Shown here: positions 1 to 33,424 of the stretch, one piece after another | Numbering within the stretch: position 1 is the stretch's first letter | Layout of the letters: each line of letters starts with the position of its first letter | Assembly (NCBI GenBank): GCA_028717445.1 | Contig: JAQUNU010000001.1 | Coordinates: 1-33,424 of the forward strand | Reading direction: 5' to 3' | DNA: 33,424 nt | Source of the DNA: Candidatus Portnoybacteria bacterium | GTDB taxonomy: Bacteria; Patescibacteriota; Minisyncoccia; Portnoybacterales; GWB1-42-6 | The notes under the pieces: model-generated | Database searches by the model: none | Told to the model about the DNA's origin: nothing | The model's input: only the letters and a program-made list of their open reading frames with translations | Translations under genes and position numbers: made by a program

Positions 1-612
1 CCCAAACGCCTGGCCGCCTGGAAAAAATTTCAAGACATGATTTCGGAACTTCGGGAAATTTCAAAAATCCTGCCGCTTTCCCAGGTCATGAATCAAATTA
101 TCAAAAAAATCGGCATGGAAGCGTATCTGCGCGACGGTTCCGAACAAGGAGAGATAAGATGGGAAAACATCAAAGAACTTTTTACGGTCATTAAAAAATA
201 CGATCCTCTGCCGCCCGAAGAAGCCGCCAGCGCTTTCCTCGAGGAAGTCGCCCTGCTTTCAAACCAAGATGATGTTGAAACAGAAAAAGATCTGGCCAAT
301 TTAATGACCGTCCACTGCGCCAAAGGCCTGGAATTTCCCGTGGTTTTCATGGTCGGCTGCGAAGAGGGTCTTTTTCCGCATTCGCGGGCCATGCTGAACG
401 CTTGGGAAATGGAAGAGGAACGCCGGCTTTGCTATGTCGGCATGACGCGCGCCAAAATCAGACTGTATCTTTCCTGGGCCAACCAAAGGAATCTTTACGG
501 CAGCATCCAGATCAATCCGCCATCGCGGTTTCTGTTCGACATCCCGCAAAATCTGACAAAAATGCAGGGGCAAACGGAAAGTTTAAAATACTATGATTTT
601 AACGATTTATAA
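1..612 (+). CDS. UvrD/PcrA-family DNA helicase, C-terminal fragment (5' end lies outside the window)
   Basis: Frame 1 is open from base 1 into the tracked ORF 37..612. The C-terminal helicase motifs are recognisable: TVHCAKGLEFPVVFMVG and RRLCYVGMTRAK. The stop lies 2 nt before the rsmA start. Confidence 0.85.
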   Translation, partial: PKRLAAWKKFQDMISELREISKILPLSQVMNQIIKKIGMEAYLRDGSEQGEIRWENIKELFTVIKKYDPLPPEEAASAFLEEVALLSNQDDVETEKDLANLMTVHCAKGLEFPVVFMVGCEEGLFPHSRAMLNAWEMEEERRLCYVGMTRAKIRLYLSWANQRNLYGSIQINPPSRFLFDIPQNLTKMQGQTESLKYYDFNDL

Positions 613-614
613 AC

Positions 615-1439
615 ATGGACTTATTTTCGCCTTCGAAAATCAAAGAATTATTGGCTGAATACGGCGCCGCACCCTTAAAAAGCTTGGGCCAAAATTTTTT
701 GATTAATGCCCAGGTGCTTGAAAAAATCATTCAAGCCGCGGAGCTAAAAACAGGGGACATTGTTTTAGAAATCGGGCCCGGACTGGGAGCGCTGACGCGC
801 GAATTGGCCAAAAAAACCAAAAAGGTTTTTGCGATCGAAAAAGATAGAAAATACGCTGAAATTTTAAAAAATATTTTTGCGGACTTTAAAAATGTTGAAA
901 TAATTCATGGGGACGCGCTTGATATCGACGCTTCGAGCTTGATCGAGCCGAATCAAAGATATAAGATCGTCGCCAATCTTCCTTACAACATCACATCTCC
1001 TATTATCAGGAAATTTTTGGAAACGCAGAATCAACCCGAATTAATGGTTCTAATGATCCAAAAAGAGGTGGCCAGACGAATTTGCGCCAAACCGCCGGAA
1101 ATGTCGCTTTTGGCTGTCTCGGTCCAATTTCATGGCGAACCAAAGATAATCGAATATGTTTCAAAAGGAAATTTCTGGCCCCAGCCGAAAGTTGATTCGG
1201 CAATTTTAAAAATCTTGCCGCATTCAAAATTCAGCAAAATTGATAGGCCGAAATTTTTTGCGATTGTCCGCGCCGGTTTTTCAGCGCCAAGAAAACAGCT
1301 TGCCCCGAATTTGGCCTCCAAATTAAAAATCAGCCGCCAGATCGTCGAGGAAACGCTTAAAAAGCAAAAAATCGATCCCAAACAAAGAGCAGAAACCCTA
1401 AACATCGATGACTGGACCAATATAAATCTTTCTTTCTGA
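615..1439 (+). CDS. rsmA: 16S rRNA (adenine1518/1519-N6)-dimethyltransferase RsmA/KsgA
   Basis: 274 aa carrying LGQNFLIN, the SAM-binding EIGPGLGALT and the catalytic NLPYNITSPI motif typical of the KsgA/Dim1 family. Confidence 0.92.
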   Translation: MDLFSPSKIKELLAEYGAAPLKSLGQNFLINAQVLEKIIQAAELKTGDIVLEIGPGLGALTRELAKKTKKVFAIEKDRKYAEILKNIFADFKNVEIIHGDALDIDASSLIEPNQRYKIVANLPYNITSPIIRKFLETQNQPELMVLMIQKEVARRICAKPPEMSLLAVSVQFHGEPKIIEYVSKGNFWPQPKVDSAILKILPHSKFSKIDRPKFFAIVRAGFSAPRKQLAPNLASKLKISRQIVEETLKKQKIDPKQRAETLNIDDWTNINLSF

Positions 1440-1461
1440 TATCGAAATCTAATATTTTTTG

Positions 1462-1503
1462 TGTGGATAACTGATGGAAAATCGGTTATTTTTTTGTGGA
1501 TAA
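1462..1503 (-). promoter_or_regulatory. Two perfect DnaA boxes (TTATCCACA, read on the minus strand) overlapping a TATAAT -10 region upstream of the 1555 operon
   Basis: tgtggataa occurs at 1462-1470 and 1495-1503, each preceded by a T-run (tttttgtgtggataa / tttttttgtggataa). TATAAT lies at 1512-1517, 8 nt after the second box, and the first gene starts at 1555. Confidence 0.55.
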
Positions 1504-1554
1504 ATTTAAGGTATAATTAAACTAAGAAAACACTAAATTTTTTGCCTAAATTTA

Positions 1555-2532
1555 ATGAGCCGTAAAAGAGTTAATTTTGCCCGAAATCAAGCCGGGAAAT
1601 TAGGGGTTTTTGTGGCGGTTTTGATATTGTTCGCCGGTCTGTTTTTGGGCGGCTATTTGGTCTTAAAAACAAAAGTCGGCTCCGCTGATGTCGCCTCGCA
1701 GCTGGAATCCGCTCTTGAAAAAACCGGCCTGAAGCAAGATCCCAACGCGGACGATGACGGCGACGGGCTCAAAAATTGGGAAGAAGAAAATTACCGCACA
1801 GATAAAAATAAAGACGACACCGACGGCGACGGCTACCTTGACGGCGAGGAAGTCCTGGCTGGATATGATCCGGCTAAAAAAGCGCCGGGCGATGAACTAG
1901 CCGGCGGCAATGCCAAGACCCCGCGGCCCCTGCCGCAAAACCTGACCAAAGCGCTCACAAATCAGCTGGCGCAGGGAATTTTGGAAGGCAAAATCAAAAC
2001 AATCGATCCGGAAACCGGCCAAACGCTTAAACCGGAAGAGTTTGAAAAAGAAGCCGGGATCGACGAAGCGATTGCCCAAGCGCTCGGCCAGCAATCCGAT
2101 GAATTTGCCATGCCCAAAATAGCCAACTCAGAATTGAGAATTTCAGCTGCCTCAAAAAGGATCGACTTGGCCGCCTATTTTTCAGAAATGTCTAAGATCC
2201 TAAACAAGATAGAAAAAACCGAAAAACCGGAGCTGGAGATCTTTGCCGAGGCCATTGAAAAAACCGATTTTGCCGAATTGGAAAAATATCAGCAAAGCTA
2301 TGTTGAGGCATACCAGGGAATGAAAAATATGACCGTGCCGGCGAACGCGACCGAAATCCACAAAAACATGATGGGATTTCTTTGGATAGTAAATAATATC
2401 TACTCGGCCGTCAAAACCTACGAAGATGACCCATTAAAAACCGCTGTCGCGCTGATCCATTATCAGAATTTAGGCGGCGAAATGAAAAATATTATTGTCA
2501 GAGGCACGGAATTAATAAAAAAGACAAATTGA
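1555..2532 (+). CDS. Membrane-anchored hypothetical protein with thrombospondin-type-3-like Ca-binding repeats
   Basis: 325 aa with an N-terminal TM helix (LGVFVAVLILFAGLFLGGYLVL). It carries tandem DxDxDG motifs (DDDGDGLKNWEE, DTDGDGYLDGEE). It is the first gene of the co-directional cluster, and its stop overlaps the next start (TGATG). Confidence 0.7.
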   Translation: MSRKRVNFARNQAGKLGVFVAVLILFAGLFLGGYLVLKTKVGSADVASQLESALEKTGLKQDPNADDDGDGLKNWEEENYRTDKNKDDTDGDGYLDGEEVLAGYDPAKKAPGDELAGGNAKTPRPLPQNLTKALTNQLAQGILEGKIKTIDPETGQTLKPEEFEKEAGIDEAIAQALGQQSDEFAMPKIANSELRISAASKRIDLAAYFSEMSKILNKIEKTEKPELEIFAEAIEKTDFAELEKYQQSYVEAYQGMKNMTVPANATEIHKNMMGFLWIVNNIYSAVKTYEDDPLKTAVALIHYQNLGGEMKNIIVRGTELIKKTN

Positions 2533-4112
2533 TGAAAAAGTTTGAGCTAAAAATATTTTTTAAAAAAGCTATCAGCGGCTGGCTGATCCTGACCACGCTC
2601 ATTCTTTGTTTTGCCGGAATGGCTTTGCCTGAAAAAAAAGCGGAAGCGGCCCTGGCCACCGAAGCGACGCAAGCCGCCCAAATGCTTCAGGATGGAGTTT
2701 TTTATTTTTCTGACGTTGCCTCAACCGTGGAAGACGAAGTTGTTCAAGGCGGCCAGCTTTCATTTCAGGGAATCATGTCCGCCATTGATGGCTGGTTTAA
2801 ATGGGACACTTTGATGGAAAGAGCCCTAAGATTGGCCTGGTATAAAATGAAGAGGCAAATTCTGCGGGACCTGGCCAATGCCATTCTCAACTGGGCCAAG
2901 GGGGAAGACGGAACTCCTGCTTTTGTCACGGATTGGAAGGGTTATTTATCGAATTTAGGCAAAAATGCCGTCACAAAACTGATCAATGACCAAATCAACA
3001 GCATTGCGATGTGCTTCAACTTTAGTCTCTCCCTAAAAGCCTGGATAAACTGGCAGGATATAAATCTAAATGACCAGCTGGCCTGCCCCATGACGCCGTT
3101 TGTTCTGCAGAACTTTTTATCCGATTTTCAGAGAGGCGGCTGGGACTCCTGGAAGAGCTTCATCAGCCCTTCGGGAAATATGTACGGCTCTTTTATGATC
3201 GTTTCGGACGAAATCCTCAAAGAAGAAGAAAGAGAACGCCAAGCGCAAACGTCCAAACTCATTGCCAATCAGGGATACAAAGGAAATGCGACCACGCCAG
3301 GCATTTTGCAAGCGCACGCGGTTAATGAGGCCGCAATGATGGAATGGACATATCTTATGAATTCCCAAGAGTTTGAAGAATTCGTTTTTGCTTTGGCTGA
3401 TGCCTTTATAATTCGCATTATCAGAGGCGGCGTTAGCGCCCTGCAAACAAACGACTATGACTATTCATCCGGACAGCCCGTAAGCGTCACTCCCCAAACA
3501 AACACCTATATCAACGCTTCCAGCGAAAAAGAAACGATCGATGAAATGAAAAACCGGCTAGCCCTGCTCACGGAAGCTCTGCAAGGGCTCCTGAATGAGC
3601 AAAATCAAAATTTATCCCTCATGCAGTCAATTAAAACAATCCAAAATACTCTGGCTTCGCGCGACTGCGCGCTAGCCTCTCTTCCCATCGATAACGAGCT
3701 CAACGCTTTAACAAACCAAATCAACCAAACACAAACAAGAATCAGCCAGGCCCAGCAAGCGGCTCTCGACAATGACGCTTTAATCAACGCCATCGCTTCG
3801 ATAGAGTCAGCGCAAGATTCGGGGGATCAAGCCGCGCTCGAAAGCGCTTCGACTGTTTATCAAACAACCAGAGAAAAAGCAGTCCAATCTTTCAGCGCTC
3901 TTCTGGGCAGCACTCAACGAGATCTAAATACTACTTTCAGCGAAATGAATTCCTATCTTCTGGCTGTCAACCGCCAGGCCAACACTTATTCCTCCAATCG
4001 TGGCATGGCAAGCATAGGCACAGGCCTGGAGGGCCGCCGCGCCGCGGAAAACCAGCTGCTTCTGGCCTGTCCGGAACCAATCGCCACCACAACGCCGAGT
4101 ATTTTATTTTAG
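2532..4112 (+). CDS. Hypothetical secreted or membrane-anchored protein with a Q/N-rich coiled-coil C-terminal half (T4SS-like cluster)
   Basis: The tracked ORF is 2529..4112 (TTG at 2529, ATG at 2532). There is an N-terminal hydrophobic segment (GWLILTTLILCFAGMALP). The C-terminal region is rich in Q, N, L and A heptad-like sequence. I recognise no family. Confidence 0.65.
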   Translation: MKKFELKIFFKKAISGWLILTTLILCFAGMALPEKKAEAALATEATQAAQMLQDGVFYFSDVASTVEDEVVQGGQLSFQGIMSAIDGWFKWDTLMERALRLAWYKMKRQILRDLANAILNWAKGEDGTPAFVTDWKGYLSNLGKNAVTKLINDQINSIAMCFNFSLSLKAWINWQDINLNDQLACPMTPFVLQNFLSDFQRGGWDSWKSFISPSGNMYGSFMIVSDEILKEEERERQAQTSKLIANQGYKGNATTPGILQAHAVNEAAMMEWTYLMNSQEFEEFVFALADAFIIRIIRGGVSALQTNDYDYSSGQPVSVTPQTNTYINASSEKETIDEMKNRLALLTEALQGLLNEQNQNLSLMQSIKTIQNTLASRDCALASLPIDNELNALTNQINQTQTRISQAQQAALDNDALINAIASIESAQDSGDQAALESASTVYQTTREKAVQSFSALLGSTQRDLNTTFSEMNSYLLAVNRQANTYSSNRGMASIGTGLEGRRAAENQLLLACPEPIATTTPSILF

Positions 4113-4133
4113 CTTCTTGCGCGCAAAAAATTA

Positions 4134-6425
4134 ATGCATAAATTGACACAAAAAAAGATATTGGGAATCGCCTGCATAGCCGCTTTTGCGTTTATGATTT
4201 TTTTGATGCCCGCAGCCGCACAGGCTCAATCTTTTGTTGGAGAATGGATATACGGCAATGTCTTAAAAGCAATCAGCTCTCTGCTTTATTACACTTTTTA
4301 TATTTTTGGCTGGCTGCTCTGGCTGGCCGCTGGTTTGCTTGATTTTGTTCTGACCAATCCGACTTTGCAAAAATTTACCAGCGCTCCCTTTGTCCAAGAC
4401 GGCTGGAAAATCACGCGCGATTTGGCTAATATGTTCTTTTCGTTGATTTTAATCGCCATCGCTTTTGCCACAATCCTGAAAATCGACACCTATGGCGTTA
4501 AAAACAATCTGAAAAACATAATTCTTATCGCTCTTTTAATAAACTTCAGCCTGGTTATCGCCGGGGTAATTATTGATTTTGCCCAAGTTTTGACAAATTA
4601 TTTTGTGACCGCCGCCAAAGGCGACAACGCCAGCATAACCGCGATGCTGGCCAACGGCCTGAATATAACCTCGGGATTTGATCCTTCAAAAGCGCCCCGA
4701 GATCTTGAGTTGAAAGATACGTTCCAAGGATTCCTGACTATAGGCCTTGGCCTTTTTGGCCAGACGATATTTGTCTTGGTGGCGGCTTTCACGATGTTTG
4801 CCGCGGTAATTTTTTTGATTGTCCGGTTTGTAGCCATCTGGTTCTTGCTTATGTTATCGCCCATTGTCTGGCTTTTTTATATTCTCCCCAATACCCGCAA
4901 ATATTGGAACCAGTGGTGGGAGGCATTTATGAAATGGGTTTTTTTCGCGCCGGCTTATACTTTTTTTCTTTATTTAAGCTTAATGGCCGTGAGCAAAGGG
5001 GCGCTTGTTTCGCAGGTTGGATTTGTCATGGATCAATCAGGCCAAACATTCATCGGCAAAAGTTTTGAAGTTATTATCAGCTATATAATTTTGATTGGAT
5101 TTTTGATCGCCTCGCTCATCGTGGCCCAAAAAGCCGGCGTGGCCGGAAGCCACGGCGTTATAGCCGTAGGCCGAGGGATGTCAAGAGCGGTCGGAGGCGC
5201 AGTAAGCAACTGGGCGGCCAGGGGAGCGGAAAAAGATATAACCGGAAAAGGATTTATTAGAGGCGCTGGAGCGGGGCTTCGTCGCGGCATTTCTTATTTA
5301 TCACCCGAAGCCTGGAAAACGGCTTGGCGACAACGGCAAGAACAGACCAAAAGAGAGAGCATCCCAATTGCCGCCGGCCGGCGGCAGGATTTGCTCAACC
5401 GAGTGCTTTCGTTAAGCTGGTTTAAGGGCCAGCCCGGCGAAAAAACCGACTACCGCGAAAGAGCGGCCAGATCCAGGCGCGCCGAAGAACGCAAAAATAT
5501 TTACACCAATAACGCCGAGGAATTAATCAGGGGGTTTTTGGACGCAAAAAAATCCGGCAACGCCAACAAAATGAACGCTTATGTCCAGGCCTTATCCGAG
5601 CAGAATGATCAAAACGAATTGTTCAAGGCTCTGAACAAAACCGAAGGCAAAAATTATGCCATGACTGCCCGCGGCGTTACTGACTTTGTCGAGGAGCAAT
5701 TAAAACCGGCCATGGGCGAACAGCAGGCTTATCGCTTCGGCCATGACATGATCAGGATGATGGAAAGCAATGGCCAGTGGATCGGCCGGCCTTTCGCGGC
5801 CAATGCCTCAGGCAAATACGAGCTTTCAGGCGTAGAGGGAGTTGCCGGCAAAAAAGCCGCCTGGGGCGACCTGAACGAGGAGCAAAAGAAAGCGGTCATG
5901 GAGTTGGCGGCCCAAAACGCCCACGTGGAATGGACCAAACAGGATCCGCAAAAACAGTCTATTAACACAGGGCGGTTTAGCTACATCGACGAAGAATATG
6001 AATTAGGGGCAAATGGGGAAATTGATACAATCGACGGTGGCCTTACCACGGCTGGCCTTCAGAAACTCTCAATGATTCAACCCAGCCAGGCAAATCGATT
6101 AAACACTCACAGCAAAGCCATGTTGATGACCTTCCATGCCGATGAATTCAAGAAGACCAACGCCGGCGTTTTTAACAAAATTATGGAAGACATGACCGCA
6201 GCCGTTAGAGGCATGGACAAACCGGGGATTGAAAACTTCGTCGCCAATTTTACCCAGCCCATTGCGCATATAACCAGCGTCATTCGGGACAAAAACGGCA
6301 AGGAGGTCCGCCGGGTCAGCGCCGATGAAGCAAGGGCTAATTTCGTAAAAATGATCGAAGACGCCCAGGCTGAAAAAGGAGACAACGCCAAGCCAAAAGG
6401 AGGGCCCGCTGGATTTAATCCCTAA
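4134..6425 (+). CDS. Polytopic membrane protein, VirB6/TrbL-like, with a long hydrophilic C-terminal domain
   Basis: 763 aa with a signal-like N-terminus (AAFAFMIFLMPAAAQAQS). At least 6 hydrophobic helices fill the first ~360 aa, followed by a ~400-aa charged soluble tail. The position and topology match VirB6/TrbL components of Gram-positive T4SS loci. Confidence 0.6.
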   Translation: MHKLTQKKILGIACIAAFAFMIFLMPAAAQAQSFVGEWIYGNVLKAISSLLYYTFYIFGWLLWLAAGLLDFVLTNPTLQKFTSAPFVQDGWKITRDLANMFFSLILIAIAFATILKIDTYGVKNNLKNIILIALLINFSLVIAGVIIDFAQVLTNYFVTAAKGDNASITAMLANGLNITSGFDPSKAPRDLELKDTFQGFLTIGLGLFGQTIFVLVAAFTMFAAVIFLIVRFVAIWFLLMLSPIVWLFYILPNTRKYWNQWWEAFMKWVFFAPAYTFFLYLSLMAVSKGALVSQVGFVMDQSGQTFIGKSFEVIISYIILIGFLIASLIVAQKAGVAGSHGVIAVGRGMSRAVGGAVSNWAARGAEKDITGKGFIRGAGAGLRRGISYLSPEAWKTAWRQRQEQTKRESIPIAAGRRQDLLNRVLSLSWFKGQPGEKTDYRERAARSRRAEERKNIYTNNAEELIRGFLDAKKSGNANKMNAYVQALSEQNDQNELFKALNKTEGKNYAMTARGVTDFVEEQLKPAMGEQQAYRFGHDMIRMMESNGQWIGRPFAANASGKYELSGVEGVAGKKAAWGDLNEEQKKAVMELAAQNAHVEWTKQDPQKQSINTGRFSYIDEEYELGANGEIDTIDGGLTTAGLQKLSMIQPSQANRLNTHSKAMLMTFHADEFKKTNAGVFNKIMEDMTAAVRGMDKPGIENFVANFTQPIAHITSVIRDKNGKEVRRVSADEARANFVKMIEDAQAEKGDNAKPKGGPAGFNP

Positions 6426-6445
6426 ACTTAAGAATAAACACCTAG

Positions 6446-7630
6446 ATGCCCTTAACCCGCGAACAACTTGATTTTTTCCAATACCAGGCCAATGCCAATA
6501 TTGATTCTCTTCTCCGGAAGGAATCGCTGTTTTTGGCCATGGAAATGGAACCGTTAATCTTAACCCAATCAGGGGGCAGCTACGACAATCTGTCTGAAGC
6601 AAAAAAATTGCTTTTCCAATTAAAATGGGTCGGCTGCGGCATAATCAGAGATGATAATGATTTTTATGACCTTGTTAAATATCATCTACTAGAAGGATTC
6701 GAGTTAAACAGACGCTTTGAATTTGACGCTTTCAGCGATCTTGTTTTTAGCAAATTAGCTAATCTTTTCGGATCAGGATTGCAGGAAATGACGCAAAATA
6801 TACTTTCCGCAACAAGAGAAAATAATCAAACCATCGGCGCGAATCCGATCATGGTCAAAAATGAAACCCGGGCCGTCCGGCCGACTGTCCGCCATTGGCT
6901 GATAGATTTTTTAAGAAGCTCTTCTGCGGAAAATCCAGGCGAAGTCCAGGAAACCGACTATCTTTTCAACAATCCGAATGCCAAAGCTCTTTCGGAAGAA
7001 GATAAAAAAACACTCGGCCAGGTTTTAGCTTTTTACGATACAATGCGTTTACTCTCAAAGGAGGTGGCTATGTCCGAAACTATGCCTCCAAGCGCCGCCG
7101 AAGAACGCCCGCTGATCGCTCCCTTGCGCCAGCAAACCGGAGATGAATTTCATTTTGAAGAACGGCCTCGGCCGTCCATGTCCGCTTTCTACGAAACCCA
7201 ACAACCATCGCCGCGCCCGATTCCGCCGCAACAATCTTTTTCCAACCCAGCCAGGACTTTTTCTCCGCCCCCGCCGCCAGCTCCTCGGCCGCAACCGGCC
7301 TGGCCGCCATCACCCGAAAAAAATTCCTACCAACCCAGGCCCGCCAGCCCGCCTCCTTCTTTGCCGATCCAGCCGCCATCAACGCCATCAAAGCCAATTC
7401 TTTCCAGAATCACTCCGCCTCAAACCCAACCAGTGACCGGACCTGCTTCTTTCAGGCCAGCTCCAATTCCGCCCCCAATTCCGGTCCGGCCAAATACCCC
7501 ACAACAAAAAAGCACCTACCGCGAGACGATCACCCCAGAAGATTTAGACGGTCCGCAGACGCCCCGAAAAACAGGGCCAAAACTAAATGGAAATGTAGTC
7601 AACCTTAAAGATTTTAACCGATCCAATTAA
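6446..7630 (+). CDS. Hypothetical protein with an extreme proline-rich C-terminal half
   Basis: 394 aa. Residues ~210-370 are P/S/Q-rich low complexity (PPPPPAPRPQPAWPPSPEKNSYQPRPASPPPSLPIQPPSTPSKP). No TM segment was seen. Confidence 0.6.
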   Translation: MPLTREQLDFFQYQANANIDSLLRKESLFLAMEMEPLILTQSGGSYDNLSEAKKLLFQLKWVGCGIIRDDNDFYDLVKYHLLEGFELNRRFEFDAFSDLVFSKLANLFGSGLQEMTQNILSATRENNQTIGANPIMVKNETRAVRPTVRHWLIDFLRSSSAENPGEVQETDYLFNNPNAKALSEEDKKTLGQVLAFYDTMRLLSKEVAMSETMPPSAAEERPLIAPLRQQTGDEFHFEERPRPSMSAFYETQQPSPRPIPPQQSFSNPARTFSPPPPPAPRPQPAWPPSPEKNSYQPRPASPPPSLPIQPPSTPSKPILSRITPPQTQPVTGPASFRPAPIPPPIPVRPNTPQQKSTYRETITPEDLDGPQTPRKTGPKLNGNVVNLKDFNRSN

Positions 7631-7646
7631 CCCTTATTGAAGAATT

Positions 7647-7931
7647 ATGCAATTTCACGTTCCTCAATTCCTCGATATTGAAGACAAAATTATCGGCCCT
7701 TTAACCCTTAAACAATTCGCCTACCTAGCCGGCGGGGGAGTCTTGCTTTTTATTCTGTCTAATTATGTAAAATTATGGCTTTTTTTGATAATCGCCGCGC
7801 CTTTGGCCGCGTTTTGCATGGCTCTGGCCTTTATCCGGGTCAACGGCCGACCATTTATTTCAATCTTTGGCGCTTTTGTAAATTACATGGTCAAGCCGAA
7901 GCTTTTTGTCTGGAAAAGAAAAGAAAAATGA
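7647..7931 (+). CDS. PrgI-family small membrane protein (VirB3-like T4SS component)
   Basis: 94 aa. The N-terminus VPQFLDIEDKIIGPLTLKQFAYLAGGG followed by two TM helices is the signature of the PrgI family (Pfam PF12666, recalled from memory). It lies directly upstream of the VirB4-like genes, as in Gram-positive T4SS loci. Confidence 0.7.
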   Translation: MQFHVPQFLDIEDKIIGPLTLKQFAYLAGGGVLLFILSNYVKLWLFLIIAAPLAAFCMALAFIRVNGRPFISIFGAFVNYMVKPKLFVWKRKEK

Positions 7932-7944
7932 GCTGTAAAAACAT

Positions 7945-8625
7945 ATGCCCGAACCACAATCAAACATTTTAAACAAAATACCAATCGCCGACATTCAGAA
8001 TGGAATCGTCTTCTTAAAAGACGGTTCGCTTCGGGGAGTTTTAATGGTTTCTTCCGTAAACTTTGCCCTGAAATCAACCGACGAACAGGACGCGCTGACC
8101 TTTCGCTATCAGCAATTTTTGAATTCCCTCGATTTTCCCATCCAAATCCTGATCATGACGCGGCGGTTTGATATCTCCGACTACATCGCCTTGATTGACC
8201 AAAAGAAAAAAGAACAGGAGAACGAACTGCTGCGGATCCAAACCGGTGAATATATTGATTTCATCAAAGGATTGACTCAAGTCGTCAATATTATGAGCAC
8301 TTTTTTTTATATCATCATCCCTTACGCCCAAAGCGAACCGGCCAAAGCGGCCATGGGCTTTGCGGACAAAATAACCAGAAAGATTTTCAGCCAGGAAACG
8401 AGTCAAAATCAAGAAAAACAATCCCTAGAACAAATGCAGACCGGGCTCTGGCAGCGCGTAAATTATATAATCTCCGGCTTGACCATGTGCAATTTGAAAA
8501 GCGCCATTTTAGACGACTTGGAATTAAAAGAGCTTTTTTACAAGCTTTACAATCCGCAATCAGAGCAAAGAGCCGAAACAGAATCTCCGTCAAGCAATCC
8601 AGGATTTAATTTCACCCAAAAATAA
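7945..8625 (+). CDS. Hypothetical protein; resembles a VirB4/TrsE N-terminal domain without an ATPase domain
   Basis: 226 aa. IADIQNGIVFLKDGSLRGVLMVSSVNFALKSTDEQDALTFRYQQFLNSLDFPIQILI resembles the start of VirB4-type proteins. There is no Walker motif. The stop lies 3 nt before the VirB4-like ATPase start. Confidence 0.5.
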   Translation: MPEPQSNILNKIPIADIQNGIVFLKDGSLRGVLMVSSVNFALKSTDEQDALTFRYQQFLNSLDFPIQILIMTRRFDISDYIALIDQKKKEQENELLRIQTGEYIDFIKGLTQVVNIMSTFFYIIIPYAQSEPAKAAMGFADKITRKIFSQETSQNQEKQSLEQMQTGLWQRVNYIISGLTMCNLKSAILDDLELKELFYKLYNPQSEQRAETESPSSNPGFNFTQK

Positions 8626-8628
8626 ATT

Positions 8629-10440
8629 ATGGATTTACCATTTTTTTCAAAACAAAAAAACAAAACAAAACAAACGCCCGAATCGAAGATTGCGGAAATA
8701 TTGGCGCCCTCAGCCATGAAAATAAACGCCAATTTCATCCAGCTCGGCGGCAAATTATGCCGGGTTCTTTTTGTTTTTACCTATCCAAGGAATCTCTCGA
8801 CTAATTGGTTCTCGCCGGTTCTCACCATGGATAAGGAGTTAAATATTTCGATGTTCATCAAGCCGGCCGAAACGCATCTCATCCTAAAACAATTAAGAAA
8901 AAAAGTCGCCCAGGTGCAATCACAGATTTCAGCCCAGCAGGAAAAAGGGAAAATCAGAGATCCCATCCTGCAAACCGCGCTTCAGGATATGGAAACGATG
9001 CGCGACACGCTCCAGCAGGGGACAGAAAGATTTTTTAATTTTGGTCTCTATATCGCCGCTTTCGGCAATTCGCCCCAGGAGCTTGACCAGATTGAGAATG
9101 AACTCCGGGCCGCGATGGAATCAAAATTAGTCTATGTCAAGCCCGCCACTTTCCAACAAGAAGCCGGCTTCACTTCAATTCTGCCGCTGGCCAAAGACGC
9201 TCTTTCGATTTCGACGCCGATGAACACGGCCCCGGTTTCCAGCACATTCCCTTTTGTCTCCTCGGATCTTTCTCAAAACAAAGGCATTCTTTATGGCATT
9301 AACCGACACAACAACAGCTTGATACTTTTTGACCGTTTTTCTTTGGAAAATGCCAATATGGTTATTTTCGCCAAGTCCGGCGCCGGAAAAAGCTATGCGG
9401 TCAAGCTTGAAATATTAAGATCGCTCATGATGGGATCGGACGTTATTGTGATCGATCCGGAAAACGAATATCAGTATCTTGCCGAAACAGTGGGCGGCTC
9501 ATATATAAAAATTTCGCTGACTTCGCCGCATCATATTAATCCTTTTGACCTGCCGATTCCCAGAAAAGATGAACGGCCAGGCGATATTTTACGCTCAAAC
9601 ATCATCAACCTGGTTGGCCTTATCCGAATAATGCTGGGCGGCTTGACCCCGCAGGAAGACGCTGTTTTGGATAAAGCCCTGACAGAAACTTATGCTTCGC
9701 GGGATATTACTCCTGAATCTGATTTTGCGAACATTACGCCGCCGCTCTTAAGCGATCTTAAAACCATCCTTGGCAACATGGAGGGCGGCCAATCCATGGC
9801 GCAGCGGCTCGAAAAATATACCAGCGGCTCATACGCCGGCTTCTTTAATCGGCCCACGAACGTGGCGGTCAAAAACCGATTGGTTGCTTTTTCCATCCGC
9901 GATATGGAAGAAGATCTCCGGCCGATGGCCATGTATGTTGTGCTCCATTATATCTGGAACCTGATCCGTTCGGAGATGAAAAAAAGAATTCTCGTCGTGG
10001 ACGAGGCCTGGGTCATGATGCGTTACGAAGATGCCGGTTCTTTTATGTTCGGCATTGCCAAAAGATGCCGTAAATATTTTCTTGGCCTAACCACGATCAC
10101 CCAAGATGTCGCCGACTTCATGGCCTCAACCTACGGCAAGCCAATCGTCACCAACTCCTCCATCCAGCTCCTGATGAAACAATCGCCAGCCACTATCGAA
10201 ATTATCCAAAACACCTTCAATCTGACCGACCAAGAAAAGTATCTTCTGCTGGAATGCAATGTCGGAGAAGGAATATTTTTTGCCGGCTTAAAGCACGTGG
10301 CCATCAAAGTTATCGCCTCCTACACCGAAGATCAGATTATCACCTCCGACCCGGCCCAGCTGCTTGAAATAGAAAAGGCTAAAGAAGAATTAACAGCGGA
10401 AGAAAACCAACCAACCGATAACAACTTGGACATTATTTAA
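8629..10440 (+). CDS. virB4: VirB4/TrsE/TraC-like type IV secretion ATPase
   Basis: 603 aa with Walker A FAKSGAGKSYAVK and Walker B RILVVDEAW. There is a downstream TTITQ sensor-like motif, and the N-terminal domain carries the YPRNLSTNWF motif typical of VirB4 homologs. Confidence 0.85.
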   Translation: MDLPFFSKQKNKTKQTPESKIAEILAPSAMKINANFIQLGGKLCRVLFVFTYPRNLSTNWFSPVLTMDKELNISMFIKPAETHLILKQLRKKVAQVQSQISAQQEKGKIRDPILQTALQDMETMRDTLQQGTERFFNFGLYIAAFGNSPQELDQIENELRAAMESKLVYVKPATFQQEAGFTSILPLAKDALSISTPMNTAPVSSTFPFVSSDLSQNKGILYGINRHNNSLILFDRFSLENANMVIFAKSGAGKSYAVKLEILRSLMMGSDVIVIDPENEYQYLAETVGGSYIKISLTSPHHINPFDLPIPRKDERPGDILRSNIINLVGLIRIMLGGLTPQEDAVLDKALTETYASRDITPESDFANITPPLLSDLKTILGNMEGGQSMAQRLEKYTSGSYAGFFNRPTNVAVKNRLVAFSIRDMEEDLRPMAMYVVLHYIWNLIRSEMKKRILVVDEAWVMMRYEDAGSFMFGIAKRCRKYFLGLTTITQDVADFMASTYGKPIVTNSSIQLLMKQSPATIEIIQNTFNLTDQEKYLLLECNVGEGIFFAGLKHVAIKVIASYTEDQIITSDPAQLLEIEKAKEELTAEENQPTDNNLDII

Positions 10441-10441
10441 A

Positions 10442-10843
10442 ATGGCCAATGAAATAAATAAAATAAGAAGGGATGATAGCAAGGAAAAAAAAGAAACAAA
10501 CATCAATAGCCCGAAATCCGACGTCACGAGTATCGAATTTGCCCTAATCGCCTTAGTCGCCGTAGGCAAAGACGGCTTGGATGCCGGAGCGACACTCTCG
10601 ATCATCGGAGTGCCTTTAACGCCCATATTAAATATCGGCGCGATAATGATTTTGTGGCTTTGGTGCGTAATGCGGCTAAAAGAATTCCCAACCAAAAGAT
10701 TCGCGGGTTCCGCCATGTTGGAATTCTTGCCTTTTTTGAACGCACTGCCGTTCTGGACGGCTTTCCTGATTCTTATTTATATCCAACAAAACTTTCCCAA
10801 TCTTTCAAAGTATATTCCGGGTTCGAAAGATGAAAAAAAATAA
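10442..10843 (+). CDS. Small integral membrane protein (hypothetical, T4SS-like cluster)
   Basis: 133 aa with a charged N-terminus followed by about 3 hydrophobic helices. It starts 1 nt after the VirB4-like stop. Confidence 0.55.
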   Translation: MANEINKIRRDDSKEKKETNINSPKSDVTSIEFALIALVAVGKDGLDAGATLSIIGVPLTPILNIGAIMILWLWCVMRLKEFPTKRFAGSAMLEFLPFLNALPFWTAFLILIYIQQNFPNLSKYIPGSKDEKK

Positions 10844-10852
10844 ATTGAAAAT

Positions 10853-11704
10853 TTGAAAATCACTAAATTTTTTTTCGCAAATATTTTGCCCGCTTTTTAT
10901 TTTCTCTCCTGCTCGACCGCATTTGCCCTGGAATATCCCTTCGGCAATCTGTCGGCCAATCCCACTCCCTGCGAATATATTAAAACGGCATACATTTGGG
11001 GTCTGGGGATTGTCGGCACTCTGGCGGTGGCCGTGATCGCTTTTGGCGGTTTTCTTTACATGGTGGGGAAAGTGGAGCAGGGCAAAGACTACATCACTTC
11101 GGCGTTTTTGGGAATACTGCTGCTTTTTGGCGCTTACCTGATTCTCTACACTATTAATCCGGAATTGGCACAGTTGAAGTGCGAGATAAAGAATATGCAA
11201 CCCTTGGGAACTCCGCCCACCGGCGCTTCGGTGCCAATAACACCTGGCTCAACCACCGGCACTTCGCTTGGAGAACAGGCGGCTCGGGGCGCTTTGGCCA
11301 GCGGCGTAGGCGTAAAAGACGCTTGTCCGCCTGGGCAGGCGACCGGATGCGTTAGAATGGAGGGGATGAAGGATACAACCGTTAACGAAATAAATGATTT
11401 AGCCGGCAAAGTTGGGCCTGAAAATATCTACATTTCAGGCGGCACCGAAGGGTGCGGCGCCACTGGCTCAACAATTCATTCAACCGGCTCAGTCAGCCAT
11501 TGTTCCGGCGATAAGTATGACATGAGACAGAATAACACCGTTAATAATTATATCGAAAACGCTTTTGTAAAAATGCCCAATCGAAAATACGATGGCGCCG
11601 AAATGTGGATGGACCCAAAAACCGGAACCACTTATGCCAAAGAAATGGGCGTTGTAGGAACGGTTAACGGACCACACTGGGACGTGGCTGTCCGGAAAAT
11701 TTAA
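10853..11704 (+). CDS. VirB2/TrbC-like 'T4SS pilin' N-terminal module fused to a putative LAS/M15-type zinc peptidase (cell-wall hydrolase) domain
   Basis: 283 aa with a TTG start. It has a signal-like N-terminus and then two TM helices (IWGLGIVGTLAVAVIAFGGFLYM and FLGILLLFGAYLILYTINP), as in the Patescibacteria T4SS pilin family. A Pro/Thr linker follows. The C-terminal domain carries SHCSGDKYD (H-x3-G-x3-D) and GPHWDVAVR (H-x-D) motifs. Confidence 0.6.
   Translation: MKITKFFFANILPAFYFLSCSTAFALEYPFGNLSANPTPCEYIKTAYIWGLGIVGTLAVAVIAFGGFLYMVGKVEQGKDYITSAFLGILLLFGAYLILYTINPELAQLKCEIKNMQPLGTPPTGASVPITPGSTTGTSLGEQAARGALASGVGVKDACPPGQATGCVRMEGMKDTTVNEINDLAGKVGPENIYISGGTEGCGATGSTIHSTGSVSHCSGDKYDMRQNNTVNNYIENAFVKMPNRKYDGAEMWMDPKTGTTYAKEMGVVGTVNGPHWDVAVRKI
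10923..11200 (+). repeat. Direct repeat copy A (278 bp, identical to 11797-12074)
   Basis: A base-by-base read of both copies shows identity. Both the sense and the antisense ORF translations are also identical across the repeat. Confidence 0.95.
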
Positions 11705-11735
11705 ATTATCAAATTCGGAAAAATCTAATAATATT

Positions 11736-12194
11736 GTGAAAAAATATTTTAAAATAATTTTTTCTTTGATCGGCCTAACCTTTCCGATTTTCTCCCTTGC
11801 CCTGGAATATCCCTTCGGCAATCTGTCGGCCAATCCCACTCCCTGCGAATATATTAAAACGGCATACATTTGGGGTCTGGGGATTGTCGGCACTCTGGCG
11901 GTGGCCGTGATCGCTTTTGGCGGTTTTCTTTACATGGTGGGGAAAGTGGAGCAGGGCAAAGACTACATCACTTCGGCGTTTTTGGGAATACTGCTGCTTT
12001 TTGGCGCTTACCTGATTCTCTACACTATTAATCCGGAATTGGCACAGTTGAAGTGCGAGATAAAGAATATGCAAAAATTTAATGAAGCGCCGCAACCGAC
12101 AAAAACGACGGACGAACCGCTCCCGCAATCGATGACCGAAAAAATAGATGCCGGCGCAACCAACCAAGACATAAAAGACGACATGTTAAAATAA
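11736..12194 (+). CDS. VirB2/TrbC-like 'T4SS pilin' paralog with a short hydrophilic tail
   Basis: 152 aa with a GTG start. Residues ALEYPFGNL...AQLKCEIKNMQ are 100% identical to the preceding gene. The signal peptide and C-terminal tail are unrelated to it. Confidence 0.7.
   Translation: MKKYFKIIFSLIGLTFPIFSLALEYPFGNLSANPTPCEYIKTAYIWGLGIVGTLAVAVIAFGGFLYMVGKVEQGKDYITSAFLGILLLFGAYLILYTINPELAQLKCEIKNMQKFNEAPQPTKTTDEPLPQSMTEKIDAGATNQDIKDDMLK
11797..12074 (+). repeat. Direct repeat copy B (278 bp, identical to 10923-11200)
   Basis: Same as copy A; the offset between copies is 874 bp. Confidence 0.95.
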
Positions 12195-12213
12195 ACCGCC
12201 TATTATTTTTTAA

Positions 12214-13311
12214 ATGAAGAAAAAAATCTTTGTCGCTTTAATAATATTTTTCGTCTTAAGCAGCGGCTCGCTGCTGATTTATAATTTCTTTTTCAAAGAG
12301 AAAACGGAGACAAAAATCGAGGAAAATAAAGAAAAAGCCGAGATAAAAGCGATCAGCGAAAAACAAGCGTTTGCCCCTTTTTTGGAGAACGGCCAAGTCA
12401 AATATTATCTGGCCCAAAACGGCCACGTCGTTCAGTCAAAATTTGACGGCACCCAAAAAAAGGAAATTTCCACGACAGATCTGAAAGATTTGAAAAAAGT
12501 GGCCTGGTCTCCTGATGGCAAAAAAGTCATCGGTTTTTACGGCGAAACAACCGGCAACGGGGTAAAAAAATCCGTTTTTGATTACATAACAAAAAAATCA
12601 TACCCGCTCGACGCCAACATCCGCTCGATCGCCTGGTCGCCGGACAGCAAAAAAATTATTTATCAATACTCCGATAATCAGGGGAATAACAACATCAGCG
12701 CGGCCAACCAGGATGGCTCTGGTTGGCATAATATTCTGCAGACTCGGCTGGGAAATTTGGTCGTCGAATGTCCGACGCCCGGCAAAATTTCCCTTCGGAG
12801 CGTGCCAAACAGCCAAACCAAGGGCTTTCTTTTTGTCCTTGAAGAAAAAACAGAAAATATAGTCGCGGTTCTGGATGATTTAAACGGCTTCTCGGCCAAA
12901 TGGTCGCCGGACGGACAAAAAATCCTTTATCAGACAACAAACGCCAAAGGCCAAGATTTGAAGCTCTTCGTCGCCGACAGCCAAGGCCAAAACAGCCTCC
13001 AGCTGCCCGCGATCACGCTGGTTGAAAAATGCGCTTGGTCCGCGAATAGCCAGAAAATCTTTTGCGCCGCGCCCCAAAATATCTCCGATAACGCAACTTG
13101 GCCTGAGGATTGGCTAGATGGACTCGTTTCCGTTAAAGACGATCTCTATGAGCTCTCTGCCGACGGCAAAGAAAAAACAAAAATCGTCGCTTCTGACGAA
13201 GCGCGATCTTTTGATGTAAATGAAATTATTGCTTCTCCCCAAGGCGACTACGTTCTATTTACCAGCCGCCGCGATGGCCTGCTTTGGAGCGTCGCCATTC
13301 CCAATAATTAA
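12214..13311 (+). CDS. Membrane-anchored PD40/TolB-like beta-propeller repeat protein
   Basis: 365 aa with an N-terminal TM helix. PD40 signatures recur: AWSPDGKKVIGFY, AWSPDSKKIIYQY, KWSPDGQKILYQT, AWSANSQKIFC, ASPQGDYVLFTS. Confidence 0.75.
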   Translation: MKKKIFVALIIFFVLSSGSLLIYNFFFKEKTETKIEENKEKAEIKAISEKQAFAPFLENGQVKYYLAQNGHVVQSKFDGTQKKEISTTDLKDLKKVAWSPDGKKVIGFYGETTGNGVKKSVFDYITKKSYPLDANIRSIAWSPDSKKIIYQYSDNQGNNNISAANQDGSGWHNILQTRLGNLVVECPTPGKISLRSVPNSQTKGFLFVLEEKTENIVAVLDDLNGFSAKWSPDGQKILYQTTNAKGQDLKLFVADSQGQNSLQLPAITLVEKCAWSANSQKIFCAAPQNISDNATWPEDWLDGLVSVKDDLYELSADGKEKTKIVASDEARSFDVNEIIASPQGDYVLFTSRRDGLLWSVAIPNN

Positions 13312-14544
13312 CGCCGCGGCCAAAGCGATCAAAACCCAAAAAATCAAAGCTAGGTCATTTTTAAAATAAGGCGTATCAGCCAAACCGTGAACGATAAAAT
13401 AAACCATAGGCAACAGCAAAATCAGCGCCAGCTGATTTTTCTGTTTAAATAAAAGGAAAAGCGTTTTTTTGAAAAAGGATATCAGCAACCAAGCGAATCC
13501 CGCCAAACCCAGAATCCCGGTTTGCAGCCAAAAGGCCAAAAAAATATTATGCGGTTGGGGCACGGCCCATTCAAGATAGGGAATGGGAAATTTAGACTGA
13601 TATTTCAAATAATAATCCTGGAACATCCCGGGCCCGATGCCCAAAAACGGATTTTCCTTTATAATTTCCGAGGCGGCTCTCCAGATCATCAAGCGTGATT
13701 GCCACGAGGAGCGGGGTGACGAAAAAAGATCATCTAGCTTAGAACTTCCGACCTGAAGAAAAAATATAAACATTAATAAAAGAAGGATGGCTCCAATCCT
13801 AAAACGATATCCGGAGGCGATAATAATCCAGAAAAAAACAGCAACCGCAACTCCCAGCCAGGCCGCGTAGGAAAAGGTCAGATACAAAGCGACGCCGGAA
13901 AAAACAAGGGAAAGCAAAAAAAGTGTCAGCGTCATCTTTCCTTTTTTTAAAATCGAATCCCAAAAAGCCAACCCGACCACAAAACCGGGCGACAGATACA
14001 TGGCCAGATAATTAGGCGAAAGAAAGAACGCGGCCAGACGGCCGTCAAAGGTCTTTTGCCCGGCCAGGAAAAAACACAACGAGATCAAGCCGACCGCGCC
14101 GACCGAAAGAATGAAAGAAAAAACAGCTTTTTCAAAAAAAGCGCGCCATCTGGCGGAAACGAATAACATCATCGCGAAAAGAACCGGCGCCAAAAACCAG
14201 CCTTTTAAAATTCCGGCGCTTATATTGATATTTTTCGAAAACAAGGTCGAGCCGGCCGCGCCGATAAAAATTAAAAGCGCGGGCAGGATAAAAAATTTTA
14301 TTTGGGCCAATGCCAAAAACCTGTATTGCTTTTTAAAGATCCAAATCGCCAAAGCCAAAAAAATCAGAATCTCAAGAACCGAAAAGGGGATAAAAAAGAT
14401 TCTAATTTTGAGAAGATAAAGAGGCGCCAAAAAAATTATAGAGCAAAGGGCCAAATCGAATCTCTTGACGCCAACCAAGACAAAACTGGCCAAACCGAGC
14501 GCCAGAAAAAATATTTCCCAAAATGAATTAAGCAGAATATTCAT
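13255..14544 (-). CDS. O-antigen ligase/polymerase-like (Wzy_C family) polytopic membrane protein
   Basis: 429 aa with about 10 or more TM helices and a central loop. It is tandem with a clearer paralog. Its 3' end overlaps the convergent PD40 gene by 57 nt. Confidence 0.6.
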   Translation of the reverse strand: MNILLNSFWEIFFLALGLASFVLVGVKRFDLALCSIIFLAPLYLLKIRIFFIPFSVLEILIFLALAIWIFKKQYRFLALAQIKFFILPALLIFIGAAGSTLFSKNINISAGILKGWFLAPVLFAMMLFVSARWRAFFEKAVFSFILSVGAVGLISLCFFLAGQKTFDGRLAAFFLSPNYLAMYLSPGFVVGLAFWDSILKKGKMTLTLFLLSLVFSGVALYLTFSYAAWLGVAVAVFFWIIIASGYRFRIGAILLLLMFIFFLQVGSSKLDDLFSSPRSSWQSRLMIWRAASEIIKENPFLGIGPGMFQDYYLKYQSKFPIPYLEWAVPQPHNIFLAFWLQTGILGLAGFAWLLISFFKKTLFLLFKQKNQLALILLLPMVYFIVHGLADTPYFKNDLALIFWVLIALAAALIIGNGDAPKQAIAAAGK

Positions 14545-15895
14545 GATTTTTAACGTTCCTTGCCAAGGCTAGAATAATTAAAAAAAAGGAAATAATCACA
14601 GGATTAAAAACCGCCGATTCAAAAAGGGAGTGGGAAAAAAAATAAACAAGCGAACCAAAAAGACCGATTGCCAAAAAAGAGGAATGTTCGCTTTTTCGGC
14701 TCCTGATAAATTTCAGAAGCTGATAAAAGCTTCCCGCCAGGAGTAAAAACCAGGCAAAAAAACCCAGAATCCCGGTCTCAACTAAAAGATCAAGATAAAG
14801 ATTATGGCTGGTGATCGGGGTGCGGTAGGAAGCGAGCGGATCGGCATAGCGAGGATAATTGCCCAAACCTACGCCTAAAATCGGATTTGAAATGAAAACC
14901 TGCCAAGAATTTCGCCAAATCTCAAGACGAGAAATGGAAGAACCTTCCGATAAAAAGAAACTGGAAAAAAAGCGTTCAAGAACCGGCTGCGCCAGGGCAA
15001 TGATAAGAAAAAAAATCAATATTCCGGCCATTATTATTTTTACTTTCACTGGGCCGCTAAAAGATCGCCAGCCCAGAAAGATCATCGAAACAAAAGCCGC
15101 CACAATCCCTAAATAACCGCCCCGTGAAAAGGTTGCCAGCAGAACCAAAAAAATAAAACCAGCCAGAAAGAAAAGAAGAAGTTGATTTTTTTTTGATCCC
15201 ATGGCTCCGGCCACGACAAGCGGCAAAATCATTCCCAAAAAAAATGAAAGCATATGCGGATCAGGAAAAGAACCGAATGCCCGCATTATGTCTCCGCCGG
15301 CCAAAGCAACAAACCAGCTTGGATGCTGGCCAACCATGAGGGAAAAATTATTCCCCCATAAAAAAGGCCCGGCTTTTTGCAAATAAAAAGAAGATAAAAC
15401 CTCCGGACCAAACACGAATTGGGCTAAAAATTGCATCACTCCGGCTAAGGCCGCCAAAAAACCCAATCCAAAAATTATTTTAAGCACTTTCTGAAATCGA
15501 TTTTTATCCCTTAAAAAAGCCGAGGCAAAAAAGAATAAAGGAAAGACTGAGGCAAAAAAGAATAATTTCCTGATTCCCCATAGAAATTCCTGCGCTCCCA
15601 TTATAGAAAAAAGGGCAAAAATAAAAAACAACAACAAACCAAACCCCTGGAAAGAGAGCGTTTCTGAAACAAAAAAAGAGGGGAGAGACCACCTAAAAAA
15701 GAAGCCGCCGGCTAGCCAAAAAAGAAAAAAGACGGGAATCAGCACTCGTCCAGAAACCAGATCAATGTCACTGCTCAAATTCAAGGCAAATTGAAAAAAT
15801 AAAAGGAAAATTAAAACAAAAAAAGAAATATCAAAAAAATCCGGCTTCGTCTTTCGCCTGATGTTTAAGTCTCGCAGATAAGTTTCTGATTTCAT
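14528..15895 (-). CDS. O-antigen ligase/polymerase-like (Wzy_C family) polytopic membrane protein
   Basis: 455 aa, polytopic. The TFSRGGYLGI motif is characteristic of the O-antigen ligase domain. Confidence 0.65.
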   Translation of the reverse strand: MKSETYLRDLNIRRKTKPDFFDISFFVLIFLLFFQFALNLSSDIDLVSGRVLIPVFFLFWLAGGFFFRWSLPSFFVSETLSFQGFGLLLFFIFALFSIMGAQEFLWGIRKLFFFASVFPLFFFASAFLRDKNRFQKVLKIIFGLGFLAALAGVMQFLAQFVFGPEVLSSFYLQKAGPFLWGNNFSLMVGQHPSWFVALAGGDIMRAFGSFPDPHMLSFFLGMILPLVVAGAMGSKKNQLLLFFLAGFIFLVLLATFSRGGYLGIVAAFVSMIFLGWRSFSGPVKVKIIMAGILIFFLIIALAQPVLERFFSSFFLSEGSSISRLEIWRNSWQVFISNPILGVGLGNYPRYADPLASYRTPITSHNLYLDLLVETGILGFFAWFLLLAGSFYQLLKFIRSRKSEHSSFLAIGLFGSLVYFFSHSLFESAVFNPVIISFFLIILALARNVKNHEYSA

Positions 15896-17307
15896 ATTTC
15901 TCTCCTAAACAAGGCTTTTATTTCGGAAAATGAAATTCCGCGGAAAACAAAAATAGACAAAAGATATAAAATAAAGCCAGCCAAAGCCGGCAGGATCAGG
16001 CCGAATCCGGAAAGCGACCAAAGAATCAAAGCCATCACAGCTGAAGCGGCCAAAGATTTTAAAAAAATATTTAGTTGGGGGAAATATCGGGCTGTTTTAA
16101 AAACAAAAATAACCATAAAGACAGTCACCAACGCCTCGGTTAAAAGAGTTGAAAAAGCGGCCGCCCAATAAGAAAATCGCGGAATAAAAATAATATTAAC
16201 CGAAACATTAATGACCGCTCCGAGGCTGTAGATTTTTGCCAAAGCCTTCTGTTTTCCTAAAGCAATAATTATGTTTGAAAACAGAGCGCCAAAAAAAATA
16301 AAGCCGGTTGCCAAGATCAAAATTTTCAAAACGCCTTCAGATTGAGAAAAACCCTGACCGGCAATAAGCGAAATAATGCCGTCTGAAAGAAAAAATGTGC
16401 CCACTACAAGCGGAACGACAAAAATCATCAGAATATCGAAAGCTCTTTGGGAGACAAGCTTAAATTTTATCTCTTGAGTCCAGGCGTATTTGGAAAGAAG
16501 CGGCATAACCAGACCGACAAACATCGACGGGAAAAAAATCAAGCTTTCAAGGACCTTATAGGCGACGCTGTAAATACCGACATCGCCCGCTTCCTTCATC
16601 AAGGAAAGCATGACCGTGTCTAATTTAAAATAAATCATTACCAAAATAGCGGAAATAGCCAGCGGAAAACTTTCAGCCAAGGTTTTTTTCCAAGCGCGAT
16701 GATCCCAAATAAGCTTAAAATCGACCTGGCGACGGGCAAACAACCAGACCAGAATAAAATTGACGAAACTGCTGACGCTGAATGCGATAACAATGCTCAA
16801 GAAGCCAGCCTTCTGCCAAATAAAAAAGGCCAGGAGCAAAAGCTGGGCCACGCGGCCGCCTAATTCCGCCAAAGCCACCCGGTCCATTTTTAAATGTTTC
16901 TGAAAAATAGCCATCAAAACCTGGGCGTTTGAAAGAAACCAATAGCCAGCCGAAGCCAAAGCAATCCCGGCTTTCGTTTCAGATGAATAGGGGAATAGAA
17001 GAGCAATCAGAGGCGCCGCGGCAAAAATAAAAAAGCCCGCCCAGAATCTAAGCGAGAAGGCCTGACTGATGATTTCTTTTTCCTCCGCTCCGTCCCTAGA
17101 AACATCCCTGACCGCGATCGAATAAAGACCTAAGTCTGCCAAAACAGAAAAAATATAAAGAAAGGCCAAAACTGTGCTGTAATTACCAAACCCGCCCTGA
17201 CCCAAATATCTGGTAATAAGACCCACGGCCACGAGCGCCAGAGCCGTTGAAAGCACCCGGGAAGCGGCCGAAAGAAGAGTGTTGTAGGCGATCTTTTTTG
17301 CCAACAT
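15892..17307 (-). CDS. Oligosaccharide/polysaccharide flippase (MOP superfamily, Wzx/MurJ-like)
   Basis: 471 aa with about 12-14 TM helices and a typical Polysacc_synt N-terminus (KIAYNTLLSAASRVLSTALALV). Its stop overlaps the next start (ATGA). Confidence 0.7.
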   Translation of the reverse strand: MLAKKIAYNTLLSAASRVLSTALALVAVGLITRYLGQGGFGNYSTVLAFLYIFSVLADLGLYSIAVRDVSRDGAEEKEIISQAFSLRFWAGFFIFAAAPLIALLFPYSSETKAGIALASAGYWFLSNAQVLMAIFQKHLKMDRVALAELGGRVAQLLLLAFFIWQKAGFLSIVIAFSVSSFVNFILVWLFARRQVDFKLIWDHRAWKKTLAESFPLAISAILVMIYFKLDTVMLSLMKEAGDVGIYSVAYKVLESLIFFPSMFVGLVMPLLSKYAWTQEIKFKLVSQRAFDILMIFVVPLVVGTFFLSDGIISLIAGQGFSQSEGVLKILILATGFIFFGALFSNIIIALGKQKALAKIYSLGAVINVSVNIIFIPRFSYWAAAFSTLLTEALVTVFMVIFVFKTARYFPQLNIFLKSLAASAVMALILWSLSGFGLILPALAGFILYLLSIFVFRGISFSEIKALFRREI

Positions 17308-17317
17308 CGAAATAAAA

Positions 17318-17779
17318 CTATAGAACAGGCCTTATAATAATCCTCCTGTCTGGTCCAATGCCCGAGCTTTCCGCAATGACACCTTCCTGATCTTTCAGGG
17401 CTAAATGAATAATCCGCCGCTCAAAAGCGGACATTGCTTCTAAGATTTTTTCTTTTTTCCCGTCTCTCACTTCTTGAGCCACCCGCAAGGCCATCTCTTT
17501 TAAAAATCGGAGACGGGCAGATCGATAATTATTTATGTCAATGATAAAATGAGGACATTCAGGCCCGGTTTTTTTAGCCATCATTATTTTGGCCAGATAT
17601 TGCAAAGCCTCCAAGGTCTCTCCTCCCTGGCCAATTAAAAATCCCGCCTCATCGCTTTCAATATTAACCGTCAAAAAATCGCCTTCATCTATCTGAACAG
17701 GGCCTCTCGGCTCAAAATCCATCCGGGAAAGAAGATCATGAACCAAAGTTTTTAAATTTTCTTTAAGATTGCTTTCCAT
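17318..17779 (-). CDS. jag: RNA-binding protein Jag/KhpB (KH + R3H domains)
   Basis: 153 aa with a KH-like FLIGQGGETLEALQYL and an R3H-like FERRIIHLAL. It occupies the conserved position downstream of yidC. Confidence 0.85.
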   Translation of the reverse strand: MESNLKENLKTLVHDLLSRMDFEPRGPVQIDEGDFLTVNIESDEAGFLIGQGGETLEALQYLAKIMMAKKTGPECPHFIIDINNYRSARLRFLKEMALRVAQEVRDGKKEKILEAMSAFERRIIHLALKDQEGVIAESSGIGPDRRIIIRPVL

Positions 17780-18476
17780 TTTTTTTAAGAAAAAAATATT
17801 GCTGAATAATAGTTAAAATATTGCTGAGCGTCCAATAAAGCGCCAATCCCGCTGGAAATTTTATTCCAAGAAAAACCGTCATAACCGGAAAGACATAAAG
17901 CATCTGTTTATTCATCAGGCCGGCAAAATCGTTTTTTCCGGAAGCCGGCTTGTTCGTCATCATCATTTTTGACTGAATAAATTGAGTTATGCCAGCGAGC
18001 ACTCCAAAGATTATGCTGCCCTTGGCCAAATCCACTATCCCAAGGAAAAAATGATTAATTGTCTCAGGCCGTTCAATAAACCAATAAAGACTTTTAAGTT
18101 TTTCGGGATCAAGACCGGTGCGGAAAACGGTGAACATCGCGATTAATACAAGGAACTGGATGATTAACGGCAGGCAGCCGGCGGCTGGATTAACCTTGTG
18201 CTCCTTATATAATTCCATCATGGCCCGGCCCTGCTTCTCCCGATCGTTTTTATATTTCTCCTGAATTTCTTTTATTTTCGGCTGGATGGCCTGGGTCTCT
18301 TTCTGGGATTTTATGGCCTTCTGCGAAACTGGAAAAAGTATCAGTTTTATCAAAATCGTTAAAATGATAATGGCCAGCCCAAAATCATGCCCCGGGATTT
18401 GATTGTATAAAAAAATAAGGCTGTTGAAAAGCGGCCGATAAAGAACTTCATTAAAAAGATAGCTAAGAAATTCCAT
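17763..18476 (-). CDS. yidC: Membrane protein insertase YidC (short Gram-positive/CPR type)
   Basis: 237 aa with MMELYKEHKVNPAAGCLPLIIQ and FPAGLALYWTLSN motifs. It shows synteny with yidD, rnpA and rpmH. Confidence 0.9.
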   Translation of the reverse strand: MEFLSYLFNEVLYRPLFNSLIFLYNQIPGHDFGLAIIILTILIKLILFPVSQKAIKSQKETQAIQPKIKEIQEKYKNDREKQGRAMMELYKEHKVNPAAGCLPLIIQFLVLIAMFTVFRTGLDPEKLKSLYWFIERPETINHFFLGIVDLAKGSIIFGVLAGITQFIQSKMMMTNKPASGKNDFAGLMNKQMLYVFPVMTVFLGIKFPAGLALYWTLSNILTIIQQYFFLKKNGKQS

Positions 18477-18742
18477 TAAGGGAGGGGATCTAGGCCACCA
18501 TGATTAAAAGGATGACATCTGATGATCCTTTTAAAACTAAGCCAGAACCCTTTAAAAATGCCAAATTTTTCAAATGCAAGATAACTGTAATGCGAGCATG
18601 AAGGCCAAAACCGGCAAGTTTGTCTTCGATTCCTGAAAATCCCGCTCTCTGGAGATAAAAATATCTGATAGAATTTAATCAGAATCATAAATGGTTTAGC
18701 TGGCCAAAAGACCAACCCCCTCCAAAAGGCCGAGAATTTCAT
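18476..18742 (-). CDS. yidD: Membrane protein insertion efficiency factor YidD
   Basis: [46 protein letters not shown] matches the YidD consensus. The tracked ORF extends to 18802. I prefer the internal ATG at 18742 (or 18688) because the longer form overlaps rnpA extensively. The start is uncertain. Confidence 0.8.
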
Positions 18743-19037
18743 TTTCAATGTCCCGCTGGTTTTTTCCAATAATATTTTTTTTGGCGATAAGAGCATAGTC
18801 ATATTCGTTCAACCGGGGCAAAAGCCGAAAAAAAATTTCACTTAAATACCGCCTGATCTTGTTGCGTTCGTGGGCTTTTTTAGCTGTTTTAGCGCTAACC
18901 AAAAAAAGGAAGCGGGTCTGGCCGGGGCCGCTTTTAAAATATCTGATATCAACTAAATTGCCCTTGATTGACCGGCCGGCTTTCAATAAATTCTTAATTT
19001 CTTTTTCCCGGCTCAAACGGTTTTTTTTAGGGAGCAT
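18696..19037 (-). CDS. rnpA: Ribonuclease P protein component RnpA
   Basis: 113 aa, basic, starting [14 protein letters not shown] with an RNR-like KIRR motif. It lies immediately downstream of rpmH. Confidence 0.85.
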
Positions 19038-19038
19038 C

Positions 19039-19173
19039 TTAGACGGTTAATCTTTTTCTTTTTTTGGCTCTTCTTTTGTTTAAAACGCGGCGACCGCCAA
19101 ATTTGCCCATTCTCGCCAAGAATCCGTGCGTTCTCTTTCTTTTTTTCTTTTTTGGTTTATAAGTTTGGCTCAT
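19039..19173 (-). CDS. rpmH: 50S ribosomal protein L34
   Basis: Not in the ORF track (under 60 aa). The hand translation of the minus strand gives [44 protein letters not shown] (44 aa), which matches the L34 consensus. The stop lies 1 nt before the rnpA start. Confidence 0.9.
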
Positions 19174-19196
19174 AAAAATAAAAAATATTAGCTGCT

Positions 19197-19225
19197 TTGA
19201 CACCAAATTAAGTTTAGTATAGTAT
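19197..19225 (+). promoter_or_regulatory. Candidate dnaA promoter (TTGACA-17-TAGTAT, or 15-nt spacing to TATAGT), divergent from and overlapping the rpmH promoter
   Basis: ttgaca at 19197-19202 with tagtat at 19220-25 (or tatagt at 19218-23). The -10 match is weak. Confidence 0.3.
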
Positions 19226-19244
19226 TAAATAACCTCAAAGTCAA
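19216..19244 (-). promoter_or_regulatory. Candidate sigma70-type promoter for rpmH-rnpA (TTGACT-17-TATACT)
   Basis: The minus strand reads ttgact(19244-19239)-17 nt-tatact(19221-19216), about 40 nt upstream of the rpmH ATG. Confidence 0.45.
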
Positions 19245-19447
19245 TTTTTTGAATACAAAAAAGAGATTTGTAAAAATTCGCTCCTCCACAATATTTTCAC
19301 AACTTATCAACAAAACAAGTTATTTAACGGGCTTAAATTTACTTCCCATTAACTTTTTATTTTTGATATAATTCTATAAACGGCGAAAAGAGGCCTTGAA
19401 CAAAAGCGTGGCCTAAAATTTAAAAGCACGCACCGCAAAAAAATCAT

Positions 19448-20812
19448 ATGACCAATCAGGAACTTTGGCAGGCGGCCTTAGGAGAAATCGAACTAAATAT
19501 TTCCAAGACCAACTTCATAACCTGGTTCAAAAGCACCGAGATCGTCAAAATAAAGGATGGCGCGGTGACCGTTGGCGTGCCCAATGGCTTTGCTAAAGAA
19601 TGGCTGGAAAATAAGTATAACAAGCTGATCTTAAAGGCCTTAAGGAATATCTCGCCAGACACAAAGGAAATCGAATTCATTATCGGCGCCTTTTCTTCTC
19701 CGGATTCAGGCGACAGGCCTCTCAAGCTTAAAAAGAAAGAAACTGTTCTCGTGGGCCAGCCCTTCCAGGAGTTTGAGATCAACAAGGAAACCCACCTTAA
19801 TCCCAAATACACCTTCGATAATTTCATTGTCGGCTCATTCAATGAACTTGCGCGGGCCGCGGCCCAGGGCGTGGTCAAGAATTTGGGCGCTCTTTATAAT
19901 CCCTTCTTTATCTATGGGGGAGTGGGTCTTGGGAAAACCCACTTAATCCAGGCCATCGGCAACGAAACCGTCCGCCTTTATAAGAATGAAAAGAAGATCT
20001 GCTACATCAGTTCGGAAAAATTTACGAGCGAGCTAGTGGAATCTCTTTATAAAGGCCAGGTTGAAGAATTTAAAAACAATTATCGCCAAATCGATCTTTT
20101 AATTATCGACGACGTGCAGTTTTTAGCGGGCAAAGAAAAAACCCAGGAAGAATTCTTCCACACGTTCAACGCCCTTTATCAAAGCAACAAACAAATAGTC
20201 ATCAGCTCCGACCGGCCTCCAAAGGCCATCGCAACACTCGAAGAGCGGCTAAAATCCCGCTTTGAAGGCGGCATGATCGCCGATATCTCTTTCCCGGATT
20301 TTGAATCGCGCCTCGCGATTTTAAAAGCCAAGGTTATGGAAAAGAACTTTCAACTCTCGGAAGAAGTTCTTAATTATCTGGCTAATAACATCCAAAAAAA
20401 CATTAGAGAGCTGGAGGGGGCGCTGAACCGCTTGGTTATCTCCGAAAAGCTTAGCGGTTCAAGCGTTGACATTGACCAGGTCGCCAAGATTCTGACCGGC
20501 ATCAACTCCAGCCCCTCTAAAAAGATCAGCTTTAAGACCATCCTACAGGCTGTGGCCGAGTTCTACGACATCAACACCAGCCAGCTAATCAACCGCTGCC
20601 GGAAAAAAGAATTGGTCTACCCCAGACAGATCGCCATGTTTCTCATGCGCGAGGAATTGAAAAGCTCTTTTCCTTTCATCGGTGAAAAACTTGGCGGCCG
20701 GGATCACACCACGGTTATGTATGCCTGCGAAAAGCTGATCCGCGAAGTGGAAACAAACGAATCCCTCCAACAAGAGATTAATCTCATCAAAGAGCATATG
20801 TATAACAGATAA
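19448..20812 (+). CDS. dnaA: Chromosomal replication initiator protein DnaA
   Basis: 454 aa with Walker A GGVGLGKTHL, Walker B LLIIDDVQF and sensor/box VII motifs. The C-terminal DNA-binding domain reads GGRDHTTVMYACEKL. Confidence 0.97.
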   Translation: MTNQELWQAALGEIELNISKTNFITWFKSTEIVKIKDGAVTVGVPNGFAKEWLENKYNKLILKALRNISPDTKEIEFIIGAFSSPDSGDRPLKLKKKETVLVGQPFQEFEINKETHLNPKYTFDNFIVGSFNELARAAAQGVVKNLGALYNPFFIYGGVGLGKTHLIQAIGNETVRLYKNEKKICYISSEKFTSELVESLYKGQVEEFKNNYRQIDLLIIDDVQFLAGKEKTQEEFFHTFNALYQSNKQIVISSDRPPKAIATLEERLKSRFEGGMIADISFPDFESRLAILKAKVMEKNFQLSEEVLNYLANNIQKNIRELEGALNRLVISEKLSGSSVDIDQVAKILTGINSSPSKKISFKTILQAVAEFYDINTSQLINRCRKKELVYPRQIAMFLMREELKSSFPFIGEKLGGRDHTTVMYACEKLIREVETNESLQQEINLIKEHMYNR

Positions 20813-21052
20813 GCAAAAACGAAGGCCGAAGGATCGGGATAACCCAGTGGATAAAACATTAAAAACCACGGGAACAAAACAGGATAAAAAAAGATACAAA
20901 CAAAATCCTAATATTCTCCACCGATTTATTCACAGACCCGTTCATTAATTTTTCCGCTTCAGTAAAAGATATTTTTACTTTTCCACAGAATATAATTTCT
21001 TAATAATAATTCTTTTTTTTCTTAATAGACATATAAAGAATTATTAATCAGT
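20813..21052. other. Candidate oriC segment (dnaA-dnaN intergenic region) with three 8/9 DnaA boxes and an AT-rich tract
   Basis: TTATCCACT lies on the minus strand at 20846-20854. TTATTCACA is at 20926-20934 and TTTTCCACA at 20979-20987. An AT-rich stretch runs 20990-21050 (ataatttcttaataataattctttttttcttaatag...). Confidence 0.5.
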
Positions 21053-22156
21053 ATGAAAATCATCTGCCTTCAGGAAAATTTAAAAACCAGTTTAAATATC
21101 GCGCAGAATGTCGTCAGCCGGAATTTAACCCTGCCAATTTTGAACAACGTCCTGCTTGAAACTGAGAACGGCCGGCTGAAAGTTTCCTCTACCAATCTTG
21201 AAATAGGGATCAACACCTGGACCTCCGGAAAAATCGAAAAAACCGGCGCGATAACCTGTCCGGCCAAAACCCTAACCACTTTTATCAACAGCCTGCCTAA
21301 TAAAAAGATCGAGCTGGAAGTAAAAGGCGACAACCTGTCGATCAAATGCGAAACTTTTAAGGCCAGCATCAAGGGTTTACCCGCGGACGACTTTCCTTTA
21401 ATCCCTAAACTAAAAGAAAGGCCGATCTTTTCATTTAAAAACAACGAAATTTTTAAAAACGATCTGGCCCAAGTTATTGGCGCGGCGGCTGCTTCCGAAT
21501 CCCGGCCGGAGATATCGGGCATCTTTTTTAGTCTGGATAAAGAAGCGGTCAAAATAGTAGGCACGGACGGTTTCCGCCTGGCCGAGAAAACCATTCGGCA
21601 AAATAACGGGCCGGCCAGCCCTCTTTCCTTTATTGTTCCCCAGCGGACGATCCAGGAGTTGATTAGGATCTTAAGCGAAAAGGGAGGCCAGGAAATGAAT
21701 ATGGTTTTGGGCAGCAGCCAGATCCTGTTCGATATGGGCGACGTTCAGCTGATTTCCCGCTTAATAGACGGCCAATACCCGGATTACCAGCAGATTATCC
21801 CCAAGGGATTTGAGACCAAGGCCACGGTTTTAAAAGATGAATTTACCAATAACGTCCGGATCGCCAGCATCTTCTCAAGCAAGGTCAACGATATCCAGCT
21901 TACGCTCAAAGACAGCAAGATTGAATTTTCCGCGCAGGACGCGGATCTGGGAGAAAATAAATCCCAATTAGAAGCGCAGATCCAGGGCAAGGGCGTGCAG
22001 ATGAGTTTTAATTTCCGTTATTTGTTGGACGGTCTTTCAAATATCCCAACCAAGCAGGTTTTTGTCGGCCTGAACGCCGAAAACAGCCCGGCCATCTTAA
22101 AACCGGTGGGGGATGACAGTTTTTTGTATGTGATTATGCCGATAAAAACGGCGTAG
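21053..22156 (+). CDS. dnaN: DNA polymerase III beta sliding clamp DnaN
   Basis: 367 aa with a typical N-terminus (MKIICLQENLKTSLNIAQNVVS..LPILNNVLLE), an RLIDGQYPDY motif and a C-terminal YVIMPI. Confidence 0.95.
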   Translation: MKIICLQENLKTSLNIAQNVVSRNLTLPILNNVLLETENGRLKVSSTNLEIGINTWTSGKIEKTGAITCPAKTLTTFINSLPNKKIELEVKGDNLSIKCETFKASIKGLPADDFPLIPKLKERPIFSFKNNEIFKNDLAQVIGAAAASESRPEISGIFFSLDKEAVKIVGTDGFRLAEKTIRQNNGPASPLSFIVPQRTIQELIRILSEKGGQEMNMVLGSSQILFDMGDVQLISRLIDGQYPDYQQIIPKGFETKATVLKDEFTNNVRIASIFSSKVNDIQLTLKDSKIEFSAQDADLGENKSQLEAQIQGKGVQMSFNFRYLLDGLSNIPTKQVFVGLNAENSPAILKPVGDDSFLYVIMPIKTA

Positions 22157-22166
22157 AATTCTTTTA

Positions 22167-22301
22167 TGTTACTTTTCTGCTGTCAGAAAAGTAACATAAA
22201 GACTGCTTTGCCGGGCATAAAATTTTAAGAAAGATCGGATTCACTCCGCTCATCTCGATTTTCTGATAAAATTTTTGCCAGGCAAGATTGAAGAAAAGGC
22301 C
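22167..22301 (+). repeat. Intergenic repeat element, copy 1 (inverted partner at 27503-27637)
   Basis: About 135 nt and about 94% identical to the reverse complement of 27503-27637. It starts with a 15-bp hairpin (22165-22198) 9 nt after the dnaN stop. It contains an extended -10 (tgataaaat, 22264-22272) and the palindrome ttgccaggcaa (22275-22285). Confidence 0.9.
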
Positions 22302-22350
22302 AGATGCAGATATAGGATTTTTGAAACAAAAAAAGATAGACGTTTTTTCT

Positions 22351-22647
22351 ATGGCATGGACGGCTCTCAAAAGAATGTTGCCGGAAACGGTCCAAAAGTT
22401 GAATCTCGGGCCGGTTTTGGAATTTAATCAGTTGACAATCTGCTGGGACGGCATTTTAGCCGAAGAACTGGGCGAGCCATTCAGGAAAGTTTCAAAACCC
22501 ATCTCGCTTAAAAACAAAATTTTACTAGTGGACTGCTTAAACTCCACCTGGGCGCAAGAACTCCAATTCAAATGTGAGCCTATCAAAGAACGAGCCAACA
22601 AGCTGCTTCAAAAAGAAACAATCTGCCAGATTAGATTTATCAGCTAA
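22351..22647 (+). CDS. DUF721 / DciA-like protein (putative replicative helicase loader family)
   Basis: The tracked ORF is 22288..22647 (TTG start inside the repeat element). I prefer the ATG at 22351. ICWDGILAEELGEPFRKVSKPISLKNKILLVDCLNSTWAQELQF fits the DUF721 pattern, and the position after dnaN is typical. Confidence 0.7.
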   Translation: MAWTALKRMLPETVQKLNLGPVLEFNQLTICWDGILAEELGEPFRKVSKPISLKNKILLVDCLNSTWAQELQFKCEPIKERANKLLQKETICQIRFIS

Positions 22648-22653
22648 AAAAGA

Positions 22654-22674
22654 ACGGCCGAAAGGCTGTTTTTT
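22654..22674 (+). terminator. Rho-independent terminator after the DUF721 gene (also readable on the minus strand)
   Basis: acggcc-gaaa-ggctgt forms a stem with a GNRA loop, followed by tttttt. Confidence 0.6.
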
Positions 22675-22676
22675 CG

Positions 22677-23010
22677 AAACACTCAAAGGGATGGTCTGGT
22701 GAAGGAGATGGAAATGGCAAGAGCGAAACGGAGTTTGTTGGATCGGTTGTTCGAGAAAATGGGCGTGACGGATTCGACCGAATGGTCGAAGAAATGTGCC
22801 GCGCTATTGCGAGAATGAATCGGTGTGTGTCGGTCCTAATTGCGCGGCCAAAGATGCGCTGCTGACCGTGGGCGCCAAGCTCGCGGAAAGGCCCGATTCG
22901 GCGGGGAAGATCGCCTTCTTTTCATATTTCCAGGTCGTCAAGGAAGTGGCCGAATCATGAGCGGCCACGGGTTATTGCGGGGCCGGTTCGTAAGAGCCGG
23001 CCTTCTTTTT
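22677..23010 (+). other. GC-rich island with no convincing ORF; possible structured RNA or decayed foreign gene(s)
   Basis: It is visibly more GC-rich than its flanks. All three plus frames hold only 27-60-aa ORFs and the minus strand is closed. Local hairpins lie at 22773-22790 and 22945-22968. A strong terminator closes the region at 22981-23010. Confidence 0.3.
22981..23010 (+). terminator. Rho-independent terminator
   Basis: ggccgg(t)-loop-(g)ccggcc forms a GC stem immediately followed by ttcttttt. Confidence 0.6.
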
Positions 23011-23168
23011 GTCCTTAGACAGGGGACAATTATGGAAAAAGGGGATAAATATGTTGAGAACGAGGACGATGAAGCGGTGTATGAAAATATTTCTTCGTCC
23101 TCAAATCCGCAGGTTACTCACAGACGAAGAAATAAAGGTATTCTTCTTAAAGGGTGGATAAGAGAGGG

Positions 23169-23196
23169 TTGATGACGATAGTGAAATTGTTATAAT
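23169..23196 (+). promoter_or_regulatory. Candidate promoter TTGATG-16-TATAAT for the 23266 ORF
   Basis: ttgatg lies at 23169-23174 and tataat at 23191-23196. The downstream leader carries two hairpins (23223-23239 and 23241-23258), and the second includes the GGGAG Shine-Dalgarno. Confidence 0.5.
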
Positions 23197-23265
23197 AATA
23201 AAGGTCATAGTAAAAATCCCTCCCCGCCGAAGCGGCGGGACTCCCTTTAAAAAGGGAGAATAAAA

Positions 23266-23805
23266 ATGGATATTAAACTACAGGAAGCGTTTAAAAAAGC
23301 CCAGGCCGAAATCGAGTCGGCTGGGATCGCTGATCTGGAATTAAAAAAGATCGCTTTTGCCAAAGCGATTGATTATTTTCTAAAAAAGGAAGGAAGTTTG
23401 TTTCCGGCAAAGGAAAAGAGCGGCCTGGATTTTTGGCCTGCGCTTTCCAATTCCACCGGCTTTGAGGAAAGAAAGCTGAAAGATATTTACGCGGTTGACG
23501 GCGATCAGATCCGGCTGGTGATCGATAAAGAAAAAATTCCGGGCGAGCGCAAAAGCGAGAAACAGCGAAGCCTGGCCGCACTGGTTTTACTGGCTTATCA
23601 CAACGGCCTGGGTCAGGAATGGGTGGCCTCAAGCGTTCTGGCCGAAGCGGCCAAGCATTCCAAGCTCTATGACACGAGTAAGTATTCCAAAAATTTAAAA
23701 CACGAATGGTTTCGAGCGCAGGGGGTGCGCAAGGGTTTGGCCTGGCGGCTTTCGGCTTCGGGCCTCTCTCAGGTCAGATTTATTTTGCTGGCCATTGCCA
23801 AGTGA
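23266..23805 (+). CDS. Hypothetical protein (179 aa), no family recognised
   Basis: A clean ORF with an AGGGAG SD 7 nt upstream, its own promoter and a downstream terminator. It is predicted to be mostly helical. Confidence 0.6.
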   Translation: MDIKLQEAFKKAQAEIESAGIADLELKKIAFAKAIDYFLKKEGSLFPAKEKSGLDFWPALSNSTGFEERKLKDIYAVDGDQIRLVIDKEKIPGERKSEKQRSLAALVLLAYHNGLGQEWVASSVLAEAAKHSKLYDTSKYSKNLKHEWFRAQGVRKGLAWRLSASGLSQVRFILLAIAK

Positions 23806-23833
23806 AGCATGGTTAAAATTTTAAAAATCAAAA

Positions 23834-23863
23834 AACCGCCCTATAGCGAGGGTGGTTTTGTTT
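23834..23863. terminator. Bidirectional terminator between convergent genes
   Basis: aaccgccc-tatagcga-gggtggtt forms a hairpin flanked by an A-run upstream and a T-run downstream. It sits between the 23266 ORF (+) and the PBP gene (-). Confidence 0.6.
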
Positions 23864-23896
23864 GGTCAGACGAATTTAATTTATTACCCCATCGCG

Positions 23897-26515
23897 TTAT
23901 TCGATTTGAATTTCTGGCGAATTGATGAGCACGTCAATTAAAGCCTCTTTGCGGTTACAAAAACTATCATAAGCCACGGCTTTGATGGTGTGCATGCTGC
24001 CGTTAAGGCGGGAGGGGAGGCGGAAGGAAACCGAAGAGGGGTCTTTCGTATCGGCGCCGATGAGTTCATCGTCAAAAAAGAAATCAACCTGCTTTATGCC
24101 AAGATTTGAAACGGCTGAAGCGGAAACCTGTATCCTTCTTTGGGTGATGACCTGGTTTTGCAAGGGGGAGTTGATAGTTATTGAAGGTATATTTTCCTGG
24201 GTGTGGACATCGTCGGAGCTGTCGGGCTGCTGTTGGGGGACCCAACCGGAAGAAACAGCCCAGGCCCGGATCGGCGCTTCCCAATTGTTGAATTGCGGAT
24301 CAGCCGTCGGATCTTTTGGCGCGTCTCCGAGCGGATTGTCTTTATCGATGTAGAAAAGAATTGTATGGACTTCCGGATAAACTTTTTCTTCGATTAAATC
24401 CGGCGGAGTCATATCAGTGGCCAGCTTGCCGGAAATCTTGTCTATTTTGACTATTCTTTCAAAAACATAACTACCATTCAAGATTGATTTGGCGGCAGGG
24501 GTGGAATCCGGCTTGGTAAAGGCCTCGGGCTCGCTGGGCAGTATAAAACTATTTTCAGGCGCGTCTTGGCGGCTGGAAGCAATCTGATAAGCCTTTTTCA
24601 TAAAAGCGTTCCAAAGCGGCGCGGCGGCATACATGCCAGCCCCGGCTTTGGCCATGGGCGTGTTGTCGTTGTTGCCGGCCCAGACGCCAACCGCCAAAGA
24701 AGGAGTGTAGCCGATGGTCCAGGCGTCGCGATATTCTTGGGTGGTTCCGGTTTTGACCGCTGCCGGCCTCTCGGTTAAATAAAGGGGGGAGTTTGCGCCG
24801 AAAACCGGCGAGCGCGCTTCATTGTCAGACAGGATGTCCGTGACCATTCTTGATATTTGCGGATCGATAATTTTTGTCGGGTTTGACTCGTATTCTTCTA
24901 AGATTTTTCCTTTGCCGTCTTCTATTTTTAAGATGGCGGCCGTTTTGTTTTTTATGCCATCAGCCGCGAAAACACCAAAGGCGGCCGTTTCATCAAGGAG
25001 TTTGACTTCGCCGCCTCCCAGAACCAATGCCAGGCCGTAGCGGCTGCGGTCGTTCAGGGTGGTGATGCCCATAGATTTGGCGGTTTCAATGGTTTGATTA
25101 ATGCCGGCCAGATACAAAGTTTTGACCGAGGGAACGTTGAGCGATTGGGCCAGGGCTTCGCGCATGCTAACAGGCCCTCTGAATTTGCCATCGTAGTTGT
25201 CGGGGTTATAGCAGCGTTGACCCTCAAATTCTTGGGCCGTGGCCGAAGCCGGGCAGGCAGGGGCAAATTCAGTTTTTAAATCAAAGAGCATGGTTTCGGG
25301 AGTGAATCCTTTTTTAAAAGCGGTGGCGAAAGCGAATGGCTTGAAAGAAGAACCCGGTTGGCGGTCACGGATTGAAACATTGACGTAGGGCTCGTATCGG
25401 CAAGTATCGCCCGGAGTACAGCCGGTCGGAAGGGAGTCGGCTGTGTCATCGCGGGAACCGGCCATGGCCAAAATTTGGCCGGTCTTCGGGTCAACGGCAG
25501 TTAAGGCGGCGTTGTAGGCGCCATATTTTTTTTGATTGTCAGCTGCTCCTTGATTGATTATTTCTTGGGCTGCTTCTTGGAGTTCGATATCAAGCGTGGT
25601 GTAAACTTTAAGGCCGCCTTTTTCAACTGTTTCCTGGCCATATTTTTCTTCCAGATATTCTTTAATATACATAACAAAATGCGACGCCTTGATGGATTGG
25701 GCGGTTTTTGAAAAATTAAGCTGTTCTTTTTTGGCGGCCTCCGCTTCTTCGGCGCTGATATATCCCAGCTTTGCCATTCGGTCTAAAACATACTCCTGCC
25801 GGCTTTTAAGCTCTTCGGGATGGGAGCCAAACGGGGAATAATAGCTGGGGGCCTGGGGCAATGAAGCCAGAAGCGCGCCCTCGGCCAAATTCAGATCTTT
25901 GGCTGATTTATTGAAAAAAGTCTGGGCGGCCGCTTCAGCGCCATAGGCATTAGATCCATAAGGAATTTGATTCAAATAAAAACCAAGAATTTCATCTTTG
26001 GAATATTTAGCTTCGAGCTCAAGCGACAATATCCACTCTTTGACTTTTCTCGTATAAGACCTTTTGTCCGAGAAAAATGATTTTTTGATAAATTGTTGAG
26101 TGATGGTTGAGCCGCCTCCGGCTGAACGATTTCCCGTCAGGACGCCGATAATCGCCCGCCCGATACCCTTGAAATCAAGGCCGAAGTGATTATAAAAATT
26201 CGCGTCCTCCACTGAAATCGTCGCGTTTTTCAGATTTGGTGAAATTTGATCGAGCGCGACAATAGTCCTTTTTTCTTCGCCATGCACATCATAAAGAAGC
26301 ACTGTTCCGGTGCGATCGTAAATTTTAGTTGATTGGGTTATTTGTCGATGAGAAATTGTGCTCGGATCCGGCAGATCCTTGGCAAAATATGCAAAAGCGG
26401 CCGTGGCAACCAAAAGGCCGGCAAAAACAAAATATCCCGAGAGCTTCAGGATTCTTTTTAAACAAGCCTTTCTTTTTTTAATCGCGTTGTAATAAGGGCG
26501 ATAGTATTTCATCAA
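23897..26515 (-). CDS. Class A penicillin-binding protein (PBP1A-type glycosyltransferase + transpeptidase) with a C-terminal Ig-like extension
   Basis: 872 aa with an N-terminal TM helix. GT51 motifs are present (EDANFYNHFG, GGSTITQQ, RKVKEW), as are transpeptidase motifs SSFKP (SxxK), SLN (SxN) and KTGTT. An extra ~100-aa beta-rich C-terminal domain follows. Confidence 0.93.
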   Translation of the reverse strand: MMKYYRPYYNAIKKRKACLKRILKLSGYFVFAGLLVATAAFAYFAKDLPDPSTISHRQITQSTKIYDRTGTVLLYDVHGEEKRTIVALDQISPNLKNATISVEDANFYNHFGLDFKGIGRAIIGVLTGNRSAGGGSTITQQFIKKSFFSDKRSYTRKVKEWILSLELEAKYSKDEILGFYLNQIPYGSNAYGAEAAAQTFFNKSAKDLNLAEGALLASLPQAPSYYSPFGSHPEELKSRQEYVLDRMAKLGYISAEEAEAAKKEQLNFSKTAQSIKASHFVMYIKEYLEEKYGQETVEKGGLKVYTTLDIELQEAAQEIINQGAADNQKKYGAYNAALTAVDPKTGQILAMAGSRDDTADSLPTGCTPGDTCRYEPYVNVSIRDRQPGSSFKPFAFATAFKKGFTPETMLFDLKTEFAPACPASATAQEFEGQRCYNPDNYDGKFRGPVSMREALAQSLNVPSVKTLYLAGINQTIETAKSMGITTLNDRSRYGLALVLGGGEVKLLDETAAFGVFAADGIKNKTAAILKIEDGKGKILEEYESNPTKIIDPQISRMVTDILSDNEARSPVFGANSPLYLTERPAAVKTGTTQEYRDAWTIGYTPSLAVGVWAGNNDNTPMAKAGAGMYAAAPLWNAFMKKAYQIASSRQDAPENSFILPSEPEAFTKPDSTPAAKSILNGSYVFERIVKIDKISGKLATDMTPPDLIEEKVYPEVHTILFYIDKDNPLGDAPKDPTADPQFNNWEAPIRAWAVSSGWVPQQQPDSSDDVHTQENIPSITINSPLQNQVITQRRIQVSASAVSNLGIKQVDFFFDDELIGADTKDPSSVSFRLPSRLNGSMHTIKAVAYDSFCNRKEALIDVLINSPEIQIE

Positions 26516-26637
26516 TTCTTATTTTGACAAATATTCTAATATTTTTCAAGTTTAAAGAGAGATTATTGAGAGAGAATGAAAAAGATGGGACGGGGAGAAG
26601 GCGGGCGTCAATATTCTATTTCTATTCCGTTCGTTCT

Positions 26638-26684
26638 CTATCTAAATAAAACAACCCTTAAAAAGGGTTGTTTTATTTAGATAG
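26638..26684. terminator. 22-bp perfect hairpin (bidirectional terminator-like)
   Basis: ctatctaaataaaacaaccctt-aaa-aagggttgttttatttagatag. It lies 15 nt downstream of the acidic small ORF on the minus strand. Confidence 0.6.
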
Positions 26685-26698
26685 TTTAATCAGAAAAA

Positions 26699-26866
26699 TT
26701 AAATTTCTTCTTCTCCGGCAGCTTCTTCCTTGGGTTCGTCATCGCTTCCGGTTTCGTCGCCGTCTAAAGCCGCTGGCGCGTCTCCGCCTTCTACGTCCGT
26801 TTCTTCTTCTGACTCTTCGTCTAGAAGTTCTTCGTTATCAAGGTTTAAAAAGAGTTTCGCAGTCAT
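26699..26866 (-). CDS. Candidate 55-aa hyper-acidic small protein
   Basis: The hand translation gives MTAKLFLNLDNEELLDEESEEETDVEGGDAPAALDGDETGSDDEPKEEAAGEEEI. It is bracketed by a consensus promoter (26934-26962) and the 26638-26684 hairpin. There is no clear SD. The tracked plus-strand ORF 26668..26868 (R/L-rich) looks like its antisense artefact. Confidence 0.4.
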   Translation of the reverse strand: MTAKLFLNLDNEELLDEESEEETDVEGGDAPAALDGDETGSDDEPKEEAAGEEEI

Positions 26867-26933
26867 AAAATAAAATTTTAATTTTATTTCTCGCCTCGAC
26901 CTTTACCTTATAATTTATCTTTTTTGTGAAGTC

Positions 26934-26962
26934 ATTTTATTAATTTATTTTTGGCTTGTCAA
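26934..26962 (-). promoter_or_regulatory. Consensus-like promoter TTGACA-17-TAAAAT (minus strand)
   Basis: The minus strand reads ggggattgacaagcc-...-ataaaatg. It closely resembles the promoter at 30902-30930 (ggggttgacaagct-...-ataaaatg). Confidence 0.55.
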
Positions 26963-26990
26963 TCCCCAGACCCAAATTCGTAAAAATGGC

Positions 26991-27473
26991 TTATTTGGGC
27001 AGGGTCATTCGGCAATGCCCGGCGCAGATAGCGATTGCCAGAGCGTCGGCGGCGTCATCCGGTTTGGGAATTTCTTTTAGATTCAGAATGGCTTTGACCA
27101 TCTTTTGAACCTGTTGTTTTTCAGCTTTGCCGTATCCAGTGACCGCCTGTTTGACCTGCGGTGGAGTGAACTCCACGATCGGCAATTTTTCCAGGGCGGC
27201 GGCCAGCATCACGATTCCTTGCGCCTGGCTGACTTTAATGATGGTTTTTTGGTTCTTAAAAAAGAAGAGCGACTCCATGGCGATCGTCTCGGGTTTGTAT
27301 TTTTTGATGAGGGCAGAGAGCTCTTTAAAAATTTTTTCAAGGCGCAGGGCGGGCTTTAAATTTTTTTCGGTGGCAAAACAGCCATACTCAATGAACTTTA
27401 TTTTGCCGCCGAGGTCTTCGATGAGCCCGTAGCCCATGAGCGCGTTGCCGGGGTCAATGCCTAGTATTATCAT
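26991..27473 (-). CDS. ruvC: Crossover junction endodeoxyribonuclease RuvC
   Basis: 160 aa with IILGIDPGNALMGYG (catalytic Asp) and a C-terminal DAADALAIAICH-type motif. Confidence 0.92.
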   Translation of the reverse strand: MIILGIDPGNALMGYGLIEDLGGKIKFIEYGCFATEKNLKPALRLEKIFKELSALIKKYKPETIAMESLFFFKNQKTIIKVSQAQGIVMLAAALEKLPIVEFTPPQVKQAVTGYGKAEKQQVQKMVKAILNLKEIPKPDDAADALAIAICAGHCRMTLPK

Positions 27474-27502
27474 AAATTTTCAGACGAAAGATTTTCGGAA
27501 AA

Positions 27503-27637
27503 GGCTTTTTCTTCAATCTTGCCTGGCAAAAATTTTATCAGAAAATCGAGATGAGCGGAGTGAATCCGATCTTTCTTAAAATTTTATACCCGGCAAAGCA
27601 GTCTTTATGTTGCTTTTCTGCTGTCAGAAAACTAACA
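27503..27637 (-). repeat. Intergenic repeat element, copy 2 (inverted partner of 22167-22301)
   Basis: It is the reverse complement of copy 1 with about 8 substitutions, 4 of them in the hairpin loop. It lies between the yebC stop and the ruvC start, in the same orientation relative to local transcription as copy 1. The extended -10 is at 27532-27540 on the minus strand. Confidence 0.9.
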
Positions 27638-27646
27638 AGAGAACTT

Positions 27647-28375
27647 TTATTTCAAATTGGAATATATCTCGCTGACGTCGTCATTTTCTTCCAGCGCGTC
27701 CATCAGTCGCTCAATCTGGCCATGGGTTTTTTCGTCGACTATTTCGATCTGGTTTTTGGGCTTCCATTCAAGAGAAAAAGAACTGATTTTTAATCCGTTC
27801 CGTTCGAGTTTGTTTTTTACCTCGTCTAGTTTTTCCGGGGCTGTATAAATTTCAAGTGAATTTTCGTCTTGCCAATTCAGGTCCTCGGCGCCGCAGTCAA
27901 TCGTTGAAAGCTCAATATCGTCCTTTTTTGTTTGGGCTTCAATCAAATTCACGACCAGAGCGCCTTTTCTTTCAAAGAGCCAGTTGACGCTTCCTGGTTC
28001 GGCTATTTTGCCGCCTTTCTCGTTGACCAAAAATCTGACTTCTGAAAGCGTCCGGTTTTTATTGTCGCTGATCGCCTCAATCAATAGAGCGATGCCGCCG
28101 GGGCCGTAGGCTTCGATCAGTATTTCTTCCATCTTCGCGCCTTCAAGCTCGCCAGTGCCCTTTTTTATGGCCCGTTCGATATTTTCTCCAGGCATGTTTA
28201 GGGATTTGGCCTTTTCCACGATGATGCGCAACTGGGAATTAGTCGCCTGGGCGCCGCCTTTTTGACGGGCGGCGACGGTGATAAGGCGCGAAAGCTTGCT
28301 GAAAATTTTCCCTCGTTTTACATCGGTAATCGCTTTTTTATGTTTGATTTGACTCCATTTTGAATGTCCAGACAT
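27647..28375 (-). CDS. yebC: YebC/PmpR-family transcriptional regulator
   Basis: MSGHSKWSQIKHKKA... is the family-defining N-terminus. The tracked ORF extends 10 codons further upstream (28405), but the ATG at 28375 is preferred. Confidence 0.9.
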   Translation of the reverse strand: MSGHSKWSQIKHKKAITDVKRGKIFSKLSRLITVAARQKGGAQATNSQLRIIVEKAKSLNMPGENIERAIKKGTGELEGAKMEEILIEAYGPGGIALLIEAISDNKNRTLSEVRFLVNEKGGKIAEPGSVNWLFERKGALVVNLIEAQTKKDDIELSTIDCGAEDLNWQDENSLEIYTAPEKLDEVKNKLERNGLKISSFSLEWKPKNQIEIVDEKTHGQIERLMDALEENDDVSEIYSNLK

Positions 28376-28473
28376 GAGAAGCTTATAGCTTATAGCAAAT
28401 GGCAAATAGGCAGAACGTTTCGGTCTTCCTAGTCGCTAATGCTAACGGCGAATTTCCAATTTTCACTCTAAGA

Positions 28474-29823
28474 TTATCCCGCGTTTTTGCCGTTGTCAAT
28501 CGGATTTTTTCTTTTCCAAAAAATAAAACCCGAAGCGGTCAAAGAGGCAAAAACGATTAAGGCGGCTATTCGCGCAAAGAAGGCGGATTCTGTTTTTTGA
28601 CTTTCGTTATTTTTTGTCTCTTCAATTAATTTTGGATTTTGGAAAGAAATTGTGGCCGCGGTTAAATTATTGTCCGGTTGCGATTCCGGAGCAGCTTCCG
28701 GGGTTTTTGGGGTATTGTTTTCTGTTTGATCTGGAATGGCAGCTGCTGTTTCGATCAGTGAATTCAAAACAGGCTTGTCTTCTGGCGGCGTCTCCTTTGG
28801 CTTTTGGGTCGGCGCGTCTTTTTTGTTTTCTTTGGCGGGTGTGGGGCTGGCCCAGAGCCAGCTCTTATTAAAACGGCTGCAGGATTTTCCTTTCAGCGCT
28901 TTTTCGTAAGCGACCGCGTGCACAACTTGTTCGTCCGGCCAGAGCAGACGGATGGAATCGCCGTCGTTGTTTAAGATATTTTTATTTAGTTCAATGACCA
29001 GGATCTGGCCGGGCGCGATGACTGTTTCGGGAATTTCCTGGCCGGAACTTTCTTCGGCTTCGTCATCGATCTGCCAGCCGGCCAGGCTGACCGGTTCGCT
29101 GTCCGCGCTGATTATTTCGGCCCATTCCTTGCCTTCATCCGGCCAGGCCAGAAATTCGCTTAAAAAAATTTTATTGGAAAAATTTTTGAAAGAGGAAAAA
29201 GCCGTTTCGGTCGAAGAGGCGTTTGATCCGTTTTCTTCTCCGGCCGGAGCGGGGGAGAGGTCGTCTTCCGGCTCTTTTGCTTGGGCCGGAATGTTTGGCG
29301 CGCCGGGCGTGCCGCCAGCCAAAGAACTTTCTTTAAAAACGCTGCCGTTCCATTCCAGCGTTTTGCCGTTGCCGCCGGCGCCCATTTCTTTAGCATAAGC
29401 GGCGGAGGCCGTCAAATTTTTATTTTGATCAAGCAGATTTAAAGTCGCGGCCGTGTTCGGCAATTTCATCGCCGTGTCGATTATTACCCCGTCATAGCCC
29501 GTTAAGCTGTTTGCCAGGGCGTTGGCGTCTATCGCCAAAAGCAAATAGCCGGCCGGCGGCAAGATTAGCGAACCGCGGCTGCCGTTGTCCGGCGGCGCGA
29601 TCAGCGAATGATCGGAATCCGGGCCGTCATCGATTTTCCAACCGGTTAAATCTATTTCCGCCGGGCCGCTGTTGTAAAGCTCCACCCATTCCTTGTCGCC
29701 ATCCGCGTCCTCCAGGTCATACATTATTTCATTGATGACGATCTGGCCCTGAACGCGAAAAGGCCAAATAAAAAAGACCGCTGCAAGAACGGTCAACCAG
29801 ATTTTTATGCGAGAAAAAGACAT
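28474..29823 (-). CDS. Secreted, C-terminally membrane-anchored protein with two lamin-tail (LTD) domains
   Basis: 449 aa with a signal peptide. There are two LTD-like modules (IVINEIMYD..EWVELYN..DLTGWKIDD and IFLSEFLAWPDEGKEWAEII..SLAGWQIDD). A P/E/T-rich linker leads to a C-terminal TM helix (IAALIVFASLTASGFIFW). Confidence 0.7.
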   Translation of the reverse strand: MSFSRIKIWLTVLAAVFFIWPFRVQGQIVINEIMYDLEDADGDKEWVELYNSGPAEIDLTGWKIDDGPDSDHSLIAPPDNGSRGSLILPPAGYLLLAIDANALANSLTGYDGVIIDTAMKLPNTAATLNLLDQNKNLTASAAYAKEMGAGGNGKTLEWNGSVFKESSLAGGTPGAPNIPAQAKEPEDDLSPAPAGEENGSNASSTETAFSSFKNFSNKIFLSEFLAWPDEGKEWAEIISADSEPVSLAGWQIDDEAEESSGQEIPETVIAPGQILVIELNKNILNNDGDSIRLLWPDEQVVHAVAYEKALKGKSCSRFNKSWLWASPTPAKENKKDAPTQKPKETPPEDKPVLNSLIETAAAIPDQTENNTPKTPEAAPESQPDNNLTAATISFQNPKLIEETKNNESQKTESAFFARIAALIVFASLTASGFIFWKRKNPIDNGKNAG

Positions 29824-29878
29824 GGCTGAAACAAAAAAATAATTAAATCTGTATTAGCTATTATGGGCGCTAAGCAGT

Positions 29879-30892
29879 TTAGAGCAATTTTTTCTGCGCT
29901 GGCTCGGGAAATTTAAGGGAGAGATGAGCAAAGGCCTCTTTGGTTGCCATGCGGCCACGGGGCGTGCGAAGCAGGAAGCCGATGCGCATAAGATAGGGCT
30001 CATAGACATCGGTGATAGTGTCTTCGTCTTCACAGGTGGCGGCAGCGAGAGCCTGTAATCCGACCGGACCGCCGTCAAATTTTTCGGCGATAATGGAAAG
30101 GATCTGCCGGTCTATGGGCTCAAGGCCGAGCACGTCGATTTCTAGCATTTTAAAAGCCTCTTTAACAATTCCGCGCGTGATCTTGCCGCTGCCTCTCACC
30201 TGGGCGAAATCTCGGACGCGTTTGAGCAGGCGATTGGCTACCCGGGGGGTGAACCTTGAGCAGCAAGCAATGTCCGAAGCGGCATCGTGATCAATTTCAA
30301 TATTTAAAATTTTCGATGAGCGTTCAACAATTTTCTTGATATCTTCGGTTTCGTAAAAATCAAGCCGGAAAGAAAGGCCAAAGCGGGAGCGCAGAGGAGA
30401 AGAAAGAAGGGCTGGCCGGGTGGTGGCCGCGATTAAGGTGAATTTTGGTAGATCCAGCTGCAGAGTTCTGGCCGAAGGTCCTTTGCCAATGACAATGTCT
30501 AATCGAAAATCCTCCATCGCGGGATAGAGCACTTCCTCGATCATTTTATTCAGTCGGTGCGCTTCGTCTACAAAAAGAATGTCGCCATCCGAAAGATTGG
30601 TCAGGATTGAACCAAGGTCGCCGACGCGCTCAATGGCCGCGCCCGAGGTGGCCTTAATTGAGGATTTTGTTTCGTTGGCTATAATATGAGCTAAGGTTGT
30701 TTTTCCCAATCCGGAAGCGCCCGAAAGCAAAAGATGCTCAATTGGCTCGCCGCGTTTTTTAGCCGCTTGAATCAATATCTTTAAACTTTCTTTGGTTTTT
30801 GACTGGCCTTGGTAATCGTCAAAATTCCTGGGACGCAGGGTTCGGTCAAGAATCTCGTCTTCGGGAACAGATTTAGGGCAGATAATCGGCAT
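29879..30892 (-). CDS. ruvB: Holliday junction branch migration helicase RuvB
   Basis: 337 aa with LRPRNFDDYQGQ, Walker A GASGLGKTTLA, Walker B LFVDEAHRL and the RTPRGR motif. Confidence 0.95.
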   Translation of the reverse strand: MPIICPKSVPEDEILDRTLRPRNFDDYQGQSKTKESLKILIQAAKKRGEPIEHLLLSGASGLGKTTLAHIIANETKSSIKATSGAAIERVGDLGSILTNLSDGDILFVDEAHRLNKMIEEVLYPAMEDFRLDIVIGKGPSARTLQLDLPKFTLIAATTRPALLSSPLRSRFGLSFRLDFYETEDIKKIVERSSKILNIEIDHDAASDIACCSRFTPRVANRLLKRVRDFAQVRGSGKITRGIVKEAFKMLEIDVLGLEPIDRQILSIIAEKFDGGPVGLQALAAATCEDEDTITDVYEPYLMRIGFLLRTPRGRMATKEAFAHLSLKFPEPAQKKLL

Positions 30893-30901
30893 AGGCAGGG
30901 G

Positions 30902-30930
30902 TTGACAAGCTTAAAAATCTATGATAAAAT
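30902..30930 (+). promoter_or_regulatory. Consensus promoter TTGACA-17-TAAAAT (plus strand), pointing away from ruvB
   Basis: ttgaca lies at 30902-30907 and taaaat at 30925-30930. No protein-coding ORF follows on the plus strand. Confidence 0.55.
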
Positions 30931-30936
30931 GCTTTA

Positions 30937-31145
30937 TTCTTTCAGTTTTTTAAGCGTATTTTAAAAGATAGCGGTTTTTAACCTGTAGGCGGTCAAGGTC
31001 CTTATTTAAGCGGGGACTTATCGGGATTTTTCTTAGGCTCTAAAGGACGATTTGGTTTCGGCTGGATCGCTCCTCGGAAAAATTTTTACCCTCACGTTTA
31101 ACGCGAGGAGACTGCCTACAGATTAAAAGCCGCTATTTTATTTTG
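30937..31145 (+). ncRNA. Candidate ~200-nt structured small RNA (class unknown; 6S-like architecture possible)
   Basis: 30968-30994 pairs with 31110-31136 over 27 bp (24 Watson-Crick pairs, 2 G-U pairs, 1 C-A mismatch on the plus strand), enclosing 115 nt. A U-tract follows (attttattttg). The consensus promoter lies just upstream. The strand call is tentative. Confidence 0.4.
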
Positions 31146-31147
31146 TA

Positions 31148-32887
31148 TTATATTTCTGTTTCTGACAGTTCGCCCGTGACTCTTTCAATTTCTTCAATAC
31201 TGGTAATGCCGTCAACCGCTTTTAACAAGCCGTCTTGGCGCAGCGTGACCATTCCCGCCGCCTTGGCGGCTTTTTCTATTTCCAGCGTTTGAGTATTTTT
31301 GGCGATAAGCTCCTGAATTTTTTCGTCTTTGAAAAAAACTTCGTAAATGGCGATTTGGCCGCGGTATCCCAGGCCCTGGCATTCGTCGCAGCTGCCCGGC
31401 TGGAAAAATTCTAAATTATCCAAATTCTTTTCAATCGCCAAGCCCTTCAAATTCTCTTTGATTGCGTCCAGAACTTTTTTTTCGGGATGATACGGTTTTT
31501 TGCATTTCGGACAGAGCCGGCGGACTAAGCGCTGGGCCATAAAAAAATTCATGGCCAAAGCCAGATCTCCCGGTCCAATCCCGAAGTTAAAAAGACGCTG
31601 GACCGAGGCGGTGGCGTCGTTGGCGTGGAGAGTGGAAACAACTAAATGGCCGGTCAGAGAGGACTGGATGGCAACCTTGGCGGTCTCTTCGTCTCTGATC
31701 TCGCCGACCATGATTACATTCGGGTTTTGCCGCAAGATAGCCCGAAGCGCCTGAGCAAAGCTATATTTTTCTTGGGTGGTCGCTTGCAGCTGCCCCGAGG
31801 CGATCATGATTGGTCGGCTTGAAGACGTGTCTTTTTGGCTGACTTGTGTCTGGACGATGCCCGGTATCCGATATTCAACCGGATCTTCAATTGTGATTAT
31901 TTTTACTTTCGGATCATTAAGATAATTTAAGAACGCGTAAAGCGTGGTTGTTTTTCCGGAACCGGTCGGGCCGGTATTTAAAATAAGGCCATTGGGTTTT
32001 TTGATCGCGTGTTTTATGGTTTCAAGCAGTTTGCTTTCAAGCCCCAAGTTTTCAATCGATAATTTTTGGACGCCGATTCCCAGAAGCCGGATAACGATGG
32101 TTTCGTTTTCCGCTTCCGGCAAAATAGAAATTCTGGCTTCGATCTCTTTGATAATTTCTATCTGTTGGTTTTGTTTTTTGACGATCTGGATCGTGAAGCG
32201 TCCGTCTTGGCTGGTGTCATGCACATTGATTTTCATGTCAGAAAGAATTTTGATTCTTGTGAGCAGGGCTTGGTAGGCGCGGAGCGGAAAAGAGGAGATA
32301 TTCTGCAGAACGCCGTCGATCCGGTAGCGTAAGCGGATTTCGTTGGCCGGTTCGATATGGATGTCGCCGGCCTCGGCTTTTAGAGCTCCGGCGATGATGG
32401 TCTCCAAAAGTTCCGTTGTCGAGATCGAGTTAAAGGTGTCTTTCAGCTCGCTGACCTTTTTTATTCTTTGGTTGAATTGTTCAAGATTTTCCTGTTCGAT
32501 TCTGATTTTTCCGACAAGAGGCGCTTCTTTGGCGGCGCTTTGATAAAAATTCAAAGCGCGCTTGAGGCTTGAGGCCGAGATGATCGTTTTAGTCACCGAG
32601 AGGCCCATGTGTTCGAGCTGGCTGATTTTTGCCAGGGTGGTTTTATTTTCAGGATCGACTAAGCCCACGGTTATATCTTTATTGTTTCGTTTCAAAACCA
32701 CGATTTCTCCCTCTTGCGCTTCTAATCGCGGGATAGTGGAGAGGACGTCGGCGTTTATCGGAAAGATTTGCAGATTTAAATAAGGCAGATTTTTCTTCTT
32801 GGCGCTTCGCTCCGCCTCTTGTTCTTCTTGATCCCGGTGGATTTGTTCAATTTTTTCGCTGACTTTTAAATTTTTTTGTGTAGGCAT
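31148..32887 (-). CDS. pilB: Type IV pilus / type II secretion ATPase, PilB/GspE family
   Basis: 579 aa with Walker A GPTGSGKTTT, an Asp box IEDPVEY, Walker B IMVGEIRD, a His box TGHLVVSTLHAND and a tetracysteine CPKC...CDEC motif. Confidence 0.9.
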   Translation of the reverse strand: MPTQKNLKVSEKIEQIHRDQEEQEAERSAKKKNLPYLNLQIFPINADVLSTIPRLEAQEGEIVVLKRNNKDITVGLVDPENKTTLAKISQLEHMGLSVTKTIISASSLKRALNFYQSAAKEAPLVGKIRIEQENLEQFNQRIKKVSELKDTFNSISTTELLETIIAGALKAEAGDIHIEPANEIRLRYRIDGVLQNISSFPLRAYQALLTRIKILSDMKINVHDTSQDGRFTIQIVKKQNQQIEIIKEIEARISILPEAENETIVIRLLGIGVQKLSIENLGLESKLLETIKHAIKKPNGLILNTGPTGSGKTTTLYAFLNYLNDPKVKIITIEDPVEYRIPGIVQTQVSQKDTSSSRPIMIASGQLQATTQEKYSFAQALRAILRQNPNVIMVGEIRDEETAKVAIQSSLTGHLVVSTLHANDATASVQRLFNFGIGPGDLALAMNFFMAQRLVRRLCPKCKKPYHPEKKVLDAIKENLKGLAIEKNLDNLEFFQPGSCDECQGLGYRGQIAIYEVFFKDEKIQELIAKNTQTLEIEKAAKAAGMVTLRQDGLLKAVDGITSIEEIERVTGELSETEI

Positions 32888-32970
32888 AACTCCGAAACAT
32901 ATCGGTATGTCAATCCGTGGCTGGCGGATGAATATCGAGATGAAATTTGAATGGATATCTCTATTCTAAT

Positions 32971-33424
32971 TTACAACAAAGGAGTTAGCAAGGCCGAAAT
33001 TTTCTGTTTTGCTTCCGTAGCGTCGCAGGCGGCGATTTTGAACAGGCCGCGGCTGTTTTTGATCGTGCCGCCCAATTCAAGATGCAGCTTTTGAAGCAAA
33101 TCCGTTCTAGGCGAATGCGCCAAGATTGAAACTATGCCCGTTTCTTCGTAGTAAAAAATAAATGTTATTTTAAGCTGAGGCAAAAGATCTTTTACTTCCT
33201 CCAAGATGAAAAGCAGGTCTTTGGGGGAGGTTTGGGTCTCGGTGAAATCTTCATTTTTTGTTTCCAGCCAGGCGATATTTTTTTCGTTTTGCCATTCAAG
33301 GCCGCCCAGAAGCCGGCCCCAGAGCTTGAGCTGATTGAGCGGCTTGGTTTTGTAAAGGGCTTTGATGATTTTTTCCTTTTCGGCGCCTTGAGTTATCAGC
33401 CAGGAGGCCAGATTGAAAGTCTGG
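32971..33424 (-). CDS. DHH-family phosphoesterase (NrnA-like), C-terminal DHHA1 fragment (5' end outside the window)
   Basis: The minus-strand frame is open from 33423 down to the stop at 32971. It translates to ...LITQGAEKEKIIKALYKTKPLNQLKLWGRLL...VSILAHSPR.DLLQKLHLELGG..., matching the NrnA/DHHA1 C-terminal layout, although the usual GGGH is degenerate. Confidence 0.55.
   Translation of the reverse strand, partial: QTFNLASWLITQGAEKEKIIKALYKTKPLNQLKLWGRLLGGLEWQNEKNIAWLETKNEDFTETQTSPKDLLFILEEVKDLLPQLKITFIFYYEETGIVSILAHSPRTDLLQKLHLELGGTIKNSRGLFKIAACDATEAKQKISALLTPLL

What the first reader, a model, noticed from the sequence alone, without database searches (positions are those of the whole stretch)
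1440..1554. The only perfect DnaA boxes in the window sit on the promoter of the T4SS-like operon, not at the origin
tgtggataa (TTATCCACA on the other strand) occurs twice, at 1462-1470 and 1495-1503. The copies are 33 bp apart (about three helical turns), and each sits in the same context (T-run + GTGGATAA). The second ends 8 nt upstream of a TATAAT at 1512-1517, so it lies in the spacer of the likely promoter for the gene starting at 1555.

The rpmH-dnaA and dnaA-dnaN intergenic regions contain only 7/9-8/9 matches. This suggests DnaA-dependent control of the secretion-like cluster, coupling it to the replication or cell cycle, or a datA-like titration site. Either would be unusual for a T4SS locus.
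Basis: partly seen in the sequence, partly recalled or inferred. Interest (0 to 1): 0.6.

Follow-up and report, generated by a model that had tools for sequence, protein, structure and literature searches.

The report
DnaA-box operator on CPR secretion-system promoter
Two perfect binding sites for the replication initiator DnaA sit on the promoter of a type-IV-secretion-like operon in an ultrasmall (Parcubacteria/CPR) bacterium. The same site is kept in front of the same operon in dozens of related genomes, as one node of a genome-wide set of DnaA-box promoters, so these regulator-poor cells probably use DnaA as a transcription factor.

Summary
TTATCCACA occurs on the minus strand at 1462-1470 and 1495-1503. 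The copies are 33 bp apart, and the second ends 8 nt before TATAAT (1512-1517). The spacers around dnaA hold only 8/9 boxes.

The boxes are not special to this locus. The 709-kb genome has 27 perfect boxes and 24 are intergenic. It is the most over-represented intergenic 9-mer (24 observed, 0.64 expected), and the flanks are unrelated, so it is not a repeat family.

The site is strongly conserved. In 28 of 29 order-level relatives the orthologous first gene has a box with at most 1 mismatch. In 21 of them it lies 38-41 bp before an invariant TATAAT. Across wider Parcubacteria, 28 of 80 loci have a perfect box.

The distal box (1462-1470) is the conserved one. The proximal box is shared with three relatives, where it lies beside the place of the -35.

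DnaA is the only protein in the genome with a DnaA domain IV, and it keeps the base-reading residues.

Best reading: a DnaA operator within a conserved DnaA-box regulon that also includes pilM, pilin genes and the ComFC-side spacer. The direction of control is unknown. No binding or transcript data could be obtained. I found no published description.

The parts
1462..1470 (-). Distal perfect DnaA box (TTATCCACA; reads TGTGGATAA toward the operon). It ends 41 nt before the -10. With a start site assumed 7 nt after TATAAT, it spans about -62 to -54.
   Evidence: This is the conserved box. It is invariant in alignment A1, present with at most 1 mismatch in 28 of 29 order-level orthologous promoters, and lies 38-41 nt before TATAAT in 21 of them.
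1471..1494 (+). Inter-box spacer CTGAtgGAAAATCGGTTATTTTTT. Only 2 positions vary among the four genomes that carry two boxes.
   Evidence: Alignment A1 rows L001, L002, L003 and L027. The downstream proteins are only 27-45% identical.
1495..1503 (-). Proximal perfect DnaA box, 33 bp from the distal one. It ends 8 nt before the -10 (about -29 to -21) and begins 1 bp after the slot where relatives have their -35 hexamer.
   Evidence: It is shared only with G010, G003 and G004. The promoter scan finds no -35 here.
1512..1517 (+). -10 hexamer TATAAT of the operon promoter.
   Evidence: Three of its positions are invariant and most others nearly invariant across the 29 orthologous upstream regions. 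The row without a box (L018) reads TACAGC here, and two rows read TAAAAT. In about half of the relatives an ATG follows 4-11 nt later.
1555..2532 (+). First gene of the T4SS-like operon: a membrane-anchored protein with bacterial TSP3 repeats.
   Evidence: Pfam PF18884. Orthologs occur in 38 of 41 relatives and are followed by the gene-2 ortholog in 28 of 29 loci.
2529..13311 (+). Rest of the co-directional T4SS-like cluster, including a PrgI/VirB3-like protein (7647-7931) and a VirB4-like ATPase (8629-10440).
19448..20812 (+). dnaA, with domains I, III and IV. It is the only protein in the genome with a DnaA C-terminal DNA-binding domain.
   Evidence: Pfam; PF08299 search of the genome. Alignment to E. 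coli, B. subtilis and M. tuberculosis domain IV shows the R399, P423, D433, H434 and T435 equivalents kept.
20813..21052 (.). Probable oriC (dnaA-dnaN spacer). It has three 8/9 boxes (20846-20854 on the minus strand, 20926-20934 and 20979-20987 on the plus strand), followed by an AT-rich stretch.
   Evidence: The cumulative GC-skew minimum is at about 21-22 kb. In most family-level relatives 8/9 boxes recur near the same positions: the -62 site in 11, and all three sites in 6.
19304..19312 (+). 8/9 box (TTATCAACA) upstream of the dnaA promoter; a candidate autoregulatory site.

Best explanation
The two 9-mers are operator sites for the replication initiator DnaA acting as a transcription factor on the promoter of the T4SS-like operon.

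**Conserved layout (shown).** One consensus box is followed by about 14 nt, a weak -35 (TTGnnn), 17 nt, TATAAT, and then a very short or absent leader. This puts the box centre near -55 to -58, one helical turn upstream of the commonest box position in this genome, which is about -44.

**This subclade (shown).** In the window and three relatives the -35 has been displaced. A second consensus box now lies at about -29 to -21, three helical turns from the first and on the same face of the helix.

**Regulon (shown).** The promoter is one member of a conserved DnaA-box regulon of about 20 promoters per genome. Other members include the pilM operon, two type IV pilin genes, the spacer beside a ComFC-like gene, cell-wall and surface-protein genes and some housekeeping genes. 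At oriC itself only 8/9 boxes are used.

**Inferred.** DnaA occupancy, which tracks DnaA level and nucleotide state and therefore the replication cycle, sets transcription of the operon.

- I consider activation from the distal site somewhat more likely than repression. The reasons are its upstream, face-of-helix-constrained position and the weak or absent -35.
- In the two-box variant, the proximal box would add repression at high DnaA, much as at E. coli nrdAB.
- The sign of regulation is not established.
For: **Site and statistics**
- Exact coordinates confirmed.
- 27 perfect boxes in 709 kb, 24 of them intergenic although only 10.7% of the genome is intergenic.
- TTATCCACA is the top over-represented intergenic 9-mer: 24 observed against 0.64 expected under a 3rd-order Markov model, P about 2e-29. 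It ranks above the Shine-Dalgarno words.
- Flanks of the 27 sites share no similarity and no extended motif, so the information lies in exactly the 9 bp that DnaA reads.
- The other top-enriched words checked mostly occur inside hairpin or tandem repeats.

**Conservation**
- About 23 of 30 order-level loci have a perfect box just upstream of the ortholog, and 28 of 29 have one with at most 1 mismatch.
- Orientation is TGTGGATAA toward the gene in 26 of 28.
- The gap to the nearly invariant TATAAT is 38-41 nt in 21 and 28-29 nt in 4, which is one helical turn closer.
- Protein identity in these loci is only 27-45%.
- In 80 wider Parcubacteria loci, 28 have a perfect box and 48 a box with at most 1 mismatch within 260 bp upstream. 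Chance would give about 0.1 perfect and about 4 one-mismatch loci.
- Over-representation holds across the order: median 20 copies against 2 for a control word in 41 genomes.
- The regulon is shared with a complete genome of another genus. The T4SS gene 1, pilM, TrmD, ComFC/unknown spacer, SpoIID-amidase, a small secreted protein and an Fe-S protein all have a box nearby in both.
- pilM orthologs carry a perfect box upstream in 11 of 30 loci, 10 of them in the same orientation.

**Reader protein**
- A single DnaA domain IV protein in the genome.
- The dnaA-dnaN spacer of most family members keeps 8/9 variants of the same word near the same positions. This shows the lineage's DnaA reads this word family.
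Against: - There is no binding, expression or start-site data.
- In E. coli most in-vivo DnaA sites need a second box 2-3 bp away (PMC11317965). Here partner boxes at that spacing are not enriched, so single-box binding would have to suffice.
- Box orientation flips between clades, and the gap to the -10 varies from 23 to 44 nt in distant clades and at other promoters. That is looser than a strict activator geometry.
- A crude test for envelope or secreted products among boxed genes is not significant: 8 of 20 against 29% genome-wide, P = 0.2.
- Another, unknown regulator that reads the same 9-mer cannot be excluded.
Confidence: 0.68

Rival explanations
1. A dedicated transcription factor other than DnaA recognises TGTGGATAA. 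On this reading the identity with the DnaA box is coincidental, or the factor competes with DnaA.
For: The regulon contains many host-interaction and envelope genes (T4SS-like operon, pilM, pilins, surface proteins). No published DnaA regulon has this content: the 2021 review PMC8203912 mentions no secretion, pili or competence. The sites are single boxes, unlike the double boxes E. coli DnaA needs in vivo.
Against: All nine positions equal the universal DnaA consensus, and no flanking positions are conserved. The cell contains a canonical DnaA with intact base-reading residues, which would bind these sites anyway. No second domain IV protein exists. Most oriC spacers in the family use 8/9 variants of the same word.
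Confidence: 0.15
2. The boxes mainly titrate or inactivate DnaA (datA-like, B. subtilis DnaA-box-cluster-like, or origin-proximal titration). Their promoter location would be incidental.
For: The operon lies about 20 kb from dnaN, and therefore from oriC, on the same contig in at least 11 relatives. oriC has only weaker boxes, so the 27 consensus boxes must compete for DnaA. An origin-proximal high density of boxes has been proposed as a titration device in E. coli (PMC12371093, abstract seen).
Against: There are only one or two boxes at the site, whereas datA and the B. subtilis clusters hold many. The distance to the -10 is fixed (38-41 nt in 21 genomes) and a preferred orientation is kept within the order. 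The boxes are spread over many contigs, nearly always at promoters. A pure sink would not need that geometry. Titration can coexist with regulation.
Confidence: 0.1
3. The boxes arose by chance or as a repeat artefact. Either two chance 9-mers fell in an AT-rich spacer, or they are arms of a REP-like mobile repeat that happens to contain the word.
For: One of 100 shuffles of the window also gave 2 matches. Earlier notes of this scan report REP-like repeats carrying DnaA boxes in other CPR genomes.
Against: Conservation at the orthologous promoter across families. Intergenic enrichment with P about 1e-29. No flank similarity among the 27 sites in this genome apart from overlapping neighbours.
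Confidence: 0.02

Closest known systems
E. coli nrdAB promoter (DnaA boxes just upstream of the -35; activation at low and repression at high DnaA-ATP)
   Same: Consensus DnaA boxes lie next to the core promoter of a non-replication operon. A dual activating and repressing reading is possible when two boxes are present. Gene expression is tied to initiation potential (PMC8203912).
   Different: The E. coli boxes form a double box 3 bp apart (PMC11317965). Here the boxes are single, or 33 bp apart. The target is a secretion apparatus, not nucleotide synthesis. The conservation is order- to class-wide in CPR.
DnaA as a global or cell-cycle transcription factor (the Caulobacter crescentus DnaA regulon; B. 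subtilis DnaA-bound intergenic regions, PMC2533591)
   Same: DnaA boxes in many intergenic regions define a regulon beyond replication genes.
   Different: Consensus-box density is about 38 per Mb here, against about 7 per Mb in E. coli (32 boxes). The consensus word is the top intergenic 9-mer. The stable B. subtilis sites are clusters of boxes, whereas these are single consensus boxes at a set distance from the -10.
E. coli datA / B. subtilis DnaA-box clusters (titration and inactivation loci)
   Same: Consensus boxes lie outside oriC, in an origin-proximal region.
   Different: There is no cluster: one or two boxes against five or more. No evidence for an IHF-type architecture was sought or found. 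The position is locked to a promoter.
Patescibacteria T4SS of Southlakia epibionticum (SEML1_0006-0019; Wang et al. 2023, PMC10633639)
   Same: Both are origin-proximal, pilin-bearing, Gram-positive-like T4SS clusters without relaxase or coupling protein. The Southlakia system is essential for epibiotic growth.
   Different: That paper describes no regulation of the cluster and does not mention DnaA (0 occurrences). Whether Saccharibacteria have the box was not tested here.

Membership tests
Canonical DnaA box (R-type, TTATCCACA) | 9/9 match to the consensus TTATCCACA | tested here: met
   perfect matches at 1462-1470 and 1495-1503.
Canonical DnaA box (R-type, TTATCCACA) | The organism's DnaA has a domain IV with the base-contacting residues (E. 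coli R399, P423, D433, H434, T435) | tested here: met
   the alignment to 1J1V and 8BTG shows R, P and RDHTTV conserved; it is the only domain IV protein in the genome.
Canonical DnaA box (R-type, TTATCCACA) | Physical binding by DnaA | not testable with these tools
   Needs EMSA, footprinting, DAP-seq or ChIP.
DnaA-regulated promoter (operator) | Box(es) adjacent to or overlapping the core promoter elements of the regulated gene | tested here: met
   The gaps to the conserved TATAAT are 41 and 8 nt. The architecture is conserved in 28 of 29 relatives.
DnaA-regulated promoter (operator) | Conservation of the site at orthologous promoters beyond what neutral descent would give | tested here: met
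   at 27-45% protein identity.
DnaA-regulated promoter (operator) | Double box with 2-3 bp spacing, as required at almost all E. coli in-vivo sites | tested here: not met
   partner matches at 2-3 bp spacing are barely above background. Exceptions are G000 C17:11748/11760 (two perfect boxes 3 bp apart) and C5:16247 (a perfect box and an 8/9 box 2 bp apart, inside a coding region).
DnaA-regulated promoter (operator) | Transcription responds to DnaA level or nucleotide state | not testable with these tools
datA / DnaA-box-cluster titration locus | A cluster of many boxes (five or more) within a few hundred bp | tested here: not met
   only two boxes in the 115-bp spacer, and no others with at most 1 mismatch within kilobases.
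oriC | Box cluster beside an AT-rich unwinding element, next to dnaA/dnaN, at the GC-skew switch | tested here: not met
   The finding's site lies about 18 kb from dnaA and has no unwinding element. The dnaA-dnaN spacer does fit these features.
REP-like repeat carrying a DnaA box | Shared flanking sequence or hairpin among copies | tested here: not met
   no flank similarity among the 27 sites except overlapping neighbours.

The most novel reading that the evidence does not exclude
In Parcubacteria, and patchily elsewhere in Patescibacteria, DnaA may be the main transcription factor that couples replication-initiation potential to the host-interaction and DNA-uptake apparatus: the essential T4SS-like machine, type IV pili and ComFC. 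It would act through single consensus boxes phased on one face of the helix upstream of the promoter.

These cells cannot make nucleotides and must import DNA or host material. This circuit would therefore be their functional counterpart of DnaA control of ribonucleotide reductase in model bacteria. The two-box variant in this window would be a derived switch in which a DnaA box lies beside the slot of the lost -35.
Probability: 0.25. Interest if true: 0.85.

Novelty: new variant of a known kind. Interest (0 to 1): 0.66.

Why it matters
CPR/Patescibacteria have very few recognisable regulators, and almost nothing is known about how they control the T4SS-like and pilus machines that are essential for their epibiotic life (PMC10633639).

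A conserved, easily recognised operator, probably read by the one DNA-binding protein every bacterium has, gives three things:
- a concrete regulon, testable with purified protein and synthetic DNA, for organisms that cannot be cultured;
- a possible link between the replication cycle and host attachment or secretion;
- a case in which the highest-affinity DnaA sites lie at promoters while the origin uses weaker ones. This bears on titration models of initiation control.

Tried and rejected
G000 lacks any detectable rpoA, which is an assembly gap. All 40 relatives have rpoA with the CTD in one roughly 320-aa frame. The idea does not apply to this order.
- **E. coli-type double boxes.** Not enriched.
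- **REP-like repeat origin.** Rejected, because flanks are unrelated.
- **Alternative-sigma -35 element.** Rejected. Orientation flips between clades, the gap to the -10 varies from 23 to 44 nt, and a separate TTGnnn -35 is present in the single-box promoters.
- **Envelope enrichment of boxed genes.** A crude N-terminal hydrophobicity test was not significant. I therefore do not claim an envelope-specific regulon for this genome.
- **Literature.** 'DnaA box' plus Patescibacteria gave 0 papers. DnaA plus candidate phyla radiation plus promoter gave nothing relevant. Wang et al. 2023 does not mention DnaA.
- **Consensus promoter scan.** It finds no sigma-70 pair in 1200-1800, which is consistent with the missing -35.

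Full report
**1. Observation**

The window reads ...tttttTGTGTGGATAActgatggaaaatcggttatttttttGTGGATAAatttaaggTATAATtaaac....

- TTATCCACA occurs exactly twice in the 33.4-kb window. Both copies are on the minus strand, at 1462-1470 and 1495-1503. Shuffles gave a mean of 0.15 matches.
- The copies are 33 bp apart. The second ends 8 nt before TATAAT (1512-1517), and the ORF starts at 1555.
- With one mismatch allowed, the rpmH-dnaA spacer has one 8/9 box and the dnaA-dnaN spacer has three. Neither has a perfect box.
- The cumulative GC-skew minimum lies at about 21-22 kb. The dnaA-dnaN spacer ends in an AT-rich stretch, so oriC is most likely there.

**2. Context**

- Upstream are a UvrD fragment and rsmA/ksgA (615-1439).
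- Downstream is a run of co-directional genes. It includes a TSP3-repeat membrane protein (1555-2532), a PrgI/VirB3-like protein and a VirB4-like ATPase.
- Next come minus-strand Wzy/flippase genes, then jag-yidC-yidD-rnpA-rpmH, and then dnaA, dnaN and a DciA-like gene.
- The window is contig C1 of a 709-kb, 73-contig genome with 43.5% G+C.
- Relatives found by name are Candidatus Portnoybacteria and other Parcubacteria.
- The consensus promoter scan finds no -35/-10 pair in 1200-1800. The hexamer 17 nt before TATAAT is TTTTTT.

**3. How rare are perfect boxes in this genome?**

- The genome has 27 perfect boxes, against about 7 expected from base composition.
- With a crude ORF map that is 89% coding, 24 of the 27 are intergenic.
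- Against a 3rd-order Markov model of the intergenic DNA, TTATCCACA is the most over-represented intergenic 9-mer. It is seen 24 times against 0.64 expected (P about 2e-29), ahead of the Shine-Dalgarno words.
- The next-ranked words that I checked mostly occur inside longer hairpin or tandem repeats.
- The 27 boxes share no flanking similarity and no extended motif. This is the signature of a protein-binding site, not of a repeat family.
- For scale, E. coli has 32 consensus boxes in 4.6 Mb (PMC11317965). That is about 7 per Mb, against about 38 per Mb here.

**4. Genes behind boxed promoters in this genome**

- the T4SS-like operon;
- a pilM operon;
- two type IV pilin genes;
- the spacer next to a ComFC-like gene;
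- an fn3 secreted protein;
- a surface protein of more than 900 aa, with three boxes, two of them 3 bp apart;
- a SpoIID-type amidase;
- a ribosome hibernation factor, TsaE/DHH, TrmD, a GH1 glycosidase, an acylphosphatase, MetK and a Kelch-like secreted protein.

A crude N-terminal hydrophobicity test does not show significant enrichment for exported proteins: 8 of 20 against 29% genome-wide, P = 0.2.

About 14 of the 24 intergenic boxes have an exact TATAAT within 60 nt. The gaps cluster at 27-31 nt, with others at 8, 23, 34, 40-41 and 44 nt.

**5. Conservation at the orthologous operon**

*Order-level relatives*

- The first gene has orthologs in 38 of 41 relatives of the same family or order, at 27-45% identity.
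- The gene-2 ortholog follows in 28 of 29 loci.
- A perfect box lies just upstream in about 23 of 30 loci.
- In the alignments (A1, A2), TGTGGATAA is invariant in A1 (built on perfect-box loci). TATAAT is nearly invariant: three positions are invariant and most others at least 90% identical.
- The shared layout is: box, about 14 nt, TTGnnn, 17 nt, TATAAT.
- In about half of the genomes the ATG follows only 4-11 nt later, which is a leaderless-type layout.
- Counting boxes with at most 1 mismatch, 28 of 29 upstream regions have the site.
- The gap to the -10 is 38-41 nt in 21 regions. It is 28-29 nt in four, where the box reads TGTGGAAAA, which is one helical turn closer.
- The box is reversed in two regions and absent in one.

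*Which box is conserved*

- The conserved box corresponds to the distal one of the window (1462-1470).
- The proximal box occurs only in the window, G010, G003 and G004.
- In those four genomes the inter-box spacer is almost identical, and the position of the -35 is a T-run.

*Wider Parcubacteria*

- A wider scan with the protein alignment returned 80 loci.
- Within 260 bp upstream, 28 have a perfect box and 48 have a box with at most 1 mismatch. Most lie at -40 to -90 from the start codon.
- In the distant clades the orientation is the opposite one, and the gap to TATAAT is 23-42 nt.

**6. Conservation of the wider phenomenon**

- All 41 genomes of the order sampled have 6-42 copies (median 20). 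A control word has a median of 2.
- Across 120 other Patescibacteria genomes the excess is patchy. The summed ratio is 2.5, and 37 of 120 show a strong excess.
- A complete genome of another genus (G008) has 23 boxes.
- tblastn with the boxed genes of this genome shows that several orthologous genes have a box nearby in both genomes. These are the T4SS gene 1, pilM, TrmD, the ComFC/unknown spacer, the SpoIID-amidase, a small secreted protein and an Fe-S protein.
- pilM orthologs carry a perfect box upstream in 11 of 30 loci, 10 of them in the same orientation.

**7. Who reads the box?**

- The genome encodes one protein with a DnaA C-terminal domain, and that protein is DnaA.
- Aligned to the solved domain IV structures, it keeps the residues that contact the box in E. 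coli: the R399 equivalent, P423 and the RDHTTV motif.
- In most family-level relatives the dnaA-dnaN spacer keeps 8/9 variants of the same word near the same positions: about -62 in 11 relatives, and about -200, -115 and -62 together in 6. Only 5 of 27 spacers have a perfect box.
- So the lineage's DnaA evidently reads this word family. It uses weaker versions at the origin and the consensus at promoters.
- All 40 relatives have an RNA polymerase alpha subunit with its C-terminal domain. G000 simply lacks rpoA in the assembly. An upstream activator contact through alpha is therefore possible in principle.

**8. Mechanism**

*Shown:* a consensus DnaA box under strong purifying selection at a fixed distance and helical face upstream of the operon's -10, as part of a conserved set of boxed promoters.

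*Inferred:*
- DnaA binds the box and modulates RNA polymerase.
- The distal site has an upstream, phased position (centre about -55 to -58, if the start is 7 nt after TATAAT). The -35 is weak or missing. Both favour activation or recruitment.
- The proximal box at about -29 to -21 in this subclade could replace the -35 contact, or it could block the polymerase at high DnaA, as at E. coli nrdAB (PMC8203912).
- The sign of control is unknown.

*Differences from E. coli:* sites are single rather than double boxes, the consensus-box density is much higher, and the targets include secretion and pilus genes. The 2021 review of DnaA's transcriptional roles does not mention such targets.

**9. Rivals**

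- **Pure titration, datA-like.** The origin-proximal synteny fits: the operon lies about 20 kb from dnaN in at least 11 relatives. The promoter-locked geometry and the lack of a box cluster do not fit. Titration may well coexist with regulation.
- **Another regulator reading the same 9-mer.** This cannot be excluded without binding data, but it is unparsimonious.
- **Chance or a repeat artefact.** Excluded.

**10. Novelty**

- DnaA as a transcription factor is long known.
- I found no paper on a DnaA-box regulon in CPR bacteria, or on DnaA boxes at T4SS or pilus promoters.
- Earlier notes of this scan describe the same promoter element in other Patescibacteria genomes. I treated them as leads. 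My results agree with them on position (41 nt before the -10). They disagree with one note's alpha-CTD-loss idea for this order.

**Verdict:** This is a new variant of a known kind.

Noticed in passing
L011, L013, L014, L023, L026, L028 and other loci (upstream of the gene-1 orthologs): In about half of the relatives the ATG of the first T4SS-like gene lies only 4-11 nt after the invariant TATAAT and has no Shine-Dalgarno sequence. The operon mRNA is therefore probably leaderless there. In the window the ATG is 37 nt after the -10, and the aligned position reads AAG instead of ATG.
   Followed up: partly
Genome contig C17:11660-12112 (outside the window): Three perfect DnaA boxes lie between ftsZ and a surface-protein gene of more than 918 aa. 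Two of them (11748 and 11760) are 3 bp apart, which is the E. coli-type double box. This is the strongest candidate DnaA site in the genome.
   Followed up: no
Genome contig C13:15074-15868 (outside the window): A 795-bp gene-free spacer lies between a ComFC-like gene and an unknown gene. It holds two convergent perfect boxes 36 bp apart plus TTATGCACA. The same spacer carries a box in G008 (L194). It could hold an RNA gene or a second DnaA-dependent element.
   Followed up: partly
Genome contig C20:650-690 (outside the window): One perfect box forms the loop of a G+C hairpin (gcccccTTATCCACAgggggc) in a spacer between two minus-strand genes.
   Followed up: no
Whole genome G000: No rpoA (neither PF01000 nor PF03118) is detectable in this 94%-complete assembly, while all 40 relatives have it. 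This is an assembly gap, not biology.
   Followed up: yes
Genome contigs C4:2155-2215, C12:13976-14060 and C12:16806-16940; C8:20144-20210: Other strongly enriched intergenic words belong to repeats. One is an ATATACGAAT/ATATACAAAT-rich inverted-repeat family. Another is a 17-bp tandem repeat (AAAGAGCTTCAAAATAA) at a contig end.
   Followed up: no
window 22171-22200, and contigs C3:22638, C15:2086, C15:5935, C15:10622: The palindrome GTTACTTTTCTG-nnnn-CAGAAAAGTAAC recurs in spacers.
   Followed up: no
L027 (G004), between the two-box promoter and the gene-1 ortholog: The two-box promoter module lies about 400 bp upstream of the ortholog. An intervening small ORF looks, by eye, like a GIY-YIG nuclease domain, which would be an insertion behind the promoter.
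   Followed up: no
Loci of family f6 in alignment A2 (for example L008, L011, L022, L023, L026, L028): Directly upstream of the box there is a divergent consensus promoter (TTGACT-17-TATAAT on the other strand) for a divergent gene. One box may therefore serve two promoters there.
   Followed up: no

What the first reader, a model, noticed from the sequence alone, without database searches (positions are those of the whole stretch)
1555..13311. Origin-proximal chromosomal T4SS-like cluster with no DNA-transfer genes and many unrecognisable components
Twelve co-directional genes run with overlapping or near-abutting stops and starts. They include a VirB6/TrbL-like polytopic protein (4134-6425) and a PrgI/VirB3-like protein (7647-7931). 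There is also a VirB4-like ATPase with intact Walker A/B motifs (8629-10440) and two VirB2-like pilin paralogs (10853-12194).

The window contains no relaxase, VirD4-type coupling ATPase, integrase or tRNA border. The cluster sits only ~6 kb from rpmH-dnaA, so it looks like a fixed core-genome machine rather than a conjugative element.

More than half of its coding capacity has no family I can name: 1555-4112, 6446-7630, 7945-8625, 10442-10843 and 12214-13311. VirB4/VirB6/PrgI-type loci are known to recur in Patescibacteria, but their substrate and architecture are essentially uncharacterised. A role at the contact interface with a host cell (protein or DNA exchange, or attachment) is plausible but is inference.
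Basis: partly seen in the sequence, partly recalled or inferred. Interest (0 to 1): 0.75.

Follow-up and report, generated by a model that had tools for sequence, protein, structure and literature searches.

The report
Patescibacteria-type chromosomal type IV secretion system
This is a real type IV secretion gene cluster fixed next to the replication origin of a tiny Portnoybacteria-like bacterium. This kind of relaxase-free system was already described in 2023-2025, so the finding is sound but not new.

Summary
Eleven (not twelve) co-directional genes at 1555-13311 are separated by -4 to 31 nt.

Component assignments:
- PrgI/VirB3 and the VirB4 ATPase pass curated cut-offs.
- VirB6 is supported through its homologues and through a structure model whose seven best PDB matches are all R388 VirB6.
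- The two pilins fall below the Pfam cut-off themselves but belong to a family that clearly matches T4SS_pilin.
7945-8625 is the TrsD-like detached N-domain of VirB4. 12214-13311 is a TolB-like beta-propeller.

The window has no relaxase, coupling protein, integrase or tRNA. Gene order from ksgA through the cluster to rnpA-dnaA-dnaN is kept in dozens of related genomes, so this is not a mobile element.

All of this matches published work: Wang 2023 (Cell), Quinonero-Coronel 2025 (Microb Genom) and a 2025 FEMS review. I file it as a new member of a known kind.

Three small additions:
- The only two exact DnaA boxes in the window sit in the operon's promoter region. Exact boxes are about 70-fold enriched there across relatives.
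- The long pilin carries a conserved enzyme-like C-terminal domain. Relatives carry cell-wall hydrolase domains in that position.
- The two pilin genes share a 278-nt perfect repeat.

Substrate and function remain inferred.

The parts
1462..1503 (-). Two exact DnaA boxes (TTATCCACA at 1462-1470 and 1495-1503, 33 bp apart) in the ksgA-g1 spacer, 93 and 60 nt upstream of the first gene
   Evidence: These are the only exact matches in the window and can be read directly in the sequence. The same pair with the same spacing occurs in L002 and L003. Exact boxes are about 70-fold enriched upstream of g1 across 34 loci.
1512..1517 (+). Perfect TATAAT hexamer 38 nt upstream of the g1 start; candidate -10 element of the operon promoter
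   Evidence: Read from the sequence. The consensus scan did not list it as a full promoter, so this is inference.
1555..2532 (+). g1: N-terminal membrane anchor, bacterial TSP3 calcium-binding repeat, then a helical domain; presumably outside the cell
   Evidence: PF18884 at 34.3 bits, cut-off 25. One hydrophobic segment at residues 11-41. Homologues in 34 of 81 loci at the same position. The profile matches only the TSP3 part of a biofilm surface protein in the PDB.
2529..4112 (+). g2: signal or anchor segment, a conserved Cys-containing globular domain, then a coiled coil of variable length; family unknown
   Evidence: No Pfam or NCBIfam hit. Homologues in 31 of 81 loci at the same position, 256-1510 aa long. 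The profile hits only coiled coils in the PDB. NCBI starts the protein one codon later, giving 526 aa.
4134..6425 (+). Extended VirB6/TrbL-like polytopic membrane protein with a large C-terminal soluble domain (about 440-750) of unknown fold
   Evidence: Nine hydrophobic windows within residues 6-338, several overlapping. 9 of 30 homologues hit TrbL. AF2 mean pLDDT is 84.7. The top 7 Foldseek PDB hits are R388 TrwI/VirB6, with probability 1.00, E 1.8e-3 to 6e-2 and TM (target) 0.44-0.53. The C-domain has no match.
6446..7630 (+). g4: soluble protein with an N-terminal helical domain, a proline-rich linker and a conserved C-terminal motif (YREP...KP.PKL.GNVVDL); family unknown
   Evidence: No hydrophobic segment and no family hit. 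Homologues in 59 of 81 loci between VirB6 and PrgI. The motif is visible in alignment A6.
7647..7931 (+). PrgI/VirB3-like small membrane protein
   Evidence: PF12666 at 43.1 bits, cut-off 27. Present in 71 of 81 loci.
7945..8625 (+). TrsD-like protein, the detached N-terminal domain of VirB4
   Evidence: NCBIfam VirB4_plasma E 1.9e-8, TrsD E 3.5e-5, CD1110 positions 11-140 and TIGR00929, all below their cut-offs. It clusters with VirB4 in the all-against-all comparison. In L045 one 832-aa ORF aligns g6 to residues 9-195 and g7 to residues 255-827.
8629..10440 (+). VirB4-type ATPase (C-terminal part of VirB4), CD1110/MPF-FATA-like
   Evidence: conju_CD1110 at 375 bits, cut-off 325, covering model positions 183-733 of 752. 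Best solved relative is Thermoanaerobacter VirB4 4ag5, E 1.4e-43; R388 TrwK scores E 1.5e-7. Plasmid VirB4 proteins are at most 35% identical.
10442..10843 (+). g8: small membrane protein with hydrophobic stretches at about 50-80 and 94-114 and an invariant Asp; family unknown
   Evidence: Hydrophobic windows. 25 loci have a homologue right after VirB4, and other loci have unrelated small membrane proteins there. D44 is invariant in alignment A7. No family hit.
10853..11704 (+). Long VirB2-like pilin: signal peptide, two-helix hairpin, disordered linker, then a C-terminal alpha/beta domain (about 135-283) with invariant His/His/Asp/His
   Evidence: PF18895 at 14.4 bits, below the cut-off. NCBI names it 'pilin'. 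Full-length homologues P0142, P0148, P0150 and L011 pass the PF18895 cut-off. AF2 mean pLDDT is 82 and the C-domain is mostly above 90. Invariant residues are H209, H216, G219, D223 and H275. No Foldseek or Pfam match for the C-domain.
11736..12194 (+). Short VirB2-like pilin paralog with the same hairpin core and a short, different tail
   Evidence: PF18895 at 15.6 bits. The core is identical to the long pilin.
10923..12074 (.). 278-nt perfect direct repeat (10923-11200 and 11797-12074) covering the pilin cores
   Evidence: the repeat finder reports 100% identity and 874-nt spacing.
12214..13311 (+). Membrane-anchored PD40/TolB-like beta-propeller, the last gene of the cluster
   Evidence: PF07676 at 41.1 bits, cut-off 20.9. 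TolB TIGR02800 E 2.5e-10, partial. One N-terminal hydrophobic segment. Present in 55 of 81 loci after the pilin.

Best explanation
This is the chromosomal, vertically inherited type IV secretion system typical of Patescibacteria. It derives from the conjugation machinery of single-membrane bacteria (the MPF-FATA class). Here it sits in a Candidatus Portnoybacteria (Paceibacteria-type) metagenome-assembled genome.

Shown:
- The cluster encodes an extended VirB6, PrgI/VirB3, a VirB4 split into a TrsD-like N-domain and an ATPase, and two VirB2-like pilins.
- These are flanked by conserved lineage-specific envelope proteins: g1 (TSP3 repeat), g2 (coiled coil), g4, g8 and a TolB-like propeller.
- The whole unit sits in a fixed slot between ksgA and the rnpA-rpmH-dnaA-dnaN origin region.
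- The window holds no relaxase, coupling protein or integrase.

Inferred mechanism:
- VirB6, PrgI and the split VirB4 form the membrane translocon and its motor.
- VirB4 extracts the pilins from the membrane and polymerises them into a short filament or conduit.
- The enzyme-like C-domain of the long pilin opens peptidoglycan. In relatives this position holds genuine SLT, amidase, M23 or M15 domains.
- g1, g2 and the propeller build the wall-spanning or host-contact part.
- The machine serves contact-dependent exchange with a host cell rather than conjugation. The homologous system is essential for epibiotic growth in Southlakia.
- Exact DnaA boxes in the operon's promoter region suggest that expression is tied to DnaA.
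For: Family assignments.

Split VirB4.

Fixed synteny: ksgA-g1-g2-VirB6-g4-PrgI-TrsD-VirB4-g8-pilin-propeller-(wzy, flippase)-jag-yidC-rnpA-dnaA-dnaN is kept in related genomes whose VirB4 is 57-86% identical.

No mobile-element genes or tRNA in the window, and GC content does not step at the cluster edges.

Origin next door: dnaA and dnaN are present, three one-mismatch DnaA boxes lie in their spacer, and cumulative GC skew reaches its minimum at about 21-22 kb.

Monoderm ancestry: the best curated model is the Clostridioides CD1110 family, the best solved relative is a Firmicute VirB4, and the C. botulinum plasmid order VirB6-PrgI-x-VirB4-small ORF-SLT hydrolase is collinear with this cluster.

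Literature: the same architecture, the lack of relaxase, the pilin arrays and the proximity to dnaA, dnaN, rnpA, ksgA and rpmH are described in PMC12102498. Essentiality in Southlakia is reported in PMC10633639 and reviewed in PMC12857230.

Hydrolase fusions on the pilin core in relatives: SLT E 3e-30, Amidase_2 E 2e-15 and M23 E 6e-11.

DnaA boxes.
Against: - No functional data exist for this organism or for any Paceibacteria T4SS. Substrate, direction of transport and existence of a pilus are all inferred.
- The window's own VirB6 and pilin sequences fall below the curated cut-offs.
- No VirB8-like or VirB1-like protein was recognised in the window.
- The long pilin's C-domain has no Pfam hit and no structural match in the PDB or BFVD despite a confident model. 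Its hydrolase role rests on motifs, on position and on analogy with relatives.
- The window is a whole 33-kb contig, so a VirD4 or relaxase elsewhere in the genome is untested.
- DnaA binding to the boxes is untested.
- Exact boxes occur upstream of g1 in only 10 of 34 loci.
Confidence: 0.8

Rival explanations
1. The VirB2-like proteins are not pilus subunits. The hairpin is simply the membrane anchor of the system's cell-wall hydrolase, equivalent to VirB1, PrgK or CD419. The machine would then be a pilus-less channel as in Gram-positive conjugation.
For: The long pilin occupies the slot that holds a TM-anchored SLT hydrolase after VirB4 and a small ORF in the C. botulinum plasmid. Many family members carry SLT, lysozyme-like, amidase, M23 or M15 domains on the same core. 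[quoted passage not shown]
Against: Short paralogs made of the hairpin with almost no extra domain exist here and in L005, L056, L062 and L063. The core matches T4SS_pilin and, more weakly, TrbC/VirB2. Agrobacterium VirB2 aligns over the whole hairpin but is not significant, E 5-8. Pilin arrays are essential in Southlakia.
Confidence: 0.25
2. It is a DNA-uptake machine, like the ComB system of Helicobacter or the archaeal Ced system. It would import host DNA as a nucleotide source for an organism that cannot make nucleotides.
For: Like DNA-uptake T4SSs such as ComB, the window lacks a relaxase and coupling protein (my knowledge for ComB). The VirB4 gives a weak partial hit to CedB, E 6e-12. 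In class ABY1 the T4SS sits with comF, recG and radA. DNA repair and recombination genes (uvrD, ruvC, ruvB) are in the window.
Against: The CedB score is 45 bits against a cut-off of 700, and the best model is a conjugation-type VirB4. No Ced- or ComB-specific partner and no comEC lie nearby. In Southlakia, comEC is dispensable while the T4SS is essential.
Confidence: 0.12
3. It is an ordinary integrative conjugative element, or its remnant, whose relaxase, coupling protein and integrase lie outside the contig.
For: The window is a complete 33-kb contig, so the rest of the genome is unseen. VirD4 homologues occur elsewhere in most Patescibacteria genomes.
Against: The same insertion slot and the same housekeeping neighbours on both sides are kept across many genera. 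These include loci on contigs of 95-377 kb where 10 kb of flank on each side shows only uvrD and ksgA on one side and yidC, rnpA, dnaA and dnaN on the other. There is no tRNA, no integrase and no composition step. Relaxases were found in only 103 of 3,035 Patescibacteria genomes.
Confidence: 0.04

Closest known systems
Patescibacteria T4SS as surveyed by Quinonero-Coronel et al. 2025 (Microb Genom; PMC12102498), Paceibacteria arrangement
   Same: Same components: a VirB4 of the kind nested in MPF-FATA, TrsD, PrgI/VirB3, VirB6 and VirB2-like pilins next to virB4. No relaxase. Same neighbours: dnaA, dnaN, rnpA, ksgA and rpmH.
   Different: Nothing essential differs. Details not reported there: pilin paralogs identical over 278 nt, whereas the paper gives 54% as the maximum identity within arrays; pilin cores fused to cell-wall hydrolase domains; DnaA boxes in the operon promoter region.
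Southlakia epibionticum T4SS SEML1_0006-0019 (Wang et al. 2023, Cell; PMC10633639)
   Same: A chromosomal T4SS that resembles the Gram-positive type but has pilins. It has no recognisable relaxase or coupling protein in the cluster, and peptidase and lysozyme genes lie after virB4.
   Different: That system belongs to Saccharimonadia, has an array of six divergent pilins and is experimentally essential. The one here belongs to a Paceibacteria-type lineage, has a long and a short pilin with identical cores, and has no experimental data.
CD1110/CTn2-type conjugative T4SS of Firmicutes, e.g. C. botulinum plasmid pCDC3875
   Same: The order VirB6-PrgI-x-VirB4-small ORF-cell-wall hydrolase is collinear. 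VirB4 is 31% identical and is the best curated family match.
   Different: The plasmid has a VirD4-like coupling protein in the same gene block, is typed as carrying a MOBP relaxase, has an unsplit 797-aa VirB4 and a short 260-aa VirB6, and has no protein matching the pilin profile among the ORFs tested. The window has none of the transfer genes. It adds g1, g2, g4 and the propeller, for which my profiles found no counterpart there.
Pontibacillus sp. ALD_SL1 898-kb replicon, locus 350-361 kb (NZ_CP062975.1)
   Same: It has two pilin-family proteins matching my Patescibacteria pilin profile (E 2e-11 and 2e-14). It has PrgI, a separate TrsD-like ORF (E 3e-28), VirB4 (34% identical, the highest bit score among the listed plasmid hits), then a large metalloendopeptidase. 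No transfer genes are annotated nearby.
   Different: It is in a Firmicute, lies beside chemotaxis and flagellar genes and is not near an origin. My profiles for VirB6, g1, g2, g4 and g8 found no match among its ORFs.
R388 / Agrobacterium VirB-type T4SS (solved structures 7o3v, 8rt9, 8exh)
   Same: The VirB6 fold matches TrwI. The VirB4 ATPase domain matches TrwK at E 1.5e-7. The pilin hairpin is collinear with VirB2, but not significantly so.
   Different: No VirB7, VirB9 or VirB10 outer-membrane complex and no VirB5, VirB8, VirB11 or VirD4 were recognised. VirB6 carries an extra C-terminal soluble domain (about residues 440-750) of unknown fold.

Membership tests
Type IV secretion system, Patescibacteria clade of MPF-FATA | VirB4 ATPase with intact nucleotide-binding motifs | tested here: met
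   conju_CD1110 at 375 bits, cut-off 325. P-loop_TraG, DUF87 and AAA_10 above their cut-offs. Walker A AKSGAGKS (read from the translation) and Walker B ILVVDE.
Type IV secretion system, Patescibacteria clade of MPF-FATA | VirB3/PrgI-type small membrane partner of VirB4 | tested here: met
   PF12666 at 43.1 bits, cut-off 27.
Type IV secretion system, Patescibacteria clade of MPF-FATA | VirB6/TrbL polytopic membrane protein | tested here: met
   The protein's own sequence has no family hit. 9 of 30 homologues hit TrbL, three above the cut-off. The AF2 model's top 7 PDB matches are TrwI/VirB6, with probability 1.00 and best E 1.8e-3.
Type IV secretion system, Patescibacteria clade of MPF-FATA | TrsD-like protein next to virB4 | tested here: met
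   NCBIfam TrsD E 3.5e-5 and VirB4 N-terminal regions E 2e-8 to 8e-5, all below the curated cut-offs. The gene is fused with VirB4 in L045.
Type IV secretion system, Patescibacteria clade of MPF-FATA | VirB2-like pilin gene(s) next to virB4 | tested here: met
   The window proteins score 14.4 and 15.6 bits against a cut-off of 26.6, so they fail directly. At family level, 65 of 76 syntenic members and 107 of 137 proteins sharing the C-domain hit PF18895. Full-length homologues pass the cut-off. The model shows a two-helix hairpin.
Type IV secretion system, Patescibacteria clade of MPF-FATA | VirB4 branches inside the monophyletic Patescibacteria clade | not tested
   No tree was built. As a proxy, VirB4 is 57-86% identical to the 80 loci kept by the genome scan, nearly all labelled Patescibacteria/CPR, against at most 35% to plasmid VirB4.
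Type IV secretion system, Patescibacteria clade of MPF-FATA | Chromosomal location near dnaA, dnaN, rnpA, ksgA and rpmH, without a relaxase nearby | tested here: met
   for the window; for relatives.
Integrative conjugative element / conjugative plasmid | Relaxase and coupling protein (VirD4 or TcpA) with the mating-pair genes | tested here: not met
   None among the larger ORFs of the window. The rest of the genome was not available.
Integrative conjugative element / conjugative plasmid | Integrase, tRNA or repeat borders, and variable presence among relatives | tested here: not met
   No tRNA and no integrase. The slot and its housekeeping flanks are fixed across relatives.
LAS / peptidase M15 zinc hydrolases (for the long pilin's C-domain only) | H-x6-D and E-x2-H metal and catalytic motifs (motif definition from my knowledge of VanX/VanY) | tested here: met
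   H216-x6-D223 and H275 are invariant. In the family consensus H-x2-G-x-K-x-D and E-x2-H-W-D are near-invariant. In the window protein itself an insertion separates the Glu from the His.
LAS / peptidase M15 zinc hydrolases (for the long pilin's C-domain only) | Significant profile or fold match to a known member | tested here: not met
   No Pfam hit for the domain. None of 137 family members hits M15. No Foldseek match in the PDB or BFVD. The only link is indirect: hhalign gives probability 61% to the L006/L007/L008 domain, which itself hits M15_3/M15_4 only weakly, E 0.003-0.03. I do not file the domain as M15.
DNA-uptake T4SS (ComB / Ced) | System-specific components (CedA/CedB, the ComB set) or linkage to comEC | tested here: not met
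   CedB scores 45 bits against a cut-off of 700. No such neighbours.
DnaA-regulated promoter | Consensus DnaA boxes in the promoter region, conserved in relatives | tested here: met
   Two exact boxes lie 93 and 60 nt upstream of g1 and are the only ones in the window. Across 34 loci, 10 have an exact box upstream of g1. Density is 1.41 per kb there against 0.020 per kb elsewhere.
DnaA-regulated promoter | DnaA binding and an effect on transcription | not testable with these tools
   Needs a footprint or EMSA and expression data.

The most novel reading that the evidence does not exclude
The T4SS operon is a direct DnaA target, so building the host-contact machine is coupled to the replication cycle. 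In addition, its VirB2-like pilins are modular carriers. A conserved hairpin, kept identical between paralogs by gene conversion, would display swappable wall-cutting enzymes. The filament would then be a 'cutting pilus' that breaches the host's or the cell's own peptidoglycan.
Probability: 0.2. Interest if true: 0.7.

Novelty: new member of a known kind. Interest (0 to 1): 0.35.

Why it matters
Patescibacteria account for a large share of bacterial diversity and appear to depend on host cells. Their relaxase-free T4SS is essential in the one species tested, yet its substrate and architecture are unknown. This locus adds no new kind of system.

It does give a compact, well-conserved Paceibacteria version with three testable leads:
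- DnaA boxes in the operon promoter region offer a concrete alternative to the published gene-dosage idea for why the system sits at the origin.
- Pilin cores fused to cell-wall hydrolases may explain why separate VirB1 genes seem to be missing.
- A set of conserved partners (g1, g2, g4, g8 and the propeller) are candidates for the wall-spanning and host-contact parts.

Tried and rejected
1. M15/LAS peptidase assignment for the long pilin's C-domain. Motifs fit, but Pfam, PDB sequence searches and Foldseek against the PDB and BFVD gave nothing. I keep it only as a hypothesis.

2. Structure prediction of g2 with an alignment built from related loci. The word-indexed search for g2 returned only 4 proteins, so no model was made.

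3. Profile searches of g1, g2 and VirB6 against PDB sequences. They returned only coiled-coil, TSP3 or chance hits.

4. TrsD against PDB sequences: no hit.

5. Exact look-up of the short pilin in public assemblies, to test the duplication independently: the protein is not on record.

6. ICE reading: rejected on synteny and gene content.

7. The promoter and terminator consensus scan of the cluster was uninformative, with counts near the shuffle expectation.

8. My profiles for g1, g2, g4, g8 and VirB6 found no counterparts in the two Firmicute loci examined.

Full report
**Source of the window.** The 763-aa and 527-aa products of the window are identical to NCBI proteins of a "Candidatus Portnoybacteria bacterium" MAG with locus tags PHQ47_00025 and PHQ47_00020. 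The longest contig recorded for them is 33,424 bp, so the window is a whole contig. The 80 loci kept from the species-representative genome scan have VirB4 57-86% identical and come almost entirely from Parcubacteria/Paceibacteria-type candidate phyla: Portnoy-, Azam-, Moranii-, Yanofsky-, Zambryski- and Spechtbacteria.

**Checking the observation.** On the + strand there are eleven ORFs between 1555 and 13311, separated by -4 to 31 nt. The flanks are housekeeping genes:
- Upstream: a UvrD C-terminal fragment and KsgA.
- Downstream, on the opposite strand: two Wzy_C proteins, a polysaccharide flippase, Jag, YidC, YidD, RnpA and RpmH.
- Beyond those: DnaA, DnaN, DciA, a class A PBP, RuvC, YebC, a lamin-tail-domain protein, RuvB and a PilB-type ATPase.

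No tRNA was found. No relaxase, coupling protein or integrase was found among the larger ORFs. GC content does not step at the cluster borders. Cumulative GC skew reaches its minimum at about 21-22 kb, beside dnaA-dnaN, and their spacer holds three one-mismatch DnaA boxes. The cluster ends 5.7-6.1 kb from rpmH and dnaA.

**Component assignments.**
- PrgI passes Pfam's cut-off, 43.1 against 27 bits.
- The 603-aa ATPase passes NCBIfam's cut-off for the Clostridioides-type VirB4 family CD1110, 375 against 325 bits. It covers model positions 183-733 of 752. Its best solved relative is the Thermoanaerobacter VirB4 domain 4ag5, E 1.4e-43.
- The missing N-terminal part of VirB4 is the preceding ORF, 7945-8625. 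It aligns to the N-terminal regions of four VirB4 and TrsD models at E 2e-8 to 8e-5, below their cut-offs. In locus L045 it is fused with the ATPase in one 832-aa ORF.
- VirB6 gets no family hit on its own sequence. Its homologues (E 1e-55 to 1e-92) hit TrbL, 9 of 30 in total and three above the cut-off. A model from a 78-sequence alignment has mean pLDDT 84.7. Its seven best PDB matches are all TrwI/VirB6 of plasmid R388, with probability 1.00, E 1.8e-3 to 6e-2 and 221-279 aligned columns. The C-terminal soluble domain (about residues 440-750) is modelled with confidence but matched nothing.
- The last ORF is a membrane-anchored PD40/TolB-like propeller.
- g1 carries a bacterial TSP3 calcium-binding repeat.
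- Still unnamed: g2 (anchor, Cys-containing globular domain, coiled coil), g4 (soluble, proline-rich, conserved C-terminal motif) and g8 (small membrane protein).

**The pilins.** The two window proteins score only 14-16 bits on PF18895 against a cut-off of 26.6. The family evidence is much stronger:
- 65 of 76 proteins at the same genomic position in related loci hit PF18895 at E <= 0.01, and nine of these also hit TrbC/VirB2.
- Full-length homologues pass the cut-off.
- NCBI names the long one "pilin".
- The model shows a signal helix and a two-helix hairpin.

The two genes share a 278-nt stretch that is 100% identical. Pairs of a long and a short pilin whose cores are 50-91% identical recur in at least eight relatives. 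The published survey reports at most 54% identity within pilin arrays. The perfect identity here could reflect recent gene conversion or an assembly artefact, and I could not tell which.

**The long pilin's C-terminal domain.**
- The domain spans about 150 residues and is confidently modelled, with pLDDT mostly above 90.
- H209, H216, G219, D223 and H275 are invariant.
- 236 cluster representatives among 1.84 billion proteins carry this domain, nearly always at the C-terminus of proteins about 260-400 aa long. Of 137 scanned, 107 carry PF18895.
- The near-invariant pattern is GGTE...H...H-x2-G-x-K-x-D...E-x2-H-W-D. It has the spacing I recall for VanX/VanY-type zinc peptidases.
- Neither Pfam nor Foldseek links it to any known family.

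In other loci the same pilin core is followed by genuine cell-wall hydrolase domains:
- SLT, E 3e-30
- Amidase_2, E 2e-15
- Peptidase_M23, E 6e-11
- lysozyme-like domains
- weak M15 hits

In a Clostridium botulinum plasmid with the collinear order VirB6-PrgI-x-VirB4-small ORF, the next gene is a large SLT hydrolase. The long pilin therefore probably supplies the VirB1-like wall-opening function. That is inference.

**Not a mobile element.** The order ksgA-g1-g2-VirB6-g4-PrgI-TrsD-VirB4-g8 (or another small membrane protein)-pilin-propeller is followed in related loci by (wzy, flippase)-jag-yidC-rnpA-dnaA-dnaN, or directly by yidC-rnpA-dnaA-dnaN. This is kept locus after locus, including on contigs of 95-377 kb. 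The number of the 81 loci (window plus 80 relatives) holding a homologue of each protein is given below. Many contigs are cut short, so these are lower bounds.

| Protein | Loci with a homologue (of 81) |
|---|---|
| g1 | 34 |
| g2 | 31 |
| VirB6 | 61 |
| g4 | 59 |
| PrgI | 71 |
| TrsD/VirB4 | 81 |
| g8 | 25 |
| pilin | 61 |
| propeller | 55 |

An extra secreted protein (c6, about 250-390 aa) sits between g8 and the pilin in 40 loci. It is absent here and in the two Portnoybacteria loci L002 and L003.

**Comparison with what is known.** Wang et al. 2023 described an unusual T4SS in Southlakia that resembles the Gram-positive type. It has essential pilins and no recognisable relaxase or coupling protein, and it is essential for epibiotic growth. 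Quinonero-Coronel et al. 2025 surveyed 3,035 genomes. They found a monophyletic Patescibacteria VirB4 clade nested in MPF-FATA. They found TrsD, PrgI, VirB6 and VirB2-like pilins near virB4, and relaxases in only 103 genomes. In Paceibacteria and other classes they found proximity to dnaA, dnaN, rnpA, ksgA and rpmH, which they interpret as a gene-dosage effect. A 2025 review repeats this. This locus is a new member of a known kind.

**What is added here.**
1. The only two exact DnaA boxes in the window lie 33 bp apart in the 115-bp spacer before g1, just upstream of a perfect TATAAT. The same pair with the same spacing occurs in L002 and L003. Across 34 loci, exact boxes are about 70-fold denser in the 250 nt upstream of g1 than elsewhere: 12 in 8.5 kb against 14 in about 700 kb. 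The 2025 paper does not mention boxes or promoters.
2. The pilin-hydrolase fusions and the unclassified His/Asp domain, as described above. The paper mentions no fusion other than VirB3-VirB4.
3. A Pontibacillus replicon has a related cluster with two pilin-family proteins, PrgI, a separate TrsD and VirB4, and no transfer genes annotated nearby.

**Mechanism.** Gene content, conservation and location are shown. The rest is inferred. The proposed assembly is a VirB6-PrgI-VirB4 translocon, pilin polymerisation driven by VirB4, wall opening by the pilin-borne enzyme, and envelope or host-contact roles for g1, g2 and the propeller. The proposed function is contact-dependent exchange with a host, and the proposed regulation is by DnaA. 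The main rivals are that the "pilins" are only hydrolase anchors, that the machine takes up DNA, or that it is part of an ICE. The last is very unlikely on synteny.

Noticed in passing
window 1462-1470 and 1495-1503 (- strand); L002 2161 and 2194; L003 2333 and 2366: The only two exact DnaA boxes in the window sit 33 bp apart in the spacer before the first T4SS gene, next to a perfect TATAAT at 1512-1517. The same pair occurs in two relatives. Exact boxes are about 70-fold enriched upstream of g1 across 34 loci.
   Followed up: yes
window 10923-11200 and 11797-12074: A 278-nt direct repeat, 100% identical, covers the cores of the two pilin genes. It may reflect gene conversion or a metagenome assembly artefact. 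Long and short pilin pairs with cores 50-91% identical recur in relatives such as L005, L006, L007, L023, L032, L056, L062 and L063.
   Followed up: partly
Related loci, e.g. L005:4558-5490 and L032:7540-8379; proteins P0143 and P0145: VirB2-like pilin cores are fused at the C-terminus to cell-wall hydrolase domains: SLT, lysozyme-like, Amidase_2, Peptidase_M23 and weak M15 hits. The window-type C-domain (invariant His/His/Asp/His) matched no Pfam family and has 236 cluster representatives, most of them fused to a pilin core.
   Followed up: yes
window 1555-13311 relative to the origin at about 21 kb: The T4SS operon is transcribed towards the putative origin, head-on to replication. The neighbouring rpmH-rnpA-yidC-jag-flippase-wzy genes are co-directional with replication. 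The orientation is the same in the relatives.
   Followed up: no
L082 (Pontibacillus sp. ALD_SL1, NZ_CP062975.1) 5507-15060: A Firmicute 898-kb replicon has a related cluster: two pilin-family proteins (one annotated as the Mbov_0395 pilin-like family), PrgI, a separate TrsD-like ORF, VirB4 (34% identical) and a large metalloendopeptidase. It lies beside chemotaxis and flagellar genes with no transfer genes annotated nearby. Pilin-bearing, relaxase-free relatives may therefore exist outside Patescibacteria.
   Followed up: partly
L002:9571-9951 and 15 other loci (cluster c14): Small ORFs of the '23S rRNA intervening sequence protein' family (PF05635, E 1e-14) are inserted at varying positions inside the T4SS clusters of relatives. 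In L002 one sits between TrsD and VirB4. None is in the window. The varying positions suggest a mobile small gene.
   Followed up: no
Related loci between g8 and the pilin (cluster c6, e.g. L047:12255-13244): A secreted protein of about 250-390 aa is present in 40 loci at this position but absent from the window and from the Portnoybacteria loci L002 and L003. The representative scanned gave only a weak BiPBP_C hit.
   Followed up: partly
window 6446-7630 (g4), C-terminus: The conserved C-terminal motif YREP..(E/Q)DL.GP...KP.PKL.GNVVDL follows a long proline-rich linker and is kept across distant relatives. It looks like a short docking peptide; its partner is unknown.
   Followed up: no
window 13255-17307 (- strand): Two Wzy_C (O-antigen ligase-like) membrane proteins and a polysaccharide flippase lie between the T4SS and jag-yidC. 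They are conserved at this place in about 21-24 relatives. The first overlaps the end of the propeller gene by 57 nt in convergent orientation.
   Followed up: no
window 31148-32887 (- strand) and 28474-29823 (- strand): A PilB-type T2SSE ATPase with an MshEN domain (type IV pilus motor) and a lamin-tail-domain protein lie on the other side of the origin region.
   Followed up: no

What the first reader, a model, noticed from the sequence alone, without database searches (positions are those of the whole stretch)
10853..12194. 278-bp perfectly identical direct repeat builds two pilin-like genes from one shared module and different ends
Positions 10923-11200 and 11797-12074 are identical base for base; I read both copies in full. 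The repeat begins just after each gene's own, unrelated signal peptide. It ends exactly where the two proteins diverge, after ...AQLKCEIKNMQ. The first continues into a ~190-aa extra domain, the second into a ~45-aa hydrophilic tail.

Perfect nucleotide identity over 278 bp, against unrelated flanks, argues for very recent duplication or ongoing gene conversion. This gives a cassette-like arrangement: one membrane/pilin scaffold displaying alternative C-terminal payloads. Recombination between the copies would also delete or swap the payload domain, which is a possible phase- or variation-type mechanism.
Basis: seen in the sequence. Interest (0 to 1): 0.7.

Follow-up and report, generated by a model that had tools for sequence, protein, structure and literature searches.

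The report
Shared pilin module kept identical
Two neighbouring secretion-system pilin genes of an uncultivated ultrasmall bacterium share a base-for-base identical 278-nt membrane module but carry different signal peptides and different outer ends; the same pattern turns up in other ultrasmall bacteria, which points to repeated copying of one gene's module into its neighbour (gene conversion).

Summary
Positions 10923-11200 and 11797-12074 are 100% identical, and the flanks are unrelated. The window is a whole 33.4-kb contig of a Candidatus Portnoybacteria (Patescibacteria/CPR) genome assembled from a metagenome.

The two genes lie directly downstream of virB4 in a type IV secretion locus next to dnaA. 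Both have the same plan: signal peptide, a two-helix VirB2-like pilin module, a linker and a variable C-terminus. Gene 1 carries a 140-aa domain of a large unannotated family. Gene 2 carries only a 39-aa tail.

The pattern is not unique to this contig. Five independent CPR loci have adjacent pilin genes whose modules are 92-99.7% identical in DNA, with perfectly identical cores of at least 150 nt. Their signal peptides and C-terminal domains differ (L,D-transpeptidase, lytic transglycosylase, weak NlpC/P60, and unannotated domains).

Modules group by genome, not by payload. Third-codon identity is 85-100% within genomes and about 47% between the window and its relatives. A related metagenome shows the same gene-1 plus short-tailed-pilin arrangement.

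Best explanation: recurrent gene conversion keeps one pilin scaffold uniform beneath different payloads. Phase variation by deletion is possible but untested. An assembly artefact is unlikely, though the perfection of the identity could owe something to repeat collapse during assembly.

The parts
7945..8625 (+). N-terminal part of VirB4 (TraC-like), encoded as a separate ORF; context for the T4SS locus
   Evidence: NCBIfam VirB4/TrsD-type hits, E 2e-8 to 8e-5. The syntenic genes in L001, L002 and L101 carry PF26593 TraC-like.
8629..10440 (+). VirB4-type T4SS ATPase (603 aa)
   Evidence: Pfam P-loop_TraG 2.5e-24, DUF87 and AAA_10. 75-80% aa identity to the VirB4 genes upstream of the pilin genes in L001-L003, L095 and L101.
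10442..10843 (+). Conserved 133-aa protein of unknown function that precedes the pilin slot in all syntenic loci
   Evidence: ORF; no Pfam or NCBIfam hit. Genes of 123-160 aa occupy the same position in L001, L002, L003, L095, L098 and L101.
10853..11704 (+). Gene 1: pilin module plus payload domain (283 aa, MDD5589554.1 'pilin')
   Evidence: ORF; exact NCBI record. AF2 model with pLDDT 82: N-terminal helix 4-27, helices 39-70 and 74-101, disordered 112-126, alpha/beta domain 140-283.
10853..10927 (+). Gene 1 signal peptide (MKITKFFFANILPAFYFLSCSTAFA); unrelated to that of gene 2
   Evidence: Read from the sequence: basic N-region, hydrophobic core, AFA|LEYP. Homologues have ASA|IEYPFG at the same place. 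No similarity to gene 2's signal peptide. No signal-peptide predictor was available.
10923..11200 (+). Repeat copy 1: the mature VirB2-like pilin module (two transmembrane helices) of gene 1
   Evidence: 100% identical to 11797-12074. The module HMM built from alignment A2 matches 10925-11185 at E 7.6e-49.
11201..11269 (+). Pro/Thr/Gly-rich linker of gene 1
   Evidence: pLDDT below 50 for residues 112-126. Variable in length and composition across homologues.
11270..11701 (+). Payload domain of gene 1 ('type a'): unannotated alpha/beta domain with invariant R, E, H, H, D, H, W
   Evidence: Invariant R145, E199, H209, H216, G219, D223, H275 and W276. AF2 pLDDT 90.7, pTM 0.87. No Pfam hit. No PDB match by sequence or fold. 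Weak BFVD hit to a hedgehog-annotated protein, E 0.022, TM 0.43. 2523 clusters in the 1.84-billion representative library.
11736..12194 (+). Gene 2: pilin module plus short tail (152 aa, MDD5589555.1 hypothetical protein PHQ47_00060)
   Evidence: ORF; exact NCBI record. A short-tailed pilin occupies the same position, directly upstream of the propeller gene, in L100.
11736..11801 (+). Gene 2 signal peptide (MKKYFKIIFSLIGLTFPIFSLA)
   Evidence: Read from the sequence; it resembles the MKK... signal peptides of homologues. No DNA or protein similarity to gene 1's signal peptide or to any fetched locus.
11797..12074 (+). Repeat copy 2: the pilin module of gene 2
   Evidence: 100% identical to 10923-11200. 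The A2 HMM matches 11799-12059 at E 2.6e-49.
12075..12191 (+). 39-aa hydrophilic tail of gene 2 (KFNEAPQPTKTTDEPLPQSMTEKIDAGATNQDIKDDMLK)
   Evidence: Translation. No homologue found by blastn or tblastn in 102 loci or in the protein search. Not significantly similar to the L100 tail: score 27 against a shuffle mean of 25.8 +/- 4.9.
12214..13311 (+). PD40/WD40-like beta-propeller protein; the conserved downstream boundary of the pilin slot
   Evidence: Pfam PD40 1.6e-10. A syntenic gene follows the pilin gene(s) in L001-L003, L095-L097, L100 and L101. 65% aa identity to the L100 copy.

Best explanation
The two genes are adjacent paralogues of the VirB2-like pilin family of the Patescibacteria type IV secretion system. 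They lie directly downstream of virB4 and near oriC.

Each protein has four parts: a Sec-type signal peptide, a two-helix membrane ('pilin') module, a flexible linker, and a variable extracytoplasmic C-terminus. Gene 1 carries a conserved domain that is probably an enzyme. Gene 2 is an almost bare pilin.

The 278-nt identity is a gene-conversion tract. Non-reciprocal homologous recombination between the tandem copies has overwritten one module with the other. The tract stops where homology stops, at the non-homologous signal peptide on one side and the linker on the other.

The process recurs in many CPR lineages, so modules evolve in concert within a genome while payloads differ. This much is shown.

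The following is inferred. Identity of the module is also favoured by selection, because the bare pilin and the payload-bearing pilin have to be processed by, and assemble into, the same T4SS structure. The payload is then displayed outside the membrane, where it acts on peptidoglycan of the cell itself or of a host. As a side effect, the repeats make the slot recombination-prone, which fits the different number and kind of payload genes seen at this slot in close relatives.
For: Repeat and flanks.

T4SS context: VirB4 and its TraC-like N-terminal part; a PrgI-sized ORF at 7647-7931. Syntenic loci carry TrbL_3, PrgI, TraC-like and VirB4 genes.

Pilin identity: weak PF18895 hits in the window's own proteins. 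The module HMM links them at E 1e-15 to 1e-23 to modules that Pfam scores above threshold for PF18895. The AF2 model shows a two-helix hairpin.

Recurrence:
- L002: 98% over 253 nt, 196-nt perfect core.
- L095: 92.5% over 281 nt, 152-nt perfect core.
- L026: 97.4% over 306 nt, 282-nt perfect core.
- L077: 99.7% over 301 nt.
- L027: 98.3% over 176 nt.
In each pair the signal peptides and C-terminal domains are unrelated.

Concerted evolution: module nucleotide identity is 100, 96 and 92% within genomes against 63-85% between genomes. Third-codon identity is 100, 93 and 85% within genomes against about 47% for the window versus all relatives.

Specificity: in 962 kb of fetched loci only 10 intra-locus repeats reach at least 100 nt at 90% identity or more. 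Seven of them lie in adjacent pilin gene pairs.

Age of gene 2: the L100/L102 pair from JGI sample 3300037484 shows the same arrangement of a type-a fusion plus a short-tailed pilin upstream of the propeller gene. The contig forms a 925-nt assembly cycle, and the two modules are mosaic: identical at the 5' end, with differences spaced mostly three bases apart toward the 3' end while the encoded residues stay the same up to ...LAKL.

Variable slot content in syntenic relatives.
Against: No reads were available. The two-copy structure and its perfect identity in this particular contig therefore rest on the assembler.

The window's own proteins score below Pfam's threshold for T4SS_pilin (14.4 and 15.6 bits against 26.6).

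L100 and L102 come from one metagenome, but nothing proves they come from one genome.

The functional part (co-assembly, payload display, action on cell wall) is inference. The gene-1 domain has no Pfam hit and no significant PDB fold match. Its one structural lead is weak (E 0.022, TM 0.43).

Homogenisation is not universal. Seven multi-copy loci have modules only 72-83% identical or not alignable at the DNA level. Quinonero-Coronel et al. 2025 (PMC12102498) describe these arrays as highly variable, with a maximum of 54% aa identity.
Confidence: 0.78

Rival explanations
1. Assembly artefact. The contig wrongly places two variants of one pilin gene (for example from two strains) in tandem, or duplicates a collapsed repeat, so only one copy exists in any real genome.
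For: The repeat (278 nt) is longer than usual k-mers and short reads, so its resolution depended on read pairs. Perfect identity is what a collapsed graph node would produce. In the related sample the same region did break the assembly: L100 starts inside the module, and L102 is a 925-nt cycle with a 127-nt end overlap.
Against: The unique 596-nt segment between the copies (payload domain, spacer, second signal peptide) is flanked by the module on both sides. Any genome that contains it must therefore have two module copies.

Both ORFs are intact and each has its own start codon and signal peptide.

Five other loci from different studies and assemblers have the same structure, with a few mismatches that prove two distinct copies.

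No other direct repeat of comparable length and identity occurs in the contig.
Confidence: 0.06
2. A single, very recent duplication or domain-shuffling event. Gene 2 was newly built by copying only the module of gene 1 between pre-existing or de novo flanking sequence. There was no older paralogue and no recurrent conversion.
For: Zero differences in 278 nt. Gene 2's signal peptide and tail have no detectable homologue anywhere. The syntenic relatives L001, L003 and L101 have only one gene in the slot.
Against: A relative whose neighbouring propeller gene is only 65% identical already has a short-tailed pilin at the same position, together with a type-a fusion gene in the same sample.

Other lineages show graded identities of 92-99.7% with perfect cores and diverged edges. 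That is the signature of repeated conversion between established paralogues, not of a single copy event.

Inserting exactly the mature module between a working signal peptide and a tail by illegitimate recombination is far less parsimonious.
Confidence: 0.1
3. A programmed variation system. The identical modules serve as recombination sites, so that deletion, duplication or exchange between them switches which C-terminus is expressed. This would resemble pilE/pilS antigenic variation or the orphan modules of polymorphic toxins. It is not exclusive of gene conversion.
For: A 278-nt perfect direct repeat is a good RecA substrate. Deletion would give SP1-module-tail and remove the payload. The slot differs in number and type of payload among syntenic relatives: type a, SLT, type c, an unknown beta-rich domain, fn3, and a short tail. 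RuvB is encoded in the window.
Against: Both copies are complete genes, not silent cassettes. Deletion would be irreversible.

No reverse transcriptase was seen among the ORFs I annotated. The mismatches in the other pairs show no adenine bias, so this is not a diversity-generating retroelement. I did not search systematically for a site-specific recombinase or an initiator element.

No population data exist.
Confidence: 0.1
4. Purifying selection alone keeps the two modules identical, without any recombination.
For: The module is conserved in protein sequence across the family (76% mean column identity in A2). In L100/L102 the 3' half differs mostly at sites spaced three bases apart while the encoded residues there stay identical, so selection on the protein does operate.
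Against: Identity includes every third-codon position (100%). The same positions are only about 47% identical between the window and all relatives. Selection on the protein cannot hold about 90 synonymous sites fixed.
Confidence: 0.01

Closest known systems
VirB2-like pilin arrays of the Patescibacteria T4SS (Wang et al. 2023, Cell, PMC10633639; Quinonero-Coronel et al. 2025, Microb Genom, PMC12102498)
   Same: Same phylum, same locus type (MPF-FATA-like T4SS with virB4, PrgI and a VirB6-like gene), same pilin family (PF18895-like), genes in tandem next to virB4, and location near dnaA.
   Different: The papers describe the arrays as 'structurally conserved but sequence-divergent', with an average of 25% and a maximum of 54% aa identity. 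Here, and in five other loci, the pilin core of neighbouring genes is 92-100% identical in DNA while the rest of each gene is unrelated. In the passages my term searches returned I found no statement that the pilin module is fused to cell-wall enzyme domains, or that the modules undergo gene conversion. I did not read their supplementary tables.
VirB1-like cell-wall hydrolases of Gram-positive conjugation systems (TraG of pIP501, PrgK of pCF10, CwlT of ICEBs1)
   Same: Membrane-anchored, extracytoplasmic peptidoglycan enzymes encoded in a monoderm-type T4SS locus. Relatives of gene 1 carry SLT or YkuD, and weakly NlpC/P60, on the same anchor.
   Different: The anchor here is a cleaved-signal-peptide, two-helix VirB2-like module, not a simple N-terminal helix. 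Gene 1's own domain is not SLT, CHAP or NlpC/P60 and has no Pfam match. My knowledge of these named proteins comes from the citations in PMC12102498 and from memory; I did not test them here.
Tandemly amplified VirB2/VirB5-like genes of the Bartonella Trw system and the virB2 paralogues of Anaplasma
   Same: Multiple tandem pilin paralogues in a T4SS locus, thought to diversify the surface-exposed parts. Cited as analogues in PMC12102498.
   Different: In those systems the whole small pilin varies. There is no separate payload domain. Their hosts are diderm intracellular pathogens.
Gene-conversion systems of surface proteins (Neisseria pilE/pilS; Helicobacter pylori babA/babB and sabA/sabB)
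   Same: Homologous recombination between paralogues with conserved and variable segments. In these systems, as here, identity between copies extends to synonymous sites in the conserved parts (from my own knowledge).
   Different: In Neisseria the donors are silent, promoterless cassettes and the variable part is what gets transferred. Here both copies are complete genes, the conserved scaffold is what gets homogenised, and the variable parts are non-homologous domains. These are type IV pili or outer-membrane proteins, not T4SS pilins.
Polymorphic toxin systems (CdiA, Rhs) with conserved N-terminal regions and swappable C-terminal domains plus orphan modules
   Same: One conserved delivery or scaffold part, many unrelated C-terminal enzymatic domains, and tandem extra copies that share a stretch of the conserved part and permit recombination.
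   Different: No immunity gene follows the payloads. The second copies are full genes with their own signal peptides. The recognised payloads are cell-wall-modifying enzymes, not nucleases or pore formers. This is a resemblance only.

Membership tests
T4SS_pilin (Pfam PF18895) / VirB2-like pilin | Score above Pfam's gathering threshold for PF18895 | tested here: not met
   Gene 1 scores 14.4 bits (E 0.041) and gene 2 scores 15.6 bits (E 0.018) against a cut-off of 26.6. Indirect link: the HMM of the window's module subfamily (A2) hits the modules of L026 and L077 at E 1e-17 to 7e-23. Pfam scores those modules at 29-33 bits, above threshold.
T4SS_pilin (Pfam PF18895) / VirB2-like pilin | Cleavable signal peptide followed by two hydrophobic helices forming a hairpin | tested here: met
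   AF2 model: helix 4-27 (signal peptide), helices 39-70 and 74-101. An AxA-type site sits before LEYPFG. Cleavage itself is not shown.
T4SS_pilin (Pfam PF18895) / VirB2-like pilin | Encoded in a T4SS gene cluster next to virB4 | tested here: met
   VirB4 lies at 7945-10440, about 400 nt upstream. Syntenic loci carry TrbL_3, PrgI and TraC-like genes.
T4SS_pilin (Pfam PF18895) / VirB2-like pilin | Polymerises into an extracellular pilus | not testable with these tools
   Needs microscopy or biochemistry. No T4SS pilus has yet been shown for Patescibacteria; PMC12857230 speaks only of the 'potential to elaborate conjugative pili'.
Concerted evolution by gene conversion between tandem paralogues | Paralogues within a genome are more alike than orthologues between genomes, including at synonymous sites | tested here: met
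   Within genomes 100, 96.1 and 92.2% nucleotide identity (third positions 100, 92.9 and 84.7%). Between genomes 63-85%, with third positions about 47% for the window.
Concerted evolution by gene conversion between tandem paralogues | A sharply bounded identical tract inside otherwise unrelated or diverged sequence; mosaic structure | tested here: met
   Identity drops to random level within 15 nt of both ends. The other pairs have perfect cores of 152-282 nt with mismatches clustered at the edges. L100/L102 is identical at the 5' end and diverged toward the 3' end, mostly at sites three bases apart.
Concerted evolution by gene conversion between tandem paralogues | Recurrence in independent lineages and specificity for this gene segment | tested here: met
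   Six loci including the window. Seven of the 10 intra-locus repeats (at least 100 nt, at least 90% identity) in 962 kb lie in pilin gene pairs.
Concerted evolution by gene conversion between tandem paralogues | Direct observation of conversion events or intermediates in a population | not testable with these tools
   Needs reads or time series.
Phase or antigenic variation by cassette recombination (pilE/pilS type) | Silent, promoterless or truncated donor cassettes and one expression locus | tested here: not met
   Both copies are complete ORFs with a start codon and a signal peptide. Both are annotated as proteins.
Phase or antigenic variation by cassette recombination (pilE/pilS type) | Population heterogeneity at the locus (deletion or swap junctions) | not testable with these tools
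   No reads. The metagenome scan found no near-identical contig; the best match was 49% aa identity.
Diversity-generating retroelement (template/variable repeat pair) | A reverse transcriptase nearby and adenine-specific mismatches between the repeats | tested here: not met
   No reverse-transcriptase domain among the window ORFs I scanned. There are 0 mismatches in the window, and the mismatches in the other pairs are spread over all base changes.
LAS / M15 zinc peptidase (hedgehog/DD-peptidase fold), for the gene-1 payload domain | An H-x(3-6)-D motif plus a distal His as metal ligands | tested here: inconclusive
   Invariant H216-x6-D223 and H275 (HWD, or HWH in two members). All of these are lost together in the degenerate copy in L095. 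The reading of these residues as a LAS motif is my own inference.
LAS / M15 zinc peptidase (hedgehog/DD-peptidase fold), for the gene-1 payload domain | Sequence or fold match to known family members | tested here: inconclusive
   No Pfam hit for any of 18 members. No PDB sequence hit. No PDB Foldseek hit with E below 1. The best BFVD hit is a hedgehog-annotated Microviridae protein: E 0.022, probability 0.98, TM 0.43.

The most novel reading that the evidence does not exclude
Patescibacteria keep a single, genome-specific VirB2-like pilin scaffold by gene conversion and hang interchangeable extracellular payloads on it. The payloads are cell-wall enzymes of several unrelated folds, or nothing. 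The slot downstream of virB4 would then work as a recombination-driven payload-exchange site. Bare and payload-bearing subunits would assemble into one T4SS surface structure, which these epibionts use to open their own wall or the wall of a host. That would give a concrete, testable role for the essential but unexplained 'pilin array' of the CPR T4SS.
Probability: 0.3. Interest if true: 0.8.

Novelty: new variant of a known kind. Interest (0 to 1): 0.55.

Why it matters
The T4SS and its pilin genes are essential for epibiotic growth of the only genetically tractable Patescibacterium. A 2024 perspective (PMC11665869) calls the role of the T4SS in Saccharibacteria 'completely unknown'.

This locus, and the survey it prompted, add two points I did not find in the literature I searched. 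First, many of these 'pilins' are two-part proteins: a pilin-like membrane module carrying an extracellular domain. Where Pfam can name that domain it is a peptidoglycan enzyme (YkuD or SLT). Second, neighbouring genes can keep the membrane module identical at the DNA level while the payloads are unrelated.

This changes the published picture of 'sequence-divergent pilin arrays'. It suggests that module compatibility matters. It also gives specific predictions that can be tested in Southlakia or Nanosynbacter, and with long-read metagenomes.

There is a practical consequence as well. These identical modules break short-read assemblies (L100 and L102). Pilin-payload genes will therefore be under-counted or made chimeric in genomes assembled from metagenomes.

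Tried and rejected
1. The look-up of encoding contigs with the DNA reference for gene 2 reported 'not on record'. I first took this to mean the gene was a pseudogene or uncalled. The exact-sequence look-up with an M start found it as MDD5589555.1, so that inference was wrong.

2. The first homology search did not list gene 2 although they share 93 identical residues. That tool is heuristic, so I do not use absences in it as evidence.

3. The Foldseek search of the full-length gene-1 model against the PDB gave only noise. The domain-only model (pLDDT 90.7) also gave no PDB hit with E below 1.

4. Pfam and NCBIfam gave nothing for the gene-1 payload, nor Pfam for the 'type c' and other payloads.

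5. Profile-profile comparison of type a against type c gave a probability of 1.2%. PDB sequence searches with both profiles gave nothing. My initial M15/LAS idea therefore remains only a motif-based lead.

6. The metagenome scan for close relatives of the module found nothing above 49% aa identity. The genome scan found one close relative (L004, 69%) plus distant CPR pilins.

7. Gene 2's signal peptide, spacer and tail have no similar sequence in 102 loci.

8. The region 10853-12194 has no match in the phage or plasmid collections.

9. The window has no tRNA and no Rfam family.

10. The promoter and terminator scan gave nothing convincing between the two genes.

11. The diversity-generating-retroelement idea is rejected: no reverse transcriptase among the ORFs I annotated and no adenine bias.

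12. 'Purifying selection only' is rejected by the third-codon identities.
Full report
**1. The observation**

The window is a complete 33,424-nt contig of a Candidatus Portnoybacteria (Patescibacteria/CPR) metagenome-assembled genome. The repeat finder gives a single long direct repeat, 10923-11200 and 11797-12074. It is 278 nt long, 100% identical, and the copies are spaced 874 nt apart. I also read both copies. Outside the repeat, identity falls to random level within one 15-nt block on each side.

The repeat lies in two intact, same-strand ORFs:
- Gene 1, 10853-11704: 283 aa, TTG start, NCBI MDD5589554.1 'pilin'.
- Gene 2, 11736-12194: 152 aa, GTG start, NCBI MDD5589555.1 'hypothetical protein'.

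The repeat starts one codon before the predicted signal-peptidase site (AFA|LEYPFG in gene 1, SLA|LEYPFG in gene 2). It ends after ...AQLKCEIKNMQ. After the repeat, gene 1 continues for 167 aa and gene 2 for 39 aa.

**2. What the genes are**

*Context.* Upstream lie a VirB4 ATPase split into a TraC-like N-terminal ORF (7945-8625) and the ATPase ORF (8629-10440), a PrgI-sized ORF (7647-7931), and a conserved 133-aa ORF. Downstream lie a PD40-type beta-propeller gene, two Wzy_C genes and a polysaccharide flippase, followed by yidC, yidD, dnaA and dnaN. Syntenic loci in other genomes (L001, L002, L003, L095, L098, L101) show the same order. Where the locus extends far enough upstream (L001, L002, L101), TrbL_3 and/or PrgI genes also appear. 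This is the MPF-FATA-like T4SS of Patescibacteria described by Quinonero-Coronel et al. 2025 (PMC12102498), who also note its frequent position near dnaA.

*The shared module.* It is a VirB2-like pilin module. The AF2 model has a signal-peptide helix and two long hydrophobic helices, 39-70 and 74-101. Pfam T4SS_pilin (PF18895) hits both proteins, but below threshold (14.4 and 15.6 bits against 26.6). An HMM of the window's module subfamily (A2) links them at E 1e-15 to 1e-23 to modules that Pfam does score above threshold.

*The gene-1 payload.* Residues about 140-283 fold confidently (pLDDT 90.7, pTM 0.87). The invariant residues are R145, E199, H209, H216, G219, D223, H275 and W276. The domain belongs to a large family: 2523 clusters at E no greater than 1e-3 among 1.84 billion representatives. 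Of 146 top-scoring representatives, 93 carry the pilin module.

The family has no Pfam model, no PDB sequence match and no significant PDB fold match. The only lead is a weak BFVD hit to a hedgehog-annotated Microviridae protein (E 0.022, TM 0.43). Together with the H-x6-D...H pattern this suggests, but does not establish, a LAS/M15-type metallopeptidase.

*The gene-2 tail.* It is 39 aa, polar and rich in Pro and Thr, and has no detectable homologue.

**3. The family is modular**

Homologues share the module A(L/I)EYPFG..NPTPCEY..WGLGIVG..GGFxYMxG..GK..SALLGLLLL..WLILYTINPxLAxLKC, followed by a Pro/Thr/Ser linker and then one of several unrelated C-termini:
- the gene-1 type ('type a');
- SLT lytic transglycosylase (P0019, P0021);
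- a Cys/His-rich 'type c' domain (P0012, P0014, P0022);
- others.

In more distant CPR genomes the PF18895 module is fused to YkuD L,D-transpeptidase, to SLT, weakly to NlpC/P60, and to unannotated domains. The idea of 'one scaffold, alternative payloads' is therefore correct for the family. Every payload that Pfam can name is a peptidoglycan enzyme.

**4. The identical module is a recurrent phenomenon**

I scanned 102 fetched loci with the module HMM and ran self-blastn on each. Adjacent pilin genes with near-identical modules, but unrelated signal peptides and C-termini, occur in five further independent loci:

| Locus | Source | Module identity | Payloads of the pair |
|---|---|---|---|
| L002 | JGI, syntenic with the window | 98% over 253 nt | unknown beta-rich domain / type a |
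| L095 | NCBI, syntenic | 92.5% over 281 nt | degenerate type a plus fn3 / type c |
| L026 | Saccharibacteria | 97.4% over 306 nt | YkuD / SLT |
| L077 | Saccharibacteria | 99.7% over 301 nt | HEIVH-containing domain / Cys-His domain |
| L027 | Falkowbacteria | 98.3% over 176 nt (cut by the contig end) | type c / not seen (contig end) |

In addition, the L034 pair shares a 403-nt, 99% identical N-terminal domain, and its modules are 85% identical.

In L002, L026, L077 and L095 virB4 lies just upstream.

Mismatch maps show perfectly identical cores (196, 152, 282 and at least 263 nt) with differences clustered at the edges. There is no adenine bias.

As a control for specificity, only 10 intra-locus repeats of at least 100 nt and at least 90% identity exist in 962 kb. 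Seven lie in pilin gene pairs. One is a contig-end overlap. Two are unrelated inverted repeats.

Homogenisation is not universal. Seven multi-copy loci have modules that are only 72-83% identical or not alignable at the DNA level.

**5. Concerted evolution**

In a codon alignment of 13 Portnoybacteria-type modules, pairs within one genome are 100% (window), 96.1% (L002) and 92.2% (L095) identical. Different genomes are 63-85% identical. At third-codon positions the values are 100, 92.9 and 84.7% within genomes, against about 47% for the window versus every relative.

Modules therefore cluster by genome, while payload types are shared between genomes. Selection on the protein alone cannot explain identical synonymous sites.

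**6. Gene 2 is not a one-off**

JGI sample 3300037484 contains two relevant contigs.
- L100 begins inside a pilin module. It encodes a short-tailed pilin (about 66-aa tail) directly upstream of the propeller and Wzy genes, exactly the position of gene 2.
- L102 is 1052 nt and encodes a type-a fusion (P0003). Its first and last 127 nt are identical, which means a 925-nt cycle in the assembly graph.

That is the expected outcome for an A-R-B-R-C structure with a collapsed repeat. The window's period is 874 nt.

The two modules are identical for the first 52 nt of L100. They then differ increasingly toward the 3' end, mostly at sites spaced three bases apart, while the encoded residues stay the same up to ...LAKL. 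That is a mosaic tract combined with purifying selection.

The neighbouring propeller proteins of the window and L100 are only 65% identical. The two-gene arrangement is therefore older than the perfect identity, which argues for conversion between established paralogues and against a fresh duplication. One caveat remains: L100 and L102 come from the same sample, but it is not proven that they come from the same genome.

**7. A variable slot**

Between the conserved ~135-aa gene and the propeller gene, syntenic relatives carry:

| Locus | Content of the slot |
|---|---|
| L001, L003/L004, L098/L099, L101 | one type-a fusion |
| L097 | one SLT fusion |
| L002 | unknown beta-rich domain fusion plus type-a fusion |
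| L095/L096 | degenerate type-a plus fn3 fusion, and type-c fusion |
| window, probably L100/L102 | type-a fusion plus short-tailed pilin |

.

**8. Mechanism**

*Shown:* two tandem paralogues whose module is homogenised at the nucleotide level, and the same pattern in several lineages.

*Best explanation (confidence about 0.78):* RecA-type gene conversion between the tandem copies. The tract is limited by the non-homologous signal peptide and linker.

*Inferred:* selection also favours identical modules, because the bare and the payload-bearing subunit must fit the same T4SS assembly. The C-terminus faces outward, as in VirB2 topology, where it would act on peptidoglycan.

*Possible but untested:* the direct repeats also promote deletion (giving SP1-module-tail) or payload exchange. 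Nothing indicates a programmed switch. Both copies are complete genes, I saw no reverse transcriptase among the annotated ORFs, and the mismatch pattern is not that of a diversity-generating retroelement. I did not search systematically for a recombinase.

**9. Artefact check**

The 596-nt unique segment between the copies is bounded by the module on both sides, so any genome holding it has two module copies. Comparable pairs with a few mismatches in other assemblies cannot be collapse artefacts. What assembly could have done is erase a small number of real differences between the two copies in this contig. Only read mapping can settle that.

**10. Comparison with what is known**

VirB2-like pilin arrays in Patescibacteria T4SS loci are known, and essential in Southlakia epibionticum. 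They are described as sequence-divergent, with a maximum of 54% aa identity. Full-text searches and the passages my term searches returned from the key papers turned up no report of module-limited nucleotide identity, of gene conversion, or of the systematic fusion of the pilin module to cell-wall enzyme domains. I did not read the supplementary tables.

Analogues elsewhere are the tandem virB2 or trwL paralogues of Anaplasma and Bartonella, the gene-conversion systems of Neisseria and Helicobacter surface proteins, membrane-anchored VirB1-like hydrolases of Gram-positive T4SSs, and, in architecture only, polymorphic toxins.

I file this as a new variant of a known kind.

**11. Verdict**

Gene conversion and the modular scaffold are supported, recent duplication is disfavoured, and phase variation is untested.
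- Interest is 0.55. This is a real, recurrent and apparently undescribed evolutionary feature of an essential but functionally opaque CPR machine. It rests on sequence evidence only.

Noticed in passing
window 22167-22301 and 27503-27637: A 135-nt inverted repeat, 94% complementary, flanks a 5.2-kb segment. The segment holds three small ORFs, a class A penicillin-binding protein (23897-26515, minus strand) and a 160-aa ORF, and lies just downstream of dnaN. Each arm starts with its own hairpin. There is no tRNA and no Rfam family. It could be an invertible segment, a MITE-like element or paired terminators.
   Followed up: partly
window 17763-22156: The T4SS locus sits about 7 kb from the replication-origin gene set: yidC 17763-18476, yidD 18476-18802, dnaA 19448-20812, dnaN 21053-22156. 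This matches the remark in PMC12102498 that Patescibacteria T4SS loci often lie near dnaA.
   Followed up: partly
window 7945-8625 and 8629-10440: VirB4 is encoded as two ORFs, a TraC-like N-terminal part of 226 aa and an ATPase part of 603 aa, separated by 3 nt. The same split is seen in L001, L002 and L101, where other genes are sometimes inserted between the parts.
   Followed up: partly
window 11270-11701 (alignment A3): The payload domain of gene 1 belongs to a family of at least 2523 clusters at 50% identity. It has no Pfam model and no significant PDB fold match, although the AF2 model is confident (pLDDT 90.7). It is a candidate new domain family and possibly a new metallopeptidase type.
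   Followed up: partly
L095 2816-5011: A 731-aa pilin fusion carries a type-a-like domain in which all the invariant His and Asp residues are replaced (SGTEGCAAQN...AGYNVGL...GQWDV). An fn3 domain and a large extra region follow. It looks like a pseudo-enzyme turned into an adhesin-like protein.
   Followed up: no
L006 9041-10423: A single ORF contains three consecutive pilin modules, a pilin 'polyprotein' of about six transmembrane helices.
   Followed up: no
L034 5283-5685 and 6760-7162: In this pair of pilin fusions the homogenised segment (99% over 403 nt) is a Cys-rich N-terminal extracellular domain that precedes the pilin module. The modules themselves are only 85% identical.
   Followed up: no
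L100 nt 1 and L102 (whole contig): Identical pilin modules break short-read assemblies. One contig starts inside the module. The other is a 925-nt cycle whose called protein (P0003) may be a chimera of the second gene's signal peptide with the first gene's payload. Pilin-payload genes in metagenome-assembled genomes may often be fragmented or chimeric.
   Followed up: partly
window 13255-14544 and 14528-15895 (minus strand): Two adjacent Wzy_C (O-antigen ligase/polymerase-like) paralogues, followed by a Polysacc_synt/MurJ-like flippase. The set is conserved downstream of the pilin slot in all syntenic loci. A 47-nt segment is shared at 72% identity (13505-13551 and 14760-14806).
   Followed up: no

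What the first reader, a model, noticed from the sequence alone, without database searches (positions are those of the whole stretch)
11200..11704. Putative LAS/M15-type zinc peptidase domain fused to a T4SS pilin-like membrane module
After a Pro/Thr/Gly linker, the C-terminal ~150 aa of the 10853 gene carry SVSHCSGDKYD and GPHWDVAVRK. These fit the H-x3-G-x3-D ... H-x-D metal-ligand pattern of M15A/VanY/hedgehog-type (LAS) D,D- or L,D-peptidases (compare SxHxxGxAxD and fxHxD).

Gram-positive T4SS loci normally encode a separate cell-wall hydrolase (a VirB1 analogue). Here the only candidate hydrolase is covalently attached to the pilin-like unit. It could open the organism's own wall, or be presented outward against a neighbouring or host cell wall. 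I matched the motifs by eye only.
Basis: inference. Interest (0 to 1): 0.65.

Follow-up and report, generated by a model that had tools for sequence, protein, structure and literature searches.

The report
Pilin-tethered unnamed enzyme domain, possibly LAS-like
A secretion-system pilin of an ultra-small (CPR) bacterium carries a conserved, unnamed extracellular enzyme-like domain with an invariant His/Asp/His triad that faintly resembles zinc cell-wall peptidases, so it may be the wall-cutting tool these secretion systems seem to lack.

Summary
Gene 10853..11704 encodes a signal peptide, a VirB2/T4SS-pilin-like two-helix membrane module, a Pro/Thr/Gly linker and a 146-aa C-terminal domain carrying SHCSGDKYD and HWD.

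The domain defines a real family with no match in Pfam, NCBIfam or PHROGs. It has 241 cluster representatives. H216, D223 and H275 are invariant in 148 aligned members, and E199, H209, G219, K221, E264, W276 and D277 are at least 90% conserved. The pilin fusion is the main architecture: 111 of 148 members hit T4SS_pilin. In 12 CPR loci the gene lies 1.2-2.5 kb downstream of virB4, within a shared gene order. Actinomycetes carry the domain alone behind signal-peptide-like N-termini.

The LAS/M15 reading is only partly supported.
- For: the H-x2-G-x3-D register is correct. An M15A/MepK-like profile scores weakly but above every control (hhalign P 0.004; best member 15 bits; 0 of 3020 shuffles reach 6 bits). 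One relative adds an SLT domain, and another adds a sub-threshold VanY-like one.
- Against: a confident AlphaFold model (pLDDT 91.6) has no Foldseek match to any LAS structure. There is no Pfam or PDB sequence hit. Profiles for M15C and DdpX do not match. The HWD motif never aligns with HxD. Lys and Glu replace the canonical Ala and Arg.

Best guess, at about 0.45: a very divergent LAS-like metallohydrolase displayed on the pilin.

The parts
10853..10927 (+). Predicted Sec signal peptide (aa 1-25, MKITKFFFANILPAFYFLSCSTAFA, cleavage before LEYP)
   Evidence: Read from the translation and DNA. The paralog at 11736 has a different signal peptide ending SLA before the same LEYP. The cleavage site is inferred, not tested.
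10928..11200 (+). VirB2/T4SS_pilin-like two-helix membrane module (aa 26-116)
   Evidence: Pfam T4SS_pilin aa 44-100, E 0.041 (below threshold), and TrbC E 0.19. 111 of 148 relatives hit T4SS_pilin. The single-sequence AF2 model shows helices 39-70 and 74-101. This stretch lies within the 278-nt exact repeat 10923-11200.
11201..11263 (+). Pro/Thr/Gly-rich flexible linker (aa 117-137)
   Evidence: Composition read from the translation. The columns are unconserved and P/T/G/S-rich in relatives. pLDDT is below 50.
11264..11704 (+). Conserved C-terminal domain (aa 138-283 plus stop), unnamed family; candidate metallohydrolase
   Evidence: 241 cluster representatives at E<=1e-3. The AF2 model built with a 41-sequence alignment has pLDDT 91.6 and pTM 0.87. 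No Pfam, NCBIfam, PHROG or PDB hit.
11438..11449 (+). [T/S]-G-G-T-E strand end (SGGTE in the window, aa 195-199; codons for G196-E199 marked here); aligns with SGYR of M15A-like enzymes
   Evidence: T195, G197 and E199 are over 85% conserved. The hhalign and hmmsearch register places it on SGYR.
11477..11521 (+). H209 ... S-H216-C-S-G219-D-K221-Y-D223: invariant His, Gly, Lys and Asp; candidate first two metal ligands
   Evidence: H216 and D223 are invariant; H209, G219 and K221 are at least 90% conserved in 148 sequences. The stretch aligns in register with SxHxxGxAxD of MepK-like, Ply500-like and DdpX.
11642..11644 (+). E264, near-invariant Glu on an extra beta-hairpin
   Evidence: Conserved in 150 of 151 sequences. 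Strand 123-127 of the model ends at this residue.
11675..11683 (+). H275-W276-D277 on the last beta-strand; candidate third metal ligand and acid
   Evidence: H275 is invariant; W276 and D277 are at least 90% conserved. Model strand 138-142. hhalign does not align it with the LAS HxD strand.
11736..12194 (+). Tandem short pilin paralog (152 aa). Its mature pilin module is 100% identical at the DNA level, but its signal peptide and 39-aa tail differ and it has no enzyme domain
   Evidence: 278-nt exact direct repeat 10923-11200 = 11797-12074. Pfam T4SS_pilin E 0.018.
8629..10440 (+). VirB4-like T4SS ATPase
   Evidence: Pfam TraG P-loop 2.5e-24, DUF87, AAA_10, CagE_TrbE_VirB. tblastn E reported as 0 (2e-102 where the locus end cuts the hit) in 12 related CPR loci, ending 1.2-2.5 kb upstream of the pilin fusion in 11 of them.
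7945..8625 (+). 226-aa protein with no family hit, conserved immediately upstream of virB4
   Evidence: tblastn E 1e-37 to 5e-75 at the same position in 11 related loci. No Pfam hit.
10442..10843 (+). 133-aa small membrane protein between virB4 and the pilin fusion
   Evidence: ORF. No family hit. Homolog at the same position in L116.
12214..13311 (+). PD40 (TolB-like) beta-propeller protein, conserved downstream neighbour
   Evidence: Pfam PD40 1.6e-10. tblastn hits in 15 related CPR loci, downstream of the fusion in 11 of them.

Best explanation
The gene encodes a Sec-exported, VirB2-type T4SS pilin. Its extracellular C-terminus carries a compact 146-aa enzyme domain on a roughly 20-residue flexible linker.

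The domain belongs to an unnamed family. I judge it most likely a very divergent relative of the LAS (M15A/MepK/Peptidase_M15_3-like) zinc peptidases. On this reading H216, D223 and H275 hold a metal ion, and E199, H209, K221, E264 and D277 form the rest of the active site.

Tethered to the pilin module of the CPR virB4 cluster, it would cut peptide links in peptidoglycan. The target could be the organism's own wall, to let the apparatus through (a VirB1 substitute), or the wall of the host cell it attaches to.

Shown: the architecture, the conservation, the linkage to virB4, the extracellular-type features, and a weak profile similarity to M15A-like enzymes. Inferred: metal binding, catalysis, the substrate, and display on a pilus.
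For: - Family and conservation: 241 representatives. H216, D223 and H275 are invariant, and eight more residues are at least 90% conserved in 148 sequences.
- Coordinated loss: the one member that lost H216 also lost H209, K221, D223 and H275 together (P0022). That pattern fits a single active site.
- Architecture: 111 of 148 members are T4SS_pilin fusions.
- Synteny: g7945 - virB4 - pilin::domain in 11 CPR loci from several classes (virB4 upstream in 12), with the PD40 gene following in 10 of them.
- Sequence register: H-x2-G-x3-D equals the LAS SxHxxGxAxD motif (PMC6354061).
- Profile-profile: hhalign of the family against a MepK-plus-viral M15A-like profile gives score 22.8, P 0.004, in the expected register. 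This exceeds 120 of 120 shuffled profiles (maximum 19.3) and the reversed profile (14.3). It equals the score of true LAS member DdpX against the same profile (23.0).
- Profile-sequence: the M15A-like HMM hits member P0121 at 15.0 bits, E 2.9e-4, over 90 positions. 10 of 151 real sequences reach 6 bits or more, against 0 of 3020 shuffles and 0 reversed decoys.
- Secondary-structure order of the confident model: helix, strand, loop with His, strand with Asp, helix, strands, last strand with His. This matches the placement of ligands described for LAS enzymes (PMC6354061).
- Domain co-occurrence: one relative adds an SLT lytic transglycosylase above the Pfam cut-off. Another adds a weak VanY-like domain.
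- Extracellular features: conserved Cys pairs, a signal peptide, and signal-peptide-like N-termini on the stand-alone actinomycete homologs.
- No VirB1-like hydrolase was recognised in the cluster. Published surveys report that most Patescibacteria with VirB2-like pilins lack VirB1 (PMC12102498).
Against: - A confident AF2 model (pLDDT 91.6) finds no LAS structure. The best PDB and BFVD Foldseek E-values are about 0.2, and TM-scores normalised to the query are 0.1-0.4.
- No Pfam M15, VanY or M23 hit for any member.
- No PDB sequence hit.
- hhalign probabilities are low: 8-12% against M15A-like, and 0.4% against Ply500-like M15C and DdpX. The control M15C against M15A-like gives 88.5%.
- The third motif, HWD, is never aligned with LAS HxD, even after deleting the intervening hairpin.
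- The canonical Ala is an invariant Lys, and the SGYR Arg is an invariant Glu. The substrate pocket would therefore differ.
- No biochemical data exist, and I could not inspect model coordinates to check the triad geometry.
Confidence: 0.45

Rival explanations
1. The domain is a hydrolase with a fold of its own that is not homologous to LAS enzymes. The H-x6-D...H pattern is convergent. It may still act on the cell envelope, or on another extracellular polymer.
For: There is no Foldseek match of any kind at E<=1e-3 for a model with pLDDT 91.6. There are no Pfam or PDB hits. The active-site inventory (E, H, H, K, D, E, H, D) is richer than, and different from, LAS. HWD does not align with HxD.
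Against: Weak similarity to M15A-like profiles is reproducible, in register and above every control, over about 90 positions and not just the motif.
Confidence: 0.27
2. The domain is a contact-delivered toxin or effector aimed at the host or at competitors, not a wall-opening accessory. The pilin, or a giant surface protein, serves as its delivery vehicle.
For: In a Pacearchaeota MAG the domain sits in a protein of more than 2500 aa, just before a pretoxin HINT domain (PT-HINT E 3.8e-12). One relative carries an eCIS_core domain. The Streptomyces homolog lies next to a WXG100 / RNase-toxin / CdiI cluster. The weak top Foldseek hits are colicin D and CdiA toxins, with probability at most 0.35.
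Against: No conserved neighbour, and so no candidate immunity gene, was found across actinomycete genera. In the PT-HINT protein the domain lies upstream of HINT, not at the C-terminal toxin position. The Foldseek toxin hits are at noise level. The Streptomyces toxin cluster is divergently oriented and is not conserved elsewhere.
Confidence: 0.13
3. The domain is a non-catalytic binding or adhesin module (for example, recognition of a host surface glycan or peptide), and the conserved His/Asp residues hold a structural metal.
For: Published discussion of CPR pilin arrays considers adaptation to different host strains (PMC12102498). The domain has no detectable enzyme-family membership.
Against: Eleven near-invariant polar or Gly residues are conserved across CPR, DPANN and actinomycete copies. 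The key residues are lost together in one degenerate member. Both are typical of catalytic sites. The stand-alone actinomycete versions, which appear to be secreted, argue against a pilus-specific adhesin.
Confidence: 0.1
4. The fusion is an assembly or gene-calling artefact, prompted by the 278-nt exact repeat shared with the next gene.
For: An exact 278-nt tandem repeat is the kind of feature that can mis-join metagenome reads.
Against: The same pilin-linker-domain architecture occurs in 111 of 148 relatives and in syntenic loci of independent assemblies. This includes a 66%-identical pilin module in L116.
Confidence: 0.02

Closest known systems
LAS metallopeptidases of the M15A / MepK (DUF882, PF05951) / Peptidase_M15_3 (PF08291) type
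   Same: The H-x2-G-x3-D spacing matches, and a later His sits on a beta-strand followed by Asp (H-x-D as in MepK FVHID). The order of elements matches: helix, strand ending in a small-residue motif (ITGGTE against SGYR), loop with His, strand with Asp, helix, G-x-x-Y strand. Profile similarity is weak but above the controls. Both are extracellular cell-envelope proteins.
   Different: No Pfam, PDB or Foldseek match. An invariant Lys replaces the motif Ala, and an invariant Glu replaces the SGYR Arg. H209 and E264 are additional invariant residues. An extra beta-hairpin precedes the last strand. HWD is not aligned to HxD by hhalign. The domain is fused to a T4SS pilin, which I have not seen described for M15 enzymes.
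VirB1-type T4SS cell-wall hydrolases of monoderm systems (PrgK, TraG of pIP501, CwlT: SLT and/or CHAP/NlpC-P60/LytM domains)
   Same: The gene lies within a virB4 cluster in a system that otherwise lacks a recognisable hydrolase. One relative combines the domain with an SLT domain, in the manner of two-domain VirB1 analogues (background in PMC12102498).
   Different: The fold and family are unrelated to SLT, CHAP or M23. The anchor is a VirB2-like pilin module rather than a single TM helix. Function is untested.
VirB2/TrbC/T4SS_pilin (PF18895) pilins of Patescibacteria
   Same: The N-terminal signal peptide plus two-helix hairpin matches. The location next to virB4 and close to dnaA matches. 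The tandem pilin paralogs match published descriptions (PMC12102498, PMC10633639).
   Different: Described pilins are short, whereas this one carries a 146-aa globular domain. Published arrays have paralogs at most 54% identical, whereas here the two mature pilin modules are 100% identical at the DNA level.

Membership tests
LAS / Peptidase M15 superfamily | First metal-ligand motif SxHxxGxAxD (His and Asp seven residues apart, Gly at +3) | tested here: inconclusive
   S-H216-x-x-G219-x-K221-x-D223 has the His, Gly and Asp spacing, and all three are invariant or nearly so. However, the Ala is an invariant Lys, and the Ser sits at -1 rather than -2.
LAS / Peptidase M15 superfamily | Third ligand His on a later beta-strand (HxH, HxD or ExxH) | tested here: inconclusive
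   H275-W-D277 is invariant and lies on the last predicted strand. hhalign never pairs it with the MepK-like FVHID strand.
LAS / Peptidase M15 superfamily | Significant sequence-profile match to an M15/VanY/M23/M74/Hedgehog family model | tested here: not met
   No such Pfam hit among 41 domain segments at E<=10 or among 148 full-length members at E<=0.01. Only a self-built M15A-like HMM gives 15 bits, E 2.9e-4, for one member. hhalign probabilities are 8-12% against M15A-like and 0.4% against M15C and DdpX.
LAS / Peptidase M15 superfamily | Hedgehog/DD-peptidase fold | tested here: not met
   Foldseek of the pLDDT-91.6 model against PDB and BFVD finds no LAS structure. Lysostaphin appears at rank 31 with probability 0.07. 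The secondary-structure order is compatible, but I could not superpose coordinates.
LAS / Peptidase M15 superfamily | Tetrahedral Zn2+ bound by His, Asp, His plus water; metal-dependent peptidase activity | not testable with these tools
   This needs model coordinates with a metal, or a crystal structure, plus biochemistry.
T4SS_pilin (PF18895) / TrbC-VirB2 (PF04956) | Pfam match above the gathering score | tested here: not met
   The window protein scores 14.4 bits (cut-off 26.6) and 12.4 bits (cut-off 27.9). Relatives P0101 (28.1 bits), P0059 (27.8 bits) and P0152 (27.0 bits) pass. 111 of 148 members hit at E<=0.01.
T4SS_pilin (PF18895) / TrbC-VirB2 (PF04956) | Signal peptide plus two hydrophobic helices; gene next to virB4 | tested here: met
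   Sequence and helices 39-70 and 74-101. virB4 ends 412 nt upstream. The synteny is conserved.
VirB1-like T4SS hydrolase (functional class) | Peptidoglycan-degrading activity required for T4SS assembly or function | not testable with these tools
   Only context supports this: location in the cluster, absence of another recognisable hydrolase, and co-occurrence with SLT in a relative.

The most novel reading that the evidence does not exclude
CPR bacteria (and, within giant surface proteins, DPANN archaea) use a previously unrecognised metallohydrolase fold. In CPR it is built directly into the T4SS pilin, so the pilus or pilin platform is itself an enzyme-decorated tool that breaches the host cell wall during episymbiosis. 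The short paralog, with its identical polymerisation module, would co-assemble with it as the undecorated subunit.
Probability: 0.2. Interest if true: 0.85.

Novelty: new variant of a known kind. Interest (0 to 1): 0.6.

Why it matters
Patescibacteria keep a T4SS-like machine that is essential for epibiotic growth in the one species tested (PMC10633639). Most of them have VirB2-like pilins but no recognisable VirB1 wall hydrolase (PMC12102498).

A widespread family of pilins with a built-in candidate hydrolase would give a concrete, testable answer to two questions. One is how the apparatus crosses a wall. The other is what it does to the host surface.

The finding also defines a new domain family for annotation, with hundreds of clusters across CPR, DPANN and actinomycetes. 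If the LAS link holds, it extends that superfamily to an unusual Lys/Glu active-site variant.

Tried and rejected
- Pfam, NCBIfam and PHROGs on the whole protein and on the domain: no hits.
- phmmer and hmmsearch against PDB sequences, using the domain, the family profile and the most LAS-like member: nothing relevant.
- Word-indexed homolog search with the domain found only the protein itself. With the profile it found 4 proteins.
- The single-sequence AF2 model was useless for the domain.
- The VanY-like tail of P0101 was tried as a seed for PDB M15 sequences and failed.
- The homolog search with MepK returned only relatives at least 81% identical. I therefore built the LAS profiles from viral contigs.
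- Deleting the extra hairpin to force HWD onto HxD did not improve the hhalign score.
- An eye-read SLT motif in the giant Nanoarchaeota protein was not confirmed by Pfam.
- A search for a conserved partner or immunity gene in actinomycete loci found none.
- Amidase_2 (H...K-x-D) and PLD HKD analogies were considered from memory and dropped. The spacing does not fit, and Foldseek shows no such fold.
- The first genome-contig scan with A1 failed because no stretch was conserved enough. It was repeated with a tighter alignment.

Full report
**1. What is in the window**

ORF 10853..11704 (+ strand, TTG start, 283 aa) reads as four parts:
- a typical signal peptide (MKITKFFFANILPAFYFLSCSTAFA, then LEYP);
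- a two-helix hydrophobic module (aa 26-116);
- a Pro/Thr/Gly linker (aa 117-137);
- a 146-aa C-terminal region with ...SVSHCSGDKYD... and ...GPHWDVAVRKI.

I checked the codons against the DNA. The only slip is the spacing, which is H-x2-G-x3-D. That is exactly the spacing of the comparator motif SxHxxGxAxD.

The window looks like a chromosomal oriC region of a CPR/Patescibacteria genome, judged from the gene content and from the organisms that carry the syntenic loci. It carries:
- dnaA, dnaN, yidC and jag;
- ruvABC and a class A PBP;
- Wzy-type ligases;
- a VirB4-like ATPase at 8629-10440.

A T4SS cluster near dnaA is the arrangement published for Patescibacteria (PMC12102498).

**2. The N-terminal module is a VirB2-type pilin, and the fusion is real**

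The window protein alone is below the Pfam thresholds (T4SS_pilin 14.4 bits, TrbC 12.4 bits). An exhaustive HMMER search with aa 120-283 found 241 cluster representatives at E<=1e-3 and 47 at E<=1e-10. In most of them the domain lies at the very C-terminus of a 260-330-aa protein.

Of 148 full-length members, 111 hit T4SS_pilin (best 1.5e-12) and 15 hit TrbC.

A genome-collection scan placed the family in many CPR lineages: Paceibacterota, Portnoy-, Wolfe-, Zambryski-, Kaiser-, Doudna-, Vogel- and Moraniibacteria, Saccharibacteria and Gracilibacteria.

In 12 loci a virB4 homolog lies upstream of the fusion gene. Its tblastn hit ends 1.2-2.5 kb upstream of the pilin-module hit where both could be placed; in the twelfth locus, L117, it ends about 4.7 kb upstream. 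In 11 of these loci a homolog of window gene 7945-8625 precedes virB4. In 10 of them a PD40 beta-propeller gene (window 12214-13311) follows the fusion gene. In one further locus the PD40 gene lies downstream but virB4 was not found.

An assembly artefact can therefore be dismissed.

**3. The C-terminal domain is a conserved family with no match in the libraries searched**

- No Pfam, NCBIfam or PHROG model matches it.
- No PDB sequence matches it.
- In 148 sequences H216, D223 and H275 are invariant. G197, E199, H209, G219, K221, E264, W276 and D277 are at least 90% conserved (per-column counts).
- One member, P0022, replaces H209, H216, K221, D223 and H275 all together. That is how catalytic sites decay in pseudo-enzymes.
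- Conserved Cys pairs, the signal peptide and the expected VirB2 topology (both termini outside) place the domain outside the cell. This placement is an inference.
- With a 41-sequence alignment AlphaFold2 gives a confident model: pLDDT 91.6, pTM 0.87. Its elements run helix 37-50, strand 56-59, a long loop carrying E199/H209/H216, strand 84-88 (K221-D223), helix 91-100, three strands, and a last strand 138-142 (HWD) (element positions are model numbering, where residue 1 = aa 138; residue names are full-length).

**4. Is it a LAS/M15 peptidase?**

Evidence for:
- The motif register matches. The layout also matches what is described for LAS enzymes: His just before the strand that carries Asp, and the third His on a later strand (PMC6354061).
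- I built an M15A-like profile from E. coli MepK (PF05951/PF08291 by precomputed Pfam) plus about 20 viral relatives at 30-44% identity.
- hhalign of the family against that profile gives score 22.8, P 0.004, probability 8%. The alignment pairs the helix, pairs ITGGTE with SGYR, and pairs SHxxGxKxD with SxHxxGxAxD.
- None of 120 column- or block-shuffled profiles reached that score (maximum 19.3). The reversed profile gave 14.3.
- The bona fide LAS enzyme DdpX scores the same against this profile: 23.0, probability 9%.
- hmmsearch with the M15A-like HMM gives 15.0 bits, E 2.9e-4, for member P0121 over 90 HMM positions. 10 of 151 real sequences reach 6 bits or more, against 0 of 3020 shuffles (maximum 5.4) and 0 reversed decoys (maximum 4.6).

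Evidence against:
- Foldseek of the confident model finds nothing at E<=1e-3 in PDB or BFVD. No LAS structure appears in the top 50, and lysostaphin is at rank 31 with probability 0.07.
- hhalign against a Ply500-like M15C profile and against DdpX gives probability 0.4%. The control M15C against M15A-like gives 88.5%.
- The HWD strand is never aligned with FVHID, even after removing the extra hairpin.
- The motif Ala is an invariant Lys, and the SGYR Arg is an invariant Glu.

My reading is that remote homology to M15A-like LAS enzymes is plausible, at roughly even odds, but not demonstrated. Family membership fails the two standard tests, a profile hit and a fold hit.

**5. Context clues to function**

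- One relative (P0059) is pilin-domain-SLT, with SLT at 36 bits, above the cut-off. Another (P0101) is pilin-domain plus a weak VanY-like region at E 0.02. Pairing a peptidase with a glycosidase is the pattern of monoderm VirB1 analogues (background in PMC12102498).
- The T4SS cluster in the window has no other recognisable hydrolase.
- Outside CPR, actinomycetes (Streptomyces, Microbispora, Amycolatopsis, Kribbella) encode the domain alone in small proteins, 172 aa where the full product is on record, behind signal-peptide-like N-termini. They have no neighbour conserved across genera, which argues against a toxin-immunity pair.
- Two DPANN MAGs embed the domain in proteins of more than 2300 aa. 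One of these places it just upstream of a PT-HINT pretoxin domain. One member has an eCIS_core domain. The S. misionensis copy abuts a WXG100/RNase-toxin cluster. These keep an effector reading alive.

**6. Proposed mechanism, with steps marked shown or inferred**

- Shown: a pilin module, a flexible linker and a conserved domain rich in polar invariant residues, genetically linked to virB4.
- Inferred: after signal-peptide cleavage the pilin hairpin inserts with both termini outside, and the linker presents the domain at the cell surface or along a pilus.
- Inferred: H216, D223 and H275 bind a metal, and the domain hydrolyses a peptide bond of peptidoglycan. Replacing Arg by Glu and Ala by Lys suggests a specificity different from known M15 enzymes.
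- Speculation: the adjacent short pilin (11736-12194) has a mature module identical at the DNA level over 278 nt, so it could co-assemble as the undecorated subunit.

**7. Novelty**

The two papers I read on the Patescibacteria T4SS describe VirB2-like pilin arrays and a general lack of VirB1. In the passages I read (term searches, not the full text), neither describes a pilin-enzyme fusion or this domain (PMC12102498, PMC10633639; literature searches).

I rate it a new variant of a known kind: a T4SS wall-hydrolase function and/or a LAS-like enzyme, in a new architecture and a new sequence family. It might be a new fold.

Noticed in passing
window 10923-11200 and 11797-12074: There is an exact 278-nt tandem direct repeat. 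It spans the mature pilin module (from about one codon before the predicted signal-peptide cleavage site to the end of the module) in two adjacent genes whose signal peptides and C-terminal tails differ. Published CPR pilin arrays have paralogs at most 54% identical, and in the related loci scanned with the window's pilin module all but one (L117) showed only the one copy fused to the domain. The cause could be recent duplication, gene conversion or an assembly artefact; this is unresolved.
   Followed up: partly
window 12214-13311; L113-L118, L137, L142, L158, L166, L170: A PD40 (TolB-like) beta-propeller protein with an N-terminal hydrophobic segment lies downstream of the pilin-domain gene in 11 of the related CPR loci, 10 of which also have virB4 upstream. 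It may be an unrecognised component of the CPR T4SS cluster.
   Followed up: partly
window 7945-8625: A 226-aa protein with no family hit is conserved immediately upstream of virB4 in 11 related loci (tblastn E 1e-37 to 5e-75). Its identity (TrsD, PrgL or VirB8-like?) was not determined.
   Followed up: no
L120:679-7734 and L143:1-7752: MAGs labelled Nanoarchaeota and Pacearchaeota carry the same domain inside ORFs of more than 2300 aa. In L143 a PT-HINT pretoxin domain and a roughly 300-aa tail with no family hit follow it. Mis-binning of CPR DNA into these MAGs was not excluded.
   Followed up: partly
P0078 (353 aa): This protein begins with a signal-peptide-like N-terminus, has two tandem copies of the domain and has no pilin module. 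Its origin is unknown.
   Followed up: no
L110/L111 (Streptomyces misionensis) 1047-5528: The stand-alone homolog is divergently adjacent to a cluster of two WXG100 genes, RNAse_A_bac toxin genes and a CdiI_2 immunity gene. It is also close to a Peptidase_S11 D,D-carboxypeptidase gene. This arrangement is not conserved in other genera.
   Followed up: partly
window 13255-17307 (- strand): Two overlapping Wzy_C O-antigen-ligase-like genes and a Polysacc_synt/MurJ-like flippase lie directly after the T4SS cluster. This is a surface-polysaccharide module beside the secretion genes.
   Followed up: no
window 1555-7630: Four large ORFs upstream of the cluster (325, 527, 763 and 394 aa) have no family hits, apart from one TSP3 repeat in the first. 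A VirB6/PrgH-like channel subunit may be among them, but this was not examined.
   Followed up: no
window 28474-29823 (- strand): A 449-aa protein has two Lamin Tail Domain (LTD) matches (E 8e-28). It sits between ruvB and yebC.
   Followed up: no

What the first reader, a model, noticed from the sequence alone, without database searches (positions are those of the whole stretch)
22167..27637. ~135-bp inverted-repeat element carrying a hairpin, an extended -10 and a palindrome, placed upstream of both the DciA-like gene and ruvC
22167-22301 and the reverse complement of 27503-27637 match at about 127 of 135 positions; 4 of the differences are the flipped hairpin loop. Both copies are intergenic, and both have the same polarity relative to local transcription.

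In each copy the order is: upstream gene stop (dnaN or yebC), then a 13-15-bp hairpin, then about 65 nt, then TGATAAAAT (extended -10). Next comes the palindrome TTGCCAGGCAA at the predicted start site, then the downstream gene (DUF721 or ruvC).

The substitutions are non-synonymous in the short ORFs the track finds across the element (22164..22370 minus, 27551..27793 plus). It is therefore not a conserved peptide.

Three readings are possible:
- a MITE-like mobile promoter/terminator cassette;
- a shared operator that co-regulates a replication gene and a recombination/repair gene, like an SOS-type box;
- substrates for inversion of the intervening 5.2 kb.
Basis: seen in the sequence. Interest (0 to 1): 0.65.

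Follow-up and report, generated by a model that had tools for sequence, protein, structure and literature searches.

The report
Two-hairpin mobile repeat in Portnoybacteria operons
The two inverted 135-bp copies are real. They belong to a small, non-coding, hairpin-forming repeat family that has been inserted between neighbouring genes of core operons in several Portnoybacteria (CPR) genomes: an ordinary kind of element, but one I found no report of for this group.

Summary
In detail: 22167-22301 and the reverse complement of 27503-27637 match at 127/135 positions. Independent SRA assemblies break inside the repeat.

The "extended -10" and the "TTGCCAGGCAA palindrome" are the 3' arm of a roughly 80-nt imperfect hairpin (HP2). 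HP2 follows the 13-bp hairpin (HP1).

The window is a whole contig of a Candidatus Portnoybacteria genome. Its nearest relative has no element at either site: dnaN and dciA lie 5 nt apart, and yebC and ruvC overlap by 4 nt. That relative carries homologous two-hairpin elements at recJ|rnhA and secY|adk. Another relative has one, antisense, at ruvB|orf.

One site shows a 201-nt insertion flanked by a duplicated ATGA, compared with an empty overlapping junction. Across the copies, 13 of 42 stem pairs show compensatory changes. The TTGCCAGGCAA sequence itself is not conserved.

There is no Rfam match, no coding capacity, and no transposase in the sequence I held.

Best reading: a MITE/Correia-like dispersed structured repeat. 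Any promoter or RNA-processing effect is inferred, not shown. The shared-operator reading is not supported. Inversion cannot be tested, but the window's gene order is the ancestral one.

The parts
22157..22305 (+). Copy A of the element (full covariance-model match), in the dnaN|dciA spacer
   Evidence: cmsearch: 180 bits with R1, 175 bits with R2. Repeat core 22167-22301.
22167..22196 (+). HP1 of copy A: perfect 13-bp stem TGTTACTTTTCTG / CAGAAAAGTAACA with loop CTGT. The loop is inverted relative to all other family members. The stem can extend to about 18 bp using 22162-22201.
22197..22206 (+). Conserved unpaired linker TAAAGACTGC (AAA-R-ACTGC in all intact members)
   Evidence: Alignments
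22207..22286 (+). HP2 of copy A: long imperfect hairpin. The 5' arm is 22207-22238, the 3' arm 22255-22286, with about 29 pairs. Each arm contains AAAATTTT, which is invariant in every intact copy (the 5'-arm AAAATTTT has partly decayed in the old copy in L030).
   Evidence: Folds; pair counts
22264..22272 (+). TGATAAAAT, an extended -10-like motif inside the 3' arm of HP2. Only the nAAAAT part is conserved in the family. No -35 is present.
22275..22285 (.). TTGCCAGGCAA: the base of the HP2 3' arm, which pairs with TTGCCGGGCAT at 22208-22218. Not conserved as sequence in the family.
27499..27647 (-). Copy B of the element, in the yebC|ruvC spacer
   Evidence: cmsearch: 175 bits with R1, 172 bits with R2
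27608..27637 (-). HP1 of copy B: loop ACAG (the family-typical form). Two adjacent stem pairs are broken (A.C and G.G).
27518..27597 (-). HP2 of copy B: identical to copy A except C->T at 27588, which gives a G.U pair
21053..22156 (+). dnaN, the gene upstream of copy A
   Evidence: Pfam
22351..22647 (+). dciA (DUF721), the gene downstream of copy A; true start is ATG 22351
   Evidence: Pfam; 97-aa orthologues
26991..27473 (-). ruvC, the gene downstream of copy B
   Evidence: Pfam
27647..28405 (-). yebC, the gene upstream of copy B
   Evidence: Pfam

Best explanation
The two arms are two copies of a non-coding, non-autonomous dispersed repeat of about 150-210 bp that is specific to Candidatus Portnoybacteria. 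Its layout is: a short T-rich lead, HP1 (12-13-bp stem with a 4-nt loop), the linker AAA-R-ACTGC, HP2 (a roughly 30-bp imperfect stem whose interior ranges from 15 to about 105 nt), and a short A-rich tail.

Copies have been inserted into the tight junctions between co-transcribed genes. The likely agent is a trans-acting enzyme not yet identified. The event duplicates a few bases of target, seen as ATGA at one site.

The two window copies lie in opposite chromosomal orientation only because their host operons do. They come from a relatively recent copying event within this genome: HP2 plus the linker differ at 1 of about 90 positions. The window version is a deletion derivative that lacks most of the HP2 interior.

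Shown: membership of a family, insertion versus empty sites, maintenance of the hairpins by compensatory change, lack of coding capacity, and decay of an old copy.

Inferred: the mode of mobilisation, and that the folded strand (ssDNA or RNA) is what is recognised. It is also inferred that the element is transcribed through as part of the operon mRNA, where HP1 and HP2 could act as 3' stabilisers or RNase III targets. The conserved nAAAAT in the outer arm may add an outward promoter, as in Neisseria Correia elements.
For: 1. Empty sites. In the closest genome (GCA_016208745.1; DnaN 71% identical, third codon positions 35% identical) the dnaN-dciA spacer is 5 nt and yebC/ruvC overlap by 4 nt.

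2. Homologous elements elsewhere. That genome has copies at recJ|rnhA (149-220 bits) and secY|adk (143 bits). JGI Ga0129287_10000061 has one at ruvB|67-aa gene (80-202 bits). ERZ25039515 has a degraded one at secY|adk (47 bits).

3. Those junctions are empty in relatives. recJ/rnhA overlap by 4 nt in L030. ruvB and the small gene overlap or abut in L014, L018 and L019.

4. At recJ|rnhA the 201-nt insertion (L028 9800-10000) is flanked by ATGA on both sides. The left ATGA carries the recJ stop and the right one the rnhA start. The empty site has a single overlapping ATGA.

5. Structure is kept while sequence changes. 95% of cells are paired and 13 of 42 pairs show double changes. None of 500 shuffles reaches these values, and the slid controls give 4 or fewer (with four sequences).

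6. The element is about 90% identical between the window and GCA_016208745.1 at non-orthologous sites, although synonymous sites are saturated.

7. The orthologous old copy in L030 has lost the 5' arm of HP1, which indicates weak constraint at that locus.

8. There is no conserved ORF, no Rfam family, and no match in phage or plasmid collections.

9. Other Portnoybacteria carry unrelated long palindromes at the very same junctions, so these junctions repeatedly accept such insertions.
Against: - No transposase or other mobilising gene was seen in about 250 kb of loci (and the gene tables).
- Whole-genome copy number is unknown. Only 2 copies in 33 kb and 2 in about 41 kb were seen.
- The long inverted repeat (HP2) is not terminal, because HP1 and the linker lie outside it on one side only. 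The element therefore does not have a classical MITE layout.
- A target duplication is clear at only one site and could reflect selection for intact stop and start codons.
- The covariation alignment was fitted to the model and has few, related sequences.
- Four of five independent insertions are sense to the operon, and all start 1-12 nt after the upstream stop codon. That pattern could point to a host function rather than a selfish element.
Confidence: 0.65

Rival explanations
1. A host-beneficial intercistronic module. HP1, placed directly after the upstream stop codon, acts as a 3' stabiliser or U-tract-less terminator. HP2 acts as an RNase III processing site and/or carries an outward promoter (nAAAAT in the outer arm). 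The element thereby uncouples expression of the two neighbouring genes and is retained for that reason. This overlaps with the best explanation; the difference is whether function or selfish spread explains its persistence.
For: - In all sense copies HP1 begins 1-12 nt after the upstream stop codon, while the distance to the downstream ATG varies from 8 to 64 nt.
- AAAATTTT is invariant in both arms of every intact copy even where neighbouring pairs covary.
- G.U pairs outnumber A.C mismatches 9 to 3 on the element's forward strand.
- In L028 the downstream ATG lies only 8-10 nt from the base of HP2, so translation would be easier from a transcript that starts inside the 3' arm.
- Correia elements are documented to create promoters and to be bound or cut by RNase III (PMC2649163 abstract).
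Against: - There is no -35, and the site is not picked up by the promoter scan. Neither hairpin is followed by a T-run.
- One member is antisense to its operon.
- The nearest relative manages with 5-nt or overlapping junctions at the same genes.
- The old copy in L030 has lost half of HP1.
- The HP2 interior is dispensable: about 15 nt in the window against about 105 nt in L028.
Confidence: 0.2
2. A shared operator. A regulator binds the TTGCCAGGCAA palindrome (or HP1) and co-regulates replication and repair genes, like an SOS box.
For: Four of five independent sites flank genome-maintenance genes: dnaN/dciA, yebC/ruvC, recJ/rnhA and ruvB.
Against: - Three of those four sites came from loci fetched around dnaN, so the sample is biased. 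The fifth site is secY|adk.
- The palindrome is not conserved in the family, and its changes are matched by changes in the opposite arm.
- No copy of TTGCCNGGCAA occurs in L014, L018 or L019, including upstream of dciA and ruvC.
- The nearest relative has no spacer at all at those genes.
Confidence: 0.03
3. The pair serves as substrates for inversion of the 5.2-kb segment between them, either programmed or by RecA.
For: The 135-bp inverted arms share an 81-nt identical core, which is long enough for homologous recombination. Inversion would swap dciA and ruvC behind identical elements, so it would be largely neutral for expression.
Against: - Order and orientation (dnaN+ dciA+ PBP1- ruvC- yebC-) are identical in six relatives that lack the repeat, so the window shows the ancestral state.
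- There is no invertase or recombinase in the window.
- Other family members occur singly.
- The Logan contigs carry the copy-A variants with dnaN and the copy-B variant with ruvC.
Confidence: 0.05

Closest known systems
Correia repeat-enclosed elements (CREE/NEMIS) of Neisseria
   Same: Both are roughly 100-150-bp non-coding dispersed elements dominated by a long inverted repeat. Both insert next to or between genes and are transcribed with them. Correia elements are documented to create outward promoters and to be bound or cut by RNase III (PMC2649163). A -10-like motif sits in the outer arm here too.
   Different: There is no sequence similarity. The element here is asymmetric, with an extra conserved hairpin and linker outside the long inverted repeat. 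No TA duplication is seen; ATGA is seen once. Density appears to be far lower. The host is a CPR bacterium.
Chunjie MITE of Geobacter uraniireducens
   Same: A small element (178-235 bp) inserted inside an operon without destroying the operon structure, with size-variant copies elsewhere in intergenic DNA (described in PMC10969869).
   Different: Chunjie has conserved terminal inverted repeats and direct repeats. Here, terminal inverted repeats are not evident.
ERIC/IRU, REP/BIME, RUP/BOX/SPRITE and Rickettsia palindromic elements
   Same: Short structured intergenic repeats that form hairpins in mRNA and influence stability or termination (my own knowledge; review PMC2229807).
   Different: There is no GTAG-REP unit, no modular BOX structure and no in-frame insertion. 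Sequence and architecture are unrelated.
IS200/IS605-derived palindrome-associated elements (PATEs)
   Same: Non-coding, hairpins near both ends, no long terminal inverted repeats. Recognition of a folded single strand would explain covariation in both hairpins.
   Different: HP1 and HP2 are unlike each other. A 4-bp duplication is seen at one site, whereas IS200/IS605 elements make none. The two window copies have opposite orientation although, if oriC lies next to dnaA, they sit on the same replichore. No Y1 transposase was seen.

Membership tests
MITE (generic prokaryotic) | Small, non-coding | tested here: met
   The element is 149-220 nt. No ORF is conserved between copies: ATG 22165 opens a 20-codon frame in copy A only, and copy B and L006 hit stops within 5-6 codons.
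MITE (generic prokaryotic) | Several dispersed copies per genome, with presence/absence polymorphism between relatives | tested here: met
   Two copies in the window. Two copies in GCA_016208745.1 (recJ|rnhA and secY|adk). Single copies in two further genomes. Empty orthologous sites in relatives. The genome-wide copy number could not be measured.
MITE (generic prokaryotic) | Terminal inverted repeats | tested here: inconclusive
   The 30-bp inverted repeat (the HP2 arms) is not terminal, because conserved HP1 and linker lie outside it on one side. Only a weak T-rich/A-rich complementarity exists at the outer ends.
MITE (generic prokaryotic) | Target-site duplication | tested here: inconclusive
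   ATGA flanks the 201-nt insertion at recJ|rnhA, against a single ATGA at the empty site. A possible TAAA occurs at secY|adk. Nothing clear is seen at the two window copies.
MITE (generic prokaryotic) | Cognate autonomous IS with the same ends | not testable with these tools
   No transposase occurs in about 250 kb of held loci.
REP/BIME with RAYT | A 20-40-nt imperfect palindrome preceded by a conserved GTAG tetranucleotide | tested here: not met
   No GTAG is present. The unit is 150-210 nt with two dissimilar hairpins.
Correia/NEMIS | 26-bp terminal inverted repeats, TA duplication, Neisseria-specific sequence | tested here: not met
   Layout and sequence are different, and no TA duplication is seen.
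IS200/IS605-type PATE | Similar subterminal hairpins at both ends, no target duplication, strand-specific insertion | tested here: inconclusive
   HP1 and HP2 are dissimilar. An ATGA duplication is seen at one site. Copies A and B have opposite orientation although, if oriC lies next to dnaA, they sit on the same replichore.
Operator of a LexA/SOS-type regulon | Palindrome conserved upstream of orthologous target genes | tested here: not met
   and the empty junctions.
Intrinsic terminator | GC-rich hairpin followed by a T-run | tested here: not met
   Neither HP1 nor HP2 is listed by the terminator scan. The tails read CATAAAGAC and ATTGAAGAAAA.
Sigma-70 promoter | -35 and -10 hexamers at 16-18-bp spacing (or TGn plus -10) | tested here: inconclusive
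   TGATAAAAT is present, but without a -35 it is not listed by the scan. TG is absent in L028, and only nAAAAT is conserved.
Any Rfam RNA family | Covariance-model match at the gathering score | tested here: not met
   Searches found nothing. In E-value mode only generic hairpin (miRNA precursor) hits appear, far below their thresholds.

The most novel reading that the evidence does not exclude
The element may be a mobile module that specifically targets stop/start junctions of translationally coupled genes (ATGA or TAATG overlaps) and rebuilds both codons by target duplication. This would be a 'safe-haven' strategy that lets a repeat spread inside essential operons of a highly streamlined CPR genome. 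It might do so via a folded single strand recognised by an unknown enzyme, and might preferentially sit at genome-maintenance operons.
Probability: 0.12. Interest if true: 0.7.

Novelty: new member of a known kind. Interest (0 to 1): 0.35.

Why it matters
CPR/Patescibacteria genomes are small and gene-dense, and my literature searches found no report of small repeat elements in them. This family shows that structured repeats can colonise even overlapping gene junctions in core operons (dnaN-dciA, yebC-ruvC, recJ-rnhA, secY-adk, ruvB) without destroying those operons.

There are three practical points:
- The repeat explains why short-read assemblies break at these junctions.
- It warns against reading the -10-like motif and the palindrome as an operator.
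- It provides a covariance model (R2) that could be used to census the family and look for its mobilising enzyme.

Tried and rejected
- **Genome scan.** An exact 20-mer scan of GTDB representative genomes gave 3 hits. Only one was real (L006, Portnoybacteria); the Flavobacterium and Syntrophaceae hits were chance matches.
- **Metagenome scan.** The JGI metagenome scan gave 7 hits, all chance matches inside unrelated sequence.
- **Viral contig scans.** Three scans gave nothing or a chance match.
- **Phage and plasmid collections.** blastn found no match.
- **Rfam.** Nothing at the gathering score, and nothing meaningful at a permissive E-value.
- **Conserved peptide.** None.
- **Mobilising gene.** Pfam, NCBIfam and PHROGs were run on the window ORFs, including the two lineage-specific ORFs between the copies. 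No transposase or recombinase was found.
- **Free-standing operator.** A search for TTGCCNGGCAA in relatives found none.
- **Other classes considered from memory and rejected on layout.** These were integron attC (no R'/R'' GTTRRRY boxes), a dif/Xer site (wrong spacing), a retron ncRNA (no RT, several unrelated contexts), 6S RNA (the interior is dispensable) and a riboswitch (the interior is deleted in the window).
- **Target duplications at the two window copies.** No consistent direct repeat was found.
- **Literature.** Searches for CPR/Patescibacteria MITE or REP reports found nothing relevant.
Full report
**1. Observation**

The inverted repeat is real and far beyond chance. Arms 22167-22301 and 27503-27637 are 135 nt and 94% complementary. 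The next-longest inverted pair in the window is 37 nt at 70%. A direct count gives 127/135. The differences are the inverted 4-nt loop of the first hairpin, two stem positions of that hairpin, C/T at 22216 and G/A at 22298.

Contigs assembled independently from two SRA runs (SRR22315506, SRR22315508) carry dnaN->element and element->ruvC. They stop inside the identical core, as de Bruijn assemblies do at true repeats.

- dnaN 21053-22156 (+)
- a DciA/DUF721 gene
- ruvC 26991-27473 (-)
- yebC 27647-28405 (-)

The DciA gene starts at ATG 22351, giving 98 aa. Orthologues are all 97 aa and start MW.... The element is therefore wholly intergenic.

**2. Anatomy**

HP1 is 22167-22196, with a perfect 13-bp stem in copy A. 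After HP1 and a 10-nt linker (TAAAGACTGC), the stretch 22207-22238 pairs with 22255-22286. This gives an imperfect hairpin of about 29 bp, HP2.

The "extended -10" TGATAAAAT and the "palindrome" TTGCCAGGCAA are simply the 3' arm of HP2. Their partners on the 5' arm are ATAAAATTTTA and TTGCCGGGCAT.

The promoter scan does not list the site because no -35 is present. Neither hairpin has a T-run. No tRNA and no Rfam family matches. In E-value mode only generic miRNA-hairpin hits appear, far below threshold.

**3. Organism and relatives**

The window is a whole 33,424-nt contig of a Candidatus Portnoybacteria (CPR/Patescibacteria) genome. The best DnaN relatives are 60-71% identical, and those that carry a name are called Portnoybacteria, Parcubacteria or Patescibacteria.

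Gene order around dnaA-dnaN-dciA-PBP1-ruvC-yebC-LTD-ruvB is conserved in six relatives.

In the closest genome (GCA_016208745.1) the dnaN-dciA spacer is 5 nt and yebC/ruvC overlap by 4 nt. Both window copies therefore sit where a relative has no room for them. This is the signature of insertion.

**4. The family**

An exact-word scan of representative genomes found one true relative, again GCA_016208745.1. It lies between recJ and an RNase HI gene. It has the same HP1, the same linker and the same HP2 arms, but about 90 extra nucleotides inside HP2. Its fold z-score is -9.

A covariance model built from these copies found further members:
- in JGI contig Ga0129287_10000061, between the ruvB stop and a 67-aa gene, antisense to both;
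- in GCA_016208745.1, between secY and adk (143 bits);
- at the same secY|adk junction of ERZ25039515, a degraded copy (47 bits) that has lost the 5' arm of HP1.

The corresponding junctions are empty in relatives. recJ/rnhA overlap by 4 nt in L030. ruvB and the small gene overlap or abut in L014, L018 and L019.

At recJ|rnhA the inserted 201 nt (L028 9800-10000) are bracketed by ATGA on each side. The left ATGA supplies the recJ stop and the right one the rnhA start. The empty site has one shared ATGA.

No further copies were found in about 250 kb of Portnoybacteria loci. The family therefore has low to moderate density, roughly one copy per 20 kb in carrier loci. This estimate is biased by how the loci were chosen.

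**5. What is conserved**

On the model-guided alignment of the six copies plus one spurious reverse HP1 hit:
- 95% of cells pair;
- 13 of 42 pairs show changes on both sides (4 in HP1, 9 in HP2);
- none of 500 shuffles reaches this, and sliding the partners gives at most 4 (four-sequence version).

The TTGCCAGGCAA sequence is one of the parts that changes. It becomes CAGATGCAAG in L023 and GCCATGCAAG in the L028 secY copy, and the opposite arm follows.

The parts that do not vary are AAAATTTT in both HP2 arms (in the intact copies; the 5'-arm copy has partly decayed in L030), TTTT/AAAA in HP1, and the linker AAA-R-ACTGC.

The element is about 90% identical between the window and GCA_016208745.1 at non-orthologous sites. 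Third codon positions of dnaN are only 35% identical. The copies therefore share a much more recent common source than the genomes do, or their source copies are tightly constrained.

G.U pairs (9) outnumber A.C mismatches (3) on the forward strand. This is a weak hint that the forward strand is the one that folds.

**6. Interpretation**

The best-supported reading is a non-autonomous, structured dispersed repeat of the MITE/Correia/ERIC kind. It spreads within and perhaps between Portnoybacteria genomes and survives in tight intra-operon junctions.

The window version is an internally deleted derivative that has been copied once within the genome. Within the window pair, copy B has the derived substitutions, two of which break HP1 pairs. 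Copy A has the derived, flipped loop. The outgroup states come from L028 and L023. Loop flips between perfect stem arms are a known mutational behaviour of hairpins (my own knowledge).

How the element moves is not shown. No transposase was seen. Its layout is asymmetric, not terminal-inverted-repeat-bounded. Covariation in both hairpins would be most simply explained by recognition of a folded strand.

What it does to the host is also inferred. With no T-runs it is probably read through as part of the operon mRNA, where HP2 would be a plausible RNase III substrate and HP1 a 3' protector. The conserved nAAAAT could serve as an outward -10, as documented for Correia elements (PMC2649163).

Other Portnoybacteria carry unrelated long palindromes at exactly these junctions. 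Occupation of operon junctions by hairpin elements is therefore a general habit of the group.

**7.

The MITE-like cassette is supported for mobility and not shown for promoter/terminator activity.

The shared operator is not supported.

Inversion is untestable here, and the window has the ancestral arrangement.

The apparent link to genome-maintenance genes (4 of 5 sites) is largely a sampling effect. Three sites came from dnaN-centred loci, and the unbiased locus gave one repair junction and one secY|adk junction.

**8. A more interesting residue**

Every site with a known empty state is a junction of 5 nt or less, or an overlap, in at least one relative. These are tiny targets compared with the 1.6 kb of ordinary spacer in a 21-kb locus (my count from the gene table).

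In sense copies HP1 always begins 1-12 nt after the stop codon. This could reflect selection alone, or real targeting of stop/start junctions. I rate targeting at about 0.12.

**9. Novelty**

Literature searches found no description of MITE- or REP-like repeats in CPR/Patescibacteria, and a 2024 MITE review does not mention them.

The kind of element is well known, while this family and its host group appear to be new. I score it as a new member of a known kind, with interest 0.35.

Noticed in passing
window 30955-31147 (minus strand), between the pilB-like ATPase gene and ruvB; also L018 20497-20669 and L023 19621-19780: A candidate structured RNA of about 175 nt. It has a 30-nt closing inverted repeat (30965-30994 / 31110-31139), MFE -61.5 kcal/mol and z -6.5. 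It is conserved at the same position in two relatives, with compensatory changes in the closing stem and an invariant core (TTTTCCGAGGAGC...GTCC...CTAAGAAAA.CCCC). There is no Rfam match even at E<=1. It may be an undescribed CPR ncRNA or a divergent 6S-like RNA.
   Followed up: partly
window 10923-11200 and 11797-12074: A perfect 278-nt direct repeat with 874-nt spacing. ORF 11736-12194 is a partial duplicate of the 283-aa ORF 10853-11704. The relative L027 has a single 272-aa gene there. This is either a very recent tandem duplication or an assembly artefact.
   Followed up: no
window 22650-23896: About 1.2 kb between dciA and the convergent PBP1 gene that all sampled relatives lack. It contains ORF 23266-23805 (179 aa) with no Pfam, NCBIfam or PHROG hit, a GC-richer stretch whose 110-aa ORF looks non-coding, and terminator-like hairpins at 22979-23004 (+) and 23222-23240 (-). 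No Rfam hit.
   Followed up: partly
window 26638-26684: A perfect 22-bp palindrome with a 3-nt spacer, CTATCTAAATAAAACAACCCTT/AAGGGTTGTTTTATTTAGATAG. It lies in the spacer between the PBP1 start and the ruvC end (I15).
   Followed up: no
L018 11121-11211; L019 yebC-ruvC spacer (15126-15372); L028 2758-2863 and 4604-4737; L022 2152-2274: A second, unrelated family of long palindromes with AT-rich arms of the TAATTAGAAATTAGAA type, often around a GC-rich inner hairpin. It occupies operon junctions in several Portnoybacteria, including the same dnaN|dciA and yebC|ruvC junctions.
   Followed up: partly
L027 11683-11721: A solitary perfect 15-bp hairpin, GTACCATTTTCTTGC-TATA-GCAAGAAAATGGTAC, that resembles HP1. 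It sits at a convergent gene junction with T- and A-rich flanks. HP1-like hairpins may also exist on their own, possibly as terminators.
   Followed up: no
window 7647-10440: PrgI-family and VirB4/TraG-like P-loop ATPase genes, which are type IV secretion-like, lie next to several large ORFs with no Pfam hit. The arrangement is conserved in relative L027.
   Followed up: no
window 22167-22196 vs 27608-27637: Divergence between the two window copies is concentrated in HP1: 6 of the 8 differences lie in 30 nt, including a whole-loop flip and two adjacent broken pairs. HP2 plus the linker differ at only 1 of about 90 positions. This suggests either a mutational hot spot at the perfect palindrome or gene conversion limited to HP2.
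   Followed up: partly

What the first reader, a model, noticed from the sequence alone, without database searches (positions are those of the whole stretch)
22677..23265. ~600 bp with no credible ORF, including a GC-rich island that ends in a strong terminator
Between the DUF721 terminator and the 23266 gene, no strand has a convincing gene. 22690-23010 is conspicuously GC-rich for this genome (for example gcgcggccaaagatgcgctgctgaccgtgggcgccaagctcgcggaaaggcccgattcggcgggg). All three plus frames are open for only 27-60 codons, which is typical of structured RNA or a decayed high-GC gene.

The short ORFs are 22708/22714-22818 with an AAGGAG SD, an overlapping frame ending ...FFSYFQVVKEVAES at 22960, and 23032-23172 (46 aa). 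Stable local hairpins lie at 22773-22790 and 22945-22968, and a GC stem with a U-tract at 22981-23010.

In a genome this compact, such a gap is unusual. It could hold an unannotated ncRNA, a frameshifted horizontally acquired gene, or a small-protein module (for example toxin-antitoxin-like, given the ATGA stop/start overlap at 22957-22960).
Basis: seen in the sequence. Interest (0 to 1): 0.6.

Follow-up and report, generated by a model that had tools for sequence, protein, structure and literature searches.

The report
Orphan insert with split small ORF
The gene-poor, GC-rich stretch is the left half of a roughly 1.15-kb piece of DNA found only in this tiny bacterium's lineage; it reads like a small, frame-broken protein gene closed by a terminator, matches nothing known, and shows no sign of being a structured RNA, so it is ordinary accessory DNA.

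Summary
22690-23010 has 55.5% GC against a genome mean of 43.5%, which puts it in the top 0.6% of windows. It contains only 27-63-codon open frames, the stated hairpins and a strong terminator at 22979-23010.

The context explains most of it. Six related genomes keep dnaN-dciA facing the PBP1 gene with 100 bp or less between them; this genome has 1249 bp. So about 22677-23834 is a lineage-specific insertion. Its right half is orf179, a winged-helix-like gene. Elsewhere orf179 relatives almost always follow a 137-aa partner gene ("g1"), in cassettes inside type I restriction-modification or defence loci.

The island is not a g1 remnant: all profile scores are negative. It has no significant match in Rfam, Pfam, NCBIfam, PHROGs, PADLOC, 1.84-5.8 billion proteins, 59 order-level genomes, 401 phylum genomes, plasmids or phages. 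It does not fold better than shuffled sequence (z -0.5 to -1.3).

Codon usage is gene-like in frame 1 (22699-22815), then frame 2 (22796-22957), and in a 46-codon ORF (23032-23172). My best reading is a small cargo gene split by a +1 frame break, without its own promoter. The last 53 nt are a dispersed two-hairpin repeat that supplies orf179's ribosome-binding site. Interest is low.

The parts
22653..22674 (.). Hairpin plus T-run directly after the dciA stop codon (TAA 22645-22647), with an A-run before and a T-run after. It marks the left edge of the insertion.
   Evidence: Read from the sequence. The weak Rfam hits STnc50 and STnc370 align only to this terminator-type stem. The terminator scan did not list it.
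22677..23834 (.). Lineage-specific insertion of about 1.15 kb between the convergent dciA and PBP1 genes.
   Evidence: The spacer is 1249 nt here. It is 79, 76 and 63 nt in G004, G003 and G010, and 100 nt or less in G006, G008 and G002, with dnaN-dciA / PBP1-ruvC-yebC synteny kept.
22690..23010 (+). GC-rich island (55.5% GC, G-rich on the + strand).
   Evidence: No DNA match in 40 relatives, 59 genomes of the order, plasmids or phages.
22714..22818 (+). ORF-A, frame 1, 34 codons (39 from the GTG at 22699). AAGGAG at 22702-22707 lies 6 nt upstream.
   Evidence: Codon score of the 39-codon form is 0.22 bit/codon, exceeded by 1.2% of 3533 spurious ORFs; the 34-codon form scores 0.10, exceeded by 6.8%. 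A strong Shine-Dalgarno precedes 12% of long ORFs but only 1.3% of out-of-frame ATGs.
22796..22960 (+). ORF-B, frame 2 (+1 relative to ORF-A), 54 codons from a GTG; the frame is open from 22769. It overlaps the end of ORF-A by 23 nt.
   Evidence: Codon score 0.29 bit/codon, exceeded by 0.17% of spurious ORFs. GC1/2/3 are 0.61/0.44/0.69. Called as a protein in the public record (P0001). Single-sequence AlphaFold gives a helical hairpin at pLDDT 64, which is inconclusive.
22773..22790 (+). 7-bp hairpin TTCGACC-GAAT-GGTCGAA, inside the zone where the coding signal changes frame.
22893..22907 (.). 15-nt stretch that is the inverted complement (14/15) of hairpin arm 23221-23235 of the 53-nt repeat.
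   Evidence: I4. Only 7 such stray matches occur in 709 kb, so the chance of one in this stretch is about 0.006. Its meaning is unclear.
22946..22968 (+). 7-bp hairpin GTGGCCG-N9-CGGCCAC; its loop holds the ATGA stop/start overlap.
22979..23010 (+). Intrinsic terminator: 11-bp stem (7 G-C pairs), GUAA loop, then CTTTTT. It works on the + strand only.
   Evidence: The stem is present in every fold.
23032..23172 (+). ORF-C, 46 codons, AT-rich (GC3 0.35). AGGGGA at 23021-23026 lies 5 nt upstream. No promoter lies between the terminator and its start codon.
   Evidence: Codon score 0.28 bit/codon, exceeded by 0.34% of spurious ORFs. No family match.
23088..23134 (.). Perfect 12-bp inverted repeat TATTTCTTCGTC-N23-GACGAAGAAATA inside ORF-C. 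A third copy of the half-site lies at 22784-22795.
   Evidence: I5, I6. The genome has 94 such repeats where chance predicts about 2. It is a candidate protein-binding site or RNA hairpin; this was not tested.
23029..23057 (-). Promoter-like site on the minus strand (TCAACA-17-CATAAT, 9/12) pointing leftwards into the island.
   Evidence: Consensus match only.
23169..23196 (+). Promoter of orf179: TTGATG-16-TATAAT with an extended-10 TG (10/12).
23213..23265 (+). 53-nt two-hairpin dispersed repeat. It forms the orf179 leader, and its 3' end (GGGAGAATAAAA) supplies the ribosome-binding site.
   Evidence: Five strong copies and at least 7 weaker ones in the genome, plus copies in two genomes of the same family. 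Compensatory changes occur in hairpin 2. The leader fold has z -2.6. Similarity to the cassette loci starts only at 23263-23266.
23266..23805 (+). orf179, an intact member of an unnamed family ('g2'). Its predicted fold is winged-helix-like.
   Evidence: 28 homologue clusters at 45-61% identity, with all invariant residues kept. pLDDT 84; weak Foldseek matches to BigR, AspA and F-93 (E about 0.6).
23835..23863 (.). Two-way terminator hairpin shared by orf179 and the PBP1 gene. It marks the right edge of the insertion.

Best explanation
The stretch is the non-conserved left arm of a roughly 1.15-kb insertion that only this lineage carries between dciA and the PBP1 gene.

Shown:
- The insertion is absent from six related genomes.
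- Its right arm is orf179, a winged-helix-like gene. Elsewhere it belongs to a mobile two-gene core (a 137-aa gene, here called g1, followed by the orf179 family, g2) found in restriction-modification and defence loci. Here it is solo.
- orf179 is driven by its own promoter and uses a native 53-nt repeat as its leader and ribosome-binding site.

Inferred:
- The GC-rich island is protein-coding-type DNA, not a structured RNA. It looks like one small gene of about 80 codons that started at ATG 22714 behind AAGGAG, now split by a +1 frame break near 22770-22815 into 34/39-codon and 54-codon pieces, and closed by the strong terminator at 22979-23010.
- It has no promoter of its own and lies behind the dciA terminator, so it can only be reached by read-through. 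It is most likely decaying cargo.
- What it still does in practice is stop read-through from the dnaA-dnaN-dciA operon before the orf179 control region (23011-23265).
For: - Insertion. The spacer is 1249 nt here against 63-100 nt in six relatives with the same flanking gene order. orf179 is absent from 40 relatives but has 28 homologue clusters elsewhere.
- Solo g2. In 37 of 38 informative loci, g1 sits directly upstream of g2. No g1 exists anywhere in this genome.
- Foreign composition. 55.5% GC is in the top 0.6% of windows. GC3 of 0.64-0.69 is above the maximum (0.61) of the 281 long ORFs.
- Coding-type signal. Codon log-odds are positive in frame 1 over 22680-22770 and in frame 2 over 22800-22920. 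ORF-B is exceeded by 0.17%, ORF-C by 0.34% and the 39-codon ORF-A by 1.2% of 3533 spurious ORFs, and all three values are typical of real 50-codon gene chunks.
- GC-rich patches in this genome are almost always coding.
- Gene-like layout: AAGGAG lies 6 nt before ATG 22714, and a terminator follows the ORF-B stop by 19 nt.
- Not an RNA. No Rfam hit and fold z of only -0.5 to -1.3.
- No promoter-like site was found on the + strand between 22200 and 23168.
- The same sequence appears in an independent assembly.
Against: - No homologue supports any reading frame: 5.8 billion proteins by shared words, 1.84 billion by phmmer, and four profile libraries. 'Gene' therefore rests on codon statistics from 39-54 codons.
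- About a dozen short ORFs lie in the stretch, so after correction the individual p-values are only about 0.02-0.15.
- Frame 0 also scores mildly positive over 22680-22770.
- Open frames of about 60 codons are not rare in 55% GC DNA.
- The frame break could equally be two separate overlapping genes.
- A decaying pseudogene would be expected to drift towards AT, yet this is the most GC-rich non-genic DNA in the window.
- Expression could not be examined.
Confidence: 0.45

Rival explanations
1. The short ORFs are intact, working small-protein genes: ORF-A (34-39 aa), ORF-B (54 aa, starting at GTG 22796 inside the end of ORF-A) and ORF-C (46 aa, or a 71-aa form from ATG 22957 coupled through the ATGA overlap). 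They would form a small accessory operon, perhaps working with the solo winged-helix protein orf179 in place of its missing partner g1.
For: All three ORFs have gene-like codon usage. ORF-A has a strong ribosome-binding site and ORF-C a plausible one. The ATGA overlap is typical of coupled genes. The public record annotates ORF-B, and another assembly's caller annotates the 71-aa form. AlphaFold gives ORF-B a two-helix hairpin.
Against: There is no homologue at all, and both called ORFs are singleton clusters. ORF-B has no ribosome-binding site. The 71-aa form would be translated through a strong terminator, and its first 25 codons are not gene-like. No promoter was found. The pLDDT is only 64. 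The gene calls disagree between assemblies.
Confidence: 0.22
2. The stretch is neutral filler: an insertion or recombination scar with no coding history and no function. The codon signal, the ribosome-binding-site-like AAGGAG and the hairpins would then be by-products of composition and chance. Only the terminator and the orf179 control elements matter.
For: No conservation anywhere. No promoter. The corrected significance of the codon signal is modest. The stretch contains a fragment-like match to a native repeat at 22893-22907, which suggests patchwork DNA.
Against: Three separate ORFs each fall in the top 0.2-1.2% of spurious ORFs. The signal changes frame exactly where one frame closes and the next opens. 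Filler DNA in a 0.7-Mb genome with 83-nt median gaps would be expected to be AT-rich and quickly deleted.
Confidence: 0.2
3. The island encodes a non-coding RNA. It could be on the + strand, ending at the 22979-23010 terminator, or on the minus strand as an antisense RNA of about 375 nt, starting at the promoter-like site 23057-23029 and ending at the two-way dciA hairpin.
For: High GC and several stable local hairpins. A clean terminator on the + strand, plus a promoter-like site and a terminator-like hairpin in the right places for a minus-strand RNA.
Against: No Rfam family at E<=10. Folding energy is not better than shuffles on either strand (z -1.3, -0.5, -1.2, -0.7). High GC in this genome marks coding DNA, not RNA genes. 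There is no homologue, so no covariation can be tested. The locus is absent from all relatives, so it cannot be an essential RNA.
Confidence: 0.08

Closest known systems
Strain-specific accessory insertions ('islets') lodged between convergent genes at their shared terminator, carrying orphan or decaying cargo ORFs (a general, well-known class; my own knowledge)
   Same: It is inserted exactly where relatives have one two-way terminator. Its composition is atypical. It is absent from sister genera. It carries a mix of one intact foreign gene and unmatchable short ORFs, and each end has a terminator.
   Different: No integrase, transposase, direct repeats or tRNA target were seen, so the insertion mechanism is unknown. 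At 1.15 kb it is unusually small.
The unnamed g1-g2 cassette (137-aa gene followed by a ~185-aa orf179-family gene, then variable genes) found between hsdM and hsdS of type I restriction-modification loci, beside AbiEii, or beside serine recombinases (loci L017-L059)
   Same: orf179 is a full-length member of g2 (45-61% identity, all invariant residues kept). The finding occupies the position that g1 holds in 37 of 38 loci.
   Different: The island is not g1: the profile gives negative bit scores, and g1 genes have 27-45% GC against 55% here. The conserved tandem promoters and CTCTTGCAT motif upstream of g1 are absent, as are the downstream variable genes. Only one other solo g2 was seen (L053).
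REP/BIME-type repetitive extragenic palindromes of enterobacteria (for 23213-23265 only; my own knowledge)
   Same: Short (about 53 nt), intergenic and dispersed, often in head-to-head pairs. It is built of GC-rich hairpins with compensatory changes between copies and looks like a terminator in one orientation.
   Different: The sequence is unrelated. The copy number is low (about 7-12). In this copy the element lies inside a 5' leader and provides the ribosome-binding site of orf179. At C43:4798 the opposite end of a copy abuts the start codon of a DUF559-like gene.
ADP-forming acetyl-CoA synthetase / succinyl-CoA synthetase alpha, 'GPNC ... GK-I-x-F-I-S' segment
   Same: Joined across the frame break, the peptide aligns over about 52-60 residues (31-35% identity) with this segment of 958-aa proteins from one CPR genus. 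GPNC and GKIAFFS fall at the right spacing. A profile built from 30 CPR enzymes ranks the island's frame-2 fragment first among 26,946 six-frame fragments of this genome.
   Different: It is not significant. E is about 0.16 after 401 genomes, 1.6 genome-wide for the fragment and 0.24 for the joined peptide. The family profile scores lower than the single sequences do. PF13380 and PF13607 find nothing here. No such chain turns up in a PDB sequence search; the only hit (E 1.4) is an unrelated LmbE-type deacetylase. I treat this as a lead only.

Membership tests
Any Rfam RNA family | Match to a covariance model at or near its gathering score | tested here: not met
   cmscan of 22400-23500 on both strands at E<=10: the best score is 22.8 bits against gathering scores of 48-70. 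The hits lie on the dciA terminator hairpin or are scattered noise. No tRNA or tmRNA was found.
Structured non-coding RNA (generic) | Folding energy clearly below that of dinucleotide shuffles | tested here: not met
   z = -1.32 (+ strand, 22680-23015), -0.51 (minus strand), -1.19 (22830-23012, + strand), -0.73 (minus strand, 22645-23022).
Structured non-coding RNA (generic) | Covariation in homologous sequences | not testable with these tools
   No homologous DNA in 40 relatives, 59 genomes of the order, 43 cassette loci, plasmids or phages.
g1, the usual upstream partner of the orf179 family | Match to a profile built from 25 g1 proteins, in any frame | tested here: not met
   No island fragment at E<=100 among 26,946 six-frame fragments. 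Direct scores are -0.7 to -2.2 bits. The short word-level resemblances seen by tblastn at E>1 were noise.
Type II toxin-antitoxin module | Match of either small protein to a known toxin or antitoxin family | tested here: not met
   Pfam, NCBIfam, PHROGs and PADLOC gave no family at E<=0.1.
Type II toxin-antitoxin module | Two adjacent small genes with overlapping stop/start behind their own promoter | tested here: inconclusive
   Overlaps exist: 23 nt between ORF-A and ORF-B, and ATGA at 22957-22960. No promoter-like site lies upstream, and a terminator sits inside the would-be second or third gene.
Programmed +1 frameshift of the prfB type | Slippery CUU UGA C site with a Shine-Dalgarno-like element 3 nt upstream | tested here: not met
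   Frame 1 ends ...UUG CGA GAA UGA A. There is no CUU and no upstream GGGGG/AGGAGG.
Rho-independent terminator (22979-23010) | GC-rich stem-loop followed directly by a T tract | tested here: met
   11 pairs, 7 of them G-C, 4-nt loop, then CTTTTT. The region has 7 such sites against 2.7 expected.
ADP-forming acyl-CoA synthetase / SCS-alpha superfamily (as a gene fragment) | Significant profile match to the CoA-binding or ligase domains | tested here: not met
   PF13380 and PF13607 give nothing at E<=10 in the whole genome. A custom profile of 30 CPR enzymes gives 8.6 bits (E 1.6) for the fragment and 11.4 bits (E 0.24) for the joined peptide. A PDB search returns no member.
Dispersed palindromic repeat, REP-like (23213-23265) | Several intergenic copies with conserved hairpins | tested here: met
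   Five copies at 81-93% identity, plus seven more by nhmmer at E<0.02. A compensatory CTCCC/GGGAG to CCCCC/GGGGG change occurs in hairpin 2. Copies are also present in G001 and G006.

The most novel reading that the evidence does not exclude
The island's product (a small protein of about 80 aa made despite the frame break, or its two halves, or an RNA) is a non-homologous replacement for g1, the partner that the orf179-family winged-helix protein has in 37 of 38 other loci. On this reading, a defence-island regulator pair has swapped one member in an ultrasmall bacterium, and the 12-bp inverted repeat at 23088-23134 is the operator of the pair.
Probability: 0.06. Interest if true: 0.5.

Novelty: new member of a known kind. 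Interest (0 to 1): 0.18.

Why it matters
By itself this matters little: it is an unconserved, strain-specific patch with no assignable function.

It is useful in three small ways:
- It shows that even a 0.7-Mb CPR genome takes up and keeps about 1 kb of foreign DNA beside its replication genes.
- It gives a clean example of a native palindromic repeat being used as the leader and ribosome-binding site of an acquired gene.
- It drew attention to an unnamed, widely scattered two-gene core (g1-g2, both probably winged-helix proteins). This core sits in front of variable, partly defence-like genes inside type I restriction-modification loci and may deserve its own study.

Tried and rejected
1. g1 remnant. 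tblastn at word size 2 gave tempting colinear snippets, but the g1 profile scores are negative. Rejected.
2. Remnant of any other gene from the 43 cassette loci. blastn and tblastx found nothing.
3. Known RNA. Rfam at E<=10 and ARAGORN found nothing.
4. Homologues of the joined 82-aa peptide among 5.8 billion proteins, and of frame 2 among 1.84 billion. Only the sequence itself came back, plus a eukaryote-like repeat protein whose 'RYCHSESTCRV' units match by chance.
5. Pfam, NCBIfam, PHROGs and PADLOC, including at E<=10. Nothing.
6. Plasmid and phage DNA. No match. The orf179 family is not in viral contigs.
7. DNA search in 59 genomes of the order. Only 19-33-nt chance hits.
8. Paralogues in the genome itself. 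None.
9. Acetyl-CoA-synthetase fragment. An attractive motif match, but not significant. The PDB search instead gave an equally weak LmbE-type hit, which shows this is noise level.
10. AlphaFold of ORF-B alone. pLDDT 64, uninformative.
11. Other strains, for polymorphism or an empty site. Only one further contig covers the island, and it is identical there. The dnaN contigs break at a nearby repeat.
12. Public sequencing runs.
13. A promoter for the island inside the end of dciA. Only a 4/6 + 4/6 match by eye, below the scan's threshold.
Full report
**Setting**

The window is contig C1 of a 0.71-Mb, 73-contig genome with 43.5% GC. Earlier notes of this scan place it among the Parcubacteria/CPR. 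The local gene order is:
- dnaA, 19448-20812
- dnaN, 21053-22156
- dciA, 22288-22647 (PF05258, E 1.4e-10)
- the stretch in question
- a 179-codon ORF, 23266-23805 ('orf179')
- a class A penicillin-binding-protein gene on the minus strand, 23897-26515

**Observation**

- 22690-23010 is 55.5% GC. Only 0.58% of 320-nt windows in the genome reach that value.
- The plus frames are open for 27-63 codons only.
- AAGGAG lies at 22702-22707, 6 nt before ATG 22714.
- The hairpins at 22773-22790 and 22946-22968 appear in the minimum-energy fold.
- 22979-23004 is an 11-bp stem with a GUAA loop, followed by CTTTTT.
- By a crude gene call, the 618-nt gap ranks about 22nd of 522 gaps (median 83 nt).
- Automatic callers do place genes here, but they disagree. 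The public record has the 54-aa frame-2 ORF; a Logan assembly has a 71-aa frame-1 ORF. Both are singletons.
- The Logan contig is identical to the window across the whole stretch, so the frame structure is not an assembler's quirk.

**The stretch is half of a lineage-specific insertion**

- Six genomes of the same family, from five genera (dnaN 60-71% identical), keep dnaN-dciA facing PBP1-ruvC-yebC.
- Their dciA/PBP1 spacers are 79, 76 and 63 nt in the three closest genomes and 100 nt or less in the others. Where I read the spacer sequence (G004, G003), it holds a single two-way terminator.
- Here the spacer is 1249 nt, with a terminator-type hairpin at each end (22653-22674 and 23835-23863).
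- About 22677-23834 has therefore been added in this lineage.
- orf179 is absent from 40 relatives but is not an orphan: 28 clusters of homologues at 45-61% identity exist in metagenomes and in Margulisiibacteriota, Jorgensenbacteria, Saccharibacteria and Paceibacterota genomes. orf179 keeps all 30 invariant residues.

**What normally sits where the finding is**

- In 37 of the 38 loci with enough upstream DNA, the orf179 homologue ('g2') is directly preceded by a conserved 137-aa gene ('g1'). Variable genes follow it.
- These cassettes lie between hsdM and hsdS of type I restriction-modification systems, beside AbiEii, or beside serine recombinases. One downstream gene matches the PADLOC candidate defence family PDC-S05 (E 1.9e-13).
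- None of the cassettes is on viral contigs.
- The obvious idea was that the GC-rich island is a decayed g1. It fails:
  - A profile of 25 g1 proteins finds no island fragment at E<=100 among all 26,946 six-frame fragments of the genome, and the direct scores are negative.
  - g1 genes have 27-45% GC, never 55%.
  - The conserved promoter region upstream of g1 is absent.
  - Similarity to the cassettes begins exactly at the orf179 start codon.
- orf179 is therefore a solo g2, as in one other locus (L053). No g1 exists elsewhere in this genome.

**Coding or RNA?**

- No Rfam family matches at E<=10.
- Folding is no better than in shuffles on either strand (z -1.3, -0.5, -1.2, -0.7).
- In this genome, high GC marks coding DNA: of about 95 patches with at least 54% GC, all but about three lie inside long ORFs.
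- A codon log-odds model trained on the 281 long ORFs is positive in frame 1 over 22680-22770 and in frame 2 over 22800-22920.
- Against 3533 spurious ORFs of similar length, ORF-B (0.29 bit/codon) is exceeded by 0.17%, ORF-C (0.28) by 0.34% and the 39-codon ORF-A (0.22) by 1.2%. Real 50-codon gene chunks average 0.26.
- ORF-A has a strong ribosome-binding site. Such sites precede 12% of long ORFs and 1.3% of out-of-frame ATGs.
- GC3 is 0.64-0.69, above the 0.61 maximum of the long ORFs, which fits a foreign origin.
- The layout is therefore that of a small gene: ribosome-binding site, about 80 codons, terminator. Its reading frame shifts by +1 somewhere in 22769-22815.
- There is no prfB-type slippery site.
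- No promoter-like site lies upstream, so expression would depend on read-through of the dciA hairpin.

**Homology searches**

All of these were empty, or returned only hits that are not significant:
- the joined 82-aa peptide in 5.8 billion proteins
- frame 2 by phmmer in 1.84 billion representatives (the second hit is a chance match to a repeat protein)
- Pfam, NCBIfam, PHROGs and PADLOC
- plasmids and phages
- the 43 cassette loci
- the genome itself
- 59 genomes of the order at the DNA level

A six-frame search of 401 genomes of the phylum gave one lead:
- The joined peptide aligns across the frame break with the 'GPNC ... GK-L-x-F-I-S' segment of ADP-forming acetyl-CoA synthetases of one genus.
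- This is tempting because it spans the break, and because a profile of 30 such enzymes ranks the island fragment first in the genome.
- But the numbers are not significant: E is about 0.16 after correcting for 401 genomes, 1.6 for the fragment and 0.24 for the joined peptide.
- The profile scores lower than the single sequences do.
- PF13380 and PF13607 find nothing.
- A PDB search returns an unrelated LmbE-type enzyme at the same noise level.
- I record it as untested-level evidence only.

AlphaFold of ORF-B alone gives a helical hairpin at pLDDT 64, which is uninformative.

**The AT-rich right part (23011-23265)**

This part belongs to orf179.
- It holds the promoter TTGATG-16-TG-TATAAT (23169-23196).
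- It holds a 53-nt two-hairpin element (23213-23265) that is a dispersed repeat of this genome: five strong copies, at least seven weaker ones often in head-to-head pairs, and copies in two genomes of the same family.
- The 3' end of the repeat, GGGAGAATAAAA, abuts the ATG and so supplies the ribosome-binding site. In the fold that site is paired inside hairpin 2 (z -2.6).
- A perfect 12-bp inverted repeat (23088-23099 / 23123-23134) lies inside ORF-C. The genome has 94 such repeats where chance predicts about 2. It could be a binding site for the winged-helix-like orf179 protein (pLDDT 84; weak Foldseek matches to BigR, AspA and F-93), but that is inference only.
- A 15-nt inverted match to the repeat's hairpin arm lies in the island at 22893-22907 (p about 0.006) and is unexplained.

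**Verdict**

- The finding is real but ordinary. It is the unmatchable left arm of a small accessory insertion.
- It is most likely a frame-broken small cargo gene closed by a strong terminator that now shields the orf179 control region from the dnaA-dnaN-dciA operon.
- Working small proteins, neutral filler or an RNA cannot be excluded without transcript data.

Noticed in passing
L017-L059 (for example L018:2583-4673); window 23266-23805: An unnamed, conserved two-gene core is scattered across CPR phyla and Margulisiibacteriota. It consists of g1 (137 aa) and g2 (~185 aa, the orf179 family). No Pfam, NCBIfam or PHROG family matches either gene. g2 is predicted to be winged-helix-like; g1 only looks so by eye, without a fold prediction. 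The core sits in front of variable genes: one matches the PADLOC candidate PDC-S05, and others carry RxxxxH-type (HEPN-like) motifs by eye. It lies between hsdM and hsdS of type I R-M loci, beside AbiEii, or beside serine recombinases. Upstream of g1 there are two conserved tandem promoters and a CTCTTGCAT motif. It looks like a portable regulator pair for defence cargo.
   Followed up: partly
window 23213-23265; G000 C18:6742-6800, C3:16478-16536, C3:21536-21595, C43:4793-4851, C11:5602-5657 and 6594-6649: A dispersed 53-nt two-hairpin repeat, often found as head-to-head pairs. Both of its ends are purine-rich and can act as ribosome-binding sites. GGGAGAATAAAA-ATG starts orf179 here. At C43:4798 the opposite end (GGGGGAGGGATTT-ATG) abuts the start of a DUF559-like endonuclease gene. 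Read on the minus strand, the element looks like a terminator.
   Followed up: partly
window 23101-23208 (minus strand): A 35-codon minus-strand ORF (MTFIIITISLSS...) with a hydrophobic N-terminus. It starts 9 nt after the GGGGAGGG end of the repeat and runs antisense to ORF-C. Its codon score is unremarkable. A type I toxin-like reading is pure speculation.
   Followed up: no
window 22288-22647: The listed dciA ORF (119 codons from TTG 22288) is about 21 codons longer than in relatives (97 aa), and alignments begin at residue 21-24. The true start is probably the ATG at 22351 (MAWTALKRM...).
   Followed up: partly
G000 C7:7721-8340: The only other large GC-rich patch (58% GC) in the genome without any long open frame. 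It is probably a structural RNA gene, but I did not identify it.
   Followed up: no
whole genome G000 and the phylum sample: ADP-forming acetyl-CoA synthetase-type genes are present in 116 of 401 sampled genomes of the phylum. Neither PF13380 nor PF13607 gives any hit in this genome.
   Followed up: partly
L064, L065 (Logan contigs carrying the identical dnaN): Independent assemblies of this organism break just after dnaN, at the ~135-bp inverted-repeat element (22167-22301) described in another first-stage note. This is consistent with that element being a true multi-copy repeat.
   Followed up: no
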